64,000 nt of DNA from positions 13,330-77,329 of the forward strand of contig JACPCU010000009.1 of the NCBI GenBank assembly GCA_016184315.1, read 5' to 3'. The stretch comes from Nitrososphaerota archaeon (lineage in GTDB: Archaea; Thermoproteota; Nitrososphaeria; Nitrososphaerales; JACQRY01). Position 1 is the stretch's first letter. Every line of letters begins with the position of its first letter. The notes under the pieces were generated by a model. The model saw only the letters and a list, made by a program, of their open reading frames with translations. It made no database searches and was not told where the DNA came from. Position numbers and translations under genes: made by a program. This document shows, piece by piece, positions 1 to 64,000 of this stretch.

Positions 1-570
1 AGGGAGCTTCTAATCAAAGAGAGCAGAAGCGTAATCTCCACTTCAGCAAGAGCAATTGTGGCCGCTCACACTGGCAGGCTCAGTGACGCTGAAGCAGCTA
101 TCAAAGAGGCGAAGAAAAGTCTGTCTGACCTCAAAGAGGCTGCGACACCTGAATTGATGCGCTATCTTTCTCCCGCTGAAATGGAATACACGGAAGCTTC
201 AACAGTGTATGCCGTAGCCTCAGGCAAGTCATTGCCCAGCTCCAAAGAATTGAAGGTGGATGGCGGACCATACATTCTTGGGTTGCTGGACACTATCGGT
301 GAATTGAAGCGGATGATCTACGACAGGATCAGGGAGGGAAAGTCTAGGGAGGCTTCATATCTATTCGAGCTGGCTGAGCAACTATACTTGATGCTGGCGC
401 CCACTGCTGTGCATGACCATGTTGTCCCAGGTGTAAGGAAGAAGCTTGATGTTGCAAGGGTTCTGATCGAAGGCACCAGGGCTGCTATTACCGAAGAGGT
501 AAGGAGAGCTGAGCTGATCAAGCGCATCAAGCGAGCGGAGAAGGCCTTGGGCGGAAAGAGCGATGCCTGA
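1..570 (+). CDS. translin-family-like helical protein, 5'-partial (frame open to window edge)
   Basis: The frame of ORF 58..570 stays open back to nt 1 (RELLIKESRSVISTSARAIV...). The segments GLLDTIGELKRMIYDRI and VRKKLDVARVLIEGT resemble archaeal translin-like proteins. The stop overlaps the next start (ATGCCTGA). Confidence 0.45.
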   Translation, partial: RELLIKESRSVISTSARAIVAAHTGRLSDAEAAIKEAKKSLSDLKEAATPELMRYLSPAEMEYTEASTVYAVASGKSLPSSKELKVDGGPYILGLLDTIGELKRMIYDRIREGKSREASYLFELAEQLYLMLAPTAVHDHVVPGVRKKLDVARVLIEGTRAAITEEVRRAELIKRIKRAEKALGGKSDA

Positions 571-1222
571 CCAGAGCGCGCAGTTCTTCGACGAGCATCA
601 TCGGCGATTCTTCGAGTGGCTGCAGAAAGCTCTTGTTTCCCAGATACAAGGCAAGCGCTCCAAACTGAACACCGTTTCAACGGTTGTGGGTGTTGACGTT
701 GCCTACAGTAATGACATATCTGTGGCTGCTGCTGTAAGCTGGGATGTTGATGAGCGGAGGGTTGTCGAGGTTTCAAGGGTCAGGAGCATGGCTCTCTTTC
801 CGTATAGCGCAGGTTTTCTGTTTCTAAGGGAGGCACCAGTCATGGTAGCTGCAGTCAGAGGCATAGTGGAAAGGTTTGACGTCGTGTTAGTAGACGGTCA
901 TGGAATTGCTCATCCCCGAGAGGCGGGGTTGGCTGTCTTCGTCGGTGCCGCGCTAGGTATGCCTTCACTTGGAGTTGCGAAGTCGCTTCTGGTTGGAGAT
1001 CTTGGGGTCGTGGATAGGGGTATGCAGGAGATTACTCTTGATGGTTCTTTGGTAGGCTACGGGGTTAAGCCGAAAGACTCAAGAAGATATTTCGCTAGTC
1101 CCGGGTTCGGTTTAGACGTGGAAGACGTTGCCTATCTGCTCGGCGTATTGGGCGGGAGGTATCCAGAGGCGCTTAGGCAGGCTCATATAGAGGCTAGGCG
1201 TGGGTTGAAGGAAGTTGGATGA
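563..1222 (+). CDS. nfi: endonuclease V
   Basis: 219 aa. VGVDVAY and LVDGHGIAHPR segments are typical of endonuclease V. The gene is translationally coupled to both neighbours. Confidence 0.8.
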   Translation: MPDQSAQFFDEHHRRFFEWLQKALVSQIQGKRSKLNTVSTVVGVDVAYSNDISVAAAVSWDVDERRVVEVSRVRSMALFPYSAGFLFLREAPVMVAAVRGIVERFDVVLVDGHGIAHPREAGLAVFVGAALGMPSLGVAKSLLVGDLGVVDRGMQEITLDGSLVGYGVKPKDSRRYFASPGFGLDVEDVAYLLGVLGGRYPEALRQAHIEARRGLKEVG

Positions 1223-1922
1223 ACCCAAGTCCTCGCTGCTGCCTACTTTGTTAGAGCTGCTCTTGCTGGGCGCCAAAGATCGACCCGTGGAAATCTCTAC
1301 TGTGGAGCTGGCTGCGAAGATCGGGAAGTCGCAGCAGGCTGCGTCAAAGCATCTGTTGGAGCTTGAGAAAGACGGTTATTTGGAGCGGATGAAAGCCGGT
1401 TCAGTGACGGGAGTCAAACTTACACCTAGAGGAATTGATTCGGTCACCGGCCTCTACAGGGTTCTGAAAGCATCTCTTGAGGGTACGCCTCCTACCTTGG
1501 AGATCAAAGGCGAGATTTTCTCAGGACTGGGCGAAGGCGGCTACTACGTTTCCCATAGAGGCTACCGGAAGCAGTTCGTGAAGAAACTAGGGTTCGACCC
1601 CTATCCTGGAACTCTGAATGTTAGGCTCACTTCTCCTGTGGACAGGAAGCTGCGGGGAGAATTGGAGAAGCTTGACGGCATAACTATCGAAGGGTTTGAA
1701 GACGGTCAGCGGAGCTACGGTGGAGCCAAATGCTTCAAGGCCCTCATCAACGGTACAGCAGAATCTGCTGTGATCACCATTGAGCGGACTCACTACGACG
1801 ACTCGGTTCTGGAAATACTGTCGCCAGTCAAGCTAAGGGAGACTCTTAAGCTGCAGGATAAGAGCCCTGTAACGGTGATGGTCTACCTGACTTCCGATGA
1901 GACTCCTAAATCTGGTTCATGA
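1215..1922 (+). CDS. ribK: RbkR-type wHTH regulator fused to CTP-dependent riboflavin kinase
   Basis: 235 aa. An N-terminal wHTH (VELAAKIGKSQQAASKHLLELEKDGYLER) is fused to the archaeal riboflavin kinase core (GLGEGGYYV, GFDPYPGTLNV, ERTHY). Confidence 0.8.
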   Translation: MDEPKSSLLPTLLELLLLGAKDRPVEISTVELAAKIGKSQQAASKHLLELEKDGYLERMKAGSVTGVKLTPRGIDSVTGLYRVLKASLEGTPPTLEIKGEIFSGLGEGGYYVSHRGYRKQFVKKLGFDPYPGTLNVRLTSPVDRKLRGELEKLDGITIEGFEDGQRSYGGAKCFKALINGTAESAVITIERTHYDDSVLEILSPVKLRETLKLQDKSPVTVMVYLTSDETPKSGS

Positions 1923-2544
1923 CGTCCCGGTTATTCTTGATGGCTGAGCTCTTCAAATCTGGAACCGGGGTATCGAGTCTCACAACTTTTGCTCTTACGC
2001 CCCGCTTCAACGACTCGGCTCTAACAGTCTCCTCGTCATGCTTCTGATCATATCCTAGTGTAATGATATCTGGCTTCACTTTTGCAACAGTATCAAAGAT
2101 ATTGGTTTCACTACCCAGTATAGCTGCATCAACCATCCTGAGAGAACCAACTAGGCTTCGCCTGACTTGCTCGCTGTTCAAAGGCGGGGTCTTCCTTCTC
2201 TTAGCTGCTGTAGCGTCCCTGGCAACTGAAACTAGGAGTACGTCTCCCAACGCCTTGGAAGAAGTAAGAGTGTGAATGTGACCAGGGTGAATAATGTCAT
2301 ATACGCCTCCCGTAAACACGACTGCAATGGCTCTACGACCCTTCTCAGTTAACTTATAGCCCTCTCCCACCATCCTGATTAACCCCGCCTCCACTGCTTT
2401 TCCACACAGCATGTTGACATAGTCATCATCTATTCCCATGGTGCTCGCCACATTTTTCTCCGATGCTGGTCTGTCCTCTAGTGTTTTGACGAAGATCTGG
2501 GCCAACAGCCTTTTCACGCTCACTGTTGGATTAGTATCTACCAT
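1906..2544 (-). CDS. ribL: FAD synthase-like cytidylyltransferase (RibL-like) with an extra N-terminal wHTH-like domain
   Basis: 212 aa. It carries the HxGH nucleotidyltransferase motif GGVYDIIHPGHIHTL and ITLGYDQ. It converges on ribK with a 17-nt overlap. Confidence 0.65.
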   Translation of the reverse strand: MVDTNPTVSVKRLLAQIFVKTLEDRPASEKNVASTMGIDDDYVNMLCGKAVEAGLIRMVGEGYKLTEKGRRAIAVVFTGGVYDIIHPGHIHTLTSSKALGDVLLVSVARDATAAKRRKTPPLNSEQVRRSLVGSLRMVDAAILGSETNIFDTVAKVKPDIITLGYDQKHDEETVRAESLKRGVRAKVVRLDTPVPDLKSSAIKNNRDVMNQI

Positions 2545-3626
2545 TCTACTGCCAACTCGCCCTTGAATCTAAGAGCGTCAAGCAGCCCTTCGGCGTAGCC
2601 TACGCTGAGAACTGCCAGCTCGTCTTCACCTTCAGAAAGAAACCTCTCTGAGTCAGAAAGATAGCATTCAATATTCTCGAAGAGGTCCGCCAGTTTCTGC
2701 TGTTCTCCTTCACCAAGACCTGATCTAGCCTTCTGCAAGGCTTGCCTCGTCTTAGCCACATATTTAGGGACCATTCTAGCTGCTTTTTTCTTTACTCTAG
2801 AAGAGTTGTCGAGGAGGCTGTCAGGGGCCAACCCCGTGGCTCCTAGGGCTTCTTCTTCCGAAAAATGCAGTTTGCCCGGCACAACTATTGCGTGAGGGGG
2901 CTCACCAAAACTTGCTTGCGAAAGCCTTTCCAATCTTCCACCCGTGACAGATTGGTCTGCTCGCCCCAGTCTTGAAGCCACGATGATGAACGCCTCGCCG
3001 GTGAACACTTGCTGTCCCACATCTGCCTCCAGCTCAGCCAGTGCAGTCAACGCTTCGCTAGGCAATAGGAAAGATTTCGACGCATAGTCGTATTGGAGGA
3101 GAAGAGTGCTGTGAAGTCCAAGCAGAAGATTTCTGTGGACCGTGGAGTATGCGGTGCGGAGCAGTGTGGGCTGGGTGATCGTTAAGGTAACTGTTTTTCC
3201 GAATTTGTAGCTTTGGAGACCTGTTTCCCCCGGCAGAGCTGAGATGATTGATGCGTTATGGATTATCTTTGTTTGAATGTTTTTCTGAATGGCGCGAGTT
3301 CGGAGGTCGCTATGGGTGGTTGCCACCATAGGGTCTCCCGGGACTATCAGGGCTATCTCTTGAGTAGCTGCTTTGTCAAGGAGACTTCTCCCGTCCTCAA
3401 TGGTTTCACGGCTCAGGACTGTAACTTTCCTTCCGAGTTTCGCTGAAAGGCTCTTGGCGACATCTTCGCCTAGAGGACTGGTGTAAGCTTCAAGATAGAT
3501 GAGGTCTGCTTTCGAAAGCGTATCAAAGGCTCCTAGTGTTATGCCTTCGGCTCCTCCGAGTCCTAGGCCGACGAAGATCAGGGGGCACATCTGGGTAGCT
3601 GCGGAAAAAGTCTTGCCTATAAACAT
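2538..3626 (-). CDS. dphB: diphthine synthase with a C-terminal DUF357-like extension
   Basis: 362 aa. LIFVGLGLGGAEGITLGA, YLEAYTS and VPGDPMVATTH mark the tetrapyrrole-methylase fold of diphthine synthase. The last ~100 aa (ECYLSDSERFLSEGEDELAVLSVGYAEGLLDAL) form a separate helical domain. The true start is probably the internal Met (MCPLIF). Confidence 0.8.
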   Translation of the reverse strand: MFIGKTFSAATQMCPLIFVGLGLGGAEGITLGAFDTLSKADLIYLEAYTSPLGEDVAKSLSAKLGRKVTVLSRETIEDGRSLLDKAATQEIALIVPGDPMVATTHSDLRTRAIQKNIQTKIIHNASIISALPGETGLQSYKFGKTVTLTITQPTLLRTAYSTVHRNLLLGLHSTLLLQYDYASKSFLLPSEALTALAELEADVGQQVFTGEAFIIVASRLGRADQSVTGGRLERLSQASFGEPPHAIVVPGKLHFSEEEALGATGLAPDSLLDNSSRVKKKAARMVPKYVAKTRQALQKARSGLGEGEQQKLADLFENIECYLSDSERFLSEGEDELAVLSVGYAEGLLDALRFKGELAVEW

Positions 3627-3716
3627 CCATCATAAAATAGGGAAGTCTAGGGCGAGTGTCCTCTGATCGCCCTAGGTCGATATTTGCTACTGGTCTTCTT
3701 GTGAGTAATCTGTCTT

Positions 3717-4238
3717 CTAGCTCTTGGGTACGGGGTAGACGAGTTCTCCGCCAGCAGTCTGGAGAGATGGCTGTCTGCGCACGTCGGCGCCTTTAGTCTT
3801 CCAGAAGATTTCTGCTATCTTCTGCACTGTCGCTAGGAGGTCTTGAGCTGCCTTCATGTCTACTTCCTGTCTCGCTTTGGAGGCGATCTTCAATGCGTTC
3901 CAGAAGAGGTCGTGGAGCTCGGGATACTGTTTGACGTGATCGGGCTTAAAGTAGTCTCCCCATAAGATGCGCAGCTCACGTTTCACTTGCTCCGCGTGGT
4001 CCTCCTTGACTCTCACGTATCTGCTGAGTTTGGCTTCGTAGGTGGCAACTTCTGCGGTAGCCGCGTTTGCACCAGGCTTGGGCAGTTCGTTGATCAGCTG
4101 GATCATTCGGATGACGGTCAGTGCGCCTAGCTGGGCGTCGTGGGGATCGTAGATGCCGCAGGGGATGTCGCAGTGGGCTTGAACCGTGTGGATAGGGTAT
4201 GCTCTTTCAACTATGTTTGAGAAAATGTGTTTAAACAT
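3717..4238 (-). CDS. sodN: nickel superoxide dismutase precursor
   Basis: 173 aa. A 21-aa leader ends in TVQA and is followed by the Ni-hook HCDIPCGIYDP. LWGDYFKPDHVKQYPELH matches the NiSOD family. Confidence 0.85.
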   Translation of the reverse strand: MFKHIFSNIVERAYPIHTVQAHCDIPCGIYDPHDAQLGALTVIRMIQLINELPKPGANAATAEVATYEAKLSRYVRVKEDHAEQVKRELRILWGDYFKPDHVKQYPELHDLFWNALKIASKARQEVDMKAAQDLLATVQKIAEIFWKTKGADVRRQPSLQTAGGELVYPVPKS

Positions 4239-4261
4239 GTTCTTCGCTCGTATAAGTATCC

Positions 4262-4270
4262 TTTATAAAA
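4262..4270 (+). promoter_or_regulatory. TATA-like box (TTTATAAAA) in the sodN/sodX divergent intergenic region
   Basis: An AT-rich octamer-like element lies ~37 nt upstream of the sodX start. This spacing fits an archaeal promoter with a short leader. Confidence 0.35.
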
Positions 4271-4306
4271 TTTAACTTCTTCTATGGTTTTGGCTGCATA
4301 GTGTAG

Positions 4307-4765
4307 ATGGTGGGTCTTCTAAGCTCCGTTGCCTATTCTGTTGCTAGACCTGTTCACTTACTCACTGGATTCAGGATAGAGGTGAAGGATAGGAGCATGG
4401 AGCCCCTCTATCCTGCTGGCACTAGGTTATGGGTAAGCAGAATCGCTTACTTGCTTCGGGAACCGCGTCGAGGAGATGTAGTTGTTGTCCGCAGAATGGG
4501 TGGATCGGATTTGATTGTGTTGAAACGGGTTGTAGGTCTGCCGGGTGAACGGGTGTCTTGGACTACTCATGGGCTAAATATTGATGGGGTTGCCTTCTGG
4601 GAACATTATGTTTCCAGTGTTCCTGTGCCTGGAGATGAGTATCCTGTAGAACATCAACTTGGGTTGGACGAATATTATGTGCTTGGTGACAACAGACTTT
4701 ACAGCGAAGATTCGAGGCACTACGGTCCTGTTAAGAGCTCTATGATACTTGGGAAAGTTGTCTAG
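4307..4765 (+). CDS. sodX: S26 signal-peptidase-like NiSOD maturation protease
   Basis: 152 aa. It has S26 motifs RSMEP, LKRVVGLPGE and GDNRLYSEDSRHYGPV. It is divergent from sodN, as in known sodN-sodX pairs. Confidence 0.7.
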   Translation: MVGLLSSVAYSVARPVHLLTGFRIEVKDRSMEPLYPAGTRLWVSRIAYLLREPRRGDVVVVRRMGGSDLIVLKRVVGLPGERVSWTTHGLNIDGVAFWEHYVSSVPVPGDEYPVEHQLGLDEYYVLGDNRLYSEDSRHYGPVKSSMILGKVV

Positions 4766-6483
4766 TGTGGCTTGATGCCGGTTATGACTACGCTTTCCGC
4801 TCCAAAGGTTCTGGTAAGTCGTTTTGTGTTGTCAGAGGAGCTTCCTGAGAAATAGTCAAGCCTTTTGATAATCTCCACGTCTTTGAACCCTGTGTCCTTT
4901 ATTAGTTTCAGATAATTGCCTTCGACTGCTGCTCCTCCTATGCAGTCTGCCCAGAGCTGAGGTATGAGGCCGCAGACCTTTTGAACGTCTTTCTGAACGA
5001 CGATGTCAGCTATCTGGATCCTTCCCCCTGGTTTGAGGACACGGTAGATCTCTTGGAACGCTTTCTTCTTCTCGGGGACAAGGTTGAGGACTCCGTTGCT
5101 GGTGGCTACGTCGATGCTGTCGTTTTCCAGTGGTATTTTCGATGCGTCGCCTTTTACGATTTTGACGTTTTTCGCGCCCATCTTAGCTATGTTACTCCGG
5201 GCTTTTTCGATCATAGCATCAGTGATGTCCAAGCCCGTCACGCTACCTTCAGAACCCGTTCGGAGAGAAGCAACCAAGATGTCTGTTCCTGAGCCAGATC
5301 CTATGTCAAGGACTTTGCTGCCGGGTTTGATGGAGTTGCTCCGATGAGGATATCCGACGCCAGCGAAGGATTCTACAGCGGTCTCAGGTATCTTGTTCAG
5401 CTCTTCCTCCGGGTATCCTACTAGTAGGGCTGCCTTCCTTCCCAAGGGGAAGTGATAGGCTTTGCTGGGGTTGGTGGCTACTTCGGTGTAAAGGTTCTTC
5501 ACAGCCTTGGTGATGATCTTCCCGGCGTCAGCCTCAGCTACCTTTGCTGTCTCTGTGACATGGGATGCGTTGAGCTGTTCGAGTGTTAAAGCCTTCGCTT
5601 TACCACTTGTGTCTGTCGATTTCCAGAAGATGCCTTCGAATTCAAAGCTCTTCTTTTCGAGCAGTGTTCCCTTGGCGAGAATATTGAGTCGTCTCTCCGC
5701 ATCCTCCTCTGTTATCTGAAAGACCTCTGCGATCTCTTTAGCTGGGACAATGTTTCCACGGTGCCGCTCAAAGTAGGCTAGGATATCTACAGGTATGTTC
5801 TTGCGGAGCTTGCCTTCGGTGATGCTTTCAACTGCTTGCTCATACTTGTCTGACGTGAAGACTTCTCCAATCGCCTTCTTCTTGCCATTCTTCTTGTTGA
5901 CTAAGACCAGTGTGAGGAAGTTGACGTTCATCGCTTTCATATCTTCTTTGAAGAGCTTCTCTGGTTTGCCCGATTTGATGTCTTTCTTGAGTTGATCTGT
6001 GTCTAGTCCTACTTCTTTTGCAAGGGGGAGGTATACTTCCTCTTTGTTTCCGTTCTTTGCTTCTACTTGGATTACTTCAATTAGTCTGCGGAGGAGGTGT
6101 TCAGCCTGTTTTTCGTTCTGCATCTGGGCTGCTTTCACAGCGATGCATGCTGGCCACGTGGTATCTACTTTGGTTTTTACATAGTAGTCTGGGTTAGTGG
6201 GCATCTTTGTCATTGATGTGCTGTCGCTAATCCAAGATCCAAGGGCTCCGTCTTCGGCGACGTCATATTCTTTTCTCCATTCGTGAATATTGTTGGTTAT
6301 GCCTCCCATCTTGTATGCTACTTTGATCTGGTCTCCGTATACTTCTTTGAGGCGCTGCAGGATGGGTTCAAAGCCCCAGCTCCAAAAACACCAAGGGTCC
6401 GCGAAGTGAATTATTTCTACTACGTGTTGTTCGCCTTGATTCTTCAAAGGCGATCGTCGCATGGCAGCAGATTTGTTTGACAC
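4762..6483 (-). CDS. arsM: three-domain fusion: DsbA-like thioredoxin fold + wHTH-like segment + arsenite-type SAM methyltransferase
   Basis: 573 aa. The N-terminus has HFADPWCFWSW (DsbA-like). The centre has AKEIAEVFQITEEDAERRL (HTH-like). The C-terminus has ESFAGVGYP, VLDIGSGSGTDILVAS and WADCIGGA, typical of ArsM-type class I methyltransferases. Confidence 0.65.
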   Translation of the reverse strand: MSNKSAAMRRSPLKNQGEQHVVEIIHFADPWCFWSWGFEPILQRLKEVYGDQIKVAYKMGGITNNIHEWRKEYDVAEDGALGSWISDSTSMTKMPTNPDYYVKTKVDTTWPACIAVKAAQMQNEKQAEHLLRRLIEVIQVEAKNGNKEEVYLPLAKEVGLDTDQLKKDIKSGKPEKLFKEDMKAMNVNFLTLVLVNKKNGKKKAIGEVFTSDKYEQAVESITEGKLRKNIPVDILAYFERHRGNIVPAKEIAEVFQITEEDAERRLNILAKGTLLEKKSFEFEGIFWKSTDTSGKAKALTLEQLNASHVTETAKVAEADAGKIITKAVKNLYTEVATNPSKAYHFPLGRKAALLVGYPEEELNKIPETAVESFAGVGYPHRSNSIKPGSKVLDIGSGSGTDILVASLRTGSEGSVTGLDITDAMIEKARSNIAKMGAKNVKIVKGDASKIPLENDSIDVATSNGVLNLVPEKKKAFQEIYRVLKPGGRIQIADIVVQKDVQKVCGLIPQLWADCIGGAAVEGNYLKLIKDTGFKDVEIIKRLDYFSGSSSDNTKRLTRTFGAESVVITGIKPH

Positions 6484-6586
6484 TTTTTAAACCTTGGTCA
6501 AAGAAGGAAAATATTTTGTTACTCATTGAATATCTTTTGTCCATGTCCATCATAGGAGAGCTCAGGCGCGGATACCCGAGAAACTG

Positions 6587-6945
6587 GTGTCGAAGGCTAA
6601 AGACATAATGTGGATCCAATCAGTTTACTATGGGAATAACCCGGATTTGGTGGCAAGTGTTAACTTTGATTCTCTAGTTCTGCAGGCTCACTACGAGCAG
6701 GTTCCTGCTAAGGGTTCGACTACTGTTCACAGACATGGCGAGACCATTGTCCAAATACTGGAAGGTCATGGTCATAGTGAGATCCATGGGCGATTGGTTG
6801 AATTGGGAACCTGGTGATTTAGTGCTTATCCCTGCTGGTGCGTGACATAAGCATTGGTGTCATGGCGATAAGCCGGTGAAGTTCTTGGCCATCAGCACTT
6901 CTAGGTTGCTGAGGCACTCTTGGGACGAGAAGTAACGGAGGAACG
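6587..6945 (+). pseudogene. cupin-domain gene disrupted by a frameshift (~6800-6817) and an in-frame TGA (6853-6855)
   Basis: Frame A gives HRHGETIVQILEGHGHSEIHGRLVELGTW*. The adjacent frame continues the cupin as EPGDLVLIPAGA*HKHWCHGDKPVKFLAIS, with the PxGxxH motif interrupted by TGA. Confidence 0.6.
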
Positions 6946-7130
6946 TGGCTACAAGACGTATGCGGAGCTGAAAGCCGAGTAGCCATAGGAAAGACTGGTT
7001 TTGCATGAATAGTGGTTTCTATCTGGAAAACCATGGATTTCTACTGTTTGGTAACTTGGATTGGTTTATTTGTTTGTAATCATAGTGTGGAGTTAATTTT
7101 ATATTAAACTTAGCATACAAAAACGTTGTA

Positions 7131-8360
7131 ATGGTCAACACCGTGACTGCCGCGTCTCTGATTGCTCTTATCGTCGCAGCTGCGTCATTTGGCTACGCTA
7201 GTTTTGCTGTTTCAGGAGAAGCAGGGCAGCTCAGAACCCAGATTAAGCAGATCGATCAGAACTTGGCAACGGTTCAGAAGGATATCGGTGAGTTGAAGAG
7301 CAGCCTCCAGAGGTCCTTGGAGGAGACTAGGAAGATAGCTGCTGAAAGAGAGGCGCTCATACAGCAGATAACGCCCTTCGATCCTGCTCTTGTGGCGGCT
7401 GCGATCAAGGAAGGTGGTCTTACTATCTACTCGGTCAGAGATCAGGAGGACATAGTGGTGCTGTCACAGGAATTTCAGAAGAAGTTTCCGGGCATAAAGG
7501 TGAGTTTCTTTAATGCTAGGGAGCTTGAGCTTCTGGCTAGGATCACTGCGGAAGCGAAGCAGTCTCAGTCCACTTGGGATATCTATGATGCTGGCGCTAG
7601 GGTTTTGGGTGCTGCTGCGAACATAGGTGCTACTCAACGTTACGTGTCTAAGCAGTATACTCCGGAGAACTTTCCTATTGTTGATCCTGATAGGTTCTTT
7701 TATGGTGCGACGATCCCGGTGATGATCTATAATCCTAAGCTGGTGAAGAAGAGTGACTTGGATGCGGTTAAGACGTGGGAGGATGTTCCTAAGCTGGCTG
7801 CTAAGTATCAGGGTAAGGTCCTTATGGATCATCCGACGCGTCTAGGTTCGCATACTCAGATTCTGGGTGAATTGAAGAGTTATTGGAAGGATGATTCGAG
7901 GTGGAGCAAGTATCTGGGCGAGCTGAAGGCTCTTGGCGCAAGGATGTTCAAGAGTACTGGTGAGATTGGGCGGCTCATTATTTCTGAGGAGGGCTCTATT
8001 GGCATAGTGGGCTTGCTGCACGATGTGTTGCAGGCTAGGGTCAGAGGCAGCCCCCTTGAATTCATGCCTGTGTCTCCTCTTGTGGTGCAGCCTTTTGGGG
8101 TTGTCATCTCCAAGAACGCGCCTCACCCCAATTCTGCGAAACTGTTGGTCGAGTTCATGCTGAGCCCTGACGGTCAAGAAGTCTTCTCCAGGGCTTTCCG
8201 TTCACCTATGAGGACTGGGTTTGTCTCCAAATCTTCTGGCAGCGTGCTCTTCCCGAATGTTCCTTCGAACCAGATAATTGGCACCTTGAATCAGGAGCTC
8301 CTCGCAGATCCGCAGGACTTCGCCAAAAGGTATCTTGAGCCTGTTTTCGGGCCTGCTTGA
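7131..8360 (+). CDS. membrane-anchored ABC-transporter solute-binding protein (family 1, iron(III)-type fold likely)
   Basis: 409 aa. It has an N-terminal TM helix, then a coiled-coil linker, then a periplasmic-binding-protein-like body (SVRDQEDIVVLSQEFQKKFPGIKV, TWDIYDAG). No permease or ATPase genes are adjacent. Confidence 0.55.
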   Translation: MVNTVTAASLIALIVAAASFGYASFAVSGEAGQLRTQIKQIDQNLATVQKDIGELKSSLQRSLEETRKIAAEREALIQQITPFDPALVAAAIKEGGLTIYSVRDQEDIVVLSQEFQKKFPGIKVSFFNARELELLARITAEAKQSQSTWDIYDAGARVLGAAANIGATQRYVSKQYTPENFPIVDPDRFFYGATIPVMIYNPKLVKKSDLDAVKTWEDVPKLAAKYQGKVLMDHPTRLGSHTQILGELKSYWKDDSRWSKYLGELKALGARMFKSTGEIGRLIISEEGSIGIVGLLHDVLQARVRGSPLEFMPVSPLVVQPFGVVISKNAPHPNSAKLLVEFMLSPDGQEVFSRAFRSPMRTGFVSKSSGSVLFPNVPSNQIIGTLNQELLADPQDFAKRYLEPVFGPA

Positions 8361-8648
8361 AGGATAGGTTCAGGTTCCTAGGTTGACCATCTAGGCTGTG
8401 AGCTTGTTCTACTGCATAGTCTGAGGGGGATGGATCATGTTCCGGGGATTGAGCCTCTTAACTCTGTTATGTGTAAGCGCTGTTGAATTCCCGGGGTTTG
8501 CCGGTTTTCACACGCTGGCAAAGAACTGGTCTAGGGGGGCTATATAATGCGGGCAAAGCGAAGACGCCCCTATGCTTGAGCAGAAACGTTGTTTTGGAAA
8601 CTAAGCTGTTGACATCAGCTAATAGTATTAGTATATCTCTAGTGCTAG

Positions 8649-9164
8649 ATGTTTCGGAGTTGGATGGCTCTGTCGGGGCAAGGAGAGTTCAGTTTGATGC
8701 CGGTGGGTGTTGTTAGGACCAAATCTTCTGATGAAGAGGTTCGTGGTTGGGATCATAGCTATGAGTCCATAGTTGAGATTCTTCCCGAGTTTGAGGGTGC
8801 TTTGGATGGGTTGGATGGTTATTCGCATCTCTTCGTGCTGTGTTTCTTGAACAGGGTTAGTCCTGAGGATAGGACGACTCTCAAAGTGAGGCCTAGAAGG
8901 CTTCTGCGTAAGGGTTTCAAGCTTGAGGATCTTCCTTTGAAGGGTGTCTTCGCGTTGGATTCGCCTGTTAGGCCGAATCCTATTGGGTTGAGTTTGGTGA
9001 AACTGGTTCGCAGGGAGGGTAGGATGCTGGTGGTTGAAGGCTTGGATTACTTTGATGGCACTCCTGTGCTGGATGTGAAGCCGTATCAGCCTGAGCATAG
9101 GGTTGAGGAGGTTAGTGTTCCGGAGTGGTATCAGGATCTGAGGGATAGGGCTGGTCGAATCTAG
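8649..9164 (+). CDS. trmO: TsaA/TrmO-family tRNA methyltransferase
   Basis: 171 aa. YSHLFVLCFLN, RPNPIGLSLVKLV and LDGTPVLDVKPY are hallmark segments of the TsaA/UPF0066 family. The start may be an internal Met. Confidence 0.75.
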   Translation: MFRSWMALSGQGEFSLMPVGVVRTKSSDEEVRGWDHSYESIVEILPEFEGALDGLDGYSHLFVLCFLNRVSPEDRTTLKVRPRRLLRKGFKLEDLPLKGVFALDSPVRPNPIGLSLVKLVRREGRMLVVEGLDYFDGTPVLDVKPYQPEHRVEEVSVPEWYQDLRDRAGRI

Positions 9165-9202
9165 CTGGTTGACATTGTTGTAGGTTGCTTCGGAATTGGA
9201 GG

Positions 9203-9353
9203 CGCCGGGAGTCGGATTCGAACCGACGAGTCCCCGAGGGGACACGGGCTGTCGCGCTTCTGATAAGCCTCAAGGCCCGCGCATTACTGTGGACAGTTGT
9301 TGTCCACTCTGCCGTCGGGAGAGTAAGGTTTTCCCCTTACGTCTGATCCCGGC
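9203..9353 (-). tRNA. tRNA-Ser(UGA) containing three introns (proposed)
   Basis: Minus-strand read: acceptor GCCGGGA/TCCCGGC, discriminator G, T-arm GTCGG-TTCGAAT-CCGAC. The long variable arm is GTCCCC-TC-GGGGAC (class II). The anticodon stem is CGGGC/GCCCG with loop CUUGAG...A. The D-arm is GCA-GAGTGGAC..AA-TGC. An 85-nt mature sequence plus inserts of 32, 16 and 18 nt equals the observed 151 nt. CCA is not encoded. Confidence 0.7.
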
Positions 9354-9891
9354 GGAAGTTTGTTCCCGGCGTCGAGGCTGCTCTTGATGCTGCGGGCTTA
9401 AACCTTATGCTTCTGCGCGCGGCCCAGTGGGATAAGATGTGTTCGTCGAGTCTACCTTCGACGAGCTTTAACGCGTCTCTGAGGCTTACCAGTTTTACTT
9501 CGGCGATCTCGTCGCCAGCTTTGAGTTCTCCGTCTAGTCGCTGTACTTCGAAGACGATCAGGAGGAAACTCTTCTTTGTCCGCTGTACACCGTGGGTCAT
9601 CAACACTTCGTTTACTCGGCCTTTGACGCCTGTCTCCTCGAGGACTTCGCGTAGGACTCCTTCCTCAGCGTTCTCTCCTGGCTCAACGAAGCCTCCGGGT
9701 AGCCCCCAGCCTCTCCTGTCTTCACGCTTGTTGCGTACCAAGACGATCTGTTTTCCGTATCTGAGTATGGCTGCAGCTACGGGCGCTGGGTTGGCCCAGT
9801 CGATGAAGCCGCAGTTGGTGCAGGCCATTCTTAGTTTGGAGTAGATTTCTTCTTGGTTGAGGGGTGTCGCGCATTCGGGACAGTACTTCAA
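9337..9891 (-). CDS. NUDIX hydrolase with an N-terminal zinc ribbon
   Basis: 184 aa. It has CPEC...CTNCG followed by the Nudix box GLPGGFVEPGENAEEGVLREVLEETG. The ORF tail overlaps the tRNA-Ser 5' end by 17 nt. Confidence 0.8.
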   Translation of the reverse strand: MKYCPECATPLNQEEIYSKLRMACTNCGFIDWANPAPVAAAILRYGKQIVLVRNKREDRRGWGLPGGFVEPGENAEEGVLREVLEETGVKGRVNEVLMTHGVQRTKKSFLLIVFEVQRLDGELKAGDEIAEVKLVSLRDALKLVEGRLDEHILSHWAARRSIRFKPAASRAASTPGTNFRRDQT

Positions 9892-10020
9892 AGCCTAGTC
9901 TTCGATGGCCTGTTTCACTGGCAGATTAATCATTCTATTGGTTGCTTGATTAATTGGTTGACGGAGGTTTGTTGTTGAGTATGTGTCTGGTGAACCTTAA
10001 ATAAAGTTGCAGGTAGATGG

Positions 10021-10425
10021 GTGGCCGTTATGAGCGACCCTGAGCTTGAAGATATTATGCGTCGTAAGATGCGTATGATGGCTAGTGGCAGTGTTAAGCC
10101 TGAGCCTGCGGGCAGCGTTGTGTTGACGGTTGCTAATTTTGATCAGGTGATAGGTGGTGATAAGCCTGTGATAGTGGATTTCTGGGCTGAGTGGTGTGGC
10201 CCCTGCCGATACATGCATCCTATCTTTGAGCATCTTGCTGCGAAATATGCGGGTAAAGTGGTCTTCGGCAGACTAAATGTGGATGATGGTCAGGAGATAG
10301 CTGGTCGCTACGAGGTCTACTCTATTCCCACTTTCATTATCTTCAAGAAGGGTGCTCAGCTGGACAGGGTTATCGGTGCTGTGGGAGAGCGGGGCTTAGA
10401 TTCTCTTATCGCCGGCTACTTGTAA
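10021..10425 (+). CDS. trxA: thioredoxin
   Basis: 134 aa. The WAEWCGPCR active site is present. The likely true start is the ATG at 10030. Confidence 0.85.
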   Translation: MAVMSDPELEDIMRRKMRMMASGSVKPEPAGSVVLTVANFDQVIGGDKPVIVDFWAEWCGPCRYMHPIFEHLAAKYAGKVVFGRLNVDDGQEIAGRYEVYSIPTFIIFKKGAQLDRVIGAVGERGLDSLIAGYL

Positions 10426-10716
10426 ACTCGGACAAGGGGGCTTAGCTCGGTTGACTTGTTTGATGGCTTAGCTGCGCGACTGTAAGACCCCCCTTACAAT
10501 ATAAATTTCAAGTTCCCAGACGGAGTGCTCGGAGGGGAAGTTAGCGGAAACAGTAGGCGAATCGGTTCCTCATTATTTGTTGTTTCGATAAGCAACTGTT
10601 CTTGGCGACGATGTTTCTGGATTCTGGTTTTGATACGTTGCTAGCTTTCGGTGAATGCTTGAGACGAGATTTGCCTTATCTGATGCCCGTTTCTCATTTC
10701 GGGCCTAATATGGAGT

Positions 10717-11148
10717 CTACATAGAAGGCGGGAGCCTGACTCCCACCCTCCTTAATCTCGGCTGAAACACCTTGAGTTGTATCGCTAACGGGTTTGTCAC
10801 TGCGTCTTTGAGAGATACCACTGTCCGCTTCAATTCCTCTCCGTTTCTCACTGCCTTGTAGACTTCGTGTCTCTTTGCTCTGACGAATGCTTGCACAAGA
10901 CAGTCTATTCCGTTTGCTTCAAATTCTCTCGGTCTTGTGTCGTGAGCTCTTGCCAACTTCTTGCTTGAAAGTTGGTAGAGAGCGCTGTATGCCTTGCCCG
11001 ATGGCACGCCTGACCTTTTCGAAAGCACCGTCGCCCTGCTCTTTCCGAGCATTAGCATTGTGAAGTATGCTTTCGCTTGGTATTCTGTCAAATCAAGGGA
11101 TTTGAGGAGAGATATTACTCTCTCCTCTCTTCCGTTCAGCACGAACAT
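10717..11148 (-). CDS. TrmB-like wHTH transcriptional regulator
   Basis: 143 aa. LDLTEYQAKAYFTMLMLGKSRATVLSKRSGVPSGKAYSALYQL follows the TrmB N-terminal wHTH pattern. Confidence 0.55.
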   Translation of the reverse strand: MFVLNGREERVISLLKSLDLTEYQAKAYFTMLMLGKSRATVLSKRSGVPSGKAYSALYQLSSKKLARAHDTRPREFEANGIDCLVQAFVRAKRHEVYKAVRNGEELKRTVVSLKDAVTNPLAIQLKVFQPRLRRVGVRLPPSM

Positions 11149-11149
11149 T

Positions 11150-11401
11150 TCACTCGCCCTTCTTCTCGCCGTTCAGCGAGACATCGAACTGCTTGTATGG
11201 AAACTGCTTTCCCAAATCCTCGGGCTTTATCTTCGACTCAAGAACCTTGTTTCCGTATATCGCAACCTCTCCCTGCTCTGTCTGTATGTTGAAGACTTTG
11301 CTGAACTTACTCTGCCTCACAGACACGAGCCTTCCTTCCAGCGTGTCGTTCTCCTTCTCGAACCTGAACAGTTTCGCCTGCGTCTGCGTGTTTGCTTCCA
11401 T
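11150..11401 (-). CDS. hypothetical protein (83 aa), tightly coupled to the TrmB-like gene
   Basis: The ORF stop lies 1 nt upstream of the next start. I recognise no motif. Confidence 0.4.
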   Translation of the reverse strand: MEANTQTQAKLFRFEKENDTLEGRLVSVRQSKFSKVFNIQTEQGEVAIYGNKVLESKIKPEDLGKQFPYKQFDVSLNGEKKGE

Positions 11402-11592
11402 TCAAATCAACCTCCAATTTTTTTCTGCCTCGGAATGTCGGGCATTCCTCAGCGCAGGTATTGGAGCGAAGCGTTCCAGCGGTTCGACCGACCATTTGAG
11501 AAAGGGGAAAATCCGTAAGTCGGTGCTTGAACAGGCGTGAAAGCACTCTTAGGATTTTAGGGAGAACACGTAGTCTTCAGAATGTTGAATCG

Positions 11593-12015
11593 TTACTTCT
11601 TCACTAAAGCCTTGAGTTCTGCACCCAATCCCTTTACGTTAATTCCCACAACCTTGAAAGGTTTCTTGGTAAAATCCACTTGGATTCCAACAATAACCGG
11701 CAGCAGACCCTTGACAAATAAATTCGCAAGCGGTTCCAGAGTAGCAATGGCCAGAAGCTCTTGCACTGCAAAAATCGCGTTACGTGTCCCTCTATCACAA
11801 AATCCACCTATGTTGGCAAGGTGTTCGGACACCTTCAAGTAGAGTCGTTGTATTTCAATCTCATCGTGTGAACTCTTAACTCTTGATGGGCTAGACAGCG
11901 ACTTATCCAATAGGGCGAGCAACTCCTTGGATACATCTACTAGGGCACTTCTTTCTTTCATTACTAGTCCAACGTCGCTCAATCTGGCGCTGCCGGTACC
12001 CATCTCAGCGGGCAT
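11593..12015 (-). CDS. hypothetical protein (140 aa)
   Basis: This is the longest ORF in the interval, on the same strand as its neighbours. I recognise no motif. Confidence 0.4.
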   Translation of the reverse strand: MPAEMGTGSARLSDVGLVMKERSALVDVSKELLALLDKSLSSPSRVKSSHDEIEIQRLYLKVSEHLANIGGFCDRGTRNAIFAVQELLAIATLEPLANLFVKGLLPVIVGIQVDFTKKPFKVVGINVKGLGAELKALVKK

Positions 12016-12190
12016 TGAAAAGAGAGGTCGCGAGTCTGGTTAAAAAGCCTGATGGGTGTAAGACAGAATCTCATGATTAGATGAGCAACGAGCAAATGCG
12101 CAGGGAGTTTTCGGGTTCTTAGGGAGAACCTGCGGCGCAGACTTTAAAGTTCCGTCGTTCCTTGAATAACCAAGGCGAATAGCCGTAAGA

Positions 12191-12799
12191 TTAGCTAAGC
12201 CCACCAGAATAATGGAGATTCAGGACTGTGAGCGTAATCTTGCCTTTCCCTTGAATCGCATCCCATGCTCCAATAGCAATGTCAGCCAAAGTAACCCTAT
12301 GCGAGTATGTTACGACTTCCTGTTTACCAGGCTCAAGATCTGGAAGGTTGGAGGCATCTATCTTGACAAGCTTGTCATCCGAGTACACACCTACATTGTA
12401 CGTAATGCTTCTTGCGGTACCGTTACCAATGTTAGAGAATGTGAAATCGGATTTTACAGTCATGATTTCGTCATCCAAGACTCCTCTCAAAGCTGTCGCA
12501 ACCGTGGGAACTGCTGCCACGCAAGCACCAAAAGTTCCAGTAGTGCATACCCCCAATGCCGCTGACGCTCCAGCGATTAGTGCCCCGTCCTTGACAATGT
12601 TCAGATAGTTAAAGTCGGTCTTATTGTTTGAGTTCTGGACTTGTAGGACCGCAACATAACTAGCTGAAGGTTTTGAGAATGACGCGAGATATATTGCAGT
12701 GGTTGCTATTGCGATCACAACTACGGCGATAATTACTCCGTAAAGGAATGGTAAAATTCCTGTCTTATGTCTGCCTTTAGCGCCTCCCCTCTGGCTCAT
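12191..12799 (-). CDS. membrane-anchored hypothetical protein (202 aa)
   Basis: A basic N-terminus is followed by one TM helix (ILPFLYGVIIAVVVIAIATTAIYL) and then a beta-rich ectodomain. A LEA_2/WHy-like fold is only a guess. Confidence 0.45.
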   Translation of the reverse strand: MSQRGGAKGRHKTGILPFLYGVIIAVVVIAIATTAIYLASFSKPSASYVAVLQVQNSNNKTDFNYLNIVKDGALIAGASAALGVCTTGTFGACVAAVPTVATALRGVLDDEIMTVKSDFTFSNIGNGTARSITYNVGVYSDDKLVKIDASNLPDLEPGKQEVVTYSHRVTLADIAIGAWDAIQGKGKITLTVLNLHYSGGLS

Positions 12800-13189
12800 C
12801 TTGAGGCCAACATTACATATCCTTATGCCGTTACGATGCTAAAATACTTTTGTCTGGTAGATTTTTCCAATTATTGCTTATATCGCAAATTTCAAAAAGA
12901 TGCGGTCATAATCGCCGCGAGCTTCGTTGGTCCGCATTGGTCAGGCAGGTCGGAGACCGAAAGAAAGAATGAGCGAAGCCGAAGGCATGAACACCTAAGT
13001 AGCTACCCTTATTCTGGTGATGAAATCACTCAGATTAGCGAAGTTGACGACCGCAATATCGAGCTTTCTTAATACGTCTCTTAGGCAAATGTTTTCAAGT
13101 ACTTCGGAAGTAACCAATTCTTTAGGTAACCAAAGAGACCGTGGTAGAGGAAATCTCAGCACAACCCAGCCTCTTTCCTGAATATCTAG

Positions 13190-13668
13190 CTTTTCAGATT
13201 TGATAACTCCTTGGTCGGTGATGCATCCAAGACGTTCTACAGAGAGATCAAGCCGATCACTGAAAGGTATGTCCAGAGCGCCTTAGAGGTCTCCGGCTTA
13301 TCGCTGGACAAACTCAACAAAACTGGGGATGAACCTGCAACTGCCATGCGTGATTTCGAGGGCTGGATAAATTCAGCCTCAAATGGCAGACGGCCTGTTT
13401 TTGTTGCATTCAACGCGACCTTCGACTGGATGTTCGTAGCATACTACTTCCACAGATTCCTCGGCCGCAACCCCTTCGGAATAAGCGGTCTGGACATCAA
13501 AGCATACTACATGGGAATGCTTGGGACGAGCTGGGGCGGAACCATAAAGAGAAAAATAGACAAGAGATTTCTATCAGGGCGAAGACATACTCATAACGCG
13601 CTGGACGACGCTATTAAAAGGCCGAAATCTTCGGCAAGATGCTTGAATACGGAAGGAAAGGAGATTAA
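13190..13668 (+). pseudogene. DEDDh 3'-5' exonuclease remnant (N-terminal Exo I motif missing; -1 frameshift in an A-run)
   Basis: FNATFDWMFVAYYF and HNALDDA (Exo II/III) are present. No DxE Exo I motif is present, and a TAG at 13187-13189 closes the frame. After DDAIK (A4 run 13616-13619) the natural C-terminus AEIFGKMLEYGRKGD* continues in the -1 frame. Confidence 0.6.
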
Positions 13669-13804
13669 CGGAAGATTTGTCCTATTACGCTCATCATGGC
13701 TTCCTTTTTGCCTCAACATATTTCCCCACGGGCTCCTCCGGTTTCAACGCTTGCATCCGATAACGATTTAAGCCCAGTACGCTAATCTGTATTGGGTAGG
13801 TCAG

Positions 13805-14041
13805 ATGTCCCGCAGCGCAGACTTCGAATGGGTAAGCAAGCACTACTCTGAACTCCAAGAGAAATACCCGAAAATGTACGTAGCGGTCAAGGACGGTAAG
13901 GTCATCGCCGCCGACCGTGAATACGGGAAGGCCAGAGACACAGCCTCCAAGTCTACCAGCGGCTTCGTCACAGGCTACATCCTGTCAGGTGAACCCTTTG
14001 TCCTCACGCCTCTCATTCAACATAGCCCGAACAAGGTTTAG
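13805..14041 (+). CDS. small DUF5678-like protein (78 aa)
   Basis: WVSKHYSELQEKYPKMYVAVKDGKVIAADREYGKA resembles small archaeal proteins of the DUF5678 type. This rests on my memory of the family. Confidence 0.4.
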   Translation: MSRSADFEWVSKHYSELQEKYPKMYVAVKDGKVIAADREYGKARDTASKSTSGFVTGYILSGEPFVLTPLIQHSPNKV

Positions 14042-14465
14042 ACCCGACATAGAGCACTCGGTCAGGAAGACATTTCGAACAGATCTCGGAACAAGTTTCG
14101 TCTACCCAGTCGCAGTATCCTTCAAAACTCCTACACAATGGTCAGACACGTTACTCATAATCTACGACACCGGCGCAACAGCCACCCTCCTGCCTGCCAG
14201 ATACGCAGACGCCTTCGAAGTCAAGCAATCTGTCCCAATAATACTCGGAGGCATGATGCCAGGAGCCCGACTCAACGCCTCTCTCACAAGGCTGAAACTA
14301 AGGTTTGAAGACGGCGACGGCAAAACTTCTCCCGAGATCGAAGCGTGGGTAGCCATAGCTGAGAGAGACGATGCTCCGCCTGTGCTCGGAATGAAGGACA
14401 TCTCGACCGCACACAAGCTGATCGTGAATCCAGAAGAAGGAAAGTTCTACCTACAATTCAAATAA
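13917..14465 (+). CDS. retropepsin-like (clan AA) aspartic protease; start uncertain
   Basis: LLIIYDTGATATLLP carries the D-T/S-G catalytic triad in a hydrophobic context, and VLGMKDI lies near the C-terminus. The only ATG (13917) overlaps the upstream ORF by 125 nt in another frame. Confidence 0.55.
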   Translation: MNTGRPETQPPSLPAASSQATSCQVNPLSSRLSFNIARTRFRPDIEHSVRKTFRTDLGTSFVYPVAVSFKTPTQWSDTLLIIYDTGATATLLPARYADAFEVKQSVPIILGGMMPGARLNASLTRLKLRFEDGDGKTSPEIEAWVAIAERDDAPPVLGMKDISTAHKLIVNPEEGKFYLQFK

Positions 14466-14697
14466 GTAACTCACATAAGTTGCAAATCTTTATGCCTTCG
14501 TAAGTTTCGTGCGATGGTTCGCTGGGAAACTTGTTGACCAAAACTTCTATTTTGGGAATATACATTAGCATCACTTGAAGATTAACCCTTTGTTCTTGAT
14601 TACCACTCTATCCCTTTTCTGGATAAGGTAATCCCTTTATACAATGCATACGGCAAGTTGGTGCGTCGCTGACATGAGCTTGGTGAAGTAGGATAGT

Positions 14698-15648
14698 TTG
14701 GTTGAGTTCTTCGGAGTAGACGCGACTCTCTGGATCCTCTTCAATGCCTTTGTTGTGGGCATGCTGGTTGTGGATCTGGGTGTAGTCAACAGGAAAGCTC
14801 ACGTTATCTCTATCAAGGAGGCAGCGGTTTGGAGCACGATCTGGATTACATTAGCTATGGTGTTCAACGCCGTAGTGTACTTTGCCATGGGCGAGGAGGC
14901 AGCACTGCAGTATCTGACGGGCTACATCATAGAGAAATCTCTTAGCGTTGATAACATGTTCATCTTCGCCATAACTTTCAGCTACTTCAATGTGCCCGCC
15001 ATCTACCAGCCTAGGGTGTTGAAGTGGGGCATTATAGGGGCTATTTTGATGAGGTTCGCCTTGATTGTTGCTGGAGCGGCTGTTCTTGAGGCATTTCACT
15101 GGATGATCTATGTGTTCGGAGGCGCTATTGTTGTTACAGGGTTGAGGATGCTGGTGGAGCGTGGGAGACATGTTGAGCCTGAGAAGAACTTTGCTGTGAG
15201 GCTGTTCAGGAGGTTCCTGCGTGTCACCGATAGGCTGGATGATGAGAAGTTCTTCGTAAAGCTTAACGGGCTTCGCTTCGCTACGCCGCTGTTCATAGTT
15301 CTGATAGTTGTGGAGACCACAGATTTGATCTTCGCCGTCGACTCTATTCCAGCTATCTTCGCGGTTACCACTGACACCTTCATCGTCTACACGTCGAACA
15401 TCTTTGCGATACTGGGGCTGAGGGCGCTCTACTTCCTGTTGGCTGGGGCGATTCACCGGTTCACCTATCTGAAGCTGGGCTTGGCGTTAATCCTGTTATT
15501 TGTCGGAGGAAAGATGGTGCTCTCCGACTTCTTCATGATTCCTACTACTGTATCGCTGGCAGTTGTTCTGGGCATACTTGGGGTTGCCATCGCCGCATCA
15601 TATCTCCGCAGCCGGAAAACAACTCTGAGCACTGTAGAAGTAGTGTAA
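14698..15648 (+). CDS. TerC-family integral membrane protein
   Basis: 316 aa, multi-pass. IEKSLSVDNMFIFA and FAVDSIPAIFAVT are TerC signature repeats. Confidence 0.85.
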   Translation: MVEFFGVDATLWILFNAFVVGMLVVDLGVVNRKAHVISIKEAAVWSTIWITLAMVFNAVVYFAMGEEAALQYLTGYIIEKSLSVDNMFIFAITFSYFNVPAIYQPRVLKWGIIGAILMRFALIVAGAAVLEAFHWMIYVFGGAIVVTGLRMLVERGRHVEPEKNFAVRLFRRFLRVTDRLDDEKFFVKLNGLRFATPLFIVLIVVETTDLIFAVDSIPAIFAVTTDTFIVYTSNIFAILGLRALYFLLAGAIHRFTYLKLGLALILLFVGGKMVLSDFFMIPTTVSLAVVLGILGVAIAASYLRSRKTTLSTVEVV

Positions 15649-15839
15649 TCTACACATCAAGTAGCAGATGGCGCGTACCCCAAACAAATTGTGATGAAAA
15701 TACCCTAGTTTGTGTGAAATGAGGGCGTCAAAGAATAGGGCTGCTCACCTTCTAATGATAATCACGCGATTATTTACTTGAAACGCGTCAAAAGTCTGTG
15801 CTAAATAGGTGAACAACACCAGAATCATGCCGTGGACAG

Positions 15840-16289
15840 ATGGGCTTTGCCATAAGTTTCACAAGAAGACTGAAGGCTCCTAGAGCCCTAGTGTATCGGA
15901 CAATCACCGACTTCGAGAATCTTCAAGATAGATTACCGAAGATATTCCACTCAATACAGGTGTTAAAGCGTAATAAGAATTACATCATCACAGAGGAAGA
16001 ATTCTCGGTCTTAGGAAGTGTGATAACTCAGAGGAGCAAGCATGTTGTCAAAGTGCCTACGAAGCACACTGTGGAGATCCTGACTGGTGAACTTGCGGGG
16101 AGCAAAATAGTGGAAAGATACAGTGATGATTCTGACGATGGGACCATAGTTAATGTCGACGCTGATTTCTCTCTCGGAGGACTTCTTTCCTTCCTCCCTT
16201 CGTTTATTATTAGACCGATGATTGAAGACAGTCTCAATCGTGTGTTTACCGAGCTGGAGGACGCGTTTCAATCTGGCGCTATATCCTGA
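15840..16289 (+). CDS. SRPBCC (START/polyketide-cyclase-like) ligand-binding protein
   Basis: 149 aa. Its size and pattern (ITDFENLQDRLPKIF...) fit the SRPBCC fold. It overlaps the 3' end of the convergent FAD oxidoreductase gene by 11 nt. Confidence 0.45.
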   Translation: MGFAISFTRRLKAPRALVYRTITDFENLQDRLPKIFHSIQVLKRNKNYIITEEEFSVLGSVITQRSKHVVKVPTKHTVEILTGELAGSKIVERYSDDSDDGTIVNVDADFSLGGLLSFLPSFIIRPMIEDSLNRVFTELEDAFQSGAIS

Positions 16290-17352
16290 TCATGCGCACC
16301 ATGGTCATTGCTTGCTGAATGAACGAGATCGGTTCGATACCGAGTCTATTGATCTGCATCTTGAATCCATATCGAGATTGGTTTGTCCAAAGATGCGATA
16401 GCACTGCCAGTGATAACTCTGCGTGTTCCAAGAGGCTGACTTCGCCACGTAATATAGGCTCCAGAAATTTGTAAGCCGTTTCATAAAACTCAAAGTGCTT
16501 AATCACACGCCTACGATATTCATCAAGATCATCTATGTGTTTTTCTAAGAGCTCTGCACACTCCAGCGTGGGAATTATTCCCTCGCCTAGAAGAGGAAAT
16601 ACAGCCCCAATGCTCTCACCGACACCTACCACCTTTCCTGATCGGAACGGCTGGCAGTATCTTGGTGGACAAAGTCTCACCGGTCTCCCAACGATCTTCT
16701 CCCGCTTACCTCCATACCGATCAAAGAAGTCTTGAAGCGCCTGATTATGGCCGTGGTTGAGATCGCCAGCACCTACATGACTCCAGCCTTCCCCCAGAGG
16801 AAAGTACCACAAGTAACCACCCATGCCATCCAAGACTTGGATATAGAAATCGTCAAACGGCGGATCACGATATTTCACCCTATACTGGGCACAAGGTATC
16901 CGCAGCTCATATCCCTCGATCTTGGGCAGGAGAACCCTGAGACCAGTCGCGTCGATTATCAGGTCATAATTCTTCAAATCTTCCTCGTTCTTGACCCAAG
17001 AGTTGTACCGAATCTCTTGTCCCCGACGCATATCTTCGAGGAAGCTATGCTTATCAAAACTGACAAGCCCGTCAAGAGGGTTTTCGACCTCTACCCCTCC
17101 CACTGAAACCAGCATGTTCTCGCCTTCATGCAGTATATAGTCTTCAAAATTCAAGTCGCAAGCCTCAGCAAACCTGCTGATGTAGCTCTTGCTCGTCCCC
17201 CATGCGCACACGCACTGAAAAGTTCTTCGTGGATACCTTTCAAAACCTGTGACGTCGTGAACGCGGCTTAGCCGGTTAATTAGATAGGAGCCAGCTACCC
17301 CCATTCCGACGATCGCAATTCTCAAACTTCTAATTGATCGATTCGGAGCCAT
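16279..17352 (-). CDS. FAD-dependent oxidoreductase (geranylgeranyl-reductase-like)
   Basis: 357 aa. It has the N-terminal dinucleotide-binding motif IAIVGMGVAGSYLINRL. Its length and layout resemble small GGR/FixC-like flavoproteins. Confidence 0.55.
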   Translation of the reverse strand: MAPNRSIRSLRIAIVGMGVAGSYLINRLSRVHDVTGFERYPRRTFQCVCAWGTSKSYISRFAEACDLNFEDYILHEGENMLVSVGGVEVENPLDGLVSFDKHSFLEDMRRGQEIRYNSWVKNEEDLKNYDLIIDATGLRVLLPKIEGYELRIPCAQYRVKYRDPPFDDFYIQVLDGMGGYLWYFPLGEGWSHVGAGDLNHGHNQALQDFFDRYGGKREKIVGRPVRLCPPRYCQPFRSGKVVGVGESIGAVFPLLGEGIIPTLECAELLEKHIDDLDEYRRRVIKHFEFYETAYKFLEPILRGEVSLLEHAELSLAVLSHLWTNQSRYGFKMQINRLGIEPISFIQQAMTMVRMIRI

Positions 17353-17899
17353 ATATCCTTTCCTGATGAATGTTCTGCTAAGTTGTCGGCTGATAACACT
17401 TTAGACTCACGTCTCTGCTATTCAGAGAGTTACCTCAACCGGGAGGTGACAACCTTTATTACTTCCTGCATCATACACGCAACGAGTAAGGTTGTCAACC
17501 ACAAAAGCGACAAAAGTAGGAAGAACCCCAACACTAAGAGCGCAGATCCCCATGCTGATAGCACCAGCAAAATACTGTAGCGCATGTGGCGAGAAACTGG
17601 ATGAGTGCACCTGCTACGATCAAACAATCACCATATCCATAGGCATCAGCAGAGAGCTAATAAGAGGAATTACCAATCTGACTGCACTGCTACCGCGAAT
17701 TCAGATATCATCCAACCGTGCCTTAGCTGCGGACAAGTCTCTCACAACGGATCATGCTCAGTAGAAGGATGCAACTGTAAGTGAAGACCGAATAAAGAAA
17801 GAAGAATGCTGATTCGCATGTTCACCCGCCGATGGGACATAACCGCGGAAACATGCAATCACCCAAAACAGTGTTATCAATACCGAACTATGGGTCTTG

Positions 17900-18298
17900 T
17901 TAACGTAGCTTATACGCAAGAAAGTACAATCTGGGCGATGTTCGGGCCAAAGATATGACTCGCTCCCATATTGCATAACATCGCAGAAGCGTTACTGGCT
18001 CTCCAGAGACTTTGAGTTCGTTGGCAAAGAATGCTTCACTAAGAGTAATCTTCCCCTCGAGAATCTTGAATAGGCAGTCCCTAGAGAGGGTTACACGAAC
18101 GTTAATCTGTTTCTTTCGTGCCCTGCTAGTTATTCTGATTCTACGCCCGGTTACCTGAATTACTGCCTTTTCGGTGTCGAGAGTTTGGAGGCAGGTAATT
18201 CCTCGAGCATCTTTGATAAGCTCTTGTAGTTGCTGGTGGTAGTCTTCTTTCATCAACGCTAGAAGATTTTTGAGAAAATGGCTAAGTTTCAACGGCAT
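17900..18298 (-). CDS. SCP2 sterol/lipid-carrier domain protein
   Basis: 132 aa. DCLFKILEGKITLSEAFFANELKVSGEPVTLLR matches the SCP2 C-terminal consensus (Gkl...afm.Gklki.Gd). Confidence 0.7.
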   Translation of the reverse strand: MPLKLSHFLKNLLALMKEDYHQQLQELIKDARGITCLQTLDTEKAVIQVTGRRIRITSRARKKQINVRVTLSRDCLFKILEGKITLSEAFFANELKVSGEPVTLLRCYAIWERVISLARTSPRLYFLAYKLR

Positions 18299-19484
18299 AT
18301 TGGCTCACGCTTCCACGTGGTCTGACAGATTCGAACCAGCATGGAATGGTTCGGTCATAGACATGACCTCCTATATTTCCATTAAGGCTTGCGCTGCAGA
18401 ACATTTCATTGAACACTCTATCCGGTTCACCGTAAATGCTCGCAACCACTATGCTACAGACGGCCTTTGGAGTGAAGACGATCTTGAGTTTGTCAGGTTC
18501 GTCGCTTGCTGAAAGAATCACTCTTTCGGGTATATCTGGATGGTAGTCTGGATAAAGTAGGCGCGTAATTCCGGGGACTACACTCCATCCGTTCGTAAAT
18601 CTTCCCGTTCGCGTGATCTGGATATTCTCGTTGTCAAAATACTTCCGCTCACCGTTTTTCATTCCAATAATGACTCCGCCGTGGGAGAATCTGTCGGATG
18701 GCCCCCATCGGTAGAACCTAAACTCAACGTTCTCCGGTTCTTCTTCAATCAAGGGATCACAAAGAATAACCCCCGTATCCCAGCCCCACGTACTGCCCCA
18801 ATCAAACCGGCCTCCCTCATGATCGTGGTAACCTGTACGTGTATCTATGGTAAAACTAGTCCCATCTAATGTGACTTCTCCAGAGACAGGCAGCCTTGGA
18901 AGTTCTACCCAGTTATCCCAAAGCTTAGCCATTTCTAAAGCAGCGCGGGCCATTCCATAACTAATTGTTCCGTGCATGTTTAGAACATCTAGGAAGATGT
19001 CTTTGCCTGATACAGGGGGTAGAATAACGGGGAGTTTGAAATTGCAGGCTAGATTACCAATCTGCCCTTTTATCTTGAAAGAATTATCTTTCAGGTAGAC
19101 TACCTCAATGCCTTCGCCAATAAAGTCTGGGTTGTATGATGATACTTGCAGCTTGTCAAGAGCTATTAGTTTCATCTCAGCAAAGGTTCTTCCTCGCCGG
19201 TCTGCGAAAAACAAAAGAGCGAATCCGCATCCACGCTTGGAATCATATGGGTTTCCATAAATCCCGAAGTTCAGAAAGCTGAATATACGTTTCCTTCTAT
19301 CAAAGAACACAAAGTCATGCCATTCTTTATACAGCGCCAAGCGTGCGTCAAAAATCGAGGGAATATTAAAAGCATCGACAAGAGTTGTGTCTTCTATACG
19401 GTAGAATCCCAAGGACAGAGCACCGCTAGAGCCTCCGGCTTCGACTGCGCTTTTTTGACACATTTTGCGGTGAAGCATTATCAA
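18282..19484 (-). CDS. CrtC/AttH-like (hydroxyneurosporene-synthase-like lipocalin fold) protein, putative
   Basis: 400 aa, beta-rich. GYHDHEGGRFDWGSTWGWD resembles the G-x-Y-x-DH-x-WG motif of carotenoid 1,2-hydratase/AttH domains. The assignment is from memory only. Confidence 0.4.
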   Translation of the reverse strand: MIMLHRKMCQKSAVEAGGSSGALSLGFYRIEDTTLVDAFNIPSIFDARLALYKEWHDFVFFDRRKRIFSFLNFGIYGNPYDSKRGCGFALLFFADRRGRTFAEMKLIALDKLQVSSYNPDFIGEGIEVVYLKDNSFKIKGQIGNLACNFKLPVILPPVSGKDIFLDVLNMHGTISYGMARAALEMAKLWDNWVELPRLPVSGEVTLDGTSFTIDTRTGYHDHEGGRFDWGSTWGWDTGVILCDPLIEEEPENVEFRFYRWGPSDRFSHGGVIIGMKNGERKYFDNENIQITRTGRFTNGWSVVPGITRLLYPDYHPDIPERVILSASDEPDKLKIVFTPKAVCSIVVASIYGEPDRVFNEMFCSASLNGNIGGHVYDRTIPCWFESVRPRGSVSQYAVET

Positions 19485-19842
19485 GAATTTCTAAGGTTCG
19501 GCTTGACAGTTTTTGCAACAACACCAATAGGTCAGAGCTGAATTGAAGATAGGCACGCGTCAGGTCATCAATTGAGCCTTCGACAAGGCCTTCCAATCCC
19601 TCCCTGTCAAGTTGGGACACGCGTGTCGAGAATTGAGTCAGTTTCTGGAGTGTTTGTAGAGAATTCGTAATTGAGACCTGTGTTAGCTTCGTCAATTGAT
19701 TCTGGTATTCTGGATCATTGAGGTTCTTAACTATATGATTTATTGCTTGGCCAACGAAACGCGGATCGAGCAAGACAAACGCTTGAGGAGGCACTTGCGT
19801 AGATTCACGTTCAGTCTTTGAAGTCTTCCCGTCTTTACCCAA
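19426..19842 (-). CDS. hypothetical helical protein (138 aa), phasin-like by composition
   Basis: It is an all-helical, Q/L/T-rich sequence with a basic tail (KKRSRSRRL). Its 3' end overlaps the next gene by up to 59 nt. Confidence 0.4.
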   Translation of the reverse strand: MGKDGKTSKTERESTQVPPQAFVLLDPRFVGQAINHIVKNLNDPEYQNQLTKLTQVSITNSLQTLQKLTQFSTRVSQLDREGLEGLVEGSIDDLTRAYLQFSSDLLVLLQKLSSRTLEILDNASPQNVSKKRSRSRRL

Positions 19843-19877
19843 ACAGTTCTCAAGCGCAACTCGTCTCGTAGCTGCAC

Positions 19878-20900
19878 TTATCTCTTACGGTTGATGAGGT
19901 AATCGGTTTGATCAAAGAAGAAACGCTTCCAGCGTTTCTCGGTCATCCAAGTACATTCATTCAGAAGTGTTTCTCTAGCCTTCTTGGCGAGCCTTCGAGC
20001 TACTTTCCTAGCGTATTCGAGACTGGAATATTTTTGCATGAGTTCCCTTACGTATTCCACGTCTGCATCAGTCTTAGAGTCTCGTGATGTCCCCAGAATT
20101 CTGCGCATTCTCTTTCGTTCTTCAGGAGTGCATGAGTTTAGAAGATGGATCAGTATGAGGGTTCTCTTACCCTCCAAGATATCTCCATTGATTTCCTTGC
20201 CGTAAAGCTTCTGGGACGCAGTTAAGTTCAATGTGTCGTCGGTTATCTGAAATGCCAATCCAAGGTTCAGCGCAAACCTCGTAAAGGAATCAAGCTGCTC
20301 AGGAGAGGCATGGTCACTTCCAATAATCAGGCCAGTCCGACAAGGTGTGATTACTGTGTACCAGCAAGTCTTGTTTTCACATATCCTAAAGTAATCCCTA
20401 GATGTTAGATCAACCCTATTTTTCCTCACATAGGTAAGCTCCATTATCTGTCCTTCGACACTTCTCCCAGCCATTTCCTGTATCTCCAAGATTATCTGCA
20501 AAGACTTTCTTACTCCTATTACGCTGAGGTTATCTATCAGCGGAGACATGCTAAGGATCTTGACTGCATCACCTGCATTGGCAGCCAATGCCAGACCATA
20601 TTTCCTATTCAAAGTAAGGTCACCCCTGCGATAAAGCGATTGATCTACAATATCGTCCTTGATGAGAAACGCGTTGTGGAGAAATTCGATAGCTGCTCCG
20701 GTATTTACTGCATTATCATAGTCTCCTCCTACTGATGCCGCAGCTGCGAGACAAAAGGCTGGTCGAATTCCTTTCCCTGGTCGGGTCGGGTAATCTGACA
20801 GAAGCTTGTAGGCTAGGCTATGTGGCCTGAAGTTCTTTCTTAGGTAATACTGCATTCGGCGTGCTACCTTCTTCCTTAGCATGAGTAGGTCTTCTGTCAA
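19878..20900 (-). CDS. trans-polyprenyl diphosphate synthase family protein
   Basis: 340 aa. The first Asp-rich motif is FLIKDDIVD and the second is FQITDDTLN, with conserved GKEINGDILEGKRT between and after them. Confidence 0.8.
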   Translation of the reverse strand: MTEDLLMLRKKVARRMQYYLRKNFRPHSLAYKLLSDYPTRPGKGIRPAFCLAAAASVGGDYDNAVNTGAAIEFLHNAFLIKDDIVDQSLYRRGDLTLNRKYGLALAANAGDAVKILSMSPLIDNLSVIGVRKSLQIILEIQEMAGRSVEGQIMELTYVRKNRVDLTSRDYFRICENKTCWYTVITPCRTGLIIGSDHASPEQLDSFTRFALNLGLAFQITDDTLNLTASQKLYGKEINGDILEGKRTLILIHLLNSCTPEERKRMRRILGTSRDSKTDADVEYVRELMQKYSSLEYARKVARRLAKKARETLLNECTWMTEKRWKRFFFDQTDYLINRKR

Positions 20901-21018
20901 TGATTACGAACTCTCTGTGTGCGATATTTTAATAGCTGCCTTTTAGCTGCAAAGACCAATCCTAGAGAATGCGACAGTCTTGATGAGCCGGCTCACCAGC
21001 TTCACGCTGAGGGGGGCA

Positions 21019-21189
21019 TTATTTGATGCTAATTAGTAGAGCGGCTTGTAAATCGTTGCTATCCAAGAGTATCTTCTTAACTGCTACAATCGTGGACCAG
21101 TTACTGATGGCTATTCTGGTCTTCTTGCACAAGAACGCTGTTGGGATAGACGCTCTTAGATCCTCCTCGGATGCGGTCAACAGCAGCAT
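21019..21189 (-). CDS. small hypothetical protein (56 aa), not in the ORF track
   Basis: Hand translation gives MLLLTASEEDLRASIPTAFLCKKTRIAISNWSTIVAVKKILLDSNDLQAALLISIK. It starts 14 nt after the upstream stop on the operon strand. The + strand ORF 21023..21229 is antisense to it. Confidence 0.3.
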   Translation of the reverse strand: MLLLTASEEDLRASIPTAFLCKKTRIAISNWSTIVAVKKILLDSNDLQAALLISIK

Positions 21190-21203
21190 ATTAGTGATAT
21201 GGA

Positions 21204-21470
21204 TTACTTCCTTGTTCTTGATGCTTTGATCTTATCCGCGATGCTTTGTAGCTGTCCCATGGCACCATCAAAGTGCGTCTTCAGCTGTTGAAGCTCTTGG
21301 GGCGCAACCCTCTTGGCCTCTCCTGCTGCAAGAGTGTCATATATGCCGTTGAGTATGTCGCTTAGTTGAATCTTACCGTCTTTTGGAAACGGATGAGCTT
21401 TCAGCTGTCTGAATTTGGGAGGCAGATCCTGAGCCGGTTTTCTTGACGCAATAGATTTCCGATTTGCCAC
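21204..21470 (-). CDS. hypothetical helical protein (88 aa)
   Basis: It starts 3 nt after the stop of the 296-aa ORF. I recognise no motif. Confidence 0.4.
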   Translation of the reverse strand: MANRKSIASRKPAQDLPPKFRQLKAHPFPKDGKIQLSDILNGIYDTLAAGEAKRVAPQELQQLKTHFDGAMGQLQSIADKIKASRTRK

Positions 21471-21473
21471 GTT

Positions 21474-22364
21474 CTATACCTCCACTAGAATCGTCGGGAT
21501 TTGGAAATCGTTTATTCGAAGCCCTTTTAGCTCGACCTTGTTCAGGGTCAGTGACATATCGAAGCCGGATGCCAGCGCAGATTGTACTTGCACATCGCCA
21601 GAGAGTCCATTCATAGTTATGTTTGACGCCTTTATCCTAGAGGTTATATCAACCCGCAGTCTGAAACCCACGTAACCAAGATCTGCCCAGTCGGTTGATT
21701 TCGTGAATGTGCTGCTCACTTCAAAACCGGCTGACACAGCCTTATCTATTTTGACGTCTTGTGCTTGGATATCTTTGAAGGCTATGGGCGGTACTTTGAT
21801 TCCTTCTGTCTGGAATCGGGCCACTTGAGTTCGTTTGACATTGACCGATTGTGGGCCTAGCGGATTGGGAACGGGCAAATCAAGCCCAAGGACCGAAGGG
21901 AGACCTGTAGACATTCTGGTGTCTTCCATATTTACTTCGGCTGTTTGAACGGATGAAGCCGTCATACCTTGGTTCTCCCCGCCTATGGAGGGCGTCATTA
22001 CGAAAGGACCGAATGCTGTTTGGGCAATGTCTAGTGAAAGTTTACCTCCGTTGATGGAAACGTCTCCAAGGTTACTCCAACCTGTATCAATCGAGCCGAG
22101 AGGCTCATTTCCACTGTCACTAACGCAGTATGTGTCGATGAGATAGTCCACGCAGACTCCGTACCACCAGTCAATGGACGGTTTCAATACGACTTGTATC
22201 TGTGTATTCTTCATCGTCCCTGAATTGTAATCGAAGATTCCTTTGAAGCCATTCAGGGTTACTTTCGATATTTGGATCTGTCCCACCAGCGCTTCTTGAA
22301 CAGTCATAGTGCCCGATTGAGATGACCTTATCTTGGAAGTGGGAAACTTTATCTCCTGGGACAA
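21474..22364 (-). CDS. hypothetical beta-rich protein (296 aa), first gene of the cluster
   Basis: A long uninterrupted ORF with no signal peptide or TM helix seen and no recognisable motif. Confidence 0.5.
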   Translation of the reverse strand: MSQEIKFPTSKIRSSQSGTMTVQEALVGQIQISKVTLNGFKGIFDYNSGTMKNTQIQVVLKPSIDWWYGVCVDYLIDTYCVSDSGNEPLGSIDTGWSNLGDVSINGGKLSLDIAQTAFGPFVMTPSIGGENQGMTASSVQTAEVNMEDTRMSTGLPSVLGLDLPVPNPLGPQSVNVKRTQVARFQTEGIKVPPIAFKDIQAQDVKIDKAVSAGFEVSSTFTKSTDWADLGYVGFRLRVDITSRIKASNITMNGLSGDVQVQSALASGFDMSLTLNKVELKGLRINDFQIPTILVEV

Positions 22365-22670
22365 CAGCCCGTATCACGCCTACTTTTGATATAAAGGTTC
22401 CGCACCTCCACGCTGATGCGAAATAACCAGTCAAAACAAGTGAAGCTAGAATATCTATCCTGAACCCATGGCAACAAAATCATCATTCAATGGGAGACCT
22501 ATGCGGTACCCTTAATGCAAAAGCCAAAGGAAAGACCCCCACCGAAATACTTGAAAAGACAAACCCAAAGAAGAAAGTAACGGAAAAGCTCCGCGCGCCG
22601 GTGAAGGAGACCCTCACCTACACAGTAGAAACCGTGAAGTGGGGAATGTTATGATAGCTCTGTGGGCATG

Positions 22671-22707
22671 GAACAGTATCCTAACTGACGGCTTATATGG
22701 CAAGGGG
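22671..22707 (+). repeat. copy A of a conserved ~37-nt element (gaaCagtatcCtAactgacggcttatat..caagggg)
   Basis: 32 of 37 positions are identical to 50820-50856, including a 15-mer actgacggcttatat. Confidence 0.7.
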
Positions 22708-22808
22708 TTTTCCTAGGATGATACCCAGAAGACGCATCAGAACCGCAAAGGCAAAGACATAATACATGGGTTATTTCGAAGTTATGTATGTTGGAAAAAG
22801 AACTATCT

Positions 22809-22931
22809 ATGAATAGTCGGCCAGTCTGCGACAGGCATAGAATCAGACTGGTTGAAGCATCTCCTGGTCATTTTGAATGCCCCGTGTGCGTGCAGGTCGC
22901 AGGGGCCCGAAGAAGCTTCAGAAGAAGGTAA
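22809..22931 (+). CDS. tiny zinc-ribbon ORF (40 aa)
   Basis: Hand translation gives MNSRPVCDRHRIRLVEASPGHFECPVCVQVAGARRSFRRR. It has C-x2-H...C-x2-C spacing and lies in an otherwise ORF-free region. Confidence 0.3.
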   Translation: MNSRPVCDRHRIRLVEASPGHFECPVCVQVAGARRSFRRR

Positions 22932-23006
22932 CAGCTCCGCGAGTCGGCATGAAATACGGCTCGACCTAGACCGTTCTCCACTCAGATCAACTACACTGTT
23001 CTGAGC

Positions 23007-23123
23007 TTAGCGGTCGCTCCTGCTCTTTTTTCCTTCGGCGTAGCACTCCTTCCGATGCTTTCTGAAGACCAAGGTTCCGTAGAAGGTTTTGCCACACCTT
23101 TTGCATACATTCTTTTCCGGCAT
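23007..23123 (-). CDS. tiny C2HC/C2H2-like zinc-finger ORF (38 aa)
   Basis: Hand translation gives MPEKNVCKRCGKTFYGTLVFRKHRKECYAEGKKSRSDR. The CxxC...HxxxC spacing is that of a classical zinc finger. Confidence 0.35.
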   Translation of the reverse strand: MPEKNVCKRCGKTFYGTLVFRKHRKECYAEGKKSRSDR

Positions 23124-23273
23124 GACTACACAGTGAGTCTACCTAGCTCGGGTATATTTGGTTTCCACTCCCCGGTTATGATCAACTGGGTATGAGTCAT
23201 CTACTTCTCCTCAATATTTCAGACGATATCCAGTCTAGTTATCAGAGCCTTACAATGCATATGTTAAATTCAA

Positions 23274-23642
23274 GTGCCTACACCTCTATCTTTAGAGCTG
23301 AGTAGAGTGGGGAGGTACAAGAAGGGTGAGGCAGAAATACGGATGTCAAGTGAAGGTTATCTTTCGCATCTTGACCGGAAACTTGGCTTCCCCGTGGGGA
23401 CCATCTACCGTCTATGCAAGGAAGCGAGAAACACAAAAACAAGCGAACTGAATGAGTGCAGGGTCACCTACAAAGGATTGACCGAGTCTGCAAAAGTTCG
23501 CGCTGGTAGCACCAGCTCGGTGACCAAAGACGTCTTCCTGATAGAACGTAACATAACAGGCGGCGGAAGAAAGGTTCTAGCCCAAGTCTTCCTAAGTGTA
23601 CCGGAACCAGCGCGAGAGGGTTCCACGCTCGTTGTCCCATGA
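23274..23642 (+). CDS. hypothetical protein (122 aa)
   Basis: ORF only. I recognise no motif. Confidence 0.3.
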   Translation: MPTPLSLELSRVGRYKKGEAEIRMSSEGYLSHLDRKLGFPVGTIYRLCKEARNTKTSELNECRVTYKGLTESAKVRAGSTSSVTKDVFLIERNITGGGRKVLAQVFLSVPEPAREGSTLVVP

Positions 23643-23718
23643 TGAGCGAGCCTATCTTATGTGAAAAGAAAGGAGCAGTCCAAGTGAAACATATTCAAAT
23701 CTAGGTCAAGTAGAAACT

Positions 23719-24813
23719 ATGAAGCAACACAGAATCCCCGTTAACAAAGTAACCATCGTAACCTACCCAGATGAGTTCGCAAAGCGGGAAATCCAAGAGC
23801 TTGCAAGGACCGCCGGCTATACAGTTGAAGCTGTAGTCACACAGAAACAGGTCATCAAATCTGAATACGGTGTAGGCGTAGGTAAGGCAGAAGAGCTCCA
23901 AACAATGGTCCGTGAAAACGGGTCCACCACAATCATTGTCGACGAGCGGCTTACGTCTTCGCAGGCGTACAAGCTCTCGAAAAAAACACTCGTGGATGTT
24001 GTCGATCGCGAGAGGCTTATCCTCGACATATTCGCGCAAAGAGCCCATACTCCAGAGGCGAAGCTTCAGGTGCAACTGGCCAACCTTCAATACGAGATGC
24101 CCCGGGCTAGGGACAGCGTTCGTTACTCTGTGAAGGGAGAAAGAGCTGGATTTTCGGGAATGGGAGAGACGGCAGTTGACATCAAGTTCAGAGACCTAAA
24201 ACGCCAAAAAGTTCTGATTAATCAGAAACTTGCAAAAGCTCGTCTCCAAAGGACTCTGCATAGGACTGAAAGGCGAAAGCTTTCGATGCCTTTTGTCTCC
24301 CTCGCAGGTTACACGAGCAGCGGAAAGACGGCGCTTTTCAACAGGCTCGCCTCAGAGTCAAAGGAGGAATCTCCTAAGCTTTTCACAACTCTGACCACGA
24401 CGACGCGCGCCGTGAGTCTTTCAGATTCCGGAAAAAAAGTGATGCTGTCCGACACTGTAGGCTTTGTTTCGAGGCTACCAACATACATGGTAGAATCATT
24501 CAAATCAACACTGGAGGAACTCAGTTACGCCGACCTTGTTCTGCTCTTGATTGACGTGAGCGAAGAAATAGAAAGCATTAGGATAAAGCTGGAATGCTGC
24601 AAAGACATTCTGAACCAGCTGGAGGTCAGTCCCAACAAGATCCTGTTCGCTCTGAATAAGATCGACCTTCTGAAAGAGGCTGCTTGGGAACAGATTGAGG
24701 AGAATGGCCTCTTCGACGGGCTCCCTTACGTCAAGATCTCCGCATTAAGAGGAGATGGGCTACGCCAGCTGAAGAACCGCGTGATAGAACAGACCAGCAG
24801 AGTAGAAAAGTAG
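23719..24813 (+). CDS. hflX: GTPase HflX
   Basis: 364 aa. The HflX N-domain is followed by G1 GYTSSGKTALFNRL, G3 DTVGF and G4 NKID. Confidence 0.85.
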   Translation: MKQHRIPVNKVTIVTYPDEFAKREIQELARTAGYTVEAVVTQKQVIKSEYGVGVGKAEELQTMVRENGSTTIIVDERLTSSQAYKLSKKTLVDVVDRERLILDIFAQRAHTPEAKLQVQLANLQYEMPRARDSVRYSVKGERAGFSGMGETAVDIKFRDLKRQKVLINQKLAKARLQRTLHRTERRKLSMPFVSLAGYTSSGKTALFNRLASESKEESPKLFTTLTTTTRAVSLSDSGKKVMLSDTVGFVSRLPTYMVESFKSTLEELSYADLVLLLIDVSEEIESIRIKLECCKDILNQLEVSPNKILFALNKIDLLKEAAWEQIEENGLFDGLPYVKISALRGDGLRQLKNRVIEQTSRVEK

Positions 24814-24992
24814 GAAAGATCAGGTAATTCTCTTAGTGTTCTGAAACCTGCTAGGATGCATGTTGTTTCGAAGCTCCAGTTTTCGTGTGCAGATTACTGC
24901 GCTGAAAGTGTTGCCTTGGGGCGTGCCACTGTCCCGTTTTGCTTAAAAGAGATTGTTATCATGTTATATAGTAGGTCTTTGGGTAGGGCAAC

Positions 24993-25322
24993 ATGTCAGT
25001 ACAGGAATATAGTAGCACAAAAACATGGGTCGCGCAACTGGTTCAACAGCGGCCTCATATGACCGTGCAGAACTACTTATGGGGGCTCCAAGTCTTTTGC
25101 GACTGGGCCAAGAAGAATCCCGATGAGCTTGTATTAGAAAGACAGGGAGAAATGACTGGAGAACCTGAACCTCTTGAAGCTCAGGCATCCAAACGGATTC
25201 TGAGTTTTCAAGCAAACGGTAAACTGAAGACGAAACACAGTAGGGAAATGATAGTCACCGCGCTTGCTTCGTTCTATGAGAACAACAAGGTAGGCCTGCA
25301 AGCACAAGCCCGGAAACAATAG
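24993..25322 (+). pseudogene. possible N-terminal (SAM-like domain) fragment of a tyrosine integrase
   Basis: 109 aa. The pattern TVQNYLWGLQVFCDWAKKNPDEL...IVTALASFYENN resembles integrase N-terminal core-binding domains. No catalytic domain follows. It lies 88 nt from the tRNA 3' end. Confidence 0.3.
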
Positions 25323-25409
25323 ATTGGGACTGAAGCTTCTCTGGACAGTCTCTACTCAGCGCTCGCCTATCAACTATCATCTGTATTTAGCTCACAACTG
25401 TGGGACTAA

Positions 25410-25587
25410 TGGGGCCGGTGGGATTTGAACCCACGATCGCCAGCGCACTGGGCGCACCGAGCGCACCCCAGGTTCACCGCGCAGATGCTCTGGTATCCTA
25501 TTGGCGGACTCACCTAGACCAAGTTATCCGTATGTTTCTGTCCGACCTAGATAGGTAGACAGTGGCATTACTCTAGACGACGGCCCC
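25410..25587 (-). tRNA. intron-containing tRNA, isotype unresolved (Pro-like acceptor; 178 nt)
   Basis: Minus-strand read: acceptor GGGGCCG/CGGCCCC, discriminator A, T-arm GTGGG-TTCAAAT-CCCAC. The D-arm GTCTAG...CTTGGTCTAGGT is split by a 49-nt insert. About 54 further extra nt lie between the D-arm and T-arm. A CUGGGGU heptamer is present, but I could not pair a clean anticodon stem. Confidence 0.6.
25573..25587. repeat. att core, tRNA-proximal copy (ctagacgacggcccc)
   Basis: Exact 15-mer shared with 34004-34018. It corresponds to tRNA positions 1-15. Confidence 0.65.
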
Positions 25588-25621
25588 CTAACATTACGCT
25601 TAGGAGGGATGGTTTAAGGGT

Positions 25622-26041
25622 TTAGGAAGGTCTTCCATTACGGAGAAATTGTAGCTTTTGTAGGTCTCTATAGGCCCCTCTTATGTCGCCCTTAAGTAAT
25701 CTTCCAGGCGCAAATATACGGAGTCGCTTCTTGTGCTTTTTTGATACGGGGAGTTTCTTTCGTACTACCGCATTATATTTTCTCATGATGCGTTCTTCAG
25801 CTTTGGTAACTTTTCCAGCATTTGTTCTGTTCGCCTTATCCGCCACAGGCTGTAGGGAGAAAACTGCATTTTGTAGTCTACCAGACGCAAGATGGATAAT
25901 AGCATCCTCAATATGACATTGTAAAGTGGTGTCTAGTAAATATCTGAACCGATTTAATAAGACGCCAAAAAAGTCGTGCGCTACGGGATCATGTTCAACA
26001 ACACATTTCTGACATTGTATACCTTTGGGAGCCAAGGGCAT
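25622..26041 (-). CDS. hypothetical protein (139 aa), element-borne
   Basis: ORF with an N-terminal CQKC...H.. cluster and a basic C-terminus. I recognise no family. Confidence 0.4.
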   Translation of the reverse strand: MPLAPKGIQCQKCVVEHDPVAHDFFGVLLNRFRYLLDTTLQCHIEDAIIHLASGRLQNAVFSLQPVADKANRTNAGKVTKAEERIMRKYNAVVRKKLPVSKKHKKRLRIFAPGRLLKGDIRGAYRDLQKLQFLRNGRPS

Positions 26042-26084
26042 CTTTTTGTGTCAGGAGGCTCGCCTTTATGGTTATTCCTCGTCT

Positions 26085-26366
26085 TTATCGATCGGCTGCC
26101 CCTTTTTTACCTTTAGATGTTCTATGACGTGCGGTGCGGGAGGCTTCACGAGGTTTAGGGGAGTTAGGTAAAGGTAGAGGCTTCGTTTTACCCACGTAGT
26201 GCCATCTGATACGAGTCGATTTGGCTTTAGACGGATCGTAAGAGTAGTGTGCTACGTACCTGTACTGGTATTCCTTCCCGTAATTATTGCGGACGGTCTT
26301 GGTCTGTATGCTGCCCTGCTCCCCGCATCGCGGGCATCTGATCGAGGCTTCTGCTTCCATGTCCAT
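26085..26366 (-). CDS. zinc-ribbon, basic-tailed small protein (93 aa)
   Basis: It has a CPRCGEQGS motif, then a beta-rich core and a lysine/arginine-rich tail. It is likely DNA-binding. Confidence 0.45.
   Translation of the reverse strand: MDMEAEASIRCPRCGEQGSIQTKTVRNNYGKEYQYRYVAHYSYDPSKAKSTRIRWHYVGKTKPLPLPNSPKPREASRTARHRTSKGKKGAADR
26163..26174. repeat. extra copy of the element motif gttaggtaaagg (inside the 93-aa ORF)
   Basis: Exact 12-mer shared with 26380-26391 and 31770-31781, and in inverted form with 26403-26414. Confidence 0.5.
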
Positions 26367-26379
26367 GTTCCCGCTGGTA

Positions 26380-26414
26380 GTTAGGTAAAGGAGGGTATTT
26401 AACCTTTACCTAAC
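26380..26414. promoter_or_regulatory. perfect 12-bp inverted repeat (gttaggtaaagg N11 cctttacctaac) in a divergent promoter region; putative operator
   Basis: The arms are 26380-26391 and 26403-26414. It lies between divergent ORFs 26085..26366(-) and 26426..26725(+). The AT-rich spacer is agggtatttaa. Confidence 0.55.
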
Positions 26415-26425
26415 TTTTATGGTAA

Positions 26426-26725
26426 ATGATCGTCAGAAAATCCGTCGGAGTATTGAGGGAGGTCACGCTCGAGCATAGTCCCTTTCTAGCCTCGTCCGTC
26501 GAGGGGATGGATATGGCAACGATAGAGGGCATAAGCTGGATGGTTATAGTGAAGAATCGAGGGCTTAGGACGACGCTCGGTGCCCCGCCTCTCGAGCGCT
26601 ACTGGTTCGGGGGAGATAAGGCGTTTAGGCAGGCTAACGATGTGTTTACCCATTTGAGCAGCGAGATGCTTAACAAAGTTATGGATACGGGGTTTCCGAT
26701 TAAGGTAGGTAAGGGTAAGGTATAG
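26426..26725 (+). CDS. hypothetical protein (99 aa), element-borne
   Basis: ORF only. It is divergent from the Zn-ribbon gene across the palindrome. Confidence 0.4.
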   Translation: MIVRKSVGVLREVTLEHSPFLASSVEGMDMATIEGISWMVIVKNRGLRTTLGAPPLERYWFGGDKAFRQANDVFTHLSSEMLNKVMDTGFPIKVGKGKV

Positions 26726-26981
26726 CTGGGTTAATACAAAGGGGTTTTGCTATTTACTACTACTACCCTTAAGCCTTAATAATATCTTCCGCTATTATAT
26801 TGATTGGAATAACTGTTCGCCGCCCTTAATTGGTGCGGCTTGCTGCCCGTTTCATCGGGTGGCGTTGTTGCGGCCTCATTCATGGGGATTCGTGACATTT
26901 TCTACCTTTAGGTCTACCTCCTGACGAGCCTATGTGATAGGCGAAACCATCGTATCATAATTGGATGGTCGAGGTATCATT

Positions 26982-27131
26982 ATGAAGTCAACTGTAATAC
27001 GGGCTTTTACTCTGCCTAGGGAGCTGGATGATGCCCTAAAAGCGTCGATTCCTAAAGGTGAGCGAAGTCGCGTTGTAAGTGAAGCGATCCGAGTAGCATT
27101 AATCACTAGCGGAGGTGAAGGCGGACGGTAG
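26982..27131 (+). CDS. ribbon-helix-helix (CopG/Arc-like) protein, 49 aa, not in the ORF track
   Basis: Hand translation gives MKSTVIRAFTLPRELDDALKASIPKGERSRVVSEAIRVALITSGGEGGR. It has the beta-strand/helix/helix pattern typical of RHH repressors. Confidence 0.55.
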   Translation: MKSTVIRAFTLPRELDDALKASIPKGERSRVVSEAIRVALITSGGEGGR

Positions 27132-27553
27132 GATTAGGGCTTACCCCCGAAGACGCAAGGGGATATCTAGATACCTTATCTTATATCAAGACGCATGGCC
27201 TCTTTACGCACGACAAGGAGCTTGCACTAATCGAGTCTGAGATCTTCCATGCGCCGAATGAGCTAAAGGATTTAGCTACGTACACCACTTCTCCCTCTGG
27301 AGGAGAGTCTAGGCGTTACGGTAGTTACAACGGCGTCCCCTCTGTACTCGTAACTGAAGTGAAGGTGGACGACGGTGGCAATCCTACCCTTATTCGTAAT
27401 CGAGTCGAGCCGTGGGCTGATCTTACGGATAGGGATGCTCGACGATTAACGTTTGCCATCAGGTCGCTTCTAGGAAGGTATCCTCTGGAAACGCGCACAA
27501 AGACTCTGTACCGCGACGATTTTGACCTTGCTGGCAGGCCTTTGCAGGGTTAA
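27119..27553 (+). CDS. hypothetical protein; frame open from 27119 but first canonical start is GTG 27359
   Basis: The open frame reads ...LTPEDARGYLDTLSYIKTHGLFTHDKELALIESEIFHAPNELKDL... with no ATG/GTG/TTG before 27359. It overlaps the RHH stop by 13 nt in the -1 frame. Confidence 0.35.
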   Translation, partial: RRTVGLGLTPEDARGYLDTLSYIKTHGLFTHDKELALIESEIFHAPNELKDLATYTTSPSGGESRRYGSYNGVPSVLVTEVKVDDGGNPTLIRNRVEPWADLTDRDARRLTFAIRSLLGRYPLETRTKTLYRDDFDLAGRPLQG

Positions 27554-27567
27554 GGGGTAGATTTACG

Positions 27568-28485
27568 ATGAGGAATTACTTAAAAGGTCAATCAGAGGTA
27601 TTTACGGAGGTCAAGGGCGATTCTAAGGGTGTAGATGAGGATATAACGATTAGAGGTGTCCTTTTAACGTTAGGGGCAAAAAATGCCAACGGTTGGGCTA
27701 TTAGGCCACAGGACGGGGATTATTTAATCGAGGCTCTGCGTGGCTTACCCCTCCGATCGACCCATAGCGAAGACCCTATGTCAACCTACGGTAAGATCAT
27801 CGATGCATGGCGAGAGGGAGATACCATCTTCTACCGAGCAAACGTATTCGGCAACGACAGTAAAGCATTAAGAATTATTCGTGAAGGTCTAGCGAAATCT
27901 GTTAGCATAGCAGTCGAGTTCAGTAAAACGGTCTGCAGCTCCTGCGGTAAGTTGGCTAGAGATAATCAGGAACCTAACCTCTTACAACACCTCTGTGAAA
28001 ACGCCCATGAATTGGTCATCGATCCTAAGCCGTATGAAGTAAGTCTCGTCTCATTTCCCGCATACAAGGAGTCATCCATTTCGGTGGCAGGTAAGAAGCA
28101 GCGTAGTCTAGTAAATCTACTCGATAGGCTCGATACGGTTACGAATGATTTACTTAGGAAGCGAAGGGAGGCGGACGGTAAGGGTAAACCTGAAACACTA
28201 CCCGATAGTCCTGAGGACGATCAGGACGATGCCCCCGTTACTCGTAAAGGTAAGAGTGGATCATCGTTGCTTGATAAGACTAACTGGAAACGTCCAAGGG
28301 AGGAGAAACCCGTTACGGTGGGGCCGACTCCCTCTATGATTAACATGCACAGTTTCAGGGAGGCCGAGTCGGCGTACAGGGCTAAGGAGATTTTAGAGAG
28401 CGTCGATATTTTCGGAAAAGAGAGAATACTCCTTGTTGACCCCCTTATGGCTGAACTGAGGAAGGTTAAGGCTAGGAAACAGTAA
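27568..28485 (+). CDS. HK97-family prohead (capsid maturation) serine protease-like protein with an acidic/basic C-terminal extension
   Basis: 305 aa. LPLRSTHSEDPMSTYGKII fits the His motif context, LAKSVSIAVEF fits the G-x-S-x-G-F-like Ser motif, and YEVSLVSFPAYKESS fits the E-v-S-l-V..PA motif. A CSSCGK...HLC insert lies between motifs. Confidence 0.6.
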   Translation: MRNYLKGQSEVFTEVKGDSKGVDEDITIRGVLLTLGAKNANGWAIRPQDGDYLIEALRGLPLRSTHSEDPMSTYGKIIDAWREGDTIFYRANVFGNDSKALRIIREGLAKSVSIAVEFSKTVCSSCGKLARDNQEPNLLQHLCENAHELVIDPKPYEVSLVSFPAYKESSISVAGKKQRSLVNLLDRLDTVTNDLLRKRREADGKGKPETLPDSPEDDQDDAPVTRKGKSGSSLLDKTNWKRPREEKPVTVGPTPSMINMHSFREAESAYRAKEILESVDIFGKERILLVDPLMAELRKVKARKQ

Positions 28486-28505
28486 ACGGGGGTGAAATAA
28501 GTAGA

Positions 28506-28721
28506 TTGGATACATTAAGCGGTTATCTCAAGGAATTCGAGATGCGTAAGGAACTGGAAACTCTTGCACGCAAAGGGCAGAAGCGGATCAGCCTACAGCC
28601 CAGTTCCCCAGAGTTCATAGACGAAATGCAGGGTTTAACAGAGGATATGAGGCGTAGAATGAGGCAGGGGTTAGACGGAGCCTTCGCTGAGTTGAACAGG
28701 GTAGCTGAACCCTTTGATTAG
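28506..28721 (+). CDS. hypothetical helical protein (71 aa)
   Basis: ORF directly downstream of the protease. It is charged and helical. Confidence 0.35.
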   Translation: MDTLSGYLKEFEMRKELETLARKGQKRISLQPSSPEFIDEMQGLTEDMRRRMRQGLDGAFAELNRVAEPFD

Positions 28722-28848
28722 TGACATAGGCAGATGGCTATCTGGGCTGGCAAAGTCTAGGAGCCATTACGCCTGCCCAGCATGCGGCAAAACGTTCTCC
28801 CTCGAAGTACAGTACGTTCAGCATAAAAGGGATTTTCCTACGCACTAA
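28714..28848 (+). CDS. possible tiny C2H2 zinc-finger ORF (44 aa, TTG start)
   Basis: Hand translation gives ...SRSHYACPACGKTFSLEVQYVQHKRDFPTH*. The start codon is uncertain. Confidence 0.25.
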   Translation: MISDIGRWLSGLAKSRSHYACPACGKTFSLEVQYVQHKRDFPTH

Positions 28849-28953
28849 TCAGCGGAGCATCGAACGTATATCGTTACATGGTAGTAGCAGATGCTTACTA
28901 GGTAGTAAATCTAACCCCAGTTAAGTCTTATATAGTCGTATATAAACTAATAG

Positions 28954-28970
28954 CTAATCGACGGGTTTCT
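28954..28970. repeat. 17-bp direct repeat flanking the IS, left copy (ctaatcgacgggtttct)
   Basis: Identical to 30015-30031. Confidence 0.75.
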
Positions 28971-30014
28971 ATCTTATCCCTAAATCATTTCCTCCCCTAC
29001 TCAAGAGACTTCACAAGCTGATCAGATACGTTAGACTGAGCGAGTTTTGGATCAGCCTATGGAGGAGGCATGGACATGCTGTGCTGGATGAGAAGCAGGT
29101 CGAGTGGATCATCAAAGCCAAGATCCAGGGGAAGAGGAACATGGACATCGCCGACGCTATGGGGATATCCTCCAGAAGGGTCAGACAGCTCTACTCCCAA
29201 TACAGGAAGACGGGAGCAATACCAGTCCTCAGGAAGCCTGGTAGGCATAGGGCTCCTGAGGTCACTGTGTATGAGAGGGAGGTCATCAAGGAGGCTTATG
29301 GGAGGTTCAGGATGTGCGCCTGCTACCTTGAGAAGATACTCTCAGCTCATGGGGTACGTATCAACCATAAGAGGATTCACAGGGTGTTGAGGGAGGAGGG
29401 ATATGCATTGAATGAGCCTAGGAAGCAGCGTAGGAGGAAGTGGATACGCTACGAGAGGGAGCACTCCAATTCACTCTGGCATACCGATTGGCACCGGATC
29501 AAGGATCCCAGATGGAGGGGCCAGTGGCTCATAGCCTACGAGGATGACGCATCCAGGTTCATCACGGGCTTTGGGGTATATCCAACCTTGACATCAAGAT
29601 CCTCGGTGGAGGTGTTCGACAGGGCTGTGAGGAGGTATGGTAAGCCGAGATCCATACTCTCAGACCATGGGACAACATTCTACGCGGTGGAGGCAGAGTC
29701 TAGGGAGAAGGGGTTGACGGAGTTCGAAAAGTATCTGTTGAAGAACAAGATCAGGTTCATCATGGGTAGAGTGGATCATCCTCAAACCAACGGTAAGATA
29801 GAGAAGTTCTTCGACATCTTCGAGAAGAAGGTCAGATACTTCCAGTCAGTAGAGGAGTTCATGGAGTGGTACAACTGCGAGAGACCCCATGGAGCATTCG
29901 ACCTGTCAAAGCTGGAGACACCAGTACAGATCTTCTACAAGAGGATGGAGGACCGAGAGCAGCTAACCGACCCGGACACAATACCTAGGGAGGAAATGAT
30001 TCTGTGATAAAACA
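28971..30014 (+). mobile_element. IS481-like insertion sequence (1044 bp) with imperfect ~22-bp terminal inverted repeats
   Basis: IRL atcttatccctaaatcatttcc matches the reverse complement of 29992-30014 (tgttttatcacagaatcatttcc) at 17 of 22 positions. It has a single DDE ORF whose stop lies inside IRR, and it is flanked by 17-bp direct repeats. Confidence 0.7.
29081..30007 (+). CDS. DDE (rve/integrase-core) transposase with N-terminal HTH
   Basis: 308 aa. The HTH is MDIADAMGISSRRVRQLY. The catalytic D is in WHTDW, the second D in ILSDHG, and the E in HPQTNGKIEKF. The C-terminal YNCERPHGA is typical of IS481/IS3-type rve domains. Confidence 0.85.
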   Translation: MLDEKQVEWIIKAKIQGKRNMDIADAMGISSRRVRQLYSQYRKTGAIPVLRKPGRHRAPEVTVYEREVIKEAYGRFRMCACYLEKILSAHGVRINHKRIHRVLREEGYALNEPRKQRRRKWIRYEREHSNSLWHTDWHRIKDPRWRGQWLIAYEDDASRFITGFGVYPTLTSRSSVEVFDRAVRRYGKPRSILSDHGTTFYAVEAESREKGLTEFEKYLLKNKIRFIMGRVDHPQTNGKIEKFFDIFEKKVRYFQSVEEFMEWYNCERPHGAFDLSKLETPVQIFYKRMEDREQLTDPDTIPREEMIL

Positions 30015-30031
30015 CTAATCGACGGGTTTCT
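30015..30031. repeat. 17-bp direct repeat flanking the IS, right copy
   Basis: Identical to 28954-28970. Confidence 0.75.
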
Positions 30032-30136
30032 CTAAGGCCTGTCGTACGTCCTTCCATCGGGGAGGTAGCTCCTCCCCTACTAGCTCTTAACGGGCTGGAT
30101 GGAGAAGGCGGTAAATCTTAGGGAGCTAGTAGAAAA

Positions 30137-31144
30137 ATGATAAAGCCAGAAGGGCGAAACAATGATAGTCATTCCCTAGCGGATAAGATAACCCCTAAGC
30201 GGTTTAACCAGTTAATTAAGAAGTTATCCTCAGATTGTATCGAGCTATGGGAAAAATATTACCCGCCCCTTAAGGATGATACTGGCGCCCCTGTTCCTAC
30301 CAAACTCAGTGCCCGTATCCAAGGGGAGATCGGGGAAGACGCTGTCTATGAGTATGCTCTACTACCCTTTCATAAAGCATCGAGCATCGTTCGCAACGAC
30401 TGTACCATCAGGCGAGCCAAGGGAGGCGCTGATTTCTACGTTAATATTGGAGGCAAGATGGTTTTGGTAGAGGTAAAGAATCTCAACCCAGATTCATACA
30501 TCACACCAGCTTGGGCAGAAAGCCACATAATCAGCCGTTTCGAGATTAGTCGCAACCTACCAGACGTTGCGGAGCGCATAGTTATCATAATAGGAGCGAA
30601 CAACACGAGGTGGTATCCAGTAGAAAAAGCCCTACTAAAACATAGCATAAAACTACTACATTTACCCTGCCTACCTAGTATAAATGATACTAATGAGGAG
30701 CGTAAGAGGATCATACAGTCCTTCCGTGAGAGGTATTATGTTATAGTAGCTCATCTACTTCATAACCACGTGTATTTTACTAGTAGCACTAAGGTTATAG
30801 ACGATGTTCTTAGGGTATCTAACATTAGCTTAAGGCCCTGCGATAAGGGTTTACCTACCGGTCGCGGGCCCCCAGATGCCTTTTTACCGTTTGGATCGGA
30901 TGTAGCTGCCCAGCGTAAGCTACTGGAGGGGTATATGCAAATGCCTCAGATGCATGTACGCGTTACCAGCGGTTTTTTCGATGCATATTTACGAGCATCC
31001 ATGCATTCTTTCGGCTGGAGCGATGGGGGACTGGCCTCCTTATACGGCTCTCTCATTAGGAAAACATCCATGAGAGGAGCCTTTCCTAATTATCCTACCG
31101 CTCCTACAGTTCCTACGAGATGCATTACGCTTGCAGGGGTCTAA
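30137..31144 (+). CDS. PD-(D/E)xK-like nuclease-fold protein (N-terminal ~200 aa); C-terminal half of doubtful coding quality
   Basis: GEIGEDAVYEYAL...GGADFYVNIGGKMVLVEVKN gives a D...E-x-K arrangement like restriction-endonuclease-fold proteins. The C-terminal 130 aa has no recognisable features. Confidence 0.4.
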   Translation: MIKPEGRNNDSHSLADKITPKRFNQLIKKLSSDCIELWEKYYPPLKDDTGAPVPTKLSARIQGEIGEDAVYEYALLPFHKASSIVRNDCTIRRAKGGADFYVNIGGKMVLVEVKNLNPDSYITPAWAESHIISRFEISRNLPDVAERIVIIIGANNTRWYPVEKALLKHSIKLLHLPCLPSINDTNEERKRIIQSFRERYYVIVAHLLHNHVYFTSSTKVIDDVLRVSNISLRPCDKGLPTGRGPPDAFLPFGSDVAAQRKLLEGYMQMPQMHVRVTSGFFDAYLRASMHSFGWSDGGLASLYGSLIRKTSMRGAFPNYPTAPTVPTRCITLAGV

Positions 31145-31579
31145 CAGCCTCTGGAGAAGGGGACGATGGGGTGTCTCTGCCTCCTTGGGATACCCCGGAT
31201 CCCCTTTAATGCTACTCCATGAGTAGAGGTAGGGCAGGTCGTTAGCCTACACCTGTTAAAATGCTCGCTGGAAGAATTAACCCCTCGAAAGGTGGGCACC
31301 CTACCTATTTTTCATGCTTACGAGAGCTGAGCTGGTCGATCTTATGTTCTTCCATCCAGCCCTAGCCCGATGAGTAGGGTTCCCCGCGGCTACATGGGCT
31401 TCACCGTGGGGAGCGTTATGATTACAGAGAGGTGATTACCTACGGCAGTTAAGAAGGTTAAGGGCGGACGTAAGCCTACGAAGGTTAAGAAGCGTAAGAC
31501 CACGAAACGATAGTAAGACGGATCATAGATAGATGGTCTCTGTGTGGCATCCCCCATTTTTATTTAACATCATTACGAT

Positions 31580-31774
31580 ATGAAGCCTATTAATCCCCCT
31601 GTGGGAATTGACATAGATACTGTAGCTGGGCAGGAATGGCTCCTGCACCGTATAGCTGAGATACTGGCTACGGAGCATGATCTTACTACCCTAGACATGA
31701 AACGCCTCCGCCTCCTGAAGCAGGTAACGAGAGAGCGATTAAGGGTTATGCTGGCCAGCGGATCAGTTAGTTAG
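31580..31774 (+). CDS. hypothetical protein (64 aa)
   Basis: ORF only. Its 3' end carries the element motif. Confidence 0.3.
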   Translation: MKPINPPVGIDIDTVAGQEWLLHRIAEILATEHDLTTLDMKRLRLLKQVTRERLRVMLASGSVS

Positions 31775-31781
31775 GTAAAGG
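31770..31781. repeat. copy of the element motif gttaggtaaagg just upstream of ORF 31789
   Basis: The 15-mer tagttaggtaaagga is shared with 26377-26391. Confidence 0.5.
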
Positions 31782-31788
31782 ATTATTC

Positions 31789-32190
31789 ATGAGTGAAGAT
31801 GAGCCAAGCCCTACACGACAATGGGTAACTAAGGCCCTTAAAGCTAAAGGATGGACTGAGCAACAGATCGCGGATAGCTACAAGCCCGGCAGCGATAAGA
31901 TAGCCCTTATGAATGAGGCAAGATTACGTAAGAAACAGGAACGCCAGCAAGCCCTAGAGAAGATCGACAGCTACGAAGGGCTACTCAACATGACAAAGCT
32001 ACTCCTACAGGACGTATTACGAGAGCTCAGCAAAAATAAGAGCATCAGCCAAGCCGATAAGCGGAAGCTACGGTATTACAAGATAGCCTGCTCCCTAGTA
32101 AACAGCGCGAAGCAAACATCCGCGCTGCGCAACCAAGAGGCTCTAAGGAAACGGTTAGACGCGTTAGAGCAGCGCATAGAAAAAGCCTAG
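31789..32190 (+). CDS. hypothetical coiled-coil protein (133 aa)
   Basis: Charged helical repeats (KKQERQQALEKIDSYEGLL..., RKRLDALEQRIEKA). Confidence 0.4.
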   Translation: MSEDEPSPTRQWVTKALKAKGWTEQQIADSYKPGSDKIALMNEARLRKKQERQQALEKIDSYEGLLNMTKLLLQDVLRELSKNKSISQADKRKLRYYKIACSLVNSAKQTSALRNQEALRKRLDALEQRIEKA

Positions 32191-32263
32191 ACCAAACTTA
32201 CGTAATTAAGCGTGAATAAAGTTACTTAACTGGCTTACTACCATACCTTAGGGGGTAAGCAAT

Positions 32264-32557
32264 ATGGGAGGTGCGTTTTCGGCGCTGACGACCCTGATCC
32301 TCCTAATTAGTGGAATAGTCATGGTTCTACAGGGTGACTGGCTCTTAGGATGGATGCTAGTGATAGGGGGCACCATAGTAGGCGCAATCGGGAAGGCTTC
32401 GCGATCTAAACCTTCGCGATCGAGAGGCACGTCGCCGCCTTCTGCCGGGAAGTCGAGAACATCTCAAGAATGGCTTGAGGCTCTAAGGCTTAGACTTGCG
32501 AAAGGCGAGATAACAAAGGAGCAGTATGAAGAGTTAAGGAAAACGCTTAGTGAATGA
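32264..32557 (+). CDS. small membrane protein with a C-terminal SHOCT-like domain
   Basis: 97 aa. It has two TM segments, then EWLEALRLRLAKGEITKEQYEELRKTL, which fits the SHOCT consensus. Confidence 0.5.
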   Translation: MGGAFSALTTLILLISGIVMVLQGDWLLGWMLVIGGTIVGAIGKASRSKPSRSRGTSPPSAGKSRTSQEWLEALRLRLAKGEITKEQYEELRKTLSE

Positions 32558-32563
32558 GCTTTC

Positions 32564-33952
32564 CTAAGAGCGTATGATCTCCACTACTGCCTTATCCGAG
32601 TTCAACGCGCTTACGAAGCGAGCCTTCCCGCCGTTCACGAGGCGCTTCGCCTCCTTCACGGAGACTATCTTTTGCCTACTTACAGGGACTGTATGATGAT
32701 TAGCCCCCTTGCCTACCCGCAAATTTGTTGCTTCGACTTCCCGCTCCACTTGCTCTGAGACACGGTGCGCGATCCCGTATCGGAACACTACTTCACGCCG
32801 ATACTTCCCAAGCCTACGCCAATACTCCCCTAACTCTTCTACCGTCATCTTATCCAGCTCTTCGTTATCCTTCTGAAACTCTTCAAATAGAGGTGTGTTA
32901 GCTTCGGTATATTCGGCGAGCTCCGCACTGAGGATTTGACAGTTCATTTGCAGCGCCCTTCGATAAATCAACGCTTCAACATCCTGCCGTGATATCTCCG
33001 GAGGGGAAGTTAGGATCGTTAACCGCTTCTCCGCCTTAAGATACTCTTGCTTCAACTGATCATCCGTTAATCTAAGATACGCAGCGTCTAAACCGAACTT
33101 ATGCCCCATGAATAGCTCCACAATGCCCCGATCGACCCCGGCGGATAGCATCTGTGAGAAAAAGTATTTCCTGAAACTGTGAGGGTGGATCTGCTGTCTT
33201 TTACTGTCGGCATCCATTTTTCCCAACAGCCCGGCTTTCTCCACAGCCCTCATAACCTGCCGATAAGACGCATCAGTGGTCAACCTTACCTTAGGGTTGC
33301 CTTCATTAAAAAATACGTACTGATCTAACTGCTTGATGCGGTCGCCGAGCCACTCCTTAAGAAAGCCACTTGTCTCGTCTGTAACATATACAGTTCTACC
33401 CTTCCTTGTCTTCGTAAACCTAGCTTGCAGCCTGATGCTAGTCGGCTTGGAGGTAAAGTCGATGTCGCCCACCCTTAAGCCGGTAGCTTCGCCGAGACGC
33501 ATACCGCTACTCGCTAGGAGGGTAACAAGAGCCTTAGCCCGCAGACCGCATCTTAGAACTATACTCCGTAGCTCCTCCTGTGTAGGCGCTCTATCCATGC
33601 TTACCTCGTAGTTCGCTGGCAACACAATTCGGTTCTTTAGTCGTGCCAGATCCAGCGGAATCCCTTCGCTCAGCAAGAACCCCTTAACTGCCCCATAATA
33701 CGTCCTGATAGTCTTCGGCGACTTACCCTTTCCAACCAAATAGCCGATGTATTTATCCAAAGCTTCGTAAGGATCGAGCTTCCCATCTCGGATAACCTCG
33801 ATCACCACATCCACATCCTTGTAACCAAGGCTTCGGCCCCAAACCCTCAGCGCCCCCTCATATGTCTCAGCCGTCTTTTCGCTACGCCTCGCCTTACGCT
33901 CCCGGTAATCCTCCGCTCCCAAACCCCACTTAAACCTCCTAACTAGCATCAA
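32564..33952 (-). CDS. tyrosine recombinase (phage/plasmid-type integrase), intact
   Basis: 462 aa. It has an N-terminal SAM-like domain. Catalytic residues are SSGMRLGEATGLRVGDI (Arg), HPHSFRKYF (HxxR) and FMGHKFGLDAAYL (His...Tyr). The likely true start is the ATG at 33949. Confidence 0.85.
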   Translation of the reverse strand: MMLVRRFKWGLGAEDYRERKARRSEKTAETYEGALRVWGRSLGYKDVDVVIEVIRDGKLDPYEALDKYIGYLVGKGKSPKTIRTYYGAVKGFLLSEGIPLDLARLKNRIVLPANYEVSMDRAPTQEELRSIVLRCGLRAKALVTLLASSGMRLGEATGLRVGDIDFTSKPTSIRLQARFTKTRKGRTVYVTDETSGFLKEWLGDRIKQLDQYVFFNEGNPKVRLTTDASYRQVMRAVEKAGLLGKMDADSKRQQIHPHSFRKYFFSQMLSAGVDRGIVELFMGHKFGLDAAYLRLTDDQLKQEYLKAEKRLTILTSPPEISRQDVEALIYRRALQMNCQILSAELAEYTEANTPLFEEFQKDNEELDKMTVEELGEYWRRLGKYRREVVFRYGIAHRVSEQVEREVEATNLRVGKGANHHTVPVSRQKIVSVKEAKRLVNGGKARFVSALNSDKAVVEIIRS

Positions 33953-33961
33953 CTACCGTAT

Positions 33962-33969
33962 ATTTAAAT
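33962..33969 (-). promoter_or_regulatory. TATA-like box (ATTTAAAT) ~15-20 nt upstream of the integrase start
   Basis: It is the only strongly AT-rich octamer between the att core and the integrase ATG. This spacing would imply a near-leaderless transcript. Confidence 0.35.
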
Positions 33970-34003
33970 GCTAGGTAGGATATTCTTATCCCTCTAAACC
34001 AAG

Positions 34004-34018
34004 CTAGACGACGGCCCC
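34004..34018. repeat. att core, integrase-proximal copy (ctagacgacggcccc)
   Basis: Exact 15-mer shared with 25573-25587. On the minus strand it is followed by D-loop-like CTTGGTTTAGAGG, and preceded by an AT-rich promoter-like flank (attaata ~35 nt upstream). Confidence 0.65.
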
Positions 34019-34070
34019 GCTTCATTCACTCGGTCTCTAAATTCGGTATTAATGCATAGCGGGGGTTGAT

Positions 34071-35660
34071 CTAATGGGTGTCGAAGATTTCTTGGAACTT
34101 CGCTATCCTGTCGACAATCGTCTGCTTCTCCGCTGAACTTGGGTTTCTAGGATCCTTAGCCTTAGGCAGCCTTCCGAGCTTCAGCATGGAAGCCATGAGG
34201 AGGTATCTTGCTTTGTTGCAGTCCAGATTGTTTCCTTCAATTGTCAAGTCCTTAGGGTTGGTTTCCACTATTCCACCAGGATCGCTTCGCCCGACTCTGA
34301 CTACTGGGAGTCCGCTTAAGGCTGCTATTTGAAGGGCTTTTGCTTGAGAGTTGGATCCTGTTGCGTAAGGTGATGTTCCTTCAAGGACAAACCCGTGGAG
34401 CTTGGGTTTCGCGTCGTCAGGGCTGCGCTGCTCAATCAACGCCTTATTGATTCTGGCGACTATGTCTACCTCCTGATCAGGATCTTCGGTTTCATCTTCC
34501 TGTGAATATGCGCCGTATTTCACTATGTGCACCCTAGGTATCACTTCCCGCCTTAACGTGCCGTCAGGATTCTTGACTTGAATCGAGGCAGTGTTTCCCG
34601 CTGCAGTATCGAGGAATTCAACTTTGTCAGGTAGCTTCTTCAGGTTAACCTCTGACGTTGAAGTATGCTTGTAGCTGGGTCTATACCAAATAGTTGCGGC
34701 AGACTTCACAGTTCCAAGGATGCCGCCGTGTCCACCTGTCGCCTTATAGTTCCCAGGCCGGTCATCAGCCTTCTTAAAATCTCTCGCCGCGTAGATCCGC
34801 TGATCCTGTATCCCTACCGCGCCCAGCCCTCTCCCCTTACCAGACGCTATGTAGGTAACTGCGTCAACCAAGTTTCTATCACCATCGTTGGCAAGCTGCC
34901 CATGCATTCTCTGAGAAGCATTACCAACTATCGGCAGATCAGTGTCGATGATGATGTTAAGCCAGTAAAGCGTCTCCTCGATGTGGGGGCTTCCCTCCAG
35001 CCAGATGGCTCCCTCATATCCACCTGTGTCAATAGTCTTCTGAACAGTGTTCGCCACTCTAGCTAAATCCCCTGTCCTCACACTCTTAGCCAATGCACCG
35101 GGTTTGTAGGGAAAATAGTCGATGCCAGCTACCTCCCCTTTCTTCCGGTGTCCTCCCGGCGGAAGAACTCTGACAAAATCATAGTCAGCCATACGGTCCA
35201 GTATGCTGCCCTCACCGTGCTCGCTCCGCCCCGAAATCGTTCTGTCGATATCCATGAAGATTCTTGAAGCATCCGGATAGAATCCCTGCCTCCCACCATA
35301 GTTCAATGCAGCATTCTCCAAGTCCCCTGCTTCAAAAGGCACACCATTCTTGGAGCCATCTCCACGCCTAGCCATGTAGGGGAGAAGATAGGGCCCGTCT
35401 TCAGGCTTCAGCGTTACCTCATAGTAGTCTTTACCATCATCATGGTAGACCTCTGACGCATCTTCCTCCAAAGGATGAGCACTAAACTTCTTGATTCTGA
35501 CTGTCACCGGCTCGTAAAGGGTCTGTGCCACAATGTGGTCGAAGCGGCCCGGTACCACGCGCTCACCCGACAGCCTAGCCTTGTTGCTTGTGACTAGCGG
35601 AGGAGAGTTGGCGAGCGTAGCCCTAGAACCAGAGAAAACAGCTATTCGAGGTTTAGCCAT
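34071..35660 (-). CDS. divergent asparaginase/glutaminase-fold protein with a large insertion
   Basis: 529 aa. IAVFSGSRATLANS aligns to the TGGTIA motif. GAIWLEGSPHIEETLYWLN aligns to HGTDTMEET. HGFVLEGTSPYATGS...GLPVVRVGRS aligns to the C-domain motifs. Confidence 0.55.
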   Translation of the reverse strand: MAKPRIAVFSGSRATLANSPPLVTSNKARLSGERVVPGRFDHIVAQTLYEPVTVRIKKFSAHPLEEDASEVYHDDGKDYYEVTLKPEDGPYLLPYMARRGDGSKNGVPFEAGDLENAALNYGGRQGFYPDASRIFMDIDRTISGRSEHGEGSILDRMADYDFVRVLPPGGHRKKGEVAGIDYFPYKPGALAKSVRTGDLARVANTVQKTIDTGGYEGAIWLEGSPHIEETLYWLNIIIDTDLPIVGNASQRMHGQLANDGDRNLVDAVTYIASGKGRGLGAVGIQDQRIYAARDFKKADDRPGNYKATGGHGGILGTVKSAATIWYRPSYKHTSTSEVNLKKLPDKVEFLDTAAGNTASIQVKNPDGTLRREVIPRVHIVKYGAYSQEDETEDPDQEVDIVARINKALIEQRSPDDAKPKLHGFVLEGTSPYATGSNSQAKALQIAALSGLPVVRVGRSDPGGIVETNPKDLTIEGNNLDCNKARYLLMASMLKLGRLPKAKDPRNPSSAEKQTIVDRIAKFQEIFDTH

Positions 35661-35752
35661 ATCCTAGCATAAGAAAAACCCGTATTAAACTTAGCAGCGG
35701 AACCTTGTTATTCGTTTTTTGCCAGCAAGACCCAGATTTTTGCAGAGAATGC

Positions 35753-36526
35753 CTACTCTAGATTCAAAGTCTCTACGATCTTTCTGTAAGATGCTTTGCT
35801 GTGTTTCTTCTTGTAGGTTCTCAGCAGGGGAATCAGCATCTCTTGGCTTGGAGCCATCAGAATTCTCCTAACTTTTCTGGCCATGGGCCCACCGATGAAC
35901 ACGTATTGGGTTACCGCCGTCAGGTTGCTTGGCCTCCTGCTGGTGCTGGCTGTCTCGAAATCGATGATAGTCACTTTGTGGTCTTCAATGAAGACGTGTT
36001 TTGAAGGGTTGCTCAGCTCACCGTGATCAAGTCCCAGATCATCAAGTCTGAAGCACTGGTCCAAGATGCTGCGAACAGCTCCTCTGAGTCGAGCAGTTGT
36101 TCCCTTGCCCCTCAGATTCTTGATCCATCGGGTGATCGGCTCACCCTCGGCCATCTCCATGAGCATGAAATTATCAGTGTAGGAGGAGATCTTGGGGCCC
36201 ACTCCGACGCTGTTTGCCAGTTTCAGCATCTCTGCTTCATGCTTCATAGATGGCCTGTTTGCGTCTACTCTACGAATCTTCAACACTTCAACTCCTCTTT
36301 TCGTTTCAGCTTTGATGACTATGGAGACGCAGCCTTTCCCTAGGATCGGCAGGGAGCCTAGCATAGTCTTGCCGTCGAAGAGGATGGCTTCGACTCCAAG
36401 GGTTTTGAGCTCGTTGATTCGTTTCCGGGCTTCTTTTGGGCTTGCCTTAGGGTAACAGAGGGCATCGGAGAAGGGCTTTGAAGCCAGATCGCTGATGTTA
36501 GTTGTGAGCATGGGTGTCGGTGGCAA
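35753..36526 (-). CDS. small archaeal Ser/Thr-protein-kinase-like (RIO/Bud32-like fold) protein
   Basis: 257 aa. It has the glycine loop LGKGCVSIVIKA, then VLKIRR, FMLMEMAEGEP, DHGELSNPSKHVF and IIDFETA. Confidence 0.55.
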   Translation of the reverse strand: MPPTPMLTTNISDLASKPFSDALCYPKASPKEARKRINELKTLGVEAILFDGKTMLGSLPILGKGCVSIVIKAETKRGVEVLKIRRVDANRPSMKHEAEMLKLANSVGVGPKISSYTDNFMLMEMAEGEPITRWIKNLRGKGTTARLRGAVRSILDQCFRLDDLGLDHGELSNPSKHVFIEDHKVTIIDFETASTSRRPSNLTAVTQYVFIGGPMARKVRRILMAPSQEMLIPLLRTYKKKHSKASYRKIVETLNLE

Positions 36527-37904
36527 GGATCTGAGTCAACTCTTCTCTAAACCAGTCGTGTTTTTCAGCGTACTTCAAGACCTGTTCCCCTATGAGTATT
36601 CTGGATCCTCTGAGGAGGTCTTTCTTGAGGCCTTGCGATATCCCTGATTTGTTCAGGTTTTTCGTGGTGATCTCCCTCAGGAACTGTCTGAGGACATAGG
36701 TTTTTCGTGGCGTGAGGCTACACACTCTTAGATCATTTCTCACCCATGTGAGGATGGCGTCTCGCCTTCTCTTCTGCAGAAATTCGCTGCAGCTCTTCTC
36801 CATAGTGATGCCTGGGCCGACGCGGACCTCAAAGGGGGATAATGCTGGCGACTCGACTAGGAATATTAGTGCGCTGGAGTCCTCTTCGTTGCTTGCCGCG
36901 CGCCCTCTAATCGCCTTGAATCCCTTGTCGTTGATATGGTTCTCTATTCTGGAGACGCTTCTCTTGAGCTGGCCCCACAGGTCGTCTATGGGTCGGGGTC
37001 TATGTTGGAAGGTCACTGCGGCCAAGCCGTCGAGCAGGGGAGGTTTCTTCAAGTATTCGTCGATCTTTTTGATTCTCGGTTTGCTGAAGAAGCTGATGTT
37101 GGGTTTGCGGAGAAAGGCGCGGGCTGCGAGGATAAGTTTTCCCACGCTTTCTGCTGAAATTGCTGTGCCCAAGTTTCTCTTCGAATCGATCGGGTCTAGG
37201 ATGATTACTGGGCTGGCGAACTGCTTGACTAAGCTGGGGTCATAATCGCCGACGGCTATTAAATCTCCTTCCCGGATCTTGGCAAAATGTTCTAGGACTT
37301 GTTCTAAGCCTCTGAACTTCAAAATCAGAGCTTCACAGACATATCCACTGAACCCTTGATGCCTAATGTCAGCCCCATATATTCCAGTAGCCTTGAGGAA
37401 TCTTTTCAGCAGCCGGGTTTCAAGTCTGAGCTCATCGTTGAAGTTCTTGACGACGTAGTCAGTATGGAAAGGCGAGCGGTCGGCAGCACTCATCCATCCT
37501 CCCTTCTCAACCTTGTAGCATACGACGATGTTCACCTTCACACCGTTTATGGTGCCCTCCACATAGGGATGCTCAGAATACCTCAGAAGAGGCCTGTATC
37601 CTTTCAACGCTGATACACCCAATGTCTCCCCGAACCACTCCAAATCATCCCTACTCATAGTTACTGGGAGCTTGACAAAGATGTCTATGTCTGCGTCACT
37701 GCGGAGCCAAGTGCCCTTAGCGTAGGATCCCCCCAACACCACTTCTCCCTCAAGATTCAGCCTTTGAACAGCAGCCTCTACTCTTCTCACTGCAAGCATG
37801 GCCACTGCTCCGACGCGTTCCCCTTCTTTCTTAGAAGGCTGCACAAGCCTAGCAGCCTCCCTGTGCACTCTCTGCGCCGCGTCTAAAAAGGCCTGTTCAG
37901 CCAA
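36498..37904 (-). CDS. cca: class I (archaeal) CCA-adding tRNA nucleotidyltransferase
   Basis: 468 aa. GGSYAKGTWLRSDADIDIFV is the nucleotidyltransferase motif, and the archaeal CCA body/tail layout is present. Confidence 0.85.
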   Translation of the reverse strand: MAEQAFLDAAQRVHREAARLVQPSKKEGERVGAVAMLAVRRVEAAVQRLNLEGEVVLGGSYAKGTWLRSDADIDIFVKLPVTMSRDDLEWFGETLGVSALKGYRPLLRYSEHPYVEGTINGVKVNIVVCYKVEKGGWMSAADRSPFHTDYVVKNFNDELRLETRLLKRFLKATGIYGADIRHQGFSGYVCEALILKFRGLEQVLEHFAKIREGDLIAVGDYDPSLVKQFASPVIILDPIDSKRNLGTAISAESVGKLILAARAFLRKPNISFFSKPRIKKIDEYLKKPPLLDGLAAVTFQHRPRPIDDLWGQLKRSVSRIENHINDKGFKAIRGRAASNEEDSSALIFLVESPALSPFEVRVGPGITMEKSCSEFLQKRRRDAILTWVRNDLRVCSLTPRKTYVLRQFLREITTKNLNKSGISQGLKKDLLRGSRILIGEQVLKYAEKHDWFREELTQILATDTHAHN

Positions 37905-38451
37905 ACTTCAAGACCACCAGATCCGCGTATATAGGCCCCTTAGGAGTCAGATCACTCTTCTTGAGCTTAAGACTGCTCACAGTCTCCTCGCCGAAAAACG
38001 TGTCGGAATACCCCTGCACTTCTTCTAGAAGTCTCTCTCGTTCTCTACCACTCTTCACCCTGGCGATAGTGACATGAGGCTGGAAACTGTCCCTATCATT
38101 GCCGCTGAACTCACGCAGCGCACCGTTAACCCCTTCAGCAACCTCGTTCAACTTGACTGCTGAGTCAGGTTCGACACCGGCCCAGATCACCGAAATCCTC
38201 TTGGGACTCGGGAAGACTCCGAGGCCGCGATACTTGACATTAAAAGCTTTGAAAGACAGAGTTGAGAGCCCATTCTCCACTTGGTGAACAACTGCTTCAG
38301 AAACCTCTCCCAGAAACTTTACCGTAAAATGCATGTTATGGGGCTCCACCAGCTTAACATCCGCCCCCGTCCTGATAATGTTCTCCTGCACCTGCCTCAG
38401 CCTGTCAACAATATCATCTGCGCCAACATCGATTGCGACGAACACCCTCAT
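37897..38451 (-). CDS. thpR: RNA 2',3'-cyclic phosphodiesterase (2H family, LigT/ThpR)
   Basis: 184 aa. It has two H-x-T/S-x motifs: HFTVKFLGE and HVTIARV. Confidence 0.8.
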   Translation of the reverse strand: MRVFVAIDVGADDIVDRLRQVQENIIRTGADVKLVEPHNMHFTVKFLGEVSEAVVHQVENGLSTLSFKAFNVKYRGLGVFPSPKRISVIWAGVEPDSAVKLNEVAEGVNGALREFSGNDRDSFQPHVTIARVKSGRERERLLEEVQGYSDTFFGEETVSSLKLKKSDLTPKGPIYADLVVLKFG

Positions 38452-38553
38452 GCCGTCTTAGACCGATAAAGACGTAGATCAAAGGACATAGTAAACTCTT
38501 ATGGCTGGAGAAACGATGGCACTAAATAGAGCAGATAGAACCTGACGAAAAAC

Positions 38554-39456
38554 ATGAGCAGCGGGATCATCGACAGCCACACTCACCCATTCTCCTGCCC
38601 ACTAAACCTGTTTCTTGAAGAGATGGAGCGAGCCAAACTGAGGTGCTGTGTACCCCTGTTCTCCATCAGGAATCCCAGCGACATAGATAGGCCGGATGTG
38701 CGGAAACGGATCTCCAGCCGCCTTCAAGGCGATCTATCGCGCATGCAGGAACGAATATTCGAAGGCATCAGAGGATACATCGGGAGCCTTGCCAACCCCA
38801 CAAACAAAGATGTAGCAGATCTCGCTAAGCGTTATCCAGACAAATTCGTACCATTCGGCTCAGTTTACATGAATGGCAGCGAGGAGCAGCTAGAGGAGCA
38901 GCTGAAGGAGGGGGAACGCCTTGGGCTGAGGGGGTTGAAGCTGCTTCCCACTCTGCAGCTCTTCAATCCGTCTGAGAGCAGGAATTTTGAGAAGGTCTGC
39001 GAGTGGTGTGAGAAGAAGAGGTGGGTGATCATGTATCACACGGGGTGCGACCCGGGACCTTTTGAGATTCCTGAGGTGGCTGAGGATGCTAATCCTAGGT
39101 ACCTTGTCTCTGTTTTGGAGAGGTATTCACCTAGGATCGTTTTGGCCCATTTCGGTGCTTACAGTGCTTACCACATGGGGCTGTGGTTCGATGAAGCCAT
39201 TACGGTTGCCAAGAAGTTTGACTATGTGTATGCGGATACTTCTGCTGCCGTGAGTTTCATTCTGATGGAGCGGAATTTGAAGAGGATTAGAGCGGAGGTT
39301 GGTTTGGATAGACTTCTTTTCGGCACGGATTTTCCTGTGGTCGGCGGGAGCGATATTGTTTCTGGGGTTAATGCGGTCTCGTCGTGCCGTTATCTTTCTG
39401 AAGGGGAGAAGGCGGTGGTGTTGGGTGAGAATGCTGCTCGTCTCCTCAGTTTGTGA
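38554..39456 (+). CDS. metal-dependent amidohydrolase (TIM-barrel, COG2159-like)
   Basis: 300 aa. IDSHTHPF, VLAHFG and LFGTDFP are metal-ligand motifs. Confidence 0.65.
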   Translation: MSSGIIDSHTHPFSCPLNLFLEEMERAKLRCCVPLFSIRNPSDIDRPDVRKRISSRLQGDLSRMQERIFEGIRGYIGSLANPTNKDVADLAKRYPDKFVPFGSVYMNGSEEQLEEQLKEGERLGLRGLKLLPTLQLFNPSESRNFEKVCEWCEKKRWVIMYHTGCDPGPFEIPEVAEDANPRYLVSVLERYSPRIVLAHFGAYSAYHMGLWFDEAITVAKKFDYVYADTSAAVSFILMERNLKRIRAEVGLDRLLFGTDFPVVGGSDIVSGVNAVSSCRYLSEGEKAVVLGENAARLLSL

Positions 39457-39471
39457 GGGGGATAGGGTTAT

Positions 39472-40113
39472 GTGCAGGTGGCTTTTTGGTCAGGGGGCCC
39501 GCTGGCAGATCGTGGGAAAATGTCTTTGACAAGTCGAAACAAGGATTCTTCATACAAGAAGATGATTGTTTGCATAACTGGCATGCCTGGAGCGGGTAAG
39601 TCTACTGCTTGTGAGGCGGTGCAGAGCCTAGGATTTGTTCGGGTAAACATGGGCGATGTGGTCAGGGAGGAGACTACTCGGCGGAATCTTCCTGCCAATG
39701 ATGTGAATGTGGGCGCTTTAATGTTGGAGTTGAGGAAGACGGCGGGGACTAGGGCGATTGCTGATCTTTGTGTCAGCAAAATTCGGAAATCTGATGATAG
39801 CCGTATTGTTATTGACGGGGTGAGAAGCATGGATGAAGTCGAAGTTTTCAGGAGTGAAGGACAGGTGTTTCTGCTGGCGATCCATGCTTCTCCTGCTAGG
39901 CGCTACGGGTATCTGCGTTCAAGGGGAAGACAGGATGCTCCTCTTAGCTGGAGCGAGTTTTGCGCTCGCGACATGAGGGAGCTTTCTGTGGGGATTGGGG
40001 GTTCGATTGCTTTGGCTGACGAAGTTGTTTCTAACAGTAATTTGACGATCGATGAGTTAAGAATGCAGGCTTCAGCTATTGTTAAGCGGGCCTTGAAGGA
40101 GTTTGAAGACTGA
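39472..40113 (+). CDS. UPF0200-type P-loop nucleotide kinase (dephospho-CoA-kinase-like)
   Basis: Walker A is present in MIVCITGMPGAGKST. The probable start is the ATG at 39562 rather than the ORF-track start. Confidence 0.6.
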   Translation: MQVAFWSGGPLADRGKMSLTSRNKDSSYKKMIVCITGMPGAGKSTACEAVQSLGFVRVNMGDVVREETTRRNLPANDVNVGALMLELRKTAGTRAIADLCVSKIRKSDDSRIVIDGVRSMDEVEVFRSEGQVFLLAIHASPARRYGYLRSRGRQDAPLSWSEFCARDMRELSVGIGGSIALADEVVSNSNLTIDELRMQASAIVKRALKEFED

Positions 40114-40531
40114 GCCATTTACTGGTCCTTTGCTGATAGACGTTTCTGTCGAGATCAATCCTTCTGAAAGCGAGGCTAAGGTTAGCTACTCCGTTGCTAA
40201 GCTGGTATCTCCATTAGAGACTAGTATTGAGGGCAACAGAGTCAGGATGCTAAAGGGCAAGAGCAACGACGCTATGAGCCTGCTGCCCATCTACGAGGGA
40301 ATCAGGAGACGGCTGAGCCTTGGCGTGGCCAGAAGACTGTTAACGAGGAATCGGGTGGGAGATTCGACTTCGCTTCAGTTTAACAAGCAGGCTGCCTACA
40401 TGGGTATTGTAGCGATCTGTGAGATTGAGAATGAGTCACCTCTGGGCCCCGTCACTGTGAAATTCACCAGCCCCACACTTGACTCGTTCATAGACTGGCT
40501 TGCCCCAGAGATTCAAAAATCTTCTGCATAA
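40103..40531 (+). CDS. UPF0201/DUF54-type putative RNA-binding protein
   Basis: 142 aa. Its size and its conserved pairing with the upstream UPF0200 kinase are typical of archaea. The assignment is by context and general pattern. Confidence 0.45.
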   Translation: MKTEPFTGPLLIDVSVEINPSESEAKVSYSVAKLVSPLETSIEGNRVRMLKGKSNDAMSLLPIYEGIRRRLSLGVARRLLTRNRVGDSTSLQFNKQAAYMGIVAICEIENESPLGPVTVKFTSPTLDSFIDWLAPEIQKSSA

Positions 40532-40534
40532 TCG

Positions 40535-41458
40535 TTACCAGTCCTCTGGGTAAGGTATGTCGAAAGCCATCTGATCAGTAGCAGCCATAACCTTTGGGTG
40601 AACCTCCGCCGCCTGAAACAGCAGTGGGGAGACATCAGTGTACCTAGCGCTGAAATGGGTGAGGACAAGGAGACTCGCTCCAGCGTTTCTAGCTAACATG
40701 GCTGCTTCTCTAGCGGTTGCATGCAGGTTTTCCACTGCTCGCTCTGCTTGGTCGTCGCCATAGGTTGAGTCGAAGATCAGCACGTCGCAGTCCTTGAAGA
40801 ATCTTGTCAGGCGGGAATTAGGTCTGGTGTCTCCTGAGACCCCTATCCTTCTGCCTCTCCTCTTGGGGCCCAAGACTTGTCTGGGAAGAATCTTCTTGTC
40901 TCCCACGATTACTGGCTGCCCATGTTGCAGCCTAGACCAAAGTTCTCCTTCCGGAACCCCCAGTCTAATCGCGTTCTCCCTGTGGAACGCCCCCGGCCTG
41001 TCACGCTCCTCGATGCAATAAGCATACGAGTCAACTTCATGTTCAGACCTAGCAGCTTTAACCACGTATTCTTCCTCATCAACAATTACCCCTGAATACG
41101 CCTTGGTGAACCTGACTGGGAATGTGAGCACAAAGCCTAGGATTCGCCTCACCTCTTTCACCAGTTCCCAGACCCGCTCAGGACCGTATATGTCTAGGGA
41201 CTTGTCTCTACCAGTCATAGACATGGATTGTAGGAGACCTAAGAGGCCTACAGTATGGTCTCCGTGTATGTGGGTGATAAAGATCTTCATTCTACGGTTG
41301 AGCCCCAAGCCTGCTTTGGCTATGGCTTGCTGAACCCCTTCACCCGCATCAAAGAGAAGCAACTCGTCTCCCCGCTGTATTGCTGTTGCACTGAGACCTC
41401 TGCTTCCAGTGGGGGTTGCAGCTGACGTGCCTAGAAAGACAATTCGAAGATGAGTCAA
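40535..41458 (-). CDS. rnz: ribonuclease Z (tRNA 3' endonuclease)
   Basis: 307 aa. The metallo-beta-lactamase motif is ITHIHGDH, and LVLTHFSARY lies at the C-terminus. Confidence 0.85.
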   Translation of the reverse strand: MTHLRIVFLGTSAATPTGSRGLSATAIQRGDELLLFDAGEGVQQAIAKAGLGLNRRMKIFITHIHGDHTVGLLGLLQSMSMTGRDKSLDIYGPERVWELVKEVRRILGFVLTFPVRFTKAYSGVIVDEEEYVVKAARSEHEVDSYAYCIEERDRPGAFHRENAIRLGVPEGELWSRLQHGQPVIVGDKKILPRQVLGPKRRGRRIGVSGDTRPNSRLTRFFKDCDVLIFDSTYGDDQAERAVENLHATAREAAMLARNAGASLLVLTHFSARYTDVSPLLFQAAEVHPKVMAATDQMAFDIPYPEDW

Positions 41459-41498
41459 GGCACAGCAGCCTCACCAGATCAACAGATGTAGCACATAT

Positions 41499-42395
41499 TT
41501 ACGCTGAGCTAAGACTCTTCCTCAAATGCTCAGCTATGAGCGGAGCTAAATCCACTGCACTTACAGAAGACGGAATAGAGTTTGTCCCAATCACCTCTGA
41601 GACCCCTGCGTTCATAATCTTCTCCAGCGCGTTCCCCACCAACAGAGGGTGAGTGCAAATAGCGAAGATTCGTCTTGCCCCTGACTTAGCTAACAGTTCC
41701 GCAGCCTTCACAACAGTTCCCCCAGTGCTAATCATATCATCAACAATCACCACATTTCTTCCAGATGCTGGAACAACCTTCTCCTCAACAACTATTTCTC
41801 CCGTATGCCTGTCACGATGCTTCTCAAAGACAAAGGTCTCAGCGCCAATCGCCTCAGCGAACTCTCTTGCCCTAGCAGAGCCCCCGAAGTCAGGCGAAAT
41901 CACCAGTGGCTTGTTGACACCGCGGTTCTTCACGAAGAAATCAGCCATGACTCTAACAGCTGTAAGATTATGCAAAGGAATAGCAAAATGGGAAGCAGCC
42001 AGACCGCTATGAATATCCACCGTAGTCACGCTCGCCATTCCAGATGATTCCAACAAACATGCGACAAGCTCCGCGCTAACAGCATCAGTCTCCAAGAACG
42101 CGCGATCCTGCCTAGCGTAAGGAAGATAAGGTATCACGCCATGAACTGCATACCCATCCAAGCTCAGCTTCCTAGCAAGCAGCAGTCCTTGGAAGAGATG
42201 TCTGTCAACAGGAGGATACATGGACTGCACCAGAATGCAGTCAGACGCCTCAGCCTTCCCAACCAGTCTGACTCTTGTTTCACCGTCAGGGAACACATCT
42301 GACCTAACCTCAATCAGAGGCAACCGTAATTCTGCCGCGATGCCCTGCGCTAGACTGCCGGAAGAGGGTCCAGAAATCACCGCGTAACTCTTCAT
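41499..42395 (-). CDS. prs: ribose-phosphate pyrophosphokinase
   Basis: 298 aa. The PRPP-binding loop is VVIVDDMISTGGT, and the pyrophosphate loop is PYLPYARQDR. Confidence 0.85.
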   Translation of the reverse strand: MKSYAVISGPSSGSLAQGIAAELRLPLIEVRSDVFPDGETRVRLVGKAEASDCILVQSMYPPVDRHLFQGLLLARKLSLDGYAVHGVIPYLPYARQDRAFLETDAVSAELVACLLESSGMASVTTVDIHSGLAASHFAIPLHNLTAVRVMADFFVKNRGVNKPLVISPDFGGSARAREFAEAIGAETFVFEKHRDRHTGEIVVEEKVVPASGRNVVIVDDMISTGGTVVKAAELLAKSGARRIFAICTHPLLVGNALEKIMNAGVSEVIGTNSIPSSVSAVDLAPLIAEHLRKSLSSA

Positions 42396-42563
42396 GTCTA
42401 CTAGATTCGTGGGCTACGCGTCACTATTTAATCGAATATATTTGGCGTCAGCCCCTTCATGGTTTGCTCTTTCCAAAAACCTGCTGTTTGAAGCGGGTGG
42501 AGATTCATACTTCTTGCTTTTCTCAGCGCCTAGACTGTAAGATTTTTAAGAAACATTGTTGAG

Positions 42564-42788
42564 GTGCCTGTTGCCATGTCGGAGCAGTTCTGCCCTGAAT
42601 GCGGAAACAAAATGATCTACGAGGCACCCGTAAGAAGATTTGTCTGCAGGGGTTGCGGACTCTACGCCACAAGGGATGAAATCTCAGACATAAGGCAGAA
42701 AGCCAAGACACCGCTATTAGACGACGAACGGAAAAAGAAGAAGGAGCGAGGCGAATACCTACAATGGTGGCTCAGCTCCAAGAAATAG
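42564..42788 (+). CDS. zinc-ribbon protein with a basic C-terminal tail (74 aa)
   Basis: CPECGNKM...CRGCG four-Cys ribbon. The family is unresolved. Confidence 0.45.
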   Translation: MPVAMSEQFCPECGNKMIYEAPVRRFVCRGCGLYATRDEISDIRQKAKTPLLDDERKKKKERGEYLQWWLSSKK

Positions 42789-43083
42789 CCTGAGAAAAGA
42801 AACCCTCCCCAACCCCAAGCCTACCATAGGCTACATTTAGTACGTGTATGCCCTCACCTCACATAAGCTTAACATGCCTTGTGGAAAAGATTTGTCAAGA
42901 AAACAATGATCCGACACAGTTCCTACAGTCATCATAAGACATTACCGACCCCCCAGAATCAGCAAGCAAACCAAGACATATCTTACACCCCTTTTGAACT
43001 CCCCTATACCAAGCGCACACAAGCCAGGAAAGAAATAATAATTCAATCCAAGAGGGACAGAGGAACACGGTAGATACCTGAAC

Positions 43084-43467
43084 ATGTTCGGTCTAGCATC
43101 TAAACAACTCTTAGCTGCACCGTTTATCGCCATCGGCGCCTTTTGGCTAGCAGCCGCCGCTTCAAGTCAGGGCCCCGCCCAACTTATCCTCCCAGGGACC
43201 GCAAGCCTACTAACCGGCATATTCCTGCCGCGAAAAAACACCAAGTGGATTAAACCTCTAATGCTCGTCACCTCCATATACAACATCATGATACTAACAT
43301 ACCAAGCCTTCGCATCCTACATCCTCATAACCATCGGCCTAACATTGCTTGGAAGTCTAGGCCTCGCCGGATACACGCTGGCCGCACTGCTCTTTCTAGT
43401 GTTGCTAGCCTACGGCAGTATTAAACTGGGGGAAGAGACTTCCGCTCCCTCTCCATCCTCATCATAA
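43084..43467 (+). CDS. hypothetical multi-pass membrane protein (127 aa)
   Basis: Four hydrophobic segments. I recognise no motif. Confidence 0.4.
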   Translation: MFGLASKQLLAAPFIAIGAFWLAAAASSQGPAQLILPGTASLLTGIFLPRKNTKWIKPLMLVTSIYNIMILTYQAFASYILITIGLTLLGSLGLAGYTLAALLFLVLLAYGSIKLGEETSAPSPSSS

Positions 43468-44008
43468 AGTAAAGACTGTAAAGACTCACCACAAGTATCG
43501 ATGAAAAGAACTTAGTGGCGAACACAAGGTTCCAAGGCGTCTGAGGATTAGGAAACTTGTTAGCAAGAATATCAGGGTTAACGTTCCCAGTGATGGCTTG
43601 ATAAGTCATTAGGCTACCCCAGATGGTAAAGTTGTAGTAAACCTCGTAGGCTGAAACTGCAGCCAAAACAAACGCTACAAGCTTAGCAACACTAATGGCT
43701 CCAACAGGAAGCCTAGAGAACCTCTGCCTAAACGACTCGAGGAAAGTAAACCAGAAGGTAATGATGGCAACATAAAGCCAAGTAACAGGCTTAGCATAGA
43801 CTGGAAAATACTCAGGCCCAGGAAACTCAAATGGCGCCCTCGAAGGAAGATTCACTAATGTTTCGCCCACTGCCTCATAACCAAAGTAGAAAGTTGCGAA
43901 GACCGCGTAAAGAGCTAGAACCGAAACTATCGCAGCGGACATGAACATCAAGAGACGGTAGACACGCTCAGCTCTGGTTTCACCCAGCAGCCTTGTCAAC
44001 GAATCCAC
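43421..44008 (-). CDS. hypothetical multi-pass membrane protein (195 aa)
   Basis: Several TM helices. It converges on the previous ORF with a 47-nt overlap. Confidence 0.45.
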   Translation of the reverse strand: MDSLTRLLGETRAERVYRLLMFMSAAIVSVLALYAVFATFYFGYEAVGETLVNLPSRAPFEFPGPEYFPVYAKPVTWLYVAIITFWFTFLESFRQRFSRLPVGAISVAKLVAFVLAAVSAYEVYYNFTIWGSLMTYQAITGNVNPDILANKFPNPQTPWNLVFATKFFSSILVVSLYSLYFMMRMERERKSLPPV

Positions 44009-44102
44009 TACCTCTTAGCTAGTGGTAAACAGATCCCACGTAAAAACCTTGTCGCCAAAGCAGCAAAACCCTTTAAGACGCTAGTCGAACCTTCGAGTCG
44101 CC

Positions 44103-45167
44103 GTGGATCTCGAGAAGAGGCTAGACTTGGTCTCTAGACCGCCTACCGAAGAGGTCGTCGCCAGAGACGAGCTAAGACATCTCTTCGAAACAACATCACG
44201 GCCGAAACACTACATCGGCCTCGAGATCTCAGGCTTACTGCATCTTGGAAGCCTTGTGCTGACAGGCTTTAAGATCAGAGATTTCTTGGAGGCTGGAGTT
44301 GAATGCATCGTCTTTTTGGCTGATTGGCACAGCTACATCAACAACAAGTTCAGAGGCGACTGGAGCAAGATTGGGGAAGCCTCAAGATACTATGAAGAGG
44401 CTTTCAAGGCTTTCTGTCCGGGAGTCAAGATAGTGTTAGGCTCAGACCTGTATCTTAACAACAATGATTACTGGCGGGACGTAGTTCGATTCAGCAAGCA
44501 AATAACTTTGGCCAGAGCTACCAGATGCCTCACCATAATGGGGCGAAGCGAAAAAGAGAAGCTGGACTTCTCTCAATACTTGTATCCGCCTATGCAGTCA
44601 GTCGACATCCACGCAATGGACCTCGACATCGCTCATGCAGGCATGGATCAAAGGAAGGTGCATATGCTCGCCAGAGAAGTGTTTCCACGCCTAGGCTGGA
44701 AGGTTCCTGTAGCTGTGCATCACCATCTTCTCCCAGGGCTATCAGAGCCTATCCAAACAGGGGTAGAAGAAGATGCCGAAGTAGATAAGATAATTTCAAG
44801 CAAAATGAGCAAGTCGAAACCTTGGACTGCCATCTTTATCCATGATAGTTCAGACGAAGTCAGAGGGAAGCTGAGGAAGGCTTGGTGCCCAGAGGGAGTC
44901 GTTGATCAGAACCCTATTCTAGATCTGGCGAAAAACTTGGTGTTCCACGAGAAAACGGTGATGAACGTGGAACGCCCCCCCAAATTCGGAGGCACAGTGT
45001 CATTCGATGGATACGACACTCTTGAAGCGGCCTACAGGGAGAGGAAGATTCATCCAGCTGATCTGAAGACCGCTATGGCAAAAGAGATCGACTCGATCAT
45101 TTCCCCCATCAGGAAACACTTTGAGGAGAGATCCGGTCTGCTGGATGTCTTTAGAAGTGAAGCCTAG
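44103..45167 (+). CDS. tyrS: tyrosine--tRNA ligase (class I; TrpRS not fully excluded)
   Basis: 354 aa. The HIGH-like motif is LEISGLLHLGS, FLADWHSYINNK is present, YPPMQSVDIH follows, and the KMSKS motif is intact (SKMSKSKP). Confidence 0.65.
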   Translation: MDLEKRLDLVSRPPTEEVVARDELRHLFETTSRPKHYIGLEISGLLHLGSLVLTGFKIRDFLEAGVECIVFLADWHSYINNKFRGDWSKIGEASRYYEEAFKAFCPGVKIVLGSDLYLNNNDYWRDVVRFSKQITLARATRCLTIMGRSEKEKLDFSQYLYPPMQSVDIHAMDLDIAHAGMDQRKVHMLAREVFPRLGWKVPVAVHHHLLPGLSEPIQTGVEEDAEVDKIISSKMSKSKPWTAIFIHDSSDEVRGKLRKAWCPEGVVDQNPILDLAKNLVFHEKTVMNVERPPKFGGTVSFDGYDTLEAAYRERKIHPADLKTAMAKEIDSIISPIRKHFEERSGLLDVFRSEA

Positions 45168-45829
45168 TGCAATCATCACCTCCCCAAGCTAACGATGTAG
45201 CAATCGGAATAGACGCTGAGGTCTTGAAGTGTCACGAAGAGCTATTCTTGTTACCAAGAGCTAGTCAAGTCAAGGTTCTATCCGAGTATAACACTCAAAC
45301 GGCTCTTCTACATCTGCGCCAAGTCTCTCACTTCAAACTGGAGGAATTGAAGGATCAACCTATAGTGAGAGCCTTCAGAGACTTCTACTGGAGGATCGGA
45401 GTTGATCCAACTAAGGTGAGGCCTGCCAGCGAAGCTTTGGTGAGACGGTTCCTGTCATCTGGGGTTCTACCCAAGATCAATAGTGTGGTTGATGCCGGTA
45501 ACTTTGCGTCGATTGAAACTTTGATTCCTATCGGTATCTATGATATGGCTCATATGCATGGCCAGACTGTCCTGAGGAAGGCGAAGACGGGGGAATCTAT
45601 GGTGGACATATCTGGGGTAGAAAGGAAGCTTGACAGTGGCGACATAGTGTTGGCCGATGAAGCTGGTCCGTTACACATCTTTCCCCATAGGGATTCTCGC
45701 CGCACAATGGTTACCCTGAGGACTAACCGCGTGTTGGTGGTCGGCTGCGGTGTCAAGGGGGTGGATGCTTCTCTGGTATCTAGGGCGGTTAGCAGAACAT
45801 TGGATCTTATCGCAGAGTTTGCGCATTGA
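45167..45829 (+). CDS. B3/B4 tRNA-binding-domain protein
   Basis: 220 aa. FRDFYWRIGVDPTKVRPASEALVRR and INSVVDAGNFASIETLIPIGIYD resemble the PheRS-beta B3/B4 domain. The gene is translationally coupled to tyrS. Confidence 0.6.
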   Translation: MQSSPPQANDVAIGIDAEVLKCHEELFLLPRASQVKVLSEYNTQTALLHLRQVSHFKLEELKDQPIVRAFRDFYWRIGVDPTKVRPASEALVRRFLSSGVLPKINSVVDAGNFASIETLIPIGIYDMAHMHGQTVLRKAKTGESMVDISGVERKLDSGDIVLADEAGPLHIFPHRDSRRTMVTLRTNRVLVVGCGVKGVDASLVSRAVSRTLDLIAEFAH

Positions 45830-45832
45830 AAA

Positions 45833-46564
45833 ATGACTACCGTAGTAGTTGTCATCCCGACCTATAACGAAAAAGAGAATATTACAAATCTGCTTCTCAA
45901 AGTGAAATCTGTTCTCAACACTGCGGGGTATGAAGGCCATGTGCTTGTTGTTGATGACTCTAGTCCCGATGATACAGGTGAGGCTGTGGTGGAGGTAAGT
46001 AAGGCTGATGCATCCATACGCCTGCTGGAGAGGGATGAGAAGAAGGGTTTAGGTTCGGCGTATCTTGATGGCTTCAGATACGTTTTGAAGTCTATGACGC
46101 CTGATGTTCTGGTTCAGATGGACGCCGATTTCTCTCATCCTCCTGACTCTCTCCCAGACCTAGTCGAGGCTATTAGAAACGGTGCAGACGTGGCTATAGG
46201 CTCAAGATATGTTGAACGCGGAGGAATCGAAGGCATGTCAAGGTATAGGCGACTTGTGAGCTCAGTTGCCAACACCATGGTTCACCTGATCCTCAGATTA
46301 GCTGTTAAGGATACAACGACTGGTTTTCGTGCTCTAAGTCGAAGCGTTGCAGAAGCTATGCAGAGCTACAGTCTTAGCTCCAGAGGATATGATTACCAGA
46401 TAGAAAGCCTCTACTTCTACCTCAAACAGGGCTTTAATGTCAGAGAGGTGCCTTTCACCTACAAGCAGCGGGCTGAAGGAAAAACAAAACTGTCCGCAAA
46501 GGAGATGCTCCATTTTACTTGGACTTTGCTTAGACTTAGATTTAGAGGTCAGAGAACATCGTGA
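45833..46564 (+). CDS. GT2 dolichyl/polyprenyl-phosphate mannose (or glucose) synthase
   Basis: 243 aa. VVIPTYNEKENI, VVDDSSPDDT and QMDADFSHPP are motifs of DPM1-like GT2 enzymes. Confidence 0.75.
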   Translation: MTTVVVVIPTYNEKENITNLLLKVKSVLNTAGYEGHVLVVDDSSPDDTGEAVVEVSKADASIRLLERDEKKGLGSAYLDGFRYVLKSMTPDVLVQMDADFSHPPDSLPDLVEAIRNGADVAIGSRYVERGGIEGMSRYRRLVSSVANTMVHLILRLAVKDTTTGFRALSRSVAEAMQSYSLSSRGYDYQIESLYFYLKQGFNVREVPFTYKQRAEGKTKLSAKEMLHFTWTLLRLRFRGQRTS

Positions 46565-46633
46565 ATAGCGGTGAAGGAAATGTCCAGATAAGACTCAAAT
46601 ACTGATTCTTTTACGGCTTGACTTGGATTATCT

Positions 46634-46804
46634 TTGAGTGAAAAGACGGCGAGTATTTCAGGAGTCGTCTACGAATGTGTACGCTGCGGGACGAGGGTCA
46701 GTGCTGAGGAGCTTGCTAAGCTCCCTGAAATCAAATGTATCTGCGGATACAGAGTGCTTAAGAAAACCCGGCCTCCAGTAGTCAAGCAGCTTAAGGCCGT
46801 GTAA
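46634..46804 (+). CDS. rpoP: DNA-directed RNA polymerase subunit P (Rpo12), not in the ORF track
   Basis: Hand translation from TTG 46634 gives MSEKTASISGVVYECVRCGTRVSAEELAKLPEIKCICGYRVLKKTRPPVVKQLKAV. It has a Y-x-C-x2-C...C-x-C-G-x-R-(I/V)-L-x-K zinc ribbon. Confidence 0.6.
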   Translation: MSEKTASISGVVYECVRCGTRVSAEELAKLPEIKCICGYRVLKKTRPPVVKQLKAV

Positions 46805-46859
46805 ACGTTAGCCTAATGTCGAATAAGACCAGGGTCTTTAGCCAAACAGTTTAATTGTC

Positions 46860-47921
46860 GTGGCTCAAGAAAGACGAAGATTCGGATTGAAGACTCATTA
46901 CGACGTAGGCATCGCAGGCTACGGCGTCTACATCCCCACCTACCGCCTGCCGACGACTGAGATCGCTCGGATCTGGAAGGGCGGTGGCGCTGGACCTAAC
47001 AAAGAGAAAGCGGTTGCCTGTATCGACGAGGACTCAGCCACCATGGCTGTTGAAGCAGCTAGAAGAGCCATGGATATGGCACAGGTGTCCAAATTAGGCG
47101 CCATCTTTGTAGGCACCGAGTCCAAACCTTACGCCGTCAAACCTACGAGCACAGTTGTCGCTCAAGCCTTGGGTCAGCATTTCGTTCTCGCAGCAGACAT
47201 GGAGTTTGCATGCAAAGCAGCCACAGAAGCTCTCCAAGTAGTGAGAGGACTTGTCGGATCAGGGATGATCGAGAACGGTTTGGCTATAGGGGTTGACACA
47301 GCCCAAGGAAGGCCTGGAGACGACTTAGAATATACCACCGGCTCAGGCGCAGCAGCTTACGTTCTCTCCCGAAGCAACCCTGACACTCTGGCTACCGTCG
47401 AAGCGGGGGTCTCCTACGTCACCGATACAGGTGACTTTTGGAGGAGACAGACAGAGAAGTATCCAAGACACCTTTCACGCTTCACCGGTGAGCCAGCTTA
47501 CTTCCACCATGTGGAAACCTCAGTCAAACAACTCTTCGAGACCTACGGTTTGAAGGCAAACGACTTCACATACGCAGTCTTCCATCAGCCTAACCCAAGG
47601 TTCCCAGTTGAAGTAGCCTACAGGCTCGGCTTCAAATTCGAGCAGATAAAGACCGGGCTGCTCAACCCGATTATTGGAAACACCTATGCTGCTAGCTCCC
47701 CTATGGGACTTGCCGCAGTCCTCGACGAAGCTAAACCAGGAGAAAGAGTACTTGTAGCATCCTTCGGCTCCGGCGCTGGAAGCGACGCCTTCTCCATCAA
47801 GATAACTGCCTCAATTGACGAGAAGCGGAAAAAGGCAGTTAAAGTAAGCGATCTCATCTCGAAGAACATCAAGATTGACTACGCTACCTACGCCAAGTTC
47901 AGAGGCAAGATTAGCAGGTAA
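46860..47921 (+). CDS. hydroxymethylglutaryl-CoA synthase (archaeal type)
   Basis: 353 aa. The thiolase-like fold has active-site context DMEFACKAAT. The gene order with thiolase and DUF35 is the known archaeal mevalonate-entry complex. Confidence 0.8.
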   Translation: MAQERRRFGLKTHYDVGIAGYGVYIPTYRLPTTEIARIWKGGGAGPNKEKAVACIDEDSATMAVEAARRAMDMAQVSKLGAIFVGTESKPYAVKPTSTVVAQALGQHFVLAADMEFACKAATEALQVVRGLVGSGMIENGLAIGVDTAQGRPGDDLEYTTGSGAAAYVLSRSNPDTLATVEAGVSYVTDTGDFWRRQTEKYPRHLSRFTGEPAYFHHVETSVKQLFETYGLKANDFTYAVFHQPNPRFPVEVAYRLGFKFEQIKTGLLNPIIGNTYAASSPMGLAAVLDEAKPGERVLVASFGSGAGSDAFSIKITASIDEKRKKAVKVSDLISKNIKIDYATYAKFRGKISR

Positions 47922-47937
47922 AGGTGACTGAACAGGG

Positions 47938-49092
47938 ATGAGTCGGGTATACGTTGCTTCAGTAGGCTATACTACTGTCGGAGATCATTGGAATAAATCT
48001 ATTCTTGACCTCGCCATAGAAGCAGGCTTCCAAGCCCTCACAGGCGCTCCTAAGGTCAAGCCTGAGCAGCTAGTAGTTGGAAACATGTTCTCAGGGCTCT
48101 CCTCTAGACAGGAGCATCTCGGCGCACTAGTGGTAAACGGTTTGGGGCTGACAGGTCTGCCTGGTTTCAAGGTAGAGGCTGCCTGCGCCTCAGGCGGCAT
48201 GGCTTCCCTCGCAGTGTTCAACATGCTCAAGGCTGGGCAGATTGACTCTGCTCTTGTCGTGGGGGTTGAAAAGATGAGGGATCTTGATCCCGGGGAAGTT
48301 TCGCAAGCCCTCTGCGCCGCGGAGAGCGCTGAATACACTCAATTCTTCGGTGCCAGCTTCGTTTCCCTAAACGCTATGCTGGCAAGGCTCTACATGTATG
48401 AGTTCGACGTTTCAAGAGACGATCTCTCCGCCTTCCCCGTCCTTGCCCACCGCAACGCCGTTAATGCTACTCACGCCCAGTTCAGGAAAGAGGTATCATA
48501 CGAAGATGTAGCAAGATCCATGGTTATCTCAGATCCCTTAAGGCTCCTTGACTGCGCCCCAGTAGGCGACGGCGCAGCGGCGCTTCTTTTGGTCAGCGAA
48601 GATCTTGCGGGGCAGGTGAAGGGTCCTCTTGTGGAGATGGCTGCTGCAGAATCAGCCACTAACCGTTTCAGCCTTTATGAGCGAGATGATATGCTCGACT
48701 TCGCGGCTACAAGGCTAGCTGCCCACAAGGCTTTGAAGTCAGCTGGGCTGAGCATAAATGACGTGGATTATTTGGAAGTGCATGACGCTTTTTCCGTGGT
48801 CGCATCCCTGAGCGTCGAGGCTCTAGGGTTGAGCAAGAAGGGTCAAGGCGCTAGAGACGCCCGCGAGGGGAAGTATGCGCGCGAAAACGGATTGGCAACG
48901 AACTGCTTCGGAGGATTGAAGGGGCGTGGACACCCTGTCGGCGCCACAGGAGTATACCAGCTAGCTGAGACTTACCTGCAATTGGCTCATAAAGCAGGAC
49001 CAAATCAGGTTGACGATGCTTCAGTGGGATTAGCTCAAAATGTTGGGGGCGTTGACACAACTGCTGTGGTTCACGTGCTCAGGAGGAGTTGA
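47938..49092 (+). CDS. acetyl-CoA acetyltransferase (thiolase)
   Basis: 384 aa. The catalytic Cys context is VEAACASGG, and the C-terminal GGLKGRGHPVGATG and NVGG motifs are present. Confidence 0.85.
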   Translation: MSRVYVASVGYTTVGDHWNKSILDLAIEAGFQALTGAPKVKPEQLVVGNMFSGLSSRQEHLGALVVNGLGLTGLPGFKVEAACASGGMASLAVFNMLKAGQIDSALVVGVEKMRDLDPGEVSQALCAAESAEYTQFFGASFVSLNAMLARLYMYEFDVSRDDLSAFPVLAHRNAVNATHAQFRKEVSYEDVARSMVISDPLRLLDCAPVGDGAAALLLVSEDLAGQVKGPLVEMAAAESATNRFSLYERDDMLDFAATRLAAHKALKSAGLSINDVDYLEVHDAFSVVASLSVEALGLSKKGQGARDAREGKYARENGLATNCFGGLKGRGHPVGATGVYQLAETYLQLAHKAGPNQVDDASVGLAQNVGGVDTTAVVHVLRRS

Positions 49093-49481
49093 AATTGAGT
49101 ATATCATATTGGAGGCTTAAGGATCGGTATTACCGTTTAGTGGGTGTAAGATGTGAAGAATGTAAGAACGAGTTTTTTCCCCCGGTCTATGTGTGTAGGC
49201 GCTGTGGGTCACGCAGCTTGACTGATAAGGAGATGCCTAAGACAGGGAAGATTCTGACCTATACTGAGCTGAAGGAGACTTTGGCTGGCTTCGAAGATCA
49301 AGAGCCTATGCTTCTGGGCATCATTCAGTTAGATAATGGGGTCAGGATTCTGGGGCAGATTGTTGACACCGCAGCGGAGAATCTGAGCATCGGGGACAGG
49401 GTTAAGGCAGTATTCAGGAAGATTCAGGAGCACGGTTCCTCAGGACAAATCTTCTACGGATACAAGTTCGTGAGAACCTAG
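49089..49481 (+). CDS. DUF35 OB-fold/zinc-ribbon scaffold protein of the thiolase-HMGCS complex
   Basis: 130 aa. It has the CEECKNEFFPPVYVCRRCGS ribbon followed by an OB fold. The gene overlaps the thiolase stop by 4 nt. Confidence 0.8.
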   Translation: MKLSISYWRLKDRYYRLVGVRCEECKNEFFPPVYVCRRCGSRSLTDKEMPKTGKILTYTELKETLAGFEDQEPMLLGIIQLDNGVRILGQIVDTAAENLSIGDRVKAVFRKIQEHGSSGQIFYGYKFVRT

Positions 49482-49486
49482 CAAAG

Positions 49487-50548
49487 CTAGGTGTGAGAAG
49501 TCTGGGTAAACCAGTCAGTGGGAATCTCTCTTCCTAATCCCTTCTTCCTCGCCTCATCATAAACTGCTTTAGCCGTAGCTGCGAACTCGATTCCCAACCC
49601 CGTGGTCTTAACAAACATGGTTATCTGCTGATTGTTCTCCCTTCCCTTATGCTCCCCTTTCAAAAGCCCAGTCAAAGTACCCATCTCTTTCCCAATATTC
49701 TCAAAGGGGTGCACATAATGAGATGGTGAGAACCTCTCTGTGTTCCCCGCGGCCCTCACCTCGCTCTTCCACAGATGACTAATTACAGCAATATCAGCTC
49801 TACTCCATGCCTCTTCATCCAACTCACTTTGAACAATACATCCCGCGTGTTGCCCCTCCTCCAACCAAGCACCCTTAACCACTGGCTCCCTAGAGCTAGT
49901 TGCAGCGGCAACAATGTCCATACCTCTAACAGCACCGATGGGTTCATCGACAGGCACAACATCCAAACCTGTCTTACTACTCATCTCTCCGCAGAAGGCT
50001 TTTCGCTTCGTGTCAGTCGGACTGTAAACCTTGACTCTCCTAATGCCTCTAATTGCGGCTATGGCCGGGATCTGGGCTCCGGCCTGCCATCCCGCTCCGA
50101 ATAAACCCAAAGTCTCAGAGTCGTTTCTAGCCATGTATTTAGCTGCTACACCGCAGGTCGCAGCAACTCTCATCCTACCTATCTCCCCATCATTCATAAT
50201 GGCCAGTAGTTCACCTGTCCCTGTGCTGTAAAGATAGATGATCCCTACATATCGCCCATTTGCAGTAACGGGAATCTCCAACTGCTTCAGTACTCCCTGT
50301 TCACTCCTCCATGCAACCTTCTCAGAATCAATCCTCTGAGCAACAACACCCATGCTCTGAATGCCGCCCTCCATGGTGACAAACCTGTATACTGTGTCAG
50401 ACTGCTCAGTAGGAAAGATCAGATCTCTCCTCGTATATGTTGGCGCCCTGCCGAACGCAAGCTCACGGTAGGCTTCTTCGCATGCCTCCACACAGCTCTT
50501 CATGTTGTATAGTTGAGAGATGTCAACGTCACTTAAGACTAGGGTCAT
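49487..50548 (-). CDS. ornithine cyclodeaminase/mu-crystallin family NAD-dependent enzyme
   Basis: 353 aa. LGLFGAGWQAGAQI is the Rossmann motif, and the family-typical N-domain is present. Confidence 0.7.
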   Translation of the reverse strand: MTLVLSDVDISQLYNMKSCVEACEEAYRELAFGRAPTYTRRDLIFPTEQSDTVYRFVTMEGGIQSMGVVAQRIDSEKVAWRSEQGVLKQLEIPVTANGRYVGIIYLYSTGTGELLAIMNDGEIGRMRVAATCGVAAKYMARNDSETLGLFGAGWQAGAQIPAIAAIRGIRRVKVYSPTDTKRKAFCGEMSSKTGLDVVPVDEPIGAVRGMDIVAAATSSREPVVKGAWLEEGQHAGCIVQSELDEEAWSRADIAVISHLWKSEVRAAGNTERFSPSHYVHPFENIGKEMGTLTGLLKGEHKGRENNQQITMFVKTTGLGIEFAATAKAVYDEARKKGLGREIPTDWFTQTSHT

Positions 50549-50819
50549 TCGCTATCCGAAACTCATCCCATCCAGATATAAGCATCTTGTTGAACAAGAG
50601 ACACTACCGAGTTATTTGCTGCCAGCATATGAACGCATAGACACCAGGGTGAATTCAGAGTCTAAATATGAAGGGGTTTCTATGCATCATGAAGGAGAAA
50701 TCAAACGAAGGTTCAGATATCACCGCCCTTCCTCAGCCGCAATCAGCGGATGATCGGCCTACCTGACAGTAGCCTGACGACTCTAGCACAGCCACAGGTT
50801 TTGATAACCCTGGACACGG

Positions 50820-50856
50820 GAAGAGTATCTTGACTGACGGCTTATATTACAAGGGG
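50820..50856 (+). repeat. copy B of the conserved ~37-nt element
   Basis: 32 of 37 positions are identical to 22671-22707. It lies ~85-110 nt upstream of the CBS-domain gene. Confidence 0.7.
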
Positions 50857-50939
50857 GCTCCTAAGATCCTACACGGAAGATAAACCATACCCATAAGAAT
50901 CATCAGAACCCAGCCACGAATCCCTTAATATCCTCGTTC

Positions 50940-51527
50940 TTGCCACCACAGGAAGGACAGAGCATGAGCACCCCAGTGGAGAAATCGGTCACAGAAATGT
51001 TGGATAAGCCCGTAGAAGCCTTCGCCAACAAAGAGGTATTCACCCTAGACGAGGAGACAAAATGCTCTGAAGCTGCCAAGCTTATGCAGAAGAAAGGAGT
51101 CGGTAGCATAATTATCACCCGAAAAGGCGAAGCCAAAGGAATCGTTACAGAAAGAGACATGGTCTACAGGCTGATCGCCCAAGGGCTACCCCCAGACAAA
51201 ACCAGTCTCAAACAAGTCATGTCCTCACCGCTAATCTCAGTCAAGAAAGGAACCAAGGTGAAAGAAGCCATAGCCATCATGGCTAAGCACGGATTCAGGA
51301 GGCTCATCGTCAAAGAAGACGGAAAGACGCTGGGAGTAATCTCACAGAGAACCATTGTCGGCGACTTAAAAGGTGAATTGACTCCACTGGCGGAACTAGA
51401 ACTACCCACGGGAGTAACATGCCCCTATTGCGGCTCTCTCTTCCCAGACCCCATGGCACTCTCCAAGCACATAGATCGCATCCATATCGGGAGCGGTCTC
51501 CTAGAGGGCGACCTCAGGAAGTGGTAG
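50940..51527 (+). CDS. CBS-pair domain protein with a C-terminal C2H2 zinc finger
   Basis: 195 aa. It has two CBS repeats (GVGSIIITRKGEAKGIVTERD; GFRRLIVKEDGKTLGVISQR) and CPYCGSLF...HIDRIH. The likely start is the ATG at 50964. Confidence 0.75.
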   Translation: MPPQEGQSMSTPVEKSVTEMLDKPVEAFANKEVFTLDEETKCSEAAKLMQKKGVGSIIITRKGEAKGIVTERDMVYRLIAQGLPPDKTSLKQVMSSPLISVKKGTKVKEAIAIMAKHGFRRLIVKEDGKTLGVISQRTIVGDLKGELTPLAELELPTGVTCPYCGSLFPDPMALSKHIDRIHIGSGLLEGDLRKW

Positions 51528-51531
51528 AGTC

Positions 51532-52161
51532 TTAGTGTCCAAGCTGCCTCTTAGACGTAAAATCAAGTATCAGAGAATTGAGAACGTCTATCTCCATTTC
51601 TAAGCGCTCCTCGACTGTCTGTGCTTCCAGCATCTTCTGCTGTTTAACTGCGTTTGCAGGAAGGATTTGAGCCAGAAGATAAGACACTGAGGCATGATCA
51701 GAATCAGCCATGGGAAGAAGACTTTGGAAAGAATGTAGAATCGAAGCTCCCGCGATGTCCACATACTTATTCAGCTTGGCTTCAACAGCCTTCCTCAGCC
51801 GCATAAGAACCACGGGATCCTCCTTAGGTTCCTCTACCCACTCCACTTTGCCTTCAAGATACGACTTGCCCCGATGCAAGTCTTGGATACGGAACCTTCT
51901 ACCCCCGAGCACAAGAAGATCGTACCTGCCATCTTGATACTCATCGGCCTGAAGGATCTTGGCTTCCGTTCCCATGTCGTGGGGGACTGCTGGCCCGCCT
52001 ACTTCATGGCCCACTTTGATGAGACATACTCAGAATGAAGAATCCTCGCTGAGGCAGAGTTTGGTTAGTGAACGATAACGCTCCTCGAACACATGTATCC
52101 TGACGCTCAGGGTGGGGAACCGGACTGTCCTCAAAGGGAAGAGAGGGAGCTGAACACTCAC
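51532..52161 (-). pseudogene. Lon N-terminal (LON substrate-binding) domain protein interrupted by one in-frame TGA (52030-52032)
   Basis: From GTG 52161 the hand translation reads VSVQLPLFPLRTVRFPTLSVRIHVFEERYRSLTKLCLSEDSSF*VCLIKVGHEVGG... in a single frame. The family consensus has FG(V/I) at the stop position. Confidence 0.6.
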
Positions 52162-52198
52162 GGTATCAATATACATGTCAACGCTAATAACTTTAACA

Positions 52199-53899
52199 CT
52201 AGCTTGGCAGACGGGTTCCTACGCCGGCCTCCTTCGCGTCAATAGCTACATCCAGCAAATAAGGTTCCCCTGAAGCGAACGCTTCCTTCAACCGCGGCGC
52301 CAAGTCGCCAGGCTTTTCCACTTTCACTCCTTTGACTCCTAGTCCTGAAGCCAGTCGCACAAAATCAATCTCCGGATCCACTATGTCACCGCCAACGTAT
52401 CTCCCTGTCTTAGCAGCGTGGCCACCCAGCTGGAAGAGGAATGACTTCTGTGATACATAGGCCTTATTGTTGCACACAACGGTGACCACGGGCACCTTAT
52501 AGTGAGCCATAGTCCATAAAGTCTGAGGGGCATACATGAAGCTGCCATCACCCACATAGGCAGCTACCTGTCGGTCGGGCATACCAAGGCTGACACCGAC
52601 AGAAGCAGGGAGTCCCCATCCCAGTCCTCCGGGGGAGCGAAAGAAAGTCCCTGATTCATAAATGTCGAAGTGTCTCTCCAAGAAACGGGTGCTTCTGACC
52701 GCTTCCTCGACGACTACGCCTTGACGATTCATCGCCCTTCTCAGCTCTTTTACGAGTCGCCACGGCTTGATGGGCACATTGTCCCAGTCTTTAGCTGCCT
52801 CATTTCCCAAAGTCTCATTAAGCAGCTCCTTCATCTTTGATACCTCTGCTTCACGCTGCTTTACCCTGTTCTTGATCACATCGGTGAGCAGGCTCTTCAC
52901 CGTGTCAATCAAATCGCGTAAACCAGCTTTAGGATGAGCAATGATGCCTGCATCAACAGGGAAATTCTTCGCAATCTCATACGGATTAAGATCCATATGT
53001 ATTACACGTACGTTAGGAGCGAGGAAGGGTCTAGGCACGTAATCATGCTCTCTGAACATCTTCAAGCCTACGCCAAACACAAGGTCAATGCTCTCCGCCG
53101 CTGCTCGGTCGAAGATACCCAAGTAGAGAGGATGATCCGTAGGAAAAGCTAGGTGTGGGAACCGGGGTGCAGCGAAGACTCTCATAGACAGGAGTTCAGC
53201 AAGCTCAACTAACTCAGGCACAGCTCCTCCTCGAACGGCTGACGCGCCATAGACGAGGGCGGGGCGATCTGCAGCGACAAGGAGTTCAACAGCCTTCATG
53301 ATAGATTGAGGATCTCCTCTCACCTTGGGGCTGGTGTGATACTTTTCAGGGGGATGCTGTTCTCCGACGTCGATTTCTTGACGTCCTACATTACTGGGCA
53401 AGATTAGGAAGGTAGGGCCTGCAGGAAGCTCACGCGCTACTTTGACAGCTCTCCTCAGGGCTTGGGGCACCTCCTCTACATCCCTGATCTCCCACATCCA
53501 TTTGCTGAATTCTCTGACAGGTCCGTGGAGGTCGAAGGTGAGGGAAGGCTCCGTTAGAAGCATCTTTGTATGCTGCTGTCCAGCTATGACCACGAGGGGT
53601 AACCCCTCGTTATAGGCGCTTACGATACCTAGGAACCCTGATGCGGTTCCAAGAGACGTGTGCAGTGAAACTACGCCGGGCTTGCCAGTGGCAGCTGCAA
53701 ACCCTCCAGCCATGGCTACAGCAATATTGTCGTGGAGCCCCATGACGTATTGGACTCTTGGGTTTCCAACCAGCGCATCTAGCATAGGTCCTTCAGTCGT
53801 CCCAGGGTTACCGAACAAGTAGGAAAGTCCTTCTGACTCTAGAACGCTTACTATCGCCTCAGCACCTGTTACTCGAGTCATCTTGTCTTGACTTGTCAC
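52199..53899 (-). CDS. thiamine-diphosphate-dependent enzyme (acetolactate-synthase-large-subunit-like)
   Basis: 566 aa. The N-terminal PYR domain has GAEAIVSVLESEGLSYLFGNPG. The TPP-binding motif is GDGSFMYAPQTLWT...NN. Confidence 0.8.
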   Translation of the reverse strand: MTSQDKMTRVTGAEAIVSVLESEGLSYLFGNPGTTEGPMLDALVGNPRVQYVMGLHDNIAVAMAGGFAAATGKPGVVSLHTSLGTASGFLGIVSAYNEGLPLVVIAGQQHTKMLLTEPSLTFDLHGPVREFSKWMWEIRDVEEVPQALRRAVKVARELPAGPTFLILPSNVGRQEIDVGEQHPPEKYHTSPKVRGDPQSIMKAVELLVAADRPALVYGASAVRGGAVPELVELAELLSMRVFAAPRFPHLAFPTDHPLYLGIFDRAAAESIDLVFGVGLKMFREHDYVPRPFLAPNVRVIHMDLNPYEIAKNFPVDAGIIAHPKAGLRDLIDTVKSLLTDVIKNRVKQREAEVSKMKELLNETLGNEAAKDWDNVPIKPWRLVKELRRAMNRQGVVVEEAVRSTRFLERHFDIYESGTFFRSPGGLGWGLPASVGVSLGMPDRQVAAYVGDGSFMYAPQTLWTMAHYKVPVVTVVCNNKAYVSQKSFLFQLGGHAAKTGRYVGGDIVDPEIDFVRLASGLGVKGVKVEKPGDLAPRLKEAFASGEPYLLDVAIDAKEAGVGTRLPS

Positions 53900-54028
53900 C
53901 TAGGCTATAATAATGTAATTACGTCAACACTGATCACTACCTGTCTAATATTGACTATGACCGTTCAAGAGTATGCCTGCTTCAAGAGGCAATGAAAATA
54001 AGAGCAGGTTGATCTGGCTCGGAGGCAG

Positions 54029-54451
54029 ATGTCATCAACGGCACAGTCAAGGTCAGCAAAGATTACTGGCGCATTGAACGATGCAATTAGAGGCGCCAGT
54101 GAAGCTGCGACGCTTTTGTCAGCTGGAAAGAGTCTGCTTGACGCTGAAAGAGTGATCTGGGATGCGTACAGTCAGGCTGAACATGCAATCTTCGCACTGA
54201 AACTAGAATGCGGTGAATCTGCGGTTCCCACAGTTAGGAAAATCAAATCAGACTCAGAGGGTTTCGGTGAATCAGTTCGACGGGCAGCGGAAGAGCTACA
54301 GGCTGGGTTAGATGCTTACGGAGCAAGTAAGTTTTCTGAAGCGTTGACTCTCGCTAGAACCGGAAGAAATCGTCTAAGAAAAATTCTAGTTGAAGCAAGG
54401 AAGATTAGGAAGAAGCCGCTCCTCGGCCCTACTCCTCTGCCTGCTCAGTGA
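54029..54451 (+). CDS. hypothetical helical protein (140 aa)
   Basis: ORF only. Confidence 0.35.
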   Translation: MSSTAQSRSAKITGALNDAIRGASEAATLLSAGKSLLDAERVIWDAYSQAEHAIFALKLECGESAVPTVRKIKSDSEGFGESVRRAAEELQAGLDAYGASKFSEALTLARTGRNRLRKILVEARKIRKKPLLGPTPLPAQ

Positions 54452-54692
54452 TCTCCACGAGCTCCAACGTGTCCTTTGTTACCTTCACGCGGAATCTGTC
54501 TCGCATCTTTTGGTTGTGGAGGAACCGTTTCAAATAGGTCTTCAAGTCTCTGGTCTTGACCCATTCGTCATTCTCGAAGACAATCTCTGCTCCAGACACA
54601 GTCGGCTTGGCTGAGTCAGGAAATCGTTTACCTACGAACTCTGCCAACTCCTGCGCCTTGTCTTTTAGCTTCCCAATAACAATCTTTACCAT
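54429..54692 (-). CDS. eL22-like small protein (ribosomal protein L22e-like fold)
   Basis: 87 aa. TRDLKTYLKRFLHNQKMRDRFRVKVTKDTLELVEI parallels the eukaryotic eL22 C-terminal block [26 protein letters not shown]...YEL. This is recalled from memory. Confidence 0.5.
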   Translation of the reverse strand: MVKIVIGKLKDKAQELAEFVGKRFPDSAKPTVSGAEIVFENDEWVKTRDLKTYLKRFLHNQKMRDRFRVKVTKDTLELVEITEQAEE

Positions 54693-54752
54693 TTTCGAGC
54701 CATCCTTCGCTGAAACAGCAATGGTATAACCATTATGCCGCGTATGCTAGAT

Positions 54753-55946
54753 TCAGAGTATGGTTAGATGCTTGCCAATCTTTTCGAAAGTGTTTATTGC
54801 AAAATCAAGATCCTCTCTTGTGATAGCGGCGTTCATAATGGTTCGTATGCGCGCCTTGTCCTTAGCCACCATCGGATATACAATAGGCAATGCGAAGATT
54901 CCGTCATCAAATAGCCTTCCACTAAACTCCTTTGCTTTGCTGCTTTCACCAGTAATGATCGGGATTATCGGAGTCTCACTCCTACCTATGTCGAATCCCA
55001 CGTCTATCACTGCCTTCTTGAAGTAACGCGTGTTGTCCCATAGCTTTTGAACTAGCTGAGGTTCGTTCTCCAACACGTCGATAGCAGCTATGCATGCGCC
55101 TGCCACTGAGGGTGGATGGGACCCGCTGAGAAGCCAAGTTCGTGACTTGTTATATGCAAAGTTGATCAATTCCTGTGAGCCTGAAATGTGTCCGCCTACC
55201 ACTCCGAAAGCCTTTGAAAAGGTGCCCATCTCCACGTGGACTTGGTCTCGACTGAGCCTGAAGTGGGAAACGATTCCTCTCCCTCCCTCGCCTAGTACTC
55301 CTTCGCCATGAGCATCGTCAACATACACCATGGCACCATGTTCTTCTCCAAGCTTAGCTACTTCGTCAAGTGGCGTTATGTCACCGTCCATGGAGAAAAC
55401 TCCGTCAGTGATTATCAAGATGCGTCTATGGTGAGGGTTGTGTTCCTCTGCCTCGTCAAGAACCCGCGTCAAATCCTGCATATCCACATGCTTGTAGATT
55501 GCTTTATCCGCACGGGATAGTCTTACGCCATCAATTATGCTGCCATGGTTGAATTCGTCGCTAACGATTAGATCGCCTTGGCCAACTAGCTGAGGAATCA
55601 AACCCGTGTTAGTGGCGAAACCTGACTGGTAAACAAGAGACGCCTCCGCGCGCTTGAACTTTGCGAGCCGCCTCTCCAGCTCGATGTGCAGATCCATGTT
55701 CCCGGCAATGGGGCGAACAGATCCGGAGCCAGCGCCATGACTCTGAACAGCTCGGATCGCAGCCTCCTTCAATTTTGGGTGAGTGCTTAAACCGAGATAA
55801 TTGTTGGAGCATAACATCAGAACCTTCTTTCCGTCAACTACACACCATGGCGTGCTTGGCCCCTGCAATAACCTAAGCTTCCAATTGAGCTCGTTCCTAG
55901 CTAACTCGTCATATTCTTCTTTTAGGAAAGAGATGGGGTTCCGCAA
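54753..55946 (-). CDS. kbl: 2-amino-3-ketobutyrate CoA ligase (glycine C-acetyltransferase; AONS family)
   Basis: 397 aa. It is a PLP fold-type I enzyme with YVDDAHG and the Lys motif GTFSKAFG. It is adjacent to a threonine dehydrogenase. Confidence 0.75.
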   Translation of the reverse strand: MRNPISFLKEEYDELARNELNWKLRLLQGPSTPWCVVDGKKVLMLCSNNYLGLSTHPKLKEAAIRAVQSHGAGSGSVRPIAGNMDLHIELERRLAKFKRAEASLVYQSGFATNTGLIPQLVGQGDLIVSDEFNHGSIIDGVRLSRADKAIYKHVDMQDLTRVLDEAEEHNPHHRRILIITDGVFSMDGDITPLDEVAKLGEEHGAMVYVDDAHGEGVLGEGGRGIVSHFRLSRDQVHVEMGTFSKAFGVVGGHISGSQELINFAYNKSRTWLLSGSHPPSVAGACIAAIDVLENEPQLVQKLWDNTRYFKKAVIDVGFDIGRSETPIIPIITGESSKAKEFSGRLFDDGIFALPIVYPMVAKDKARIRTIMNAAITREDLDFAINTFEKIGKHLTIL

Positions 55947-56054
55947 TTCAATCCTACCCTACTGTTCTCTCACTGCCATCCAAATTGATAACCCTTTAGA
56001 ATCTGGCTGCTAACTGCAACACAAGAACTTGAATTAGAAAACAGCTGATTAGAC

Positions 56055-57017
56055 CTATGCTCGTAGTTTCCGTTTCAGTTTAGCTATCATGTCGACTACG
56101 ATCGTCGTCAAGTTAAAATCAGGTTTCCAGCCCCAATGTTCCCGAGCTAGATCATCGTCCAAAGACATGGGCCAAGAATCAGCGATCATCTGTCGGAAAT
56201 CGGGCTCATAATCGACTTCAAATCCTTTGATATGCTTCTTGATCTCAGCGGCTAACTCTTCTGCAGAGAAACTCATTGCGGTAACGTTGTATGCCATGCG
56301 ACAGTGGATATCTGATGGATCTGCTTCCATAATTTGTACTGCTGCCTTGGTGCAGTCAGGCATATACATCATCGGCAGCACCGTGTCTTTTCTCACGAAA
56401 CATGAGTAGCGCTTATTCTTGATTGCCTCATAGAAGATCTCAACAGCGTAATCAGTAGTCCCCCCTCCCGGCATAGTCTCACTACTTATGATACCTGGAT
56501 ATCTCACGCTGCGTACATCTAAGTTAAATCGAGTGGCATAATAGTTGCACAGCAATTCCCCGGACGCCTTTGTCACCCCATAAATGGTGCTTGGAATCAA
56601 GACTGCGTCTTGGGGAGTGTTAAACCTTGGCGCTCCACGCCCAAATACCGCAATAGAACTAGGCCAGAAGACTTTCATGCCCCCCTTCTCCCTTGAAGCT
56701 TCAAGAACATTGTAGAGGCTGCTCATGTTCACGTTCCAAGCAAGCTGAGGATTCTTCTCGCCTACTGCAGAAAGAATAGCTGCTAAATGATAAACCGTGT
56801 CAATGCTGTATTCTGAAAGAATTTTCTTAATGCTCTGACAATCTGTTGCATCAAGATGCTCAACGGGTCCTGACTCTAATTGCTCACTAAGACCTTTCTT
56901 GTGCCAAGACGCTACAACGTTATCTTTACCGTAACGCCTTCGGAGCTCTAACGTAATTTCTGAGCCTATTTGACCAGTAGCCCCGATCACCAGAATTCGC
57001 TTTCCGCTTTCAGACAA
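56055..57017 (-). CDS. tdh: L-threonine 3-dehydrogenase (extended SDR/epimerase type)
   Basis: 320 aa. It has ILVIGATGQIGSE and the YGVTK catalytic motif. It is paired with kbl. Confidence 0.7.
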   Translation of the reverse strand: MSESGKRILVIGATGQIGSEITLELRRRYGKDNVVASWHKKGLSEQLESGPVEHLDATDCQSIKKILSEYSIDTVYHLAAILSAVGEKNPQLAWNVNMSSLYNVLEASREKGGMKVFWPSSIAVFGRGAPRFNTPQDAVLIPSTIYGVTKASGELLCNYYATRFNLDVRSVRYPGIISSETMPGGGTTDYAVEIFYEAIKNKRYSCFVRKDTVLPMMYMPDCTKAAVQIMEADPSDIHCRMAYNVTAMSFSAEELAAEIKKHIKGFEVDYEPDFRQMIADSWPMSLDDDLAREHWGWKPDFNLTTIVVDMIAKLKRKLRA

Positions 57018-57021
57018 CCGC

Positions 57022-58050
57022 CTAAATGGCGCCCCGCCTATCTATGATTTCCTCTGCTGAAGGCCCTGTGCCAATTAGGGTCACAGGGACACCTACTCCC
57101 TCCTCAACGGATTCAACGAATCTCTTAGCTTCACCGTCGAGATTCTCGAACCTTCTCCTTCCTTTCGACTTAGGGTAGAGTACATCTAGCTTGGTCAAAG
57201 CAACCTGAGTTGCAGAGTTCAACATTACTGCCCGCTTTGCTAAACTCATGTCGAAGGGAGCAGCCCTTCTAGGCCTCCCTGTGACCGCCCCATACTCCAT
57301 CCATCCTCTTCTCTGAGTCTCCTCCATGGTTAACTGACCAGTCATAGGTCCCTCGCCTACCCTTGTCACATAAGACTTGAAGACCACTACCACCTCATCA
57401 ATACGCTTGGGCCCGATGCCAACATCAGAGCATATGCCCGAAGCAGTCACATCCTTCGAAGTAACATACGGGTAGGTGCCATGGTAAAGCGACAAGAAGG
57501 TTCCCTGAGTGCCCTCGACTAACACTCCCAATCCTTGATCAATAGTCCTATTAACTTCATCAGCGACATCGCCAACCATATCTGATAACCTAGGAACATC
57601 TTGAGCCATCTTAGCGGTTCTCAACACCCTGTCCGAGTTAGCCGGCCCCGTCCCTGTGCCTGTAGTGCCTATCACCTGCCTTAAATGACCTCCTCGATCC
57701 CTCTGCCTATGAATCTCTTCAATGATTGCACATTGGTTATCTACACGAACTCGCCCCGCAACACTCAACACTTCAATCTCTTTGAGGAGAACATCAGGAT
57801 CCACAAGAACCCCTGCGCCCAACATCAGACGGATCCGAGCGTTCACCACGGCGCTGGGCAACATCCTAAGCCGGATTTCACGACCTTCATGTACCACTGT
57901 GTGACCCGCATTGGGGCCCACCCCTCCCCTAACAGCTATGGCGGGCTCCTCTTTCAAAGCCAGGTGCGAAATTATCTTGCCTTTGCCTTCATCGCCGAAA
58001 AATCCTCCAACTATAACGGTCACCGGCATATCTTTTGCCCTCCTATCCAC
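57022..58050 (-). CDS. purA: adenylosuccinate synthetase (short archaeal form)
   Basis: 342 aa. The P-loop is GGFFGDEGKGKI, and GTTGTGTGP and KSYVTRVGEGP are present. Confidence 0.85.
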   Translation of the reverse strand: MDRRAKDMPVTVIVGGFFGDEGKGKIISHLALKEEPAIAVRGGVGPNAGHTVVHEGREIRLRMLPSAVVNARIRLMLGAGVLVDPDVLLKEIEVLSVAGRVRVDNQCAIIEEIHRQRDRGGHLRQVIGTTGTGTGPANSDRVLRTAKMAQDVPRLSDMVGDVADEVNRTIDQGLGVLVEGTQGTFLSLYHGTYPYVTSKDVTASGICSDVGIGPKRIDEVVVVFKSYVTRVGEGPMTGQLTMEETQRRGWMEYGAVTGRPRRAAPFDMSLAKRAVMLNSATQVALTKLDVLYPKSKGRRRFENLDGEAKRFVESVEEGVGVPVTLIGTGPSAEEIIDRRGAI

Positions 58051-58099
58051 TACTAGTGGTTACTCATATAATCAATGATCTGGCTTCGTCTCAATCAGC

Positions 58100-58882
58100 T
58101 TAGCGACCATATCTCCTAGACCGCTTCTGAAATGTTCGAATAGCTCTCATCAAATCGATCTTCCTAAAATCGGGCCAATCAACATCGAGAAACACGAGCT
58201 CGCTGTACGCGCTCTGCCACGTTAGGAAGCCGCTCATCCGCTCCTCACCTGATGTGCGAATGATCAAATCAGGCTCAGGATTAGGCAGATGCGAGGTGTA
58301 TAGGTGTTGCTCAATGGTCTTCTGGTTAACATCGTCAACATTTAACTCTCCTTTCCTCACGCTCTCCGCTATGATCTTAATTGCGTCTATGATTTCTGCT
58401 CGCCCACCATAAGCTATGGCAATGTTCAAGAAATGCCGATCATAGTTCTTAGTGATTTCTTCAATATGTGTCAAGAGTTGTCTGGTGCTACCAGGGAGAA
58501 GTTCAAGATTTCCAAGGGCCTTAACGCGGACCTTATGCTTCCATAGTCGTTCGTCTTTTGAGAGGCGCGTAAGGCGCTCTTCGATGAGTCTGATGATTTC
58601 TTGCAGCTCGCCGTTGGGCCTCTGAAGATTCTCTGTAGATAGCACATACAATGTCAGGATCTTTATCCCCAGACTCAGACACCAGTCTAGGACTGCTTCC
58701 GCCGTGTCAGCACCAGCCTTATGACCTTCACTTGGGCTGAAAAGTCTTGAGTACGCCCATCGTCTGTTGCCATCTAGAACGATGCCAACGTGCTGTGGTA
58801 GGTGGCCGTTGTTGATTTGATTGCGCAGGAACCTGCTGTATATCTTGTATGCTCCTATCCAGCGGAGAAGTGTTGGCAGCAA
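58100..58882 (-). CDS. uppS: cis-prenyltransferase (tritrans,polycis-undecaprenyl-diphosphate synthase)
   Basis: 260 aa. HVGIVLDGNRRWA, TLYVLSTENLQRP and IRTSGEERMSGFLTWQSAYSE are family motifs. Confidence 0.85.
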   Translation of the reverse strand: MLPTLLRWIGAYKIYSRFLRNQINNGHLPQHVGIVLDGNRRWAYSRLFSPSEGHKAGADTAEAVLDWCLSLGIKILTLYVLSTENLQRPNGELQEIIRLIEERLTRLSKDERLWKHKVRVKALGNLELLPGSTRQLLTHIEEITKNYDRHFLNIAIAYGGRAEIIDAIKIIAESVRKGELNVDDVNQKTIEQHLYTSHLPNPEPDLIIRTSGEERMSGFLTWQSAYSELVFLDVDWPDFRKIDLMRAIRTFQKRSRRYGR

Positions 58883-58890
58883 AAAGAAGA

Positions 58891-60012
58891 TTACCCCTTT
58901 GCTCTGCGCCTAGTGCGTAGATACTGGTAGATCAAGCCGATGATTAAGAAGACAATTGAGAGCCCGAAGAGGACGAATGAGACTAAGAGCTGAGTACTGC
59001 CTCGGCCCTGCAATATAAGCGAAAACTGTTGGAAGGGGAAGTAGAGCAGACCAAGTATCGCGAGGCCTGTAAGGTCTCTGAGCACCCTTGTGCTACCGCG
59101 TAGGAAATTGTATAACACAGTTCCACCAAAGTATACTCCGAGTCCCACCCATAGGAAGTTGATAGACTCGCCTAGAAACACTCCCAGTATCTTCGGCCCT
59201 GATTGAAAGATAGACTGAGGTTCAACCAATAATCTCTGAAATTCTGGTAACCTAGCTAAAGCTGCGTATGCCTGCACTAATGATGCTTGGACGATCAATA
59301 GACTTGCTAGGACCGAGAAAAGCCGGATGTATCCTGAAGGCCTCATACCCCTAACCGATGAAACCATTTTGTCGACATCAAAGGCCCTTATCAGCAACGC
59401 TATCCCCAGGATTCCCGCAAAGATGGCTGATGCTTCCCTAAGCAAGTTAAGCAAGAGAAAGGGGACCGATGTTACTAGAAGGATCCCTGGGACACCAAGG
59501 GCCCATTTTGAATATCGAGGATCAAAGACTAACATCTTTAGGTATCTTCCTAAGACTGCGTAGGACTCCTCTACGCTGGTGCTGTGCTTTATGACGACTC
59601 GGTGCACAGAGACCACTGGCATAATCCCCTGAAGGATAGGAAGGACTTTCTCATCCTCTGCGCCATCGCTTACCAGAACCGCGCCTGACGCGGTGAATGA
59701 CTTGGTCACTTGCTCCATTTCTCTCCGCATCTTCTTATCCGCTTCGAAGCCACCTGCAGGTGAACCAGCTATTACGGACACTTCGCATTTGTAGCCTTTC
59801 GCGGAGAGTTCGTCGAACACCTTGACTGCCGCAAAGATAGCGTTAGCATCTGCCTCTTCAGGGTCGGCTATGGCTAGTTTTGAAGCTGCGTTAAGGCAGG
59901 TCTCTCTGCCTATTATTGGTGTGACCGTTCCAGTCTTCTTTCCAATATCATCGTCTCTGTCCACACACATTACTAGGAGACTGGATGGGTCGCTGCCCGT
60001 GGTTGAACTCAT
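58891..60012 (-). CDS. DUF373-type archaeal integral membrane protein
   Basis: 373 aa. The soluble N-domain has VMCVDRDDDIGKKTG...IADPEEADANAIF, and it is followed by multiple TM helices. Confidence 0.5.
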   Translation of the reverse strand: MSSTTGSDPSSLLVMCVDRDDDIGKKTGTVTPIIGRETCLNAASKLAIADPEEADANAIFAAVKVFDELSAKGYKCEVSVIAGSPAGGFEADKKMRREMEQVTKSFTASGAVLVSDGAEDEKVLPILQGIMPVVSVHRVVIKHSTSVEESYAVLGRYLKMLVFDPRYSKWALGVPGILLVTSVPFLLLNLLREASAIFAGILGIALLIRAFDVDKMVSSVRGMRPSGYIRLFSVLASLLIVQASLVQAYAALARLPEFQRLLVEPQSIFQSGPKILGVFLGESINFLWVGLGVYFGGTVLYNFLRGSTRVLRDLTGLAILGLLYFPFQQFSLILQGRGSTQLLVSFVLFGLSIVFLIIGLIYQYLRTRRRAKG

Positions 60013-60042
60013 TGATCCAGCCAGATCAGTAATGCTGCTCTT

Positions 60043-60915
60043 TTACTTAAGGGATTCACTATGTTCGTCTGAGAAGACGAGTTTAAGCTGGTCGAAGGTT
60101 ACTTTTTCGCCTCGCGCAAGTTTCTCCTGCACTTGGCTCTTCATCTGCTGGATTGCTTGGGTCTGCCGCTCCCTGTCCATCCGTCTTGAAAACTCGCGGG
60201 TATCCTTAAGCATCTGGCTCCTCTTCTCTTCGAGACTGCTCAGCTCTGCGTCAAGACGGTGAAGATTCTCCTCCAGCTCCTTGATGTCAGTTAAGGTTCC
60301 GTTCATCTCTTCCCTGAGCTGCTCACGGGTTTTCATCAATAGGTCAAGGTTATTCTTCTTCTGTTCGACTTCTGGGCGCATGTTTTGACGCAGCGCGGTC
60401 AGCTCATCGAGGTTAGCCTTCAACTCATTAGCCTCTGAAAGCAGTTTTGACATTTCAGTCCTAGCCGAATAGGCCTGTTTCCAAAGCTTGAGTTTTATTT
60501 CCAGTTCTTTTATGTGCTGCACTAACTGCTTCTCTTCTTCTCTCGTCAGCCGTTCTACTTGGAGCTTCCATTCGAATTCCTTCAGTTTTTTCTGTAGAAT
60601 GTCGCCTGAAAGTTTTGGAGCCGCCTTCTCGAACTTTGACAGCATCTGCCCAGTGGAGTCGACCTTAGTCCTTACTTCACGGATTTTTGCTAGAATATCT
60701 TTTCTAAGCTTCTTAGATGCTTCGCTTTGATCAAAGTATTTGTCAAGAGCATATCTCTCGCTTTTGATTGTGTCGGAGACGCGTTTCAGCTCAGCCCTAA
60801 GTTCACGCCGCTTCTGGTTGCATCGTTTAAGCTCGTTGATGACTCCTGCTCTCTGGCCAAGAAGAGACTTCATCGAGTCGTACAATGCTTCCAGATTTTG
60901 GCTGCCAGAACCCAA
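60043..60915 (-). CDS. archaeal coiled-coil protein (COG1340-like)
   Basis: 290 aa. It is almost entirely heptad-rich, charged helix. Confidence 0.5.
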   Translation of the reverse strand: MGSGSQNLEALYDSMKSLLGQRAGVINELKRCNQKRRELRAELKRVSDTIKSERYALDKYFDQSEASKKLRKDILAKIREVRTKVDSTGQMLSKFEKAAPKLSGDILQKKLKEFEWKLQVERLTREEEKQLVQHIKELEIKLKLWKQAYSARTEMSKLLSEANELKANLDELTALRQNMRPEVEQKKNNLDLLMKTREQLREEMNGTLTDIKELEENLHRLDAELSSLEEKRSQMLKDTREFSRRMDRERQTQAIQQMKSQVQEKLARGEKVTFDQLKLVFSDEHSESLK

Positions 60916-61096
60916 ACTGGGAGACTGCCTCTGAATTGGTGTATAAAACCCTTCTCCTTGGCTAGTTATGGTGTCTCTTGGAGACTTGAGTTGGGCTCTT
61001 CTGTTTGCAGCTCTTGGAGAGAGGGGGGAGGCAGACAGAGAGAGACCTACCTTGCTTGGTATTTTGACTTCATGCCTAAGATGCGCCGGAATATCC

Positions 61097-61882
61097 TTAT
61101 TTTCCTGTGAACTGTGGGGCTCTCTTGGTGAGAAAGGCCTCGATCCCTTCCTTCAGGTCTGAGGTGGATGCCACTTTCATAACGCCTTCAACTTCGGCTT
61201 TTAGTCCGTCTGAGAGGGAGGGTGCATCGAAGCTGTGTCTGACGGCTGATTTCGCTTCTGCAACAGCTACGGGGGCTAGTCGCGCTATGTGTCTTACAAA
61301 GCTTGTCGCGATCTCTACTACTTGGCTGGCTGAGGCTACTCTGTTGATCAACCCTATTCTTAGCGCTTCAGATGAGTCCATGGCCTGCCCTGTGAGGATC
61401 ATTTCCAGTGCTCGTGCTTTTCCTATGAGCCGTGGGAGACGTTGGGTGCCGCCCCATCCGGGGATCATGCCTATGTTCACCTCTGGTTGACCGAAGCGGG
61501 AGTCGTAGGATGCTGCGCGGTAGTCGCATGATATGGCTAGTTCGTTTCCTCCTCCGAGGGCTACTCCTTTGACCGCGGCTGCTACGGGTTTCTTCATCTC
61601 TTCGATCAGCGTGAAGGTTTCTTGGCCTAACTTCACGTAATCAAGGAGTTCTTCCTGTGACATTCGTTGGAAGCCTCTGATGTCGGCGCCTGCGGAGAAT
61701 GCTTTTTCTCCTGCGCCAGTTATCACTACGCCTTTGACTGCAGTAGTGTTCTGAGCTTCTAGTGTTGCTGTCTTGAGCTGGGTGAGGACAAGAGGAGAAA
61801 GTATGTTCAATGGCGGATTATTGACTGTCAGGATGACTATTCCGTCTTGGAACTGTGTTTCAACCAGTTTAGGTTGACTCAC
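61097..61882 (-). CDS. enoyl-CoA hydratase/isomerase (crotonase fold)
   Basis: 261 aa. FSAGADI, the oxyanion-hole GGGNELAISCD and PEVNIGMIPGWGGTQRL are present. Confidence 0.8.
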   Translation of the reverse strand: MSQPKLVETQFQDGIVILTVNNPPLNILSPLVLTQLKTATLEAQNTTAVKGVVITGAGEKAFSAGADIRGFQRMSQEELLDYVKLGQETFTLIEEMKKPVAAAVKGVALGGGNELAISCDYRAASYDSRFGQPEVNIGMIPGWGGTQRLPRLIGKARALEMILTGQAMDSSEALRIGLINRVASASQVVEIATSFVRHIARLAPVAVAEAKSAVRHSFDAPSLSDGLKAEVEGVMKVASTSDLKEGIEAFLTKRAPQFTGK

Positions 61883-61923
61883 TTTGAATTCGTTTCTCCT
61901 GGGGTCATGTGGCGGTATTTATG

Positions 61924-62586
61924 TTAGAGATCGCGTCTACTCGGACACAGTTCTTTTACCGGACATTGATGGCATTTGGGAGACTTCGCAGTGCAAATTG
62001 TCCTTCCGAACCTGAGGAGAGCAAGGTGGGCGTCTCGCCTCATACTTGTAGGTGTGGCTTCTTCGAGGCTTTTTCTTATCTCACGGTATTCCGCGTTCCT
62101 AGGTGCGAATCCGAGTCTGGTGGCAATTCTTCTAACATGGGTATCCACAGGTAGAATGTCTCTGCCGCCTGCGAAGGCGAGGAAGACATCAATGGTTTTG
62201 TCCCCTATGCCTTGGAATCTCTTCAGATTGTCTCTAACCTCGTCATCAGACTGAATGAGTAAGGTCTCTAAGCCGTCAGGGTACGTGTTTCTGACATGTT
62301 CTGCGATGGTCTTTATGCGGGGTGCCTTGATGTTGTATAGGCCGGCTGACCTTATACTGTCTTTGATCGACTTGACTGATGCTTCTGCAAGGGAAGACGG
62401 GTCTACTCTGATATTCTTTTTGAGGGTTTGAAAGGCTCGTCGGCTGTTGTGGTCATTCGTGTTTTGAGATAGGATTGTTCCTATGAGATTCTCGAACGCA
62501 GAGCTCCATTTGAAAAGTATCTTTACTTTGCCAACGTGCTGCACGATCTGTTGTAAGGCGCGGCTTCGCCTCTCTTTCTCATCCAT
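61924..62586 (-). CDS. nth: endonuclease III (HhH-GPD glycosylase with 4Fe-4S cluster)
   Basis: 220 aa. The HhH motif is LKRFQGIGDKT, VDTHVRR is present, and the cluster is C-x6-C-x2-C-x5-C (CTAKSPKCHQCPVKELC). Confidence 0.85.
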   Translation of the reverse strand: MDEKERRSRALQQIVQHVGKVKILFKWSSAFENLIGTILSQNTNDHNSRRAFQTLKKNIRVDPSSLAEASVKSIKDSIRSAGLYNIKAPRIKTIAEHVRNTYPDGLETLLIQSDDEVRDNLKRFQGIGDKTIDVFLAFAGGRDILPVDTHVRRIATRLGFAPRNAEYREIRKSLEEATPTSMRRDAHLALLRFGRTICTAKSPKCHQCPVKELCPSRRDL

Positions 62587-62670
62587 CTCCCGTCCACCCT
62601 TGAAGTACTTGGCTCCTCATAATGACTGTACCTCTCCGATTTATACATCAATACTCTACCAAGGGGAGCG

Positions 62671-63240
62671 ATGAGCATCAGACCACGGATACGAATGTGG
62701 CTCCTTACCGGAGAACCTGGGATAGGGAAGACAGGTGTCATCTCCAAAGCAATCCTGATACTTCAGACAGAAGGCTTGGTTGTCGGTGGCGTGCTGACAA
62801 GGGAAATAAAACGGAAAGGTGTAAGAGAGGGCTTTGAAATCGTTGATCTTGCTTCTCAGAACAAAGCTGTGCTTGCCTCCTCTTCGCAACCCTTAGGCCC
62901 CAAGTTGGGCAAGTATCGGGTGAATCTCCGCGGCTTAGCTGATCTAGGCGCACCGGCCTTACTCAACTCTCTTCATCACTCAGATGTTGTGGTGTGCGAT
63001 GAAGTCGGACCCATGGAACTGTTCAGCCCAGAGTTTAGGAGGGCTGTCAAAGAAGTGGCTTCTTCCTCCAAGCCTGTTATTGGAGTTGTCCACAAATGGC
63101 TCCCGGATCCGATAATAGAAGAGCTTAAGCAGGCAATGGATACTCAAGTGGTAGAGGTTACATTAGAGAATAGGGACGATTTGCCTGCTATGCTTGCCGA
63201 GCAGGTGTTGAAGTATCTGAAGGCTCCTGGCAGCACCTAG
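62671..63240 (+). CDS. THEP1-type nucleoside-triphosphatase
   Basis: 189 aa. Walker A is LTGEPGIGKT and Walker B-like is VVCDEVGPME. Confidence 0.7.
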   Translation: MSIRPRIRMWLLTGEPGIGKTGVISKAILILQTEGLVVGGVLTREIKRKGVREGFEIVDLASQNKAVLASSSQPLGPKLGKYRVNLRGLADLGAPALLNSLHHSDVVVCDEVGPMELFSPEFRRAVKEVASSSKPVIGVVHKWLPDPIIEELKQAMDTQVVEVTLENRDDLPAMLAEQVLKYLKAPGST

Positions 63241-63262
63241 ATCGAGCAGAGGTTTTCTCCCT

Positions 63263-63884
63263 ATGACTCTAATTGTGGGGGTTGATGATGCAGGACGTGG
63301 CTGCATCATAGGGCCTCTAGTCATAGCGGGAGTAAGCATTGCTGCTTAACGCGAGGCTCAACTCAGAGATCTCGGTGTAAGAGAGGCTCTACACCGAGAT
63401 AAGGAAAGTCGCGACCAGAGTATGCGTCAGAAAAATACCGCCAACTCAAGTCGACGAATATGTGTTGAAAGGAAGGAAACTTAGGAAACTGAACTATTTG
63501 GAGGCTTTAACCATGGCCAGCGTTATTGAGGAATTGAAGCCTGACGTTGCCTATGTGGATGCTTCAGACATCAATCCGAGGAGATTCGGCTCCCAAATAC
63601 TGGATGCTCTTGAAACCAAGGTCAAGATAACATCGTCTCATAGAGCGGATTCAACTTACCCCGTGGTTTCAGCTGCATCGATAATTGCGAAGGTGTCCAG
63701 AGACCGAGAGATCGATAAACTCAAAGCGCGATATGGAGATATGGGCAGCGGATACCCGTCAGACGATAAAACGATAACTTTCCTCCGCGAATGGCTTTCA
63801 GCTAAGAAAACAGCTCCTCCGTTTGTAAGACGTTCATGGAAGACCTGGCAAAACATCTGCAAGAAGACTCTAGACGAATACTAA
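63263..63884 (+). pseudogene. rnhB: ribonuclease HII with an in-frame TAA (63347-63349) and an internal deletion/frameshift (~63377-63383)
   Basis: The N-terminus is MTLIVGVDDAGRGCIIGPLVIAGVSIAA*REAQLRDLGV. The conserved DSKxL block is absent. The remainder (RLYTEIRKVATRV...VDASDINP...IIAKVSRD...GSGYPSD) continues in another frame as ORF 63462..63884. Confidence 0.65.
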
Positions 63885-64000
63885 CCTTTCTTCTTTGCGT
63901 GGATAAGCCAGTGAGCTGAGTCAAATGGTTCCAGTTTGATTATTTGCAAAATATGGAATCCAGATTCGACTATCTTCTCCGACTCATTCTCCACTATCTC
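63881..64000 (-). CDS. 3'-terminal fragment of a CDS running off the window (possibly a methyltransferase C-terminus)
   Basis: Hand translation of the minus strand gives EIVENESEKIVESGFHILQIIKLEPFDSAHWLIHAKKKG*. The frame is open to the window edge. Confidence 0.35.
   Translation of the reverse strand, partial: EIVENESEKIVESGFHILQIIKLEPFDSAHWLIHAKKKG

Follow-up and report, generated by a model that had tools for sequence, protein, structure and literature searches.

A six-gene archaeal cassette combining a prenyl diphosphate synthase with an AttH/CrtC-fold protein: a candidate accessory isoprenoid system

In a run of co-oriented archaeal genes, a polyprenyl synthase sits beside a putative hydratase, a lipid carrier, a flavoprotein and several orphans. 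The original prediction read all eight genes as one operon-like cluster for a specialised isoprenoid lipid. We ask which of these genes belong together, how widely they are kept, and what they might make.

Layout of the locus

The ORFs, coordinates, gaps and overlaps claimed earlier were all reproduced in the window, i.e., the whole 64-kb stretch of DNA that was analysed, as were the motifs FLIKDDIVD, FQITDDTLN and GYHDHEGGRFDWG. In transcription order on the minus strand, a 296-aa ORF (g296; 21474–22364) is followed after 3 nt by an 88-aa ORF (g88; 21204–21470), after another 14 nt by a 56-aa ORF (21019–21189) and after 118 nt by the 340-aa prenyl diphosphate synthase (IPPS; 19878–20900). A 35-nt gap separates IPPS from a 138-aa ORF (g138; 19426–19842), which overlaps the next gene by up to 59 nt if the longest ORF is taken. 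That gene, for the AttH-fold protein, has a longest ORF of 400 aa (18282–19484), or about 376 aa from a TTG at 19412 (18282–19412), and overlaps by 17 nt the gene for a 132-aa SCP2 protein (17900–18298). After 547 nt follows a 357-aa FAD protein of the GGR superfamily (16279–17352), and an SRPBCC gene on the plus strand (15840–16289) converges on this end of the cluster.

Gaps and gene order suggest that the eight co-oriented genes form two or three units and not one operon: g296 with g88; IPPS, g138, the ∼375-aa AttH-fold gene and SCP2; and the reductase. We read them in this way because the 56-aa ORF is unsupported, the 59-nt overlap is unneeded and a Cys-rich ORF lies in the 547-nt gap. Specifically, the 56-aa ORF, within the 303 nt that separate g88 from IPPS, matches no Pfam or NCBIfam family. 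It is probably not a gene, because of all the relatives only L007, a near-identical contig, has it. The overlap is a longest-ORF artefact, since the AttH-fold homologues, of about 375 aa, align from the TTG at 19412, 13 nt past the g138 stop. The gap does have the claimed length but is occupied by a conserved 90-aa ORF on the plus strand (17492–17764), convergent with SCP2, which was overlooked earlier; it has no Pfam family above threshold, but homologues in the same position and orientation at 10 Thaumarchaeota loci identify it as a Thaumarchaeota-specific accessory.

Away from the cassette the window also holds UppS and an HMG-CoA synthase with thiolase, and for these genes the statement that mevalonate genes and UppS lie elsewhere is correct. 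In none of the proteins does a 19-residue stretch exceed a Kyte-Doolittle hydropathy of 1.6, and the cassette products are all predicted to be soluble, with no transmembrane segment.

A conserved core of six genes

All eight ORFs exist, but the conserved unit comprises six of them: IPPS, g138, the AttH-fold gene, SCP2, g296 and g88. As far as the contigs reach, these occur together in all 29 species-level genomes found, so the expected synteny in relatives is strongly borne out. The hosts fall into three archaeal lineages, namely non-ammonia-oxidising Thaumarchaeota, Bathyarchaeota and Ca. Methanoperedens. At every locus IPPS, g138, the AttH-fold gene and SCP2 are contiguous on one strand, with g296 and g88 as an adjacent pair always beside this four-gene block, and the six families persist despite altered order and strand, also on further metagenome contigs. 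The arrangement is far beyond chance: wherever the contig extends, the same six families are adjacent in all 29 genomes. The AttH-fold gene, and hence the cassette, is found in just 29 of 185,579 species genomes.

Host taxonomy is not reflected in the cassette clades, and the IPPS, AttH-fold protein, SCP2 and g138 of the window are nearer to the Methanoperedens versions than to other Thaumarchaeota ones. A pattern of this kind suggests that the cassette has probably been exchanged between archaeal lineages. No publication describing it was found in the literature, and the six-gene set is undescribed so far.

The remaining neighbours (the reductase, the SRPBCC protein and the Cys-rich ORF) are lineage-specific accessories. 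The FAD protein, which shows a GxGxxG motif and GGYLWYFPLGEG, is best placed by sequence in the GGR superfamily as a divergent member because it scores below the cut-offs of both TIGR02032 (4e-12, 46 bits against 159) and GGR_cat (24.2 bits against 27); in the PDB it matches only 3OZ2 (8e-7), a digeranylgeranylglycerophospholipid reductase. Its orthologues, at 64–69% identity, are limited to five further Thaumarchaeota loci, with L005 and L006 counted once, and it drops out of the conserved set in which it had been placed. Bathyarchaeota carry a different GGR-family gene upstream of IPPS, of about 490 aa with FAD_binding_3 and GGR_cat domains, and Methanoperedens has no GGR-family gene nearby; the sequences thus point to two types of GGR-family gene recruited independently. 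The SRPBCC ligand-binding protein falls marginally short of Polyketide_cyc PF03364 (23.1 bits, cut-off 23.4). It does converge on the cluster end, as described, but its convergent pairing with the reductase recurs in just one other locus, L021 (52% identity), and its link to the cassette is weak.

The proteins of the core

The IPPS matches polyprenyl_synt PF00348 at 1.2e-57 in Pfam and carries both Asp-rich motifs (DDIVD and DDTLN). Its closest NCBIfam models are IdsA and GGPP synthase, at 167–170 bits against equivalog cut-offs of 468–500, and its top PDB matches are the GGPP synthases 1WMW (2.7e-45) and 1WY0. Mutational work on FPP and GGPP synthases has established that an aromatic residue near the FARM limits chain length; the cassette enzyme reads LHNAFLIKDD at this point, which places an aromatic at −4. 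The clade is tight (73–100% identity, the best 120 database clusters all being at least 73% identical), identity between cassette clades is 68–81%, and cassette synteny holds at every locus examined. On these sequence features the IPPS is probably a dedicated trans-prenyl diphosphate synthase of short chain length, C15–C20.

For the AttH-fold protein, sequence searches of Pfam, NCBIfam and the PDB gave no match, profile search included, and a Pfam scan of each of the 32 family members gave no match; some members show weak co-linear matches to DUF2804 and DUF7065. Its AF2 model, a confident one (pLDDT 87, pTM 0.89), is however matched by Foldseek to AttH itself (2ICH; E 7.6e-13, TM 0.60/0.69), kievitone hydratase (1e-10), a 25-phosphosteroid lyase (3e-9) and also fungal Diels-Alderases. 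The CrtC/AttH-like fold predicted for the 400-aa ORF is thus upheld by modelling for the ∼375-aa protein. Invariant residues of the family include W164, W167, Y194, D196, H197, E198 and D203, with an invariant Y194-x-D196-H-E and invariant Trp residues some 27–30 positions upstream. This spacing resembles that of the catalytic residues of CrtC, H239-x-W241 and Y266-x-D268 (PMC4717167). On this model the protein is a candidate isoprenoid hydratase or lyase; since lyases and Diels-Alderases also share the AttH fold, hydration is just its commonest precedent.

SCP2, present in all loci of sufficient length, matches PF02036 (28.2 bits, cut-off 21.3) and has weak PDB matches to SCP2 proteins. Going by HSP coordinates, at most loci it begins about 14–17 nt before the AttH-fold gene ends, and the two appear to be translationally coupled. 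Directly after IPPS in all loci comes g138, a small basic protein (pI 9.6) whose uncharacterised core, with NPEYQxQLTKLTQ, is strongly conserved; its helical hydrophobic moment of z = 3.1 against shuffles indicates an amphipathic-helix periodicity. All its Pfam matches are sub-threshold (best PSD1, 20 bits against 28.5); no phasin family appears at E ≤ 0.1, which leaves its earlier description as phasin-like without sequence support, and it is not homologous to g88.

The acidic g296 (pI 4.9) is an uncharacterised family, always paired with a small downstream gene. It has no match in Pfam, NCBIfam, PDB, PADLOC or PHROG, and the family is tiny, with 49 representatives among 1.84 billion proteins. 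The AF2 model is all beta (pLDDT 79, pTM 0.53) and consists of long beta hairpins; no structural neighbour exceeds TM 0.16, the only echoes being weak ones of oligomeric secretin barrels, and the protein is internally duplicated (N-half against C-half, hhalign probability 92%). A g296 homologue adjoins the cassette at every locus long enough, followed at nearly all loci by a 76–122-aa ORF on the same strand. This partner, g88, is basic (pI 10.3), matches no Pfam or NCBIfam family, and belongs to a phmmer-linked family of 25 non-redundant sequences including that of the window. g296 with its small partner gene also occurs elsewhere, without isoprenoid genes.

What the cassette may make

Most plausibly, with a probability that we put at about one half, we are dealing with an accessory isoprenoid cassette that archaeal lineages have probably exchanged and that makes a C15–C20 chain, hydrates or otherwise protonates it at a tertiary carbon, and holds it on carrier proteins meanwhile. 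The dedicated trans-IPPS would supply a short prenyl diphosphate, most likely C20 and possibly C15. The AttH-fold enzyme may then protonate an isoprene double bond of this chain or a derivative, the likeliest outcome being addition of water to give a tertiary alcohol, as with CrtC, kievitone hydratase and the hydroxy-GDGT synthase Hgs of archaea; an archaeal AttH-like hydratase forming tertiary alcohols on isoprenoid lipids is documented (bioRxiv 10.1101/2025.10.20.683597). SCP2 could bind the enzyme's hydrophobic substrate or its product in the cytoplasm; the non-enzymatic roles of scaffold, coat or chaperone might fall to g138 and the g296/g88 pair; and in Bathyarchaeota and some Thaumarchaeota, including the window, a GGR-family flavoprotein would also saturate double bonds of the chain. 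Combining a prenyl-chain synthase of its own with an enzyme of the AttH/CrtC fold, a lipid carrier and three proteins that belong to no known family, the cassette would probably make and modify a special isoprenoid lipid. Against this reading we count that half of the core (g138, g296 and g88) has no assignable function, that the g296/g88 pair also occurs apart from isoprenoid genes, that the sequence models for CrtC and AttH fail to pick up the AttH-fold protein, and that chain length is inferred, with NCBIfam equivalog cut-offs unmet.

Of the alternatives, the one we take most seriously, although we think it unlikely, is that the AttH-fold protein acts as a non-canonical terpene synthase, lyase or cyclase on the IPPS diphosphate, by diphosphate elimination or proton-initiated cyclisation, yielding a specialised and perhaps secreted or volatile terpenoid. 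Terpene clusters usually consist of an IPPS beside a single tailoring enzyme, no canonical terpene synthase, phytoene synthase or prenyltransferase gene recurs beside the cassette across loci, and the fold neighbours include pericyclases and the 25-phosphosteroid lyase, which eliminates phosphate at a tertiary isoprenoid carbon. However, we know of no precedent for the AttH fold acting on allylic diphosphates, and the recurrent GGR-family reductases and the carriers suit a lipid better than a small terpene. Less likely again is an Hgs-like or hydroxyarchaeol-like tailoring of membrane lipids, in which the AttH-fold enzyme hydrates double bonds in unsaturated precursors of archaeol or GDGTs, with IPPS doing no more than raising the GGPP supply. 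The archaeal AttH-like Hgs makes hydroxy-GDGTs and has homologues in Bathyarchaeota and ANME archaea (bioRxiv 10.1101/2025.10.20.683597), overlapping the host range of the cassette. But genes for Ted (B12-radical SAM), GGGP synthase, DGGGP synthase and Tes are linked to none of the cassette loci, every product is predicted to be soluble, the AttH-fold protein lacks the sequence signature behind the "AttH-like" name of Hgs, and the fact that the cassette has an IPPS of its own, and a highly conserved one, speaks for a distinct product pool.

A cytoplasmic particle for isoprenoid storage or sequestration, with g138 as a phasin-like coat, g296/g88 as a beta-rich shell and SCP2 as loader, would account for three of the six conserved proteins being non-enzymatic, for the amphipathic periodicity of g138, for the hairpins and secretin echo of the g296 model and for the pairing of an acidic with a basic protein. 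We hold it to be improbable: nothing matches phasins, encapsulins or known shell proteins in sequence or fold, a storage polymer would hardly be expected from a short-chain IPPS, and g296/g88 occur without lipid genes. In E. coli, UbiJ (SCP2) and the small coiled-coil UbiK form that core of the soluble ubiquinone metabolon which holds polyprenyl intermediates, and SCP2 with its small helical partners might likewise be a chaperone in the making of a quinone or other polyprenylated cofactor, with a side chain from IPPS and GGR-type saturation. MenJ-type reductases belong to the GGR family (a weak match), and the family Polyketide_cyc, which the SRPBCC neighbour matches, presumably includes the quinone-binding Coq10. 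This is very unlikely, given that no cassette locus has a linked UbiA/MenA prenyltransferase or ring-modifying enzyme, the FARM context indicates a short chain, and the SRPBCC protein is found in only 2 loci. There is hardly any chance that the IPPS is simply a housekeeping GGPP synthase among unrelated neighbours. JGI does label clade members 'geranylgeranyl diphosphate synthase type II', and the 64-kb window holds no second IPPS. Against this stand the tight clade and the same six neighbour families in three lineages; the cassette is present in so few species genomes that most relatives must use another GGPP synthase, and vertically inherited housekeeping IPPS genes would be expected to show cross-phylum identity far below the inter-clade values seen here.

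Comparison with known systems

Among the known systems closest to the accessory isoprenoid cassette that we favour is Hgs (Garcia et al., bioRxiv 10.1101/2025.10.20.683597), which is likewise archaeal, of the AttH/CrtC fold class and active on isoprenoid chains, in partly overlapping hosts (Bathyarchaeota and ANME-type archaea); the chemistry expected of the cassette enzyme, water onto a tertiary carbon, is the same. The Hgs gene, however, overlaps the B12-radical-SAM desaturase gene ted, and its substrates are finished membrane tetraethers, whereas the cassette lacks ted and ties its enzyme gene to a private IPPS, SCP2 and three orphans. The cassette protein has no detectable AttH/CrtC sequence signature.

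CrtC (PF07143), AttH NE1406 (2ICH) and kievitone hydratase (7A0T) share with it the two-domain beta fold (E 1e-10 to 8e-13, TM 0.53–0.69), and the spacing of its invariant Y-x-D and upstream aromatics is reminiscent of the CrtC catalytic residues. For all three enzymes protonation of an isoprene double bond is cofactor-free, but structure-based identity to the cassette protein is just 9–13%, and the latter has no Pfam match, archaeal hosts and no carotenoid pathway; without phytoene synthase or desaturase, the earlier view that this is not a carotenoid locus stands. The 25-phosphosteroid lyase of Sterolibacterium (9FZN) and the Diels-Alderases Fsa2, Phm7 and CghA share the fold too (E 3e-9 to 6e-8) and show that it can support eliminations as well as pericyclic reactions of isoprenoid or polyene tails, but they serve steroid degradation and decalin-forming fungal polyketides, and the cassette has no kinase or PKS partner. 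With UbiJ and UbiK the likeness is an analogy only: an SCP2 protein is encoded with small helical proteins and polyprenyl-chain enzymes, all soluble, but the SCP2 domain alone is shared, and the cassette has no quinone ring enzymes or prenyltransferase. Finally, the short-chain GGPP synthases of archaea and bacteria (IdsA, T. thermophilus 1WMW and P. horikoshii 1WY0) are similar in length to the cassette IPPS and share its polyprenyl_synt domain and its DDxxD and DDxxN motifs, whereas the cassette enzyme has the aromatic ahead of its first Asp-rich motif at −4 instead of −5 and forms a clade of its own, syntenic with the cassette at every locus examined.

Composition and distribution of the cassette

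Listing the ORFs of the window recovered all of the reading frames of the original prediction, with their coordinates, gaps and overlaps and the three motifs it quoted. We scanned one genome per GTDB species for the AttH-fold family, which is present in 29 of 185,579 species, and compared these loci and six further contigs with the window's proteins by tblastn. At every locus the genes for a trans-prenyl diphosphate synthase (IPPS, 19878-20900, minus strand like the rest of the core), the small basic protein g138 (19426-19842), the AttH-fold protein (18282-19412) and an SCP2 protein (17900-18298) are contiguous on the same strand. A homologue of g296 (21474-22364) adjoins this four-gene block in every locus with a long enough contig; its strand and side vary, and in nearly all loci it is followed by an ORF of 76-122 aa. 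Twenty-five non-redundant copies of this small ORF, including the window's 88-aa protein (g88, 21204-21470), make up one family. Because the four-gene block, g296 and the small ORF are constant across loci, we define the core as six genes. The expectation that the gene set would be syntenic in relatives is therefore borne out across the loci of 29 species, for a smaller unit than the eight genes originally proposed: the 56-aa ORF and the reductase fall outside the core. The 56-aa ORF (21019-21189, minus strand) has a counterpart solely in one near-identical contig and no family match at E ≤ 0.1, which argues against its being a gene. HMM scans at the same threshold found no family for the 296-, 88- and 400-aa products either. 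The operon structure is putative, read from the intergenic gaps. Split tblastn matches in adjacent frames were seen in cassette genes of four loci (L022, L034, L035 and L036); these frameshifts are probably long-read assembly errors of the metagenome-assembled genomes (MAGs) rather than signs of pseudogenes.

The hosts are non-ammonia-oxidising Thaumarchaeota/Nitrososphaerales (including Ca. Gagatemarchaeum), Bathyarchaeota and Ca. Methanoperedens, and the sampled habitats are peat, soil and groundwater; a groundwater MAG named 'Thaumarchaeota archaeon' is the source of the window's own copy. Bathyarchaeota, Ca. Methanoperedens and the non-nitrifying soil Thaumarchaeota have few or no cultured members. 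By pairwise identity the cassettes form four clades, namely the window with one related locus (L008), Methanoperedens, Bathyarchaeota and the other Thaumarchaeota. Between clades the synthase is 68-81% identical, compared with 36-63% for its partners. Specifically, the window clade shares 81% (IPPS), 61% (AttH-fold protein), 63% (SCP2) and 50% (g138) with Methanoperedens, and 76%, 50%, 60% and 47%, respectively, with the other Thaumarchaeota. Together with the patchy spread over species, these identities argue for an accessory cassette, probably transferred between lineages, and not for housekeeping lipid synthesis.

The flanking genes vary by lineage and are TerC and HflX in the window. At a distance of 7-10 kb, beyond a tRNA, lie an rve-type integrase/transposase (29081-30007, plus strand) and a tyrosine recombinase (Phage_integrase, 32564-33952, minus strand), which may mark an integrated element in which the cassette is not obviously included. 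The tRNA (25410-25587, minus strand; Rfam, 30.3 bits) spans 178 nt, a length that implies an archaeal tRNA with an intron; with ARAGORN, no tRNA was called anywhere in the window. No RNA element was found in the cassette region with Rfam, none of the products contains a hydrophobic stretch of transmembrane grade, and neither the AttH-fold protein nor g296 had a tblastn match among 72,556 plasmids. A defence or phage origin was rejected: when all products were scanned with PADLOC and PHROG, nothing emerged beyond noise on the flavoprotein. Neither phytoene synthase nor desaturase recurs in the window region or beside the cassette in related loci, in agreement with the original view that this is not a standard carotenoid locus. 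Literature searches under combined cassette-related terms returned no description of the cassette.

Synthase, AttH-fold protein and carrier

The assignment of a polyprenyl synthase stands: the 340-aa IPPS matches PF00348 (195.5 bits, cut-off 27; E 1.2e-57), and both Asp-rich motifs in its ORF are intact (DDIVD first, DDTLN second). Among solved structures, the GGPP synthases of T. thermophilus and P. horikoshii are closest to it, and in the alignment the DDxxN form is common to IPPS and the T. thermophilus enzyme. Because the cut-offs of the NCBIfam equivalogs are missed (NF041003, 167 bits versus 500; NF040698, 170 versus 468), the product length can only be inferred; by analogy with published mutational work, the A at −5 and the F at −4 ahead of the first Asp-rich motif suggest a short product. 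The synthase belongs to a tight clade, the best 120 database clusters being 73-100% identical and all of the cassette type, and the 64-kb window contains no second IPPS or paralogue. As had been noted from the sequence, mevalonate genes and UppS lie elsewhere, with HMG-CoA synthase and thiolase at 46860-49092 and UppS at 58100-58882. The scanned HMG-CoA synthase and thiolase genes stand side by side with a 130-aa ORF (46860-49481, plus strand) that is probably the DUF35-type partner, a grouping known from the entry complex of the archaeal mevalonate pathway.

Homologues of the AttH-fold protein align from a TTG codon at 19412, 13 nt past the stop of g138, which shortens the product from 400 to approximately 376 aa. 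The 59-nt overlap described between the 138-aa and 400-aa genes is therefore a product of choosing the longest ORF. The family is well conserved at approximately 375 aa, and every member is annotated as hypothetical. A CrtC/AttH-like fold had been guessed from a single motif, and structure prediction confirms the guess: the AlphaFold2 model from a 32-sequence alignment (pLDDT 87, pTM 0.89) is a two-domain lipocalin-like beta fold, with Foldseek matches in the PDB to the putative AttH NE1406 (2ICH; E 7.6e-13, TM 0.60/0.69), along with kievitone hydratase (7A0T; E 1.2e-10), a 25-phosphosteroid lyase (9FZN; E 3e-9) and the fungal Diels-Alderases Fsa2, Phm7 and CghA (E about 1e-8). Sequence comparisons gave no such placement, since the family has no Pfam or NCBIfam match, its profile had 0 matches at E ≤ 10 among PDB sequences, and its 32 members scanned singly gave only weak, co-linear DUF2804 or DUF7065 matches in a few cases (E 0.005 or worse). 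Because the fold comparison alone placed the protein, we call it an AttH-fold enzyme, and neither a CrtC nor an Hgs (the archaeal AttH-like hydroxy-GDGT synthase). This would add to the AttH/CrtC fold a family member hidden from sequence searches. Acid/base residues are among those invariant in the 32 sequences, which include W164, W167, Y194, D196, H197, E198 and D203. The Y-x-D with aromatic residues some 27-30 positions upstream appears to resemble the arrangement of the CrtC catalytic residues, H239/W241...Y266/D268 (PMC4717167).

The 132-aa SCP2 protein had been called a lipid carrier, and it does exceed the PF02036 cut-off (28.2 versus 21.3 bits), with weak PDB echoes of SCP2 proteins. 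Judged from the coordinates of the tblastn matches, in most loci its gene begins before the AttH-fold gene has ended.

Helical and beta-rich families and accessory genes

The g138 protein is basic, with a strongly conserved core and an amphipathic-helix periodicity of z = 3.1. The label 'phasin-like' given to it was not upheld beyond this periodicity: no phasin model matched g138 or a Bathyarchaeota homologue at E ≤ 0.1, and HMM scans of g138 returned two sub-threshold matches. Sequence periodicity predicts that both g138 and g88 are helical, and the two are unrelated (hhalign probability 1.4%).

The g296 protein is acidic and all-beta in its AlphaFold2 model (pLDDT 79, pTM 0.53), with an internal duplication (hhalign probability 92%). 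It has no Pfam match and no structural neighbour in the PDB or BFVD with TM above 0.16, so that an encapsulin (HK97-like) or other known shell protein was rejected; secretin-like and miscellaneous low-TM matches in the two databases were discounted as homology. Searching 1.84 billion representatives exhaustively with an HMM brought up only 49 relatives, of which the more distant lie outside the isoprenoid cassette. Family genes at L037 1654-3598, L039 5732-7033 and L042 2546-3696, for example, are without isoprenoid genes and are each followed by a gene of 50-86 aa, and a gene of 50-95 aa comes next in 4 of 4 distant relatives whose contigs run past the gene (P0144, P0146, P0153 and P0157). 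These small partners have no significant HMM score against g88 and therefore share with it only position and size. That distant relatives with a small gene occur outside the cassette indicates that g296 and its partner are an independent two-gene module, recruited here. L037 carries two tandem paralogues of the g296 family, and the pair at L039 adjoins TIR and CHAT genes. Within the cassette, g296 of the window clade (the window and L008) is an outlier, with 29-30% identity to the other three clades, which are 44-54% identical among themselves; the nearest counterparts of this clade's other four genes, by comparison, are those of Methanoperedens. This pattern points to a module that either diverged rapidly or was replaced.

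The FAD oxidoreductase described as being of geranylgeranyl-reductase (GGR) size is a 357-aa flavoprotein (16279-17352, minus strand) that falls short of the family cut-offs: it scores 46.4 bits against 158.8 for TIGR02032 and 24.2 against 27 for GGR_cat (PF22578), and carries the FAD-binding GxGxxG (VGMGVAG) and the (Y/F)xWxFP catalytic-domain motif (GGYLWYFPLGEG, aligned to GYIWVFPKGEG of 3OZ2, its sole PDB match, 8e-7). From its sequence it is best described as a divergent member of the GGR superfamily. Besides the window, only five distinct loci, all of Thaumarchaeota, have an orthologue, counting L005 and L006 as one. Bathyarchaeota instead have a FAD_binding_3 + GGR_cat protein of approximately 490 aa directly upstream of IPPS (about 6950-8470 in L013, L016, L018, L022-L028, L030 and L034; GGR_cat 40.2 bits versus 27), which is of another branch of the GGR family, and within 10 kb of the Methanoperedens cassettes there is no reductase. 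GGR-family flavoproteins of two kinds have been recruited independently. The convergent 149-aa SRPBCC protein (15840-16289, plus strand) is right at the Polyketide_cyc/SRPBCC threshold and recurs in L021 only. The '547-nt gap' of the original prediction contains a 90-aa Cys-rich ORF (17492-17764, plus strand), convergent with SCP2 and matching no family. Ten Thaumarchaeota loci have a homologue at this position, with CxxC and CC motifs and the conserved core TTVC(L/I)TFDTSxLQxLVNMxPK(I/V)Q(I/V)TNN.

Proposed chemistry and known systems

We read the cassette as a cluster for making and modifying isoprenoids that includes an AttH-type enzyme, and the role of its three unannotated families could make it more unusual. 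IPPS would provide C15-C20 prenyl diphosphate for the cassette's own use, and the AttH-fold enzyme may protonate an isoprene double bond and then, most probably, add water to give a tertiary alcohol, by analogy with CrtC, kievitone hydratase and Hgs; hydration to a tertiary alcohol has recently been reported for Hgs (bioRxiv 10.1101/2025.10.20.683597). SCP2 would carry the hydrophobic molecule, GGR-family reductases would saturate the chain where they are present, and g138 with the g296/g88 pair may provide a scaffold or coat.

Alternatively, the AttH-fold protein might be a lyase or cyclase that acts directly on the prenyl diphosphate, because phosphate elimination and pericyclic reactions are also known for this fold. 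Tailoring of membrane lipids in the manner of Hgs is another candidate, but the cassette is not linked to ted (the B12-radical-SAM desaturase gene that partners Hgs) or to a GGGPS, DGGGPS or tes gene, and all products are predicted to be soluble. A less likely option is that the cassette serves a prenylated cofactor as a chaperone of the UbiJ/UbiK kind. That IPPS is simply the housekeeping synthase with chance neighbours is essentially excluded by the synteny. The most far-reaching alternative is a new soluble, protein-bounded archaeal isoprenoid body, in which a modified isoprenoid from the private IPPS and the AttH-fold enzyme would be loaded by SCP2 into an assembly of the beta-rich g296/g88 pair, with g138 as the coat; we consider this improbable, but if true it would be a lipid compartment without a relative among phasin granules, encapsulins and lipid droplets.

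Isoprenoid lipids of archaea are used as biomarkers in environmental and geological work, and the cassette may yield an isoprenoid not seen before, hydroxylated or partly saturated. As six genes that always occur together, it is a concrete target for heterologous expression, and at least three unannotated families (g138, g296 and g88) would gain a lipid context. The closest functional precedent of the cassette is the Ted/Hgs pair, and the closest structural relatives of the AttH-fold protein, as modelled, are AttH, CrtC and kievitone hydratase; the cassette would be a second archaeal use of AttH-type chemistry, independent of Ted/Hgs.

Follow-up and report, generated by a model that had tools for sequence, protein, structure and literature searches.

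Introduction

In the survey of Krupovic et al. (2019), 38 of 39 integrations into tRNA genes were located at the 3' end, and CalSub-E1 was the only one located at the 5' end (PMC6563490). The 'cryptic integrated elements' of Thaumarchaeota are small, reside at tRNA genes, carry a tyrosine integrase, short att sites and mostly orphan cargo, and contain neither capsid nor conjugation genes nor a recognisable replication module (PMC6563490). For the tRNA-Thr(GGU) gene of Caldiarchaeum subterraneum, Sugahara et al. (2012) proposed a recombination between an intron-bearing attP and an intron-less attB (PMC3293823).

Here, we describe a locus in a groundwater Nitrososphaerota (Thaumarchaeota) genome of the non-ammonia-oxidiser type, contained in a 64,000-nt stretch of DNA that was analysed as a whole (hereafter, the window). 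Among described categories, the cryptic integrated element comes closest, and the locus shares all the features given above for that category. Unlike the elements of that survey, it belongs with a whole integrase family that targets the tRNA 5' end and D-loop region; its cargo includes a tailed-virus protease, and it probably brings a tRNA exon together with an intron. As at the Caldiarchaeum locus, a contiguous 5' tRNA fragment stays on the promoter side, the insert ends in a tRNA 5' copy followed by a new intron, and intron-plus and intron-minus alleles coexist in the population (PMC3293823). The Caldiarchaeum insertion is 1.9 kb long, its 'recombinase' is only predicted and its type uncertain, and the intron is at 24/25 (PMC3293823), whereas the present locus combines an 8.5-kb cargo and a 15/16 intron with a clear PF00589 integrase and a target that is testable family-wide.

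Table 1. Coordinates of the features in the window.
Feature	Position	Strand	Remarks
tRNA-Pro(GGG) gene	25410..25587	-	178 nt; Rfam RF00005 30.3 bits
tRNA-Pro exons	25587-25573, 25523-25515, 25498-25490, 25472-25464, 25443-25410	-	
CTTGGT, left copy (tRNA nt 16-21)	25518..25523	-	edge of polymorphic segment; probable site of crossover (overlap region)
Integrated element, delimited by polymorphism	25524..34003		8,480 bp, counting one CTTGGT
49-nt intron 1	25524..25572	-	tRNA position 15/16; absent from the alternative population allele
Left 15-mer, tRNA exon 1 (nt 1-15)	25573..25587	-	element-borne under the preferred model
TATA-like CTTAAAC	25612..25618	-	25-31 nt upstream of element-side exon 1; read from sequence
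Orphan protein, 139 aa	25622..26041	-	no family match; ORF also called in Logan contigs
Zinc-ribbon protein, 93 aa	26085..26366	-	PSV_ORF131-like, 7e-4
Inverted repeat AGTTAGGTAAAGG/CCTTTACCTAACT	26379..26415		perfect 13 nt; 11-nt spacer containing TATTTAA
Orphan protein, 99 aa	26426..26725	+	divergent from the zinc-ribbon gene; called in Logan contigs
Possible ribbon-helix-helix protein, 56 aa	26961..27131	+	RHH_1 at E = 0.05
HK97-type prohead serine protease	27568..28485	+	305 aa; PHROG 80 at 4e-6
Two small ORFs	28506..28848	+	71 aa, helical; 44 aa, C2H2-like finger; weak Pfam
IS481-family IS	28971..30014	+	transposase 29081-30007
Orphan, 335 aa	30137..31144	+	D...ExK motif; candidate nuclease
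Three small ORFs	31580..32557	+	64 aa; 133 aa, charged helical; 97 aa, membrane, SHOCT-like C-terminus
Tyrosine integrase	32564..33952	-	462 aa (461 aa from ATG at 33949); PF00589 6e-25
CTTGGT, right copy	33998..34003	-	forms contiguous 21-mer GGGGCCGTCGTCTAGCTTGGT with the 15-mer
Right 15-mer, host-derived tRNA nt 1-15	34004..34018	-	preceded by native AT-rich promoter flank, 34019-34060

The tRNA-Pro(GGG) gene and the terminal repeats

ARAGORN found no tRNA on the unspliced locus, because the gene is interrupted by four introns; its Rfam score exceeds the RF00005 gathering score of 29 (Table 1). Inserts of 49, 16, 17 and 20 nt are located after tRNA positions 15, about 21, 30 and 39, respectively, and their removal in silico left a perfect 76-nt cloverleaf, which ARAGORN called tRNA-Pro(ggg). 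At the metagenome locus L074, two tRNA-Pro genes match the exon sequence and are without most of these inserts; in the first of the two, position 15/16 is likewise occupied by an intron, 31 nt long and with the 3' end GGAGAA. The local structure given by RNAfold for intron 1 allows a relaxed bulge-helix-bulge (4-bp helix, 3-nt bulges, 3-bp helix), in which G10UCU13 pairs with GGAU, the bulges are AG|A and AA|C, the inner helix is formed by GUA and UAC, and both splice sites are equivalently placed. Intron 1 is probably a spliceable spacer with a bulge-helix-bulge motif. Its k-mer overlap with the remaining element sequence does not exceed chance, which counts against an element-borne origin. 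The TATA-like CTTAAAC upstream of the element-side exon 1 is a candidate replacement promoter of the rebuilt tRNA gene.

The sequence-only reading had proposed an insertion bounded by a 15-bp direct repeat, CTAGACGACGGCCCC, spanning 8,446 bp (25573-34018). The repeat proved to be exact, with two copies in the window even when 2 mismatches were permitted; shuffled windows gave a mean of 0.11 matches, and none of 100 gave two. As had been claimed, it corresponds to tRNA nt 1-15, here in reverse complement, with the tRNA on the minus strand. The assignment of the native promoter flank to the right end is supported; there, the contiguous 21-mer adjoins this AT-rich flank. The neighbouring genes for HflX, an asparaginase-like protein and the CCA enzyme were all confirmed, as was a RIO-like gene.

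The integrase and its family

The integrase gene is intact and begins 52 nt inside the right repeat, and the interval from the repeat to the integrase start contains a TATA-like box, TTTAAATATA (33959-33968), both as first read. The protein matched PHROG 1 at 2e-34, and its best NCBIfam match was archaeal XerA (1.4e-31), below the equivalog cut-off (110 vs 220 bits). Residues R152, K181, H258, R261, H284 and Y292 were invariant in an 18-sequence alignment. Like the pNOB8-type and XerA-like enzymes, it conserves the catalytic set R-K-HxxR-H-Y, and its gene stays whole and unsplit after integration, with the att site outside the gene; unlike them, it has a C-terminal extension of ~130 aa, absent from most relatives, and targets the tRNA 5' end instead of the 3' end. 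The element appears to be moved by an intact, non-partitioning (pNOB8/XerA-like) tyrosine integrase.

We found 61 related proteins (36-54% identity) and 78 metagenome loci of this thaumarchaeal family, which is widespread in peat, soil and groundwater. Its members always adjoin a tRNA 5' end, and their cargo differs from member to member. The locus starts at most 450 nt upstream of the integrase gene in 36 of the 50 loci with a full integrase N-terminus. The identical 21-mer GGGGCCGTCGTCTAGCTTGGT occurs upstream of seven related integrases, and one host flank is common to five different elements. Other members show a 20-25-bp repeat spanning tRNA nt -3 to 22, at the 5' ends of other tRNAs. At L074, an ~8-kb element whose sole repeat is CTTGGT interrupts a host tRNA-Pro, and the deduced attP is a 9/11 inverted repeat centred on this hexamer. 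The exact repeat, its tRNA identity and the intact integrase show that an integrase-borne insertion at the tRNA 5' end is real, and the locus as a whole is probably best explained by a site-specific integrative element inserted into the D-loop region of the tRNA-Pro(GGG) gene, near its 5' end.

Population polymorphism at the insertion site

Contigs of the same population from seven samples were compared with the window, and their forks were read as k=31 assembly-graph breaks. The contigs fork at the 6-bp CTTGGT (tRNA nt 16-21) and not at the 15-mer, and an alternative allele is without intron 1; both observations are new. Contig L210 ends at 33998, L215 and L216 at 25523 and L213 at 25494, while L222 and L223 start at 34027 (33998+29), so that six contig ends fit k=31 forks at the CTTGGT edges. 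No contig end in the seven samples fell at the 15-mer edges (25587/25588 and 34003/34004) or at their 29-nt fork offsets. Contig L220 runs from exon 2 (...ACCAAG) straight into CTAG in place of intron 1. From these forks, among them the one at 25523/25524, and this junction, the variable unit is 25524-34003, and the alternative allele is without intron 1; the bounds of the variable segment have therefore been corrected from the 15-mers to the two copies of CTTGGT. The same contig-break reasoning recovered the ends of the IS, which served as a check of the method: breaks at 28998 and 29985 indicate a multi-copy repeat across 28969-30014.

The alternative allele is deduced from contig ends plus four extra bases and may represent a strain with a different element. 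The allele has a slightly different SNP background (99.7-99.95% identity).

Cargo genes and the HK97-type protease

The cargo comprises a divergent regulator pair, small DNA-binding-type proteins, orphans, an IS481 and one protease. The 93-aa zinc-ribbon protein also matched the NCBIfam UBP nucleoid-associated protein (4e-6, under the cut-off) and the pARN4 protein 9efd (1.4e-3); this type of zinc ribbon occurs in archaeal plasmids and viruses, and the protein is probably a DNA-binding regulator. The palindrome reported between the two divergent ORFs was found as a perfect inverted repeat in the divergent promoter region, and this repeat is a probable operator. Three further assignments of the sequence-only reading have weak support: the ribbon-helix-helix protein has an RHH_1 match at E = 0.05, the zinc finger has a weak C2H2 match (E about 2e-3), and the SHOCT membrane protein matched at 9e-5, below the Pfam cut-off. 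The ORFs of 64, 133 and 97 aa were all called in Logan contigs. The 335-aa orphan matched only itself among 5.8 billion proteins, family searches were empty, and its AF2 model had a pLDDT of 35; by its motif, it is a candidate PD-(D/E)xK nuclease. The one IS noted earlier was confirmed, its transposase matching IS481 at 4e-50. It has 23-nt inverted repeats (28974-28996 and 29988-30010), is flanked by a perfect 17-bp direct repeat (28954-28970 and 30015-30031) and is a later, secondary insertion in the element.

The HK97-type prohead protease proposed from the sequence is genuine, with an intact His/Ser pair, an assemblin/gp21 fold and viral relatives. Its core (aa about 25-175) contains H66, S113 and a CxxC...HxC insertion, and H66, S113, C123, C126, H141 and C143 were invariant among the relatives, of which HMMER found 91. 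The AF2 model, with a core pLDDT above 90, matches the fold of herpesvirus assemblins and T4 gp21; 227 BFVD structures also matched at E<=0.001, with proteins named prohead proteases at the top. The C-terminal tail is helical and scaffold-like, and its helices align with the tails of the viral relatives. In tailed-virus contigs, the gene order around the relatives is TerL-portal-protease-scaffold-MCP. The element protease resembles HK97 gp4/Peptidase_S78 (including T4 gp21) in its fold, its His/Ser pair in conserved motifs, its C-terminal helical tail and the position of its relatives' genes between portal and scaffold/MCP genes. It differs in forming a divergent clade with a Pfam score below the gathering cut-off, in its zinc-ribbon-like insertion, and in being encoded alone, with no capsid gene. 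The gene was acquired from a tailed archaeal virus. Its most likely roles would be those of a recently captured passenger or of a protein entering the procapsids of an infecting tailed virus.

None of the other cargo genes was common to the integrase-family loci or to the protease-bearing viral loci, and none had homologues in related genomes. Most of the cargo is without homologues.

Discussion

The population polymorphism, together with the L074 locus, suggests a crossover within CTTGGT, and we consider it probable that the element delivers a promoter, exon 1 and a 49-nt intron; with such a crossover, the left 15-mer and the following 49 nt are probably element-borne. The bulge-helix-bulge fold of the 49-nt insert also favours this reading, and the recombination proposed for the Caldiarchaeum tRNA-Thr locus is a precedent (PMC3293823). 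Strand exchange would take place within CTTGGT, and the integrase-distal end of the element would bring a TATA-like box together with a copy of tRNA nt 1-15 and the 49-nt bulge-helix-bulge spacer. Insertion would separate the tRNA gene from the native promoter and the original exon 1; an expressible gene would immediately be rebuilt, and it would gain one extra intron because the element carries its own nt 1-15 plus a spliceable spacer. If so, reads joining ...GAATGAAGCGGGGCCGTCGTCTAGCTTGGT to CTAGGTGAG are expected.

Alternatively, the recombination core would be the 15-bp repeat or lie within tRNA nt 1-15, which we regard as less probable. The resident tRNA-Pro would already have carried the intron after position 15, attP would be the contiguous 21-mer, and the intron-less allele would belong to another strain. 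The exact repeat stops right at the intron boundary, and here identity would end at position 15 because the 49-nt intron was already there. Several observations are consistent with this model: the 21-mer is contiguous beside the integrase in all related elements, a native-looking tRNA-Pro at L074, with an exon 1 (GGGGTCG) that fits the 3' acceptor strand of the same gene, contains a 15/16 intron, and the L083 junction lies exactly at tRNA position 15/16. Moreover, the 21-mer plus TTAGAG has slightly better inverted symmetry than GGATAA-CTTGGT-TTAGAG, and thaumarchaeal att sites are short (median 17 bp; PMC6563490). However, this model requires two independent differences, intron and element, at one locus between nearly identical strains, and the contig ends fit forks at CTTGGT and not at the 15-mer edges. 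An empty site would then read flank-15-mer-AGTAATGCC..., with no element; this pattern, with intron 1 retained, had no matches in JGI metagenomes. A circular junction ...GTAATGTTAG-GGGGCCGTCGTCTAG-CTTGGTTTAGAGG would go against the element-borne intron that we prefer. Neither attP pattern had a match in IMG/VR, and no reads or contigs were found across an empty site or a circular junction, which weighs against the preferred explanation.

As to its nature, the most fitting label is that of a cryptic integrative element carrying a single virus-derived gene, because the protease is the only viral gene, the capsid, portal and terminase are absent from the window, and the other cargo is orphan. The sequence-only reading had correctly noted no Rep, primase, capsid, portal or terminase; searches of Pfam, PHROGs, NCBIfam and PADLOC gave no match to any of them. 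Its suggestion of a reduced provirus or helper-dependent satellite is unsupported as stated, since it depends on a single gene and the integrase-family loci contain no virion genes (TerL, portal and capsid genes in 0 of ~80 loci with related integrases). We therefore rejected the label of a demonstrable provirus or satellite.

It is unlikely that the element serves as a satellite of a tailed thaumarchaeal virus, or as an island directed against one, with its protease loaded into helper procapsids via the scaffold-like tail, so that either the 8.5-kb element is packaged or helper assembly is spoiled. Like PICI, cf-PICI, P4 and pSSVx/pSSVi, it is a small integrase-bearing island with a regulatory switch (divergent regulators plus an operator) and an incomplete morphogenetic set, without replication or capsid genes, and the protease retains its catalytic pair and the C-terminal helices that align with those of viral relatives. 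However, this one virus-related gene is the whole basis of the reading. TerS, pac/cos, packaging, capsid-size-redirecting and primase-type genes are absent, the PADLOC search gave no match, and no helper is known or present within the window. The known archaeal satellites parasitise spindle-shaped and not tailed viruses, and satellites of tailed viruses have so far not been described in archaea (10.1101/2025.02.15.638363).

A remnant of a tailed (Caudoviricetes) provirus, having lost terminase, portal, capsid and tail genes and kept integrase, regulators and protease, is improbable. The protease is of viral type, related proteases adjoin an MCP gene in 70 of 76 viral contigs, and S78 proteases are known from tailed proviruses of Thaumarchaeota (PMC6563490). 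However, a search of the element with the relatives' proteins as queries gave no trace of TerL, portal, scaffold or MCP pseudogenes at E<1. There are no proviruses among the integrase-family loci, and this integrase was absent from all 76 protease-bearing viral contigs over the fetched stretches, which reached up to 10 kb to either side. Intact ends, an intact integrase and a full-length protease fit a working small element better than decay.

Finally, a chance repeat among ordinary chromosomal genes beside a tRNA is effectively refuted: although about two exact 15-bp repeats are expected by estimate in 64 kb, this one matches tRNA nt 1-15 to the base next to an integrase, its 21-mer is found again next to related integrases, the polymorphism of the population falls on precisely this segment, and the cargo is without homologues in related genomes. 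The G+C content of the element is 48.6%, as compared with 47-50% in the flanks.

Target Gene and Boundaries of the Element

An exact 15-bp direct repeat, CTAGACGACGGCCCC, which corresponds to tRNA nt 1–15, is present at both ends of the element, as had been claimed from the sequence alone; its minus-strand reading, GGGGCCGTCGTCTAG, starts a tRNA-Pro(GGG) gene. The window holds two copies only, with no third even when two mismatches were tolerated, and shuffled sequences gave a mean of 0.11 matches. On the integrase side, the 15-mer runs into CTTGGT, forming contiguous tRNA nt 1–21, and on the tRNA side it is followed by a 49-nt insert and then CTTGGT. Direct repeats derived from the tRNA (the 15-mer and CTTGGT) are thereby present at both ends, and the integrase lies beside one of them. 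The flanks contain the HflX, asparaginase-like and CCA-enzyme genes previously described, and also a RIO-like gene. The host genome, a MAG of Nitrososphaerota (Thaumarchaeota), has locus tags that begin with HYU39_.

Positions of the principal features in the window and of the contig ends that map to it
Feature	Position	Strand	Basis or remark
15-mer CTAGACGACGGCCCC	25573-25587 and 34004-34018	plus-strand reading	sequence search of the window
tRNA-Pro(GGG)	25587..25410	minus	Rfam, 30.3 bits vs gathering score 29
HK97-type prohead protease, 305 aa	27568-28485	plus	HMMER relatives, fold, catalytic pair
IS481-family element with flanking repeats	28954-30031		NF033577, rve, inverted repeats
Tyrosine integrase	32564-33952	minus	PF00589, 88.4 bits vs cut-off 27.1, E = 6e-25
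Logan contig L210	ends 33998		last base of CTTGGT
Logan contigs L222, L223	start 34027		33998+29
Logan contigs L215, L216	end 25523		first base of exon 2
Logan contig L213	ends 25494		25523-29
Logan contig L220	4 nt beyond 25523		CTAG in place of the window's TTAT

ARAGORN called no tRNA at the integration site in the window or in 34 related loci; it misses the window's tRNA-Pro(GGG) because the gene is 178 nt long. When four inserts (49, 16, 17 and 20 nt, located after positions 15, ~21, 30 and 39) were removed, ARAGORN folded the remaining 76-nt sequence as a flawless tRNA-Pro(GGG). Single-deletion ARAGORN scans were contradictory, and the parse was taken from the Rfam alignment and from comparison with two tRNA-Pro genes at L074, a metagenome locus with a related integrase. 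The exon sequence is the same in these two genes, mostly without inserts, which validates the four-insert parse. Three of the four inserts are common to both alleles of the population discussed below. A review mentions archaeal tRNA genes with as many as three introns (PMC4090602).

The local structure predicted by RNAfold for the 49-nt insert has a GUCU/GGAU helix, bulges AG|A and AA|C and an inner helix GUA/UAC. The insert can thus form a relaxed version of the archaeal bulge-helix-bulge intron motif, with both predicted splice sites in equivalent bulges. A 31-nt intron at L074 ends in the same way as this insert, in GGA(U/G)AA.

Element Ends in the Population

Contigs of the same population, with 99.4–100% identity to the window, were obtained from Logan assemblies of seven runs of one study (SRR12113390, -401, -418, -422, -426, -428 and -432). 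Occupied junctions are read straight through in two of these runs. Logan contigs are built with k=31, and on that assumption the contig ends in the table are signatures of graph forks at the outer edges of both CTTGGT copies; a fork at the edge of the 15-mer fits none of the listed ends. When the same logic was applied to the insertion sequence within the element, the breaks at 28998 and 29985 gave a repeat of 28969–30014, as compared with 28971–30014 from its inverted and direct repeats, and this recovery of the ends supports the method. The forks at the CTTGGT edges, together with the CTAG of L220, therefore point to an alternative allele, flank-GGGGCCGTCGTCTAG-CTTGGT-CTAGG.... Deduced from contig ends rather than from a spanning contig, this allele would be a tRNA-Pro gene that lacks the 49-nt insert; on the simplest reading it lacks the element too. 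The predicted variable unit is 25524–34003 (8,480 bp).

A contig scan for the empty site based on HflX returned 44 loci with at most 73% identity (tblastn); neither the tRNA nor the asparaginase-like gene nor the CCA enzyme lies close to HflX in any of them. The related species are too distant for this comparison: HflX of their nearest representatives does not exceed that identity, and synteny is absent. As for an excised circle, both predicted attP junctions gave 0 matches in IMG/VR, and the seven Logan samples show integrated junctions only.

A Comparison Locus with a Split tRNA-Pro Gene

At L074 (Ga0315298_1013544, a 9,138-bp contig), a host tRNA-Pro gene is split at nt 15/16–21 by an element of ~8 kb. 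Exon 1 with CTTGGT lies ~8 kb from the part carrying nt 16–76, and the acceptor strands of the two parts match. The intervening DNA encodes an integrase of the family 64 nt from the junction and a second, complete tRNA-Pro(GGG) with the 31-nt intron at 15/16; this tRNA of the element's own may compensate for the disrupted host gene. CTTGGT is the only sequence that the two junctions have in common. Joining them gives a deduced attP, CATTATCATAA-CTTGGT-TTATCATGATG, which is a 9/11 inverted repeat round a 6-bp spacer. Core sites of tyrosine recombinases usually have this form.

A Proposed Model of Intron Delivery

We favor strand exchange in CTTGGT, with exon 1 and the intron borne by the element, because this is the simplest account of both the population forks and L074. 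The circular element would bear, upstream of CTTGGT, a TATA-like box (25612–25618), tRNA nt 1–15 and the 49-nt spacer, so that integration into an intron-less gene would rebuild an expressible gene with one intron more. The expected empty site is intron-less, flank-GGGGCCGTCGTCTAGCTTGGT-CTAGGTGAGTCC, and the expected circle, carrying exon 1 and the intron, is ...ACATACGGATAA-CTTGGT-TTAGAGGGATAAG. We regard this account of the window locus, in which splicing is predicted, as fairly probable. An event exactly like it, recombination between an intron-bearing attP and an intron-less attB, was proposed by Sugahara et al. for a Caldiarchaeum tRNA-Thr locus (PMC3293823).

Alternatively, the intron may already have been in the host gene and the core may lie within nt 1–15, the intron-less allele being that of another strain. 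This explanation expects an intron-bearing empty site, flank-GGGGCCGTCGTCTAG-AGTAATGCC, and a circle with the contiguous 21-mer, ...GCGTAATGTTAG-GGGGCCGTCGTCTAGCTTGGT-TTAGAGG; an exact search of JGI metagenomes for the empty-site pattern retaining intron 1 gave 0 matches. It is favored by the junction at 15/16 in L083, another metagenome locus of the family, by the contiguous 21-mer with TTAGAG, whose inverted symmetry is slightly better, and by the native look of the intron-bearing tRNA-Pro at L074. However, it requires that strains which are nearly identical differ by two events at a single site, and we consider it rather unlikely.

Extended beyond the window, the element-borne-intron model would make the elements of this family a source of new tRNA introns: crossover at a hexamer in the D-loop (nt 16–21) would bring in a promoter, an exon 1 copy and a spacer with the bulge-helix-bulge motif. 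An intron-less tRNA gene would thereby gain an intron at every integration, and an excision at the other repeat could remove or capture that intron. We offer this generalization tentatively, as a proposal a little short of an even chance. The 49-nt insert was searched for sequence that recurs elsewhere in the element, as integrase arm sites would; only chance-level 7- and 8-mers were found. CTACCTA and ATACGG, shared with the integrase-proximal arm, were rejected as arm sites, the sharing being at chance level.

We conclude that the chief interest of the element is the biology of its attachment site rather than its reading as a virus without a capsid. Sugahara et al. (2012) argued that non-canonical tRNA introns stem from mobile-element integration (PMC3293823), and Randau and Soll (2008), as cited in PMC4090602, argued that these introns guard tRNA genes against integration. 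The present locus offers a defined integrase, a 6-bp candidate crossover, a population seemingly with both alleles and dozens of related elements at the same 21-mer, and the two ideas, on intron origin and intron protection, therefore become directly testable. If the model is true, such elements would be a live source of the non-canonical tRNA introns that are abundant in Thaumarchaeota and Crenarchaeota; intron-creating integration has hitherto been proposed from the one Caldiarchaeum locus only.

The Integrase Family and Its Target Sites

The integrase is intact, as first described, with an uninterrupted ORF and the repeat 52 nt upstream. It shares with pNOB8-type (non-suicidal) integrases an att site outside the ORF, which leaves the gene unbroken when integrated. 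R152, K181, H258, R261, H284 and Y292 (and also Y304) are invariant in an 18-sequence alignment, and 61 related proteins show 36–54% identity over the first two thirds. The C-terminal extension of ~130 aa (aa ~330–462; window 32564–32960) is absent from most relatives (340–390 aa), and among the aligned sequences only P0007, a relative of 437 aa, loosely shares it.

A metagenome scan for the family yielded 78 loci. Of the 50 loci at which the integrase N-terminus is complete, 36 lie on contigs that begin at most 450 nt upstream of the integrase gene; assemblies therefore break at the attachment site. Two layouts were found. In one, a complete tRNA abuts the integrase divergently with its 5′ end, and at the metagenome loci L050 and L066 a repeat of 20–25 bp spans tRNA nt −3 to 22. 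In the other, which is that of the window, the integrase comes after a promoter flank and a fragment of the tRNA 5′ end. The window's exact 21-mer, GGGGCCGTCGTCTAGCTTGGT, was found in seven loci of the family. Krupovic et al. counted one 5′-end integration among 39 thaumarchaeal tRNA integrations in their survey (PMC6563490); the present family widens this picture, 5′-end targeting being the rule for one large integrase family and no rarity in Thaumarchaeota.

We also observed that the first ~250 nt of five metagenome loci (L069, L070, L071, L083 and L087) consist of one host flank, ...aaaaggctattat...gtgcccgagcgta, and a tRNA-Pro 5′ fragment, followed by five different elements; that tRNA is therefore an integration hot spot. 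It belongs to a freshwater or peat thaumarchaeal population. At L083, the junction lies exactly at tRNA 15/16 and leads straight into the integrase ORF. At L045/L052 (Ga0315314_1000806, 4655–10413), a related element at a tRNA-Pro 5′ fragment encodes PAPS-reductase-like, HATPase_c and DUF5131/radical-SAM proteins, which suggests defence-type cargo in other family members.

A Capsid Maturation Protease

The assignment of a prohead protease was borne out: an assemblin-like fold and a His/Ser pair identify the product as a true capsid maturation protease. HMMER found 91 relatives over aa 25–175 among 1.8 billion representative proteins. S113 is invariant in both protease alignments, and H66 is invariant in the closest relatives and at least 90% conserved in the 36-sequence alignment. 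The structural model has a core pLDDT above 90; Foldseek matched it with probability 1.0 to herpesvirus proteases (assemblins) and T4 gp21, and BFVD gave 227 matches at E ≤ 0.001, of which the best bear the name prohead protease. The protease missed the gathering cut-off of Pfam Peptidase_S78 (14.6 bits vs 21, over a 21-aa stretch only), and PF04586 was matched by 6 of the 36 relatives, at up to 3e-5.

In IMG/VR, relatives with 27–36% identity occur on 76 contigs in the order TerL (terminase)-portal-...-protease-scaffold-MCP (major capsid protein), the MCP being present in 70 of them. Unlike these relatives, which lie beside portal and capsid genes, the window copy stands alone, with no head module beside it. 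From the kept catalytic pair and the C-terminal helices, a role inside procapsids of an infecting virus is plausible. The lone protease, intact and with a scaffold-like tail, gives a lead to elements that parasitise or block tailed archaeal viruses, of which none is described.

Two further observations concern this gene. Residues 123–143 (window 27934–28000) form an invariant, zinc-ribbon-like CxxC...HxC insertion inside the assemblin fold in both alignments (A2 and A3); we know of no description of such an insertion in prohead proteases. The NCBI model HYU39_02265 (235 aa) starts at M71 and so leaves out 70 conserved N-terminal residues, the catalytic His66 among them; the 305-aa form is supported by relatives that align from aa ~25 and by the Logan gene table, which lists 305 aa.

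Classification of the Element

Capsid, portal and terminase genes are missing, as initially noted, with no match in Pfam, PHROGs or NCBIfam. The TerL, portal, scaffold and MCP sequences of the protease's viral relatives found nothing in the element at E < 1 (tblastn), and the sole head-gene match in the 64-kb window was a chance-level TerL hit near 45.1 kb (E = 0.65, tblastn). No member of the integrase family has virion genes, and the window's integrase occurs in none of the protease-bearing virus contigs within the fetched stretches. On this basis, the most fitting category is that of a cryptic integrative element with one virus-derived gene.

A satellite or anti-virus island appears improbable. 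The protease gene is the one feature that speaks for it, and the genes for packaging hijack or capsid size (TerS, Ppi, Cpm, Sid-like) and the replication module that mark PICI and P4-like satellites gave no family matches in Pfam, PHROGs, NCBIfam or PADLOC. A decayed provirus, to which again the protease gene alone points, is also improbable. The anatomy given by the sequence-only reading largely stood and the finding is real, but its interpretation as a reduced provirus or satellite, hanging on one gene, was not borne out in that form.

Other Cargo and the IS481 Element

When the cargo proteins were compared with all 220 fetched loci (tblastn), only the integrase, protease and transposase were matched. 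The remaining ORFs are orphans or weakly typed small proteins, among them a possible RHH protein, a C2H2-like finger and a SHOCT-like membrane protein; a zinc-ribbon protein resembles pARN4 and PSV proteins. PADLOC recognised no defence system. A 335-aa ORF gave an AF2 model, made without an alignment, that was too poor for use (pLDDT 35), and no meaningful match in a PDB sequence search; it was rejected as an encapsulin-like protein or MCP, neither assignment having found supporting evidence.

The single insertion sequence noticed in the cargo proved to be an IS481-family element with a DDE transposase, inverted repeats and a target duplication. The transposase matches NF033577 (4e-50; 170.9 bits, short of the 224 set as equivalog cut-off) and rve (2.9e-10). 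The ends are 23-nt inverted repeats with 87% complementarity, flanked by a perfect and unusually long 17-bp direct repeat, and the element is a later insertion. The population has several copies of it, as breaks of contigs from four samples show, yet this copy is the only one in the 64-kb window. In the chromosomal flank, a 307-aa metallo-beta-lactamase-fold gene (window ~40535–41458; 4203–5126 of the Logan contig L209) is tagged Anti-Pycsar_Apyc1 in the precomputed Pfam table, and its product is probably a housekeeping enzyme of the RNase Z type and not an anti-defence protein.

Follow-up and report, generated by a model that had tools for sequence, protein, structure and literature searches.

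The locus lies on the minus strand of a 64,000-nucleotide stretch of Nitrososphaerota DNA, referred to here as the window, in which a tRNA gene at 25410-25587 was called by the Rfam tRNA model at 30.3 bits against a cut-off of 29 and was missed by ARAGORN under default settings. A bulge-helix-bulge scan combined with hand analysis resolves this gene as tRNA-Pro(GGG), composed of five exons and four introns; when introns were allowed, ARAGORN returned a single-intron, 85-nt tRNA, a poor model that is wrong when set against the four-intron one and was rejected. Exon 1 (25573..25587, tRNA positions 1-15) is separated by the 49-nt intron 1 (25524..25572, position 15/16 in the D-loop) from the hexamer CTTGGT (25518..25523), with which exon 2 begins and after which CT at 25516-25517 completes it. 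There follow, all on the minus strand, the 16-nt intron 2 in the D stem (25500-25515), exon 3 (25490-25499), the 17-nt intron 3 at position 30/31 (25473-25489), exon 4 (25466-25472), the 20-nt intron 4 at the canonical position 37/38 (25446-25465) and exon 5 (25410-25445). The boundaries of intron 2 may slide by up to 3 nt, and a 17-nt version of it, giving a 75-nt tRNA, was dropped in favour of 16 nt and a 76-nt tRNA on the evidence of intron-less orthologues.

Intron 4 forms a perfect, strict bulge-helix-bulge motif, in which the central helix is CTGG/CCAG, the helix on the intron side has 4 bp, and removal of intron 3 allows one of 5 bp on the exon side. Intron 1 adopts the relaxed form, in which a GTCT/GGAT helix of two Watson-Crick and two G-U pairs is framed by the 3-nt bulges AGA and AAC and accompanied by a 3-bp intron-side helix and an internal hairpin, with no exon-side helix. 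The same layout is found in a conserved chromosomal 15/16 intron of six Bathyarchaeia genomes (L028, L040, L046, L054, L061 and L066), where it comprises GTCT/GGAC, the bulges AGA and AGC, and 4 bp. The 76-nt spliced product folds as a canonical tRNA-Pro(GGG). A scan of species-representative genomes with the 25-mer from the tRNA 3' end recovered intron-less orthologues reading GGGGCCGTCGTCTAGC[C/T]TGGTCTAGGAT[G/A]CCAGCCTGGGGCGCTGGCGG[T/C]CGTGGG..., and the spliced tRNA differs at three positions from the sequence common to five of them (L026, L043, L092, L095 and L097) and likewise at three from the sixth (L015). The proposal of the initial annotation that the 49-nt insert is a real intron is plausible, given the canonical spliced product and the architecture in common with the conserved chromosomal intron; the relaxed form of its bulge-helix-bulge counts against it, and splicing is a prediction. 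Related genomes often have chromosomal introns at or near 15/16 for which the 2-7 kb of upstream sequence covered contain no element. Introns borne by the host clearly occur at this spot. The tRNA-Pro(GGG) genes of the host clade gain introns readily, carrying 3-4 per gene at varying positions.

Exon 1 coincides with one of two identical copies of the 15-mer GGGGCCGTCGTCTAG (repeat family D12), which read on the minus strand at 25587-25573 and 34018-34004 and whose boundaries match tRNA positions 1 and 15 exactly. The distal copy continues directly into CTTGGTTTAGAGG (34003-33991), while the tRNA-side copy is followed by the 49 nt of 25572-25524 and then by CTTGGTCTAGGTG (25523-25511); aligned with each other, these 13-mers are identical at 10 of 13 positions, namely over CTTGGT in full and at four of the seven bases thereafter, and the two 3'-terminal bases (TG) of the 13-mer count as the start of the 16-nt intron 2. 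These observations reproduce, coordinate for coordinate, those from which the initial annotation set out. The intron-less orthologues establish that CTTGGTCTAGG of the 13-mer belongs to the mature D-loop and D stem and is thus exon, as that reading requires, and the distal, integrase-proximal copy does read like an intron-less tRNA. The 15-mer is expected 0.01 times in dinucleotide shuffles; since nine unrelated exact repeats of at least 15 nt occur elsewhere in the window, it is its context rather than its length that gives this att repeat its meaning.

Between the two copies lies an integrated element of about 8.48 kb counting one CTTGGT (25524..33997, minus strand), which carries an integrase gene, mostly ORFans (among them the ORF adjoining the tRNA-side arm) and, at 28954..30031 on the plus strand, an inserted IS with an rve-family transposase (29081-30007), 23-nt inverted repeats and a flanking 17-nt direct repeat (D7, I1). 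Housekeeping genes flank it, asparaginase/GatD-like on one side and HflX on the other. The integrase gene (32564..33949, minus strand) is intact and encodes 461 aa from its ATG, 55 nt downstream of the distal 15-mer; the identical NCBI protein of 452 aa corresponds to a TTG start at 33922. Matches to Pfam PF00589 (6e-25) and to a PHROG integrase family (1.7e-34), together with the catalytic R-K-H-R-H/W-Y set, place it in the tyrosine recombinase/phage integrase family, R151, K180, H255/H257, R260, H283 and Y291 being invariant or nearly so among 28 homologues. The reading frame is unsplit and stands next to the tRNA att junction, as in pNOB8-type (non-suicidal) integrases, and the att segments lie outside it, which is not the SSV-type (suicidal) arrangement. 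An NCBI MAG labelled Thaumarchaeota has identical integrase and GatD-like proteins; for the tRNA and the GatD-like protein, however, the closest entries are from Bathyarchaeia. Homologues of GatD at 71-72% identity show no synteny with the tRNA arrangement of the window, the likeness between the integrase N-terminus and an ORF at 24993-25322 lacks significance (E = 3.2), no match to the element was found among plasmids or in IMG/VR, and a scan of IMG/VR with the integrase profile gave only distant matches at no more than 34% identity.

Potential promoter sequence precedes both copies of the 15-mer. On the tRNA side, arm P (25588..25640, minus strand) lies directly upstream of the rebuilt tRNA and contains a TATA-like CTTAAA at 25613-25618 (-31 to -26), from which a promoter role may be proposed. 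On the other side, the minus-strand region 34019..34070, which separates the asparaginase/GatD-like stop codon from tRNA position 1 of the distal copy, is the host's upstream region of the original tRNA-Pro gene, now facing the integrase gene, and has A/T-rich boxes (ATTAATA at -35 to -29 and TTTAGA at -23 to -18) that may have served as a promoter; it is contiguous and 99.99-100% identical in L285-L287. Arm P' (TTAGAGGGATAAGAATATCCTACCTAGC..., 33950..33997, minus strand) fills the space between the distal CTTGGT and the integrase start and shares the motifs GGATAA, ATACGG and CTACCTA with the 49-nt insert, a likeness matched by 113 of 2000 shuffles, not significant and thus only suggestive.

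Occupied and probable unoccupied alleles in one population

Exact-protein look-ups led to Logan assemblies from seven runs of the same population, with contigs 99.4-100% identical to the window. Such contigs are built at k=31 and share no 31-mer with one another (PMC12424806). The occupied allele is present at 100% identity in L285, L292/L295 and L299 (SRR12113432 and SRR12113418), and contigs from four other samples, 99.4-99.99% identical to the window, break at the tRNA. In SRR12113422, L286 enters from the host flank, passes through the 15-mer and ends exactly after CTTGGT, at ...GGGGCCGTCGTCTAGCTTGGT (T21), and L293 leads out of element DNA, crosses the 49-nt insert and stops exactly 30 nt (k-1) beyond the C of CTTGGT. 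Coming from the tRNA body, L296 and L297 (SRR12113426 and SRR12113390) end exactly at C16, the first base of CTTGGT, and L300 (SRR12113428) extends four bases further, with CTAG where the window has the intron end ATAA, reading CTAG|CTTGGT|CTAGGTG. These five contig ends are as a k=31 de Bruijn graph would give if a sister allele read flank-exon 1-CTTGGT-CTAGG. From them and the 4-nt read-through, rather than from a full-length empty contig, we infer an unoccupied allele GAATGAAGC-GGGGCCGTCGTCTAG-CTTGGT-CTAGGTGAG, a tRNA gene with neither intron 1 nor the element. The second allele at the branch could be another element instead of an empty site. The end of L300, 4 nt into exon 1, is not explained by the graph logic and is probably a coverage effect.

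Contigs L292, L293 and L299 join the tRNA-side copy of exon 1 to element DNA, and this copy is not in the junction read of L300. A junction of host flank, exon 1 and insert (GAATGAAGC-GGGGCCGTCGTCTAG-AGTAATGCC) was found in none of the seven samples. The alleles show that the 49-nt insert is linked to the element, which is a statement of linkage and not of history. The population thus presents a 5' tRNA fragment with its native flank, a recombinase, a full tRNA with an extra intron and, as deduced from contig ends, an unoccupied allele in which that intron is missing, as would be the case for an intron carried by attP; an intron residing in the gene before or without the element is not what the unoccupied junction displays. 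The predicted attP junction had no match in IMG/VR, and since L293 shows no branch at T21, a free form of the element is not detectable in SRR12113422.

The crossover segment and related elements

The junctions attL and attR and the unoccupied gene have a single segment in common, CTTGGT (D-loop positions 16-21), which stands at 33998..34003 in attL and at 25518..25523 in attR (both minus strand). With an insert at attR and an insert-less target, the crossover should fall to the right of the insert, in CTTGGT, for had the exchange taken place within the 15-mer, the insert would now be found at attL; this hexamer, at which the contig ends of L296, L297 and L293 and the CTAG before CTTGGT in L300 also converge, is therefore the likely crossover (overlap) segment, where we would place the cut sites. 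It follows from the same restricted sharing that the integrase-proximal 15-mer (34004..34018, minus strand) and its CTTGGT are the displaced 5' end of the host gene, which has kept its native upstream region, as L286 records, and that the tRNA-side 15-mer, the region upstream of it and the 49-nt insert are linked to the element, leaving 25410..25517 as the host-derived remainder of the gene.

The interpretation first attached to this locus is largely inverted by these results, accurate as its observation was. That the repeats mark the att junctions of an integrated element is upheld. The integrase-proximal copy had been taken for the element-side arm, yet its flank, 15-mer and CTTGGT are contiguous with the unoccupied allele of the sister strains, and the element arm at attL begins only at TTAGAGG; likewise, the 15-mer proposed as the att core gives way to CTTGGT, the one stretch that occupied and unoccupied junctions have in common. 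As to whether the 10-of-13 match recurs in other elements, its first six bases, CTTGGT, do, and the rest is not conserved among some 12 relatives. The residual match of TTAGA to CTAGG looks like a resemblance between core-type half-sites flanking the crossover and not like tRNA ancestry.

Tyrosine recombinases usually act on inverted half-sites placed around a short overlap. The predicted attB, TCGTCTAG|CTTGGT|CTAGGTGA, and attP, ACGGATAA|CTTGGT|TTAGAGGG, are consistent with this layout, with short inverted half-sites around the 6-bp overlap (TAG/CTA in attB and TAA/TTA in attP), such that at the predicted attB the D stem and loop would supply half-sites and overlap, respectively.

Homologues of the integrase at 41-54% identity, drawn from metagenome contigs, have a characteristic junction. 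About 100 nt upstream of the integrase gene, a conserved chromosomal flank leads into GGGGCCGTCGTCTAGCTTGGT, the uninterrupted tRNA-Pro positions 1-21, and then into divergent element sequence (e.g. TTTGCCG, CTTGCCC or TTTATCTG) in L136, L142, L144, L145, L148, L159, L160, L161, L164 and L165; in some 12 related elements the identity goes beyond the 15-mer by CTTGGT alone and is then lost. Other members of the family have different tRNA targets, and there again identity stops at the D-loop GG. In a subfamily at initiator tRNA-Met the repeats are uninterrupted over 20-25 nt and a conserved element-derived region abuts tRNA position 1, so that members of this integrase family normally provide both the promoter and the 5' end of the tRNA they target.

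Two of the relatives are informative. L159 holds a whole element whose attL has the uninterrupted 21-mer and whose attR is a rebuilt gene reading GGGGCCG[25 nt]TCGTCT[63 nt]AGCTTGGTCTAG..., with one insert at 7/8 and another at 13/14. Each has good potential to fold as a bulge-helix-bulge (GGGC/GCCC plus a 6-bp helix in one fold, and a mismatch-free 4-bp central helix with one G-U pair plus a 5-bp helix in the other), and together they would splice to a canonical 5' end. A tRNA in the related genome L011 has the same three downstream introns, at 92.6% identity over 135 nt, and neither 5' insert; only the tRNA aligns, so L011 was rejected as a syntenic empty site for L159 and serves as a related gene without the inserts. 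In L147, the host tRNA (GGGGCCG...CGGCCCC) is split by the element into an attL reading exon 1-CTTGGT-TTATCATG and, about 8 kb away and beside an inverted integrase gene, an attR reading ...TTATCATAA-CTTGGT-CAAGG...CCA. The two junctions, CTAG|CTTGGT|TTAT and ATAA|CTTGGT|CAAG, have CTTGGT alone in common, and the arm next to the core, which is not tRNA-like, ends in ATAA, as does the 49-nt insert of the window. A complete tRNA-Pro(GGG) belonging to the element itself (GGGGTCG...CGACCCC) contains a 31-nt intron at 15/16. A second att copy was sought in L001, L003 and the genome loci and none was found, tblastn detected no close integrase relative within 8 kb of any genomic tRNA-Pro(GGG) locus, and L303 has no obvious tRNA upstream of its integrase.

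Proposed origins of the 49-nt insert

We consider it reasonably probable, from the sequence comparisons, that the element recombined at the D-loop CTTGGT and that the replacement exon 1 and the 49-nt intron came with it, attP acting as an intron vector. In this model, the element of about 8.5 kb, with its intact tyrosine integrase, would recombine with CTTGGT (16-21) of the host tRNA-Pro(GGG) gene, parting the promoter and first 15 nt from the rest. The host promoter, exon 1 and CTTGGT would remain at attL, pointing into the integrase gene, and the other end of the element would bring a TATA-like box and a 49-nt spacer abutting the crossover, with tRNA positions 1-15 perfectly copied between them. 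As this spacer can fold as a relaxed bulge-helix-bulge, the hybrid attR gene could be transcribed and the host tRNA splicing endonuclease could produce a normal 76-nt tRNA from it, the intron then being P-arm DNA of the element written as an intron. Use of the P-arm promoter, splicing and the presence of the insert in attP already at integration are all predictions of the model. Delivery in attP is favoured over later gain and over a prior host intron on grounds of parsimony, requiring one event where each of the others requires two, and on account of the repeated pattern in L159 and L147, the ATAA in which both the insert and the non-tRNA arm of L147 end, and the symmetric core.

Were the insert acquired after integration, attP would have had the form arm-exon 1-CTTGGT-arm, recombination would have used an uninterrupted identity of 21 nt, and the attR gene would have gained its 49-nt intron later. 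We regard this course of events as unlikely, even though it predicts exactly the alleles observed and agrees both with the uninterrupted 20-25-nt 5' copies of sister subfamilies and with the readiness of the clade's tRNA-Pro(GGG) genes to gain introns, 3-4 per gene. It demands two events within strains that are 99.4-99.99% identical and a coincidence that is repeated in L159, with two inserts, and in L147; it also leaves unexplained the ATAA insert end, the inverted half-site formed by the insert end and the start of the P' arm and, more weakly, the GGATAA, ATACGG and CTACCTA motifs common to both. Even then, excision at CTTGGT would carry the intron off in attP, which would be the first step of the same vector cycle.

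Less likely still, and in our estimate quite improbable, is that the D-loop intron already resided in the host gene and that an attP with an intron-less 5' tRNA segment recombined through an identity shortened by the intron to 15 nt. The exact end of the 15-nt repeat at the exon/intron boundary would fit such a history, chromosomal 15/16 introns do exist in related Bathyarchaeia-like genomes, and the idea of protective introns has been published (Randau and Soll 2008, as summarised in PMC4090602). Against this, the seven samples contain no unoccupied allele with the insert and their unoccupied junction lacks it; this history would take two events and call both for an allele that is not observed and for a crossover within positions 1-15; the L147 junctions have only CTTGGT in common; and the element integrated anyway, so the intron gave the gene no protection. 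The suggestion of the initial annotation that a host D-loop insert truncates the homology and limits targeting is not supported, since the insert is missing from the unoccupied allele and linked to the element, and within the sampled population the locus offers no support for a protective host intron. Finally, the reading of the repeat and the 10-of-13 match as chance similarity or an assembly artefact with no recombination history, for which the nine other exact repeats of at least 15 nt in the window might speak, is effectively refuted by the coincidence of the repeat with tRNA positions 1-15 at 55 nt from the integrase start, by the independent assembly of the same junctions in several samples and by the same 21-nt tRNA 5' segment about 100 nt upstream of some 12 related integrases.

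Relation to known systems and implications

Delivery of the intron in attP matches the model of Sugahara et al. 2012 (PMC3293823) rather than the idea of a protective host intron. At the tRNA-Thr(GGU) locus of Caldiarchaeum subterraneum, these authors described, besides a 5' fragment and a putative recombinase, a tRNA with an additional 24/25 intron and an intron-poorer unoccupied allele, and proposed recombination between an intron-bearing attP and an intron-free attB. Common to both loci are a 5' tRNA fragment with its native upstream region, a recombinase, a full tRNA with one extra non-canonical intron and an intron-free unoccupied allele in the same natural population, and in both the intron is concluded to have arrived with a mobile element. 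The present case differs in host lineage, tRNA and intron position (15/16 in the D-loop as opposed to 24/25), in having a clear tyrosine integrase with a full catalytic set on an 8.5-kb element where Caldiarchaeum has a 1.9-kb insertion, in its 6-bp common segment, and in an empty allele deduced from contig ends where sequenced clones were available for Caldiarchaeum. Unlike there, the integrase family is also graded, with no, one or two introns or a complete replacement tRNA. A 2021 review of archaeal tyrosine recombinases by Badel et al. (PMC8371274) cites Sugahara et al. as the single proposal of attP as an intron vector.

Known pNOB8-type integrations at archaeal tRNA genes usually involve identities of 29-69 bp, mostly in the 3' part of the tRNA (figures in PMC6563490), and in the same survey of thaumarchaeal integrated elements 5' integrations are rare and the present arrangement is not described. 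The whole integrase gene beside the att junction and the reconstituted tRNA target resemble those of pNOB8-type integrases, a likeness of arrangement and not a judgement of clade membership by sequence; set against that type, the crossover here lies in the D-loop, the 5' end is the part replaced, and continuous identity is just 6 bp. As with the protective introns or split tRNAs of the Randau and Soll 2008 hypothesis, as summarised in PMC4090602, the intron interrupts the sequence that an integrase would recognise, and after integration the gene that would function lacks an intact attB. Unlike protective introns, however, it is linked to the element and missing from the unoccupied gene. Protection of the resident element by the intron was also suggested by Sugahara et al. 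(PMC3293823), and here the intron would protect, if anything, the resident element, or the tRNA copy belonging to L147 itself, against further recombination.

A parallel also exists with bacterial tRNA islands, in that loop and stem-derived inverted repeats serve as overlap and core sites and the element restores the displaced part of the tRNA. Sublocation rules for bacterial phages and islands that target tRNA genes were reportedly set out by Williams in 2002 (cited in PMC8371274). Bacterial elements target the anticodon or T loop and substitute the 3' portion of the tRNA seamlessly; here the target is the D-loop, the element substitutes the 5' portion and the promoter, and an intron spans the junction. 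To our knowledge, an intron-bridged junction is possible only where protein-based tRNA splicing exists.

The origin of archaeal non-canonical tRNA introns and of split tRNA genes has long been debated. Until now a single locus in a single population (Sugahara et al. 2012) has carried the case for the mobile-element route, to which the present locus would add a second, independent and cleaner case, with a defined integrase family, a 6-bp D-loop segment, both alleles in one population and graded relatives. A broader and more tentative possibility, which we rate as doubtful at present, is that this D-loop-targeting integrase family has repeatedly given rise to non-canonical 5' introns, at 7/8, 13/14 and 15/16, in tRNA-Pro(GGG) genes of Bathyarchaeia-like archaea, the introns remaining after the element decays. 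If so, the element would keep arm-type DNA beside the crossover as a bulge-helix-bulge intron between replacement exon and host gene, the 15/16 introns that L028-type genomes have in common with L147 and L289-L291, unrelated in sequence yet always adjoining the left edge of CTTGGT, would be integration fossils, and L147, with its split host gene and complete replacement tRNA, would link intron gain to the origin of split tRNA genes. The popular notion that introns protect tRNA genes from integration is met here by a testable alternative, in which integration creates the intron. At a practical level, short att repeats beside intron-rich tRNAs are open to misassignment: the visible repeat at this locus would be the replacement exon and not the crossover core.

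Introns of tRNA-Pro(GGG) and their position relative to the likely crossover segment

The tRNA-Pro(GGG) gene of the window (25410-25587, minus strand) is interrupted by four introns, at 15/16, in the D stem, at 30/31 and at 37/38; genes for archaeal tRNAs are usually reported to have three at most. The gene is missed by ARAGORN at default settings and passes the Rfam threshold by only a small margin, and multi-intron tRNAs of this kind are therefore probably under-annotated in such genomes. While the NCBI source record of the metagenome-assembled genome bears a Thaumarchaeota/Nitrososphaerota label, the best named GatD-like matches of the window, at 73% identity, are from Bathyarchaeia, and these matches together with the structure of the tRNA-Pro gene point to an affinity with that lineage instead.

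Among related genomes, chromosomal tRNA-Pro(GGG) genes at several loci (L023 and L123; L028, L040, L046, L054, L061 and L066; L289-L291) carry introns of unrelated sequence at 7/8 or at or near 15/16, every one of them 5' of CTTGGT, the D-loop segment (tRNA positions 16-21) where crossover likely occurs; other relatives have introns of this gene downstream only. Neither an element nor a remnant resembling attL, the integrase-side junction, was found at the L023-L123 loci in the 2-7 kb of upstream sequence searched, and in L289-L291 only about 36 nt separate the tRNA from the end of the housekeeping-type gene that precedes it.

Related elements and a sister integrase subfamily

The related element L147 (Ga0315298_1013544, positions 17-8140) splits its host tRNA-Pro(GGG) at CTTGGT and provides it with no replacement exon, and carries a complete tRNA-Pro(GGG) of its own, 111 nt inside attL and with a different acceptor stem (GGGGTCG/CGACCCC), in which a 31-nt intron at 15/16 breaks an otherwise perfect target site within the element. 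In the complete 5.9-kb L159 element (Ga0315281_10005934, positions 6048-11939), the rebuilt tRNA 5' end contains two inserts, of 25 nt at 7/8 and 63 nt at 13/14, so that the 21 nt of the att region are divided among three stretches, each 6-8 nt long (GGGGCCG, TCGTCT and AGCTTGGT). At a variant attL in L154 (Ga0315285_10005422, positions 214-300), the sequence passes from host flank and exon 1 (tRNA positions 1-15) straight to TGATAGGAC and the start of the integrase, with both CTTGGT and the arm of about 95 nt missing; a deletion between CGTCTAG-like repeats probably accounts for this loss, and such an event would lock the element in place.

For a sister integrase subfamily (L139, L156, L137, L301 and L302), the target is initiator tRNA-Met at its 5' end, likewise a multi-intron gene, and the repeats of 20-25 nt are uninterrupted. 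The integrase is inverted beside the tRNA, and a conserved element-derived sequence, GGTTTAAAAACTTACT, adjoins tRNA position 1.

Apparent assembly breaks at att junctions

A large share of the integrase contigs among metagenome loci L125-L204 start 30-330 nt upstream of the integrase gene, which places their ends at the att junction; assemblies seem to break there systematically, as expected if alleles with and without the element coexist in many communities. One contig reading into the intron-less junction (L300, SRR12113428) ends just 4 nt into exon 1, where the two-allele graph does not predict a stop; most likely this reflects low coverage.

Other features in and beside the element

On the minus strand, 33950-34070 includes the native tRNA upstream region and 21 nt of the tRNA, directed after integration straight into the integrase gene, whose ATG lies 69 nt after position 1 of the displaced tRNA 5' end; integrase transcription could thus be driven by a captured tRNA promoter. 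Inside the element, an insertion sequence (28954-30031) has 23-nt inverted repeats and encodes an rve-family transposase (29081-30007). Identical copies of the 17-nt sequence CTAATCGACGGGTTTCT flank it as a direct repeat, a considerable length for a target duplication of this transposase type. Finally, a 109-aa ORF on the plus strand (24993-25322), 88 nt from the tRNA-Pro(GGG) 3' end and found in occupied and unoccupied strains alike, has no match in Pfam or PHROG searches and aligns weakly and not significantly with the integrase N-terminal region (BLASTP E = 3.2); possibly it is left over from a different element, one for which this tRNA served as target on its 3' side.
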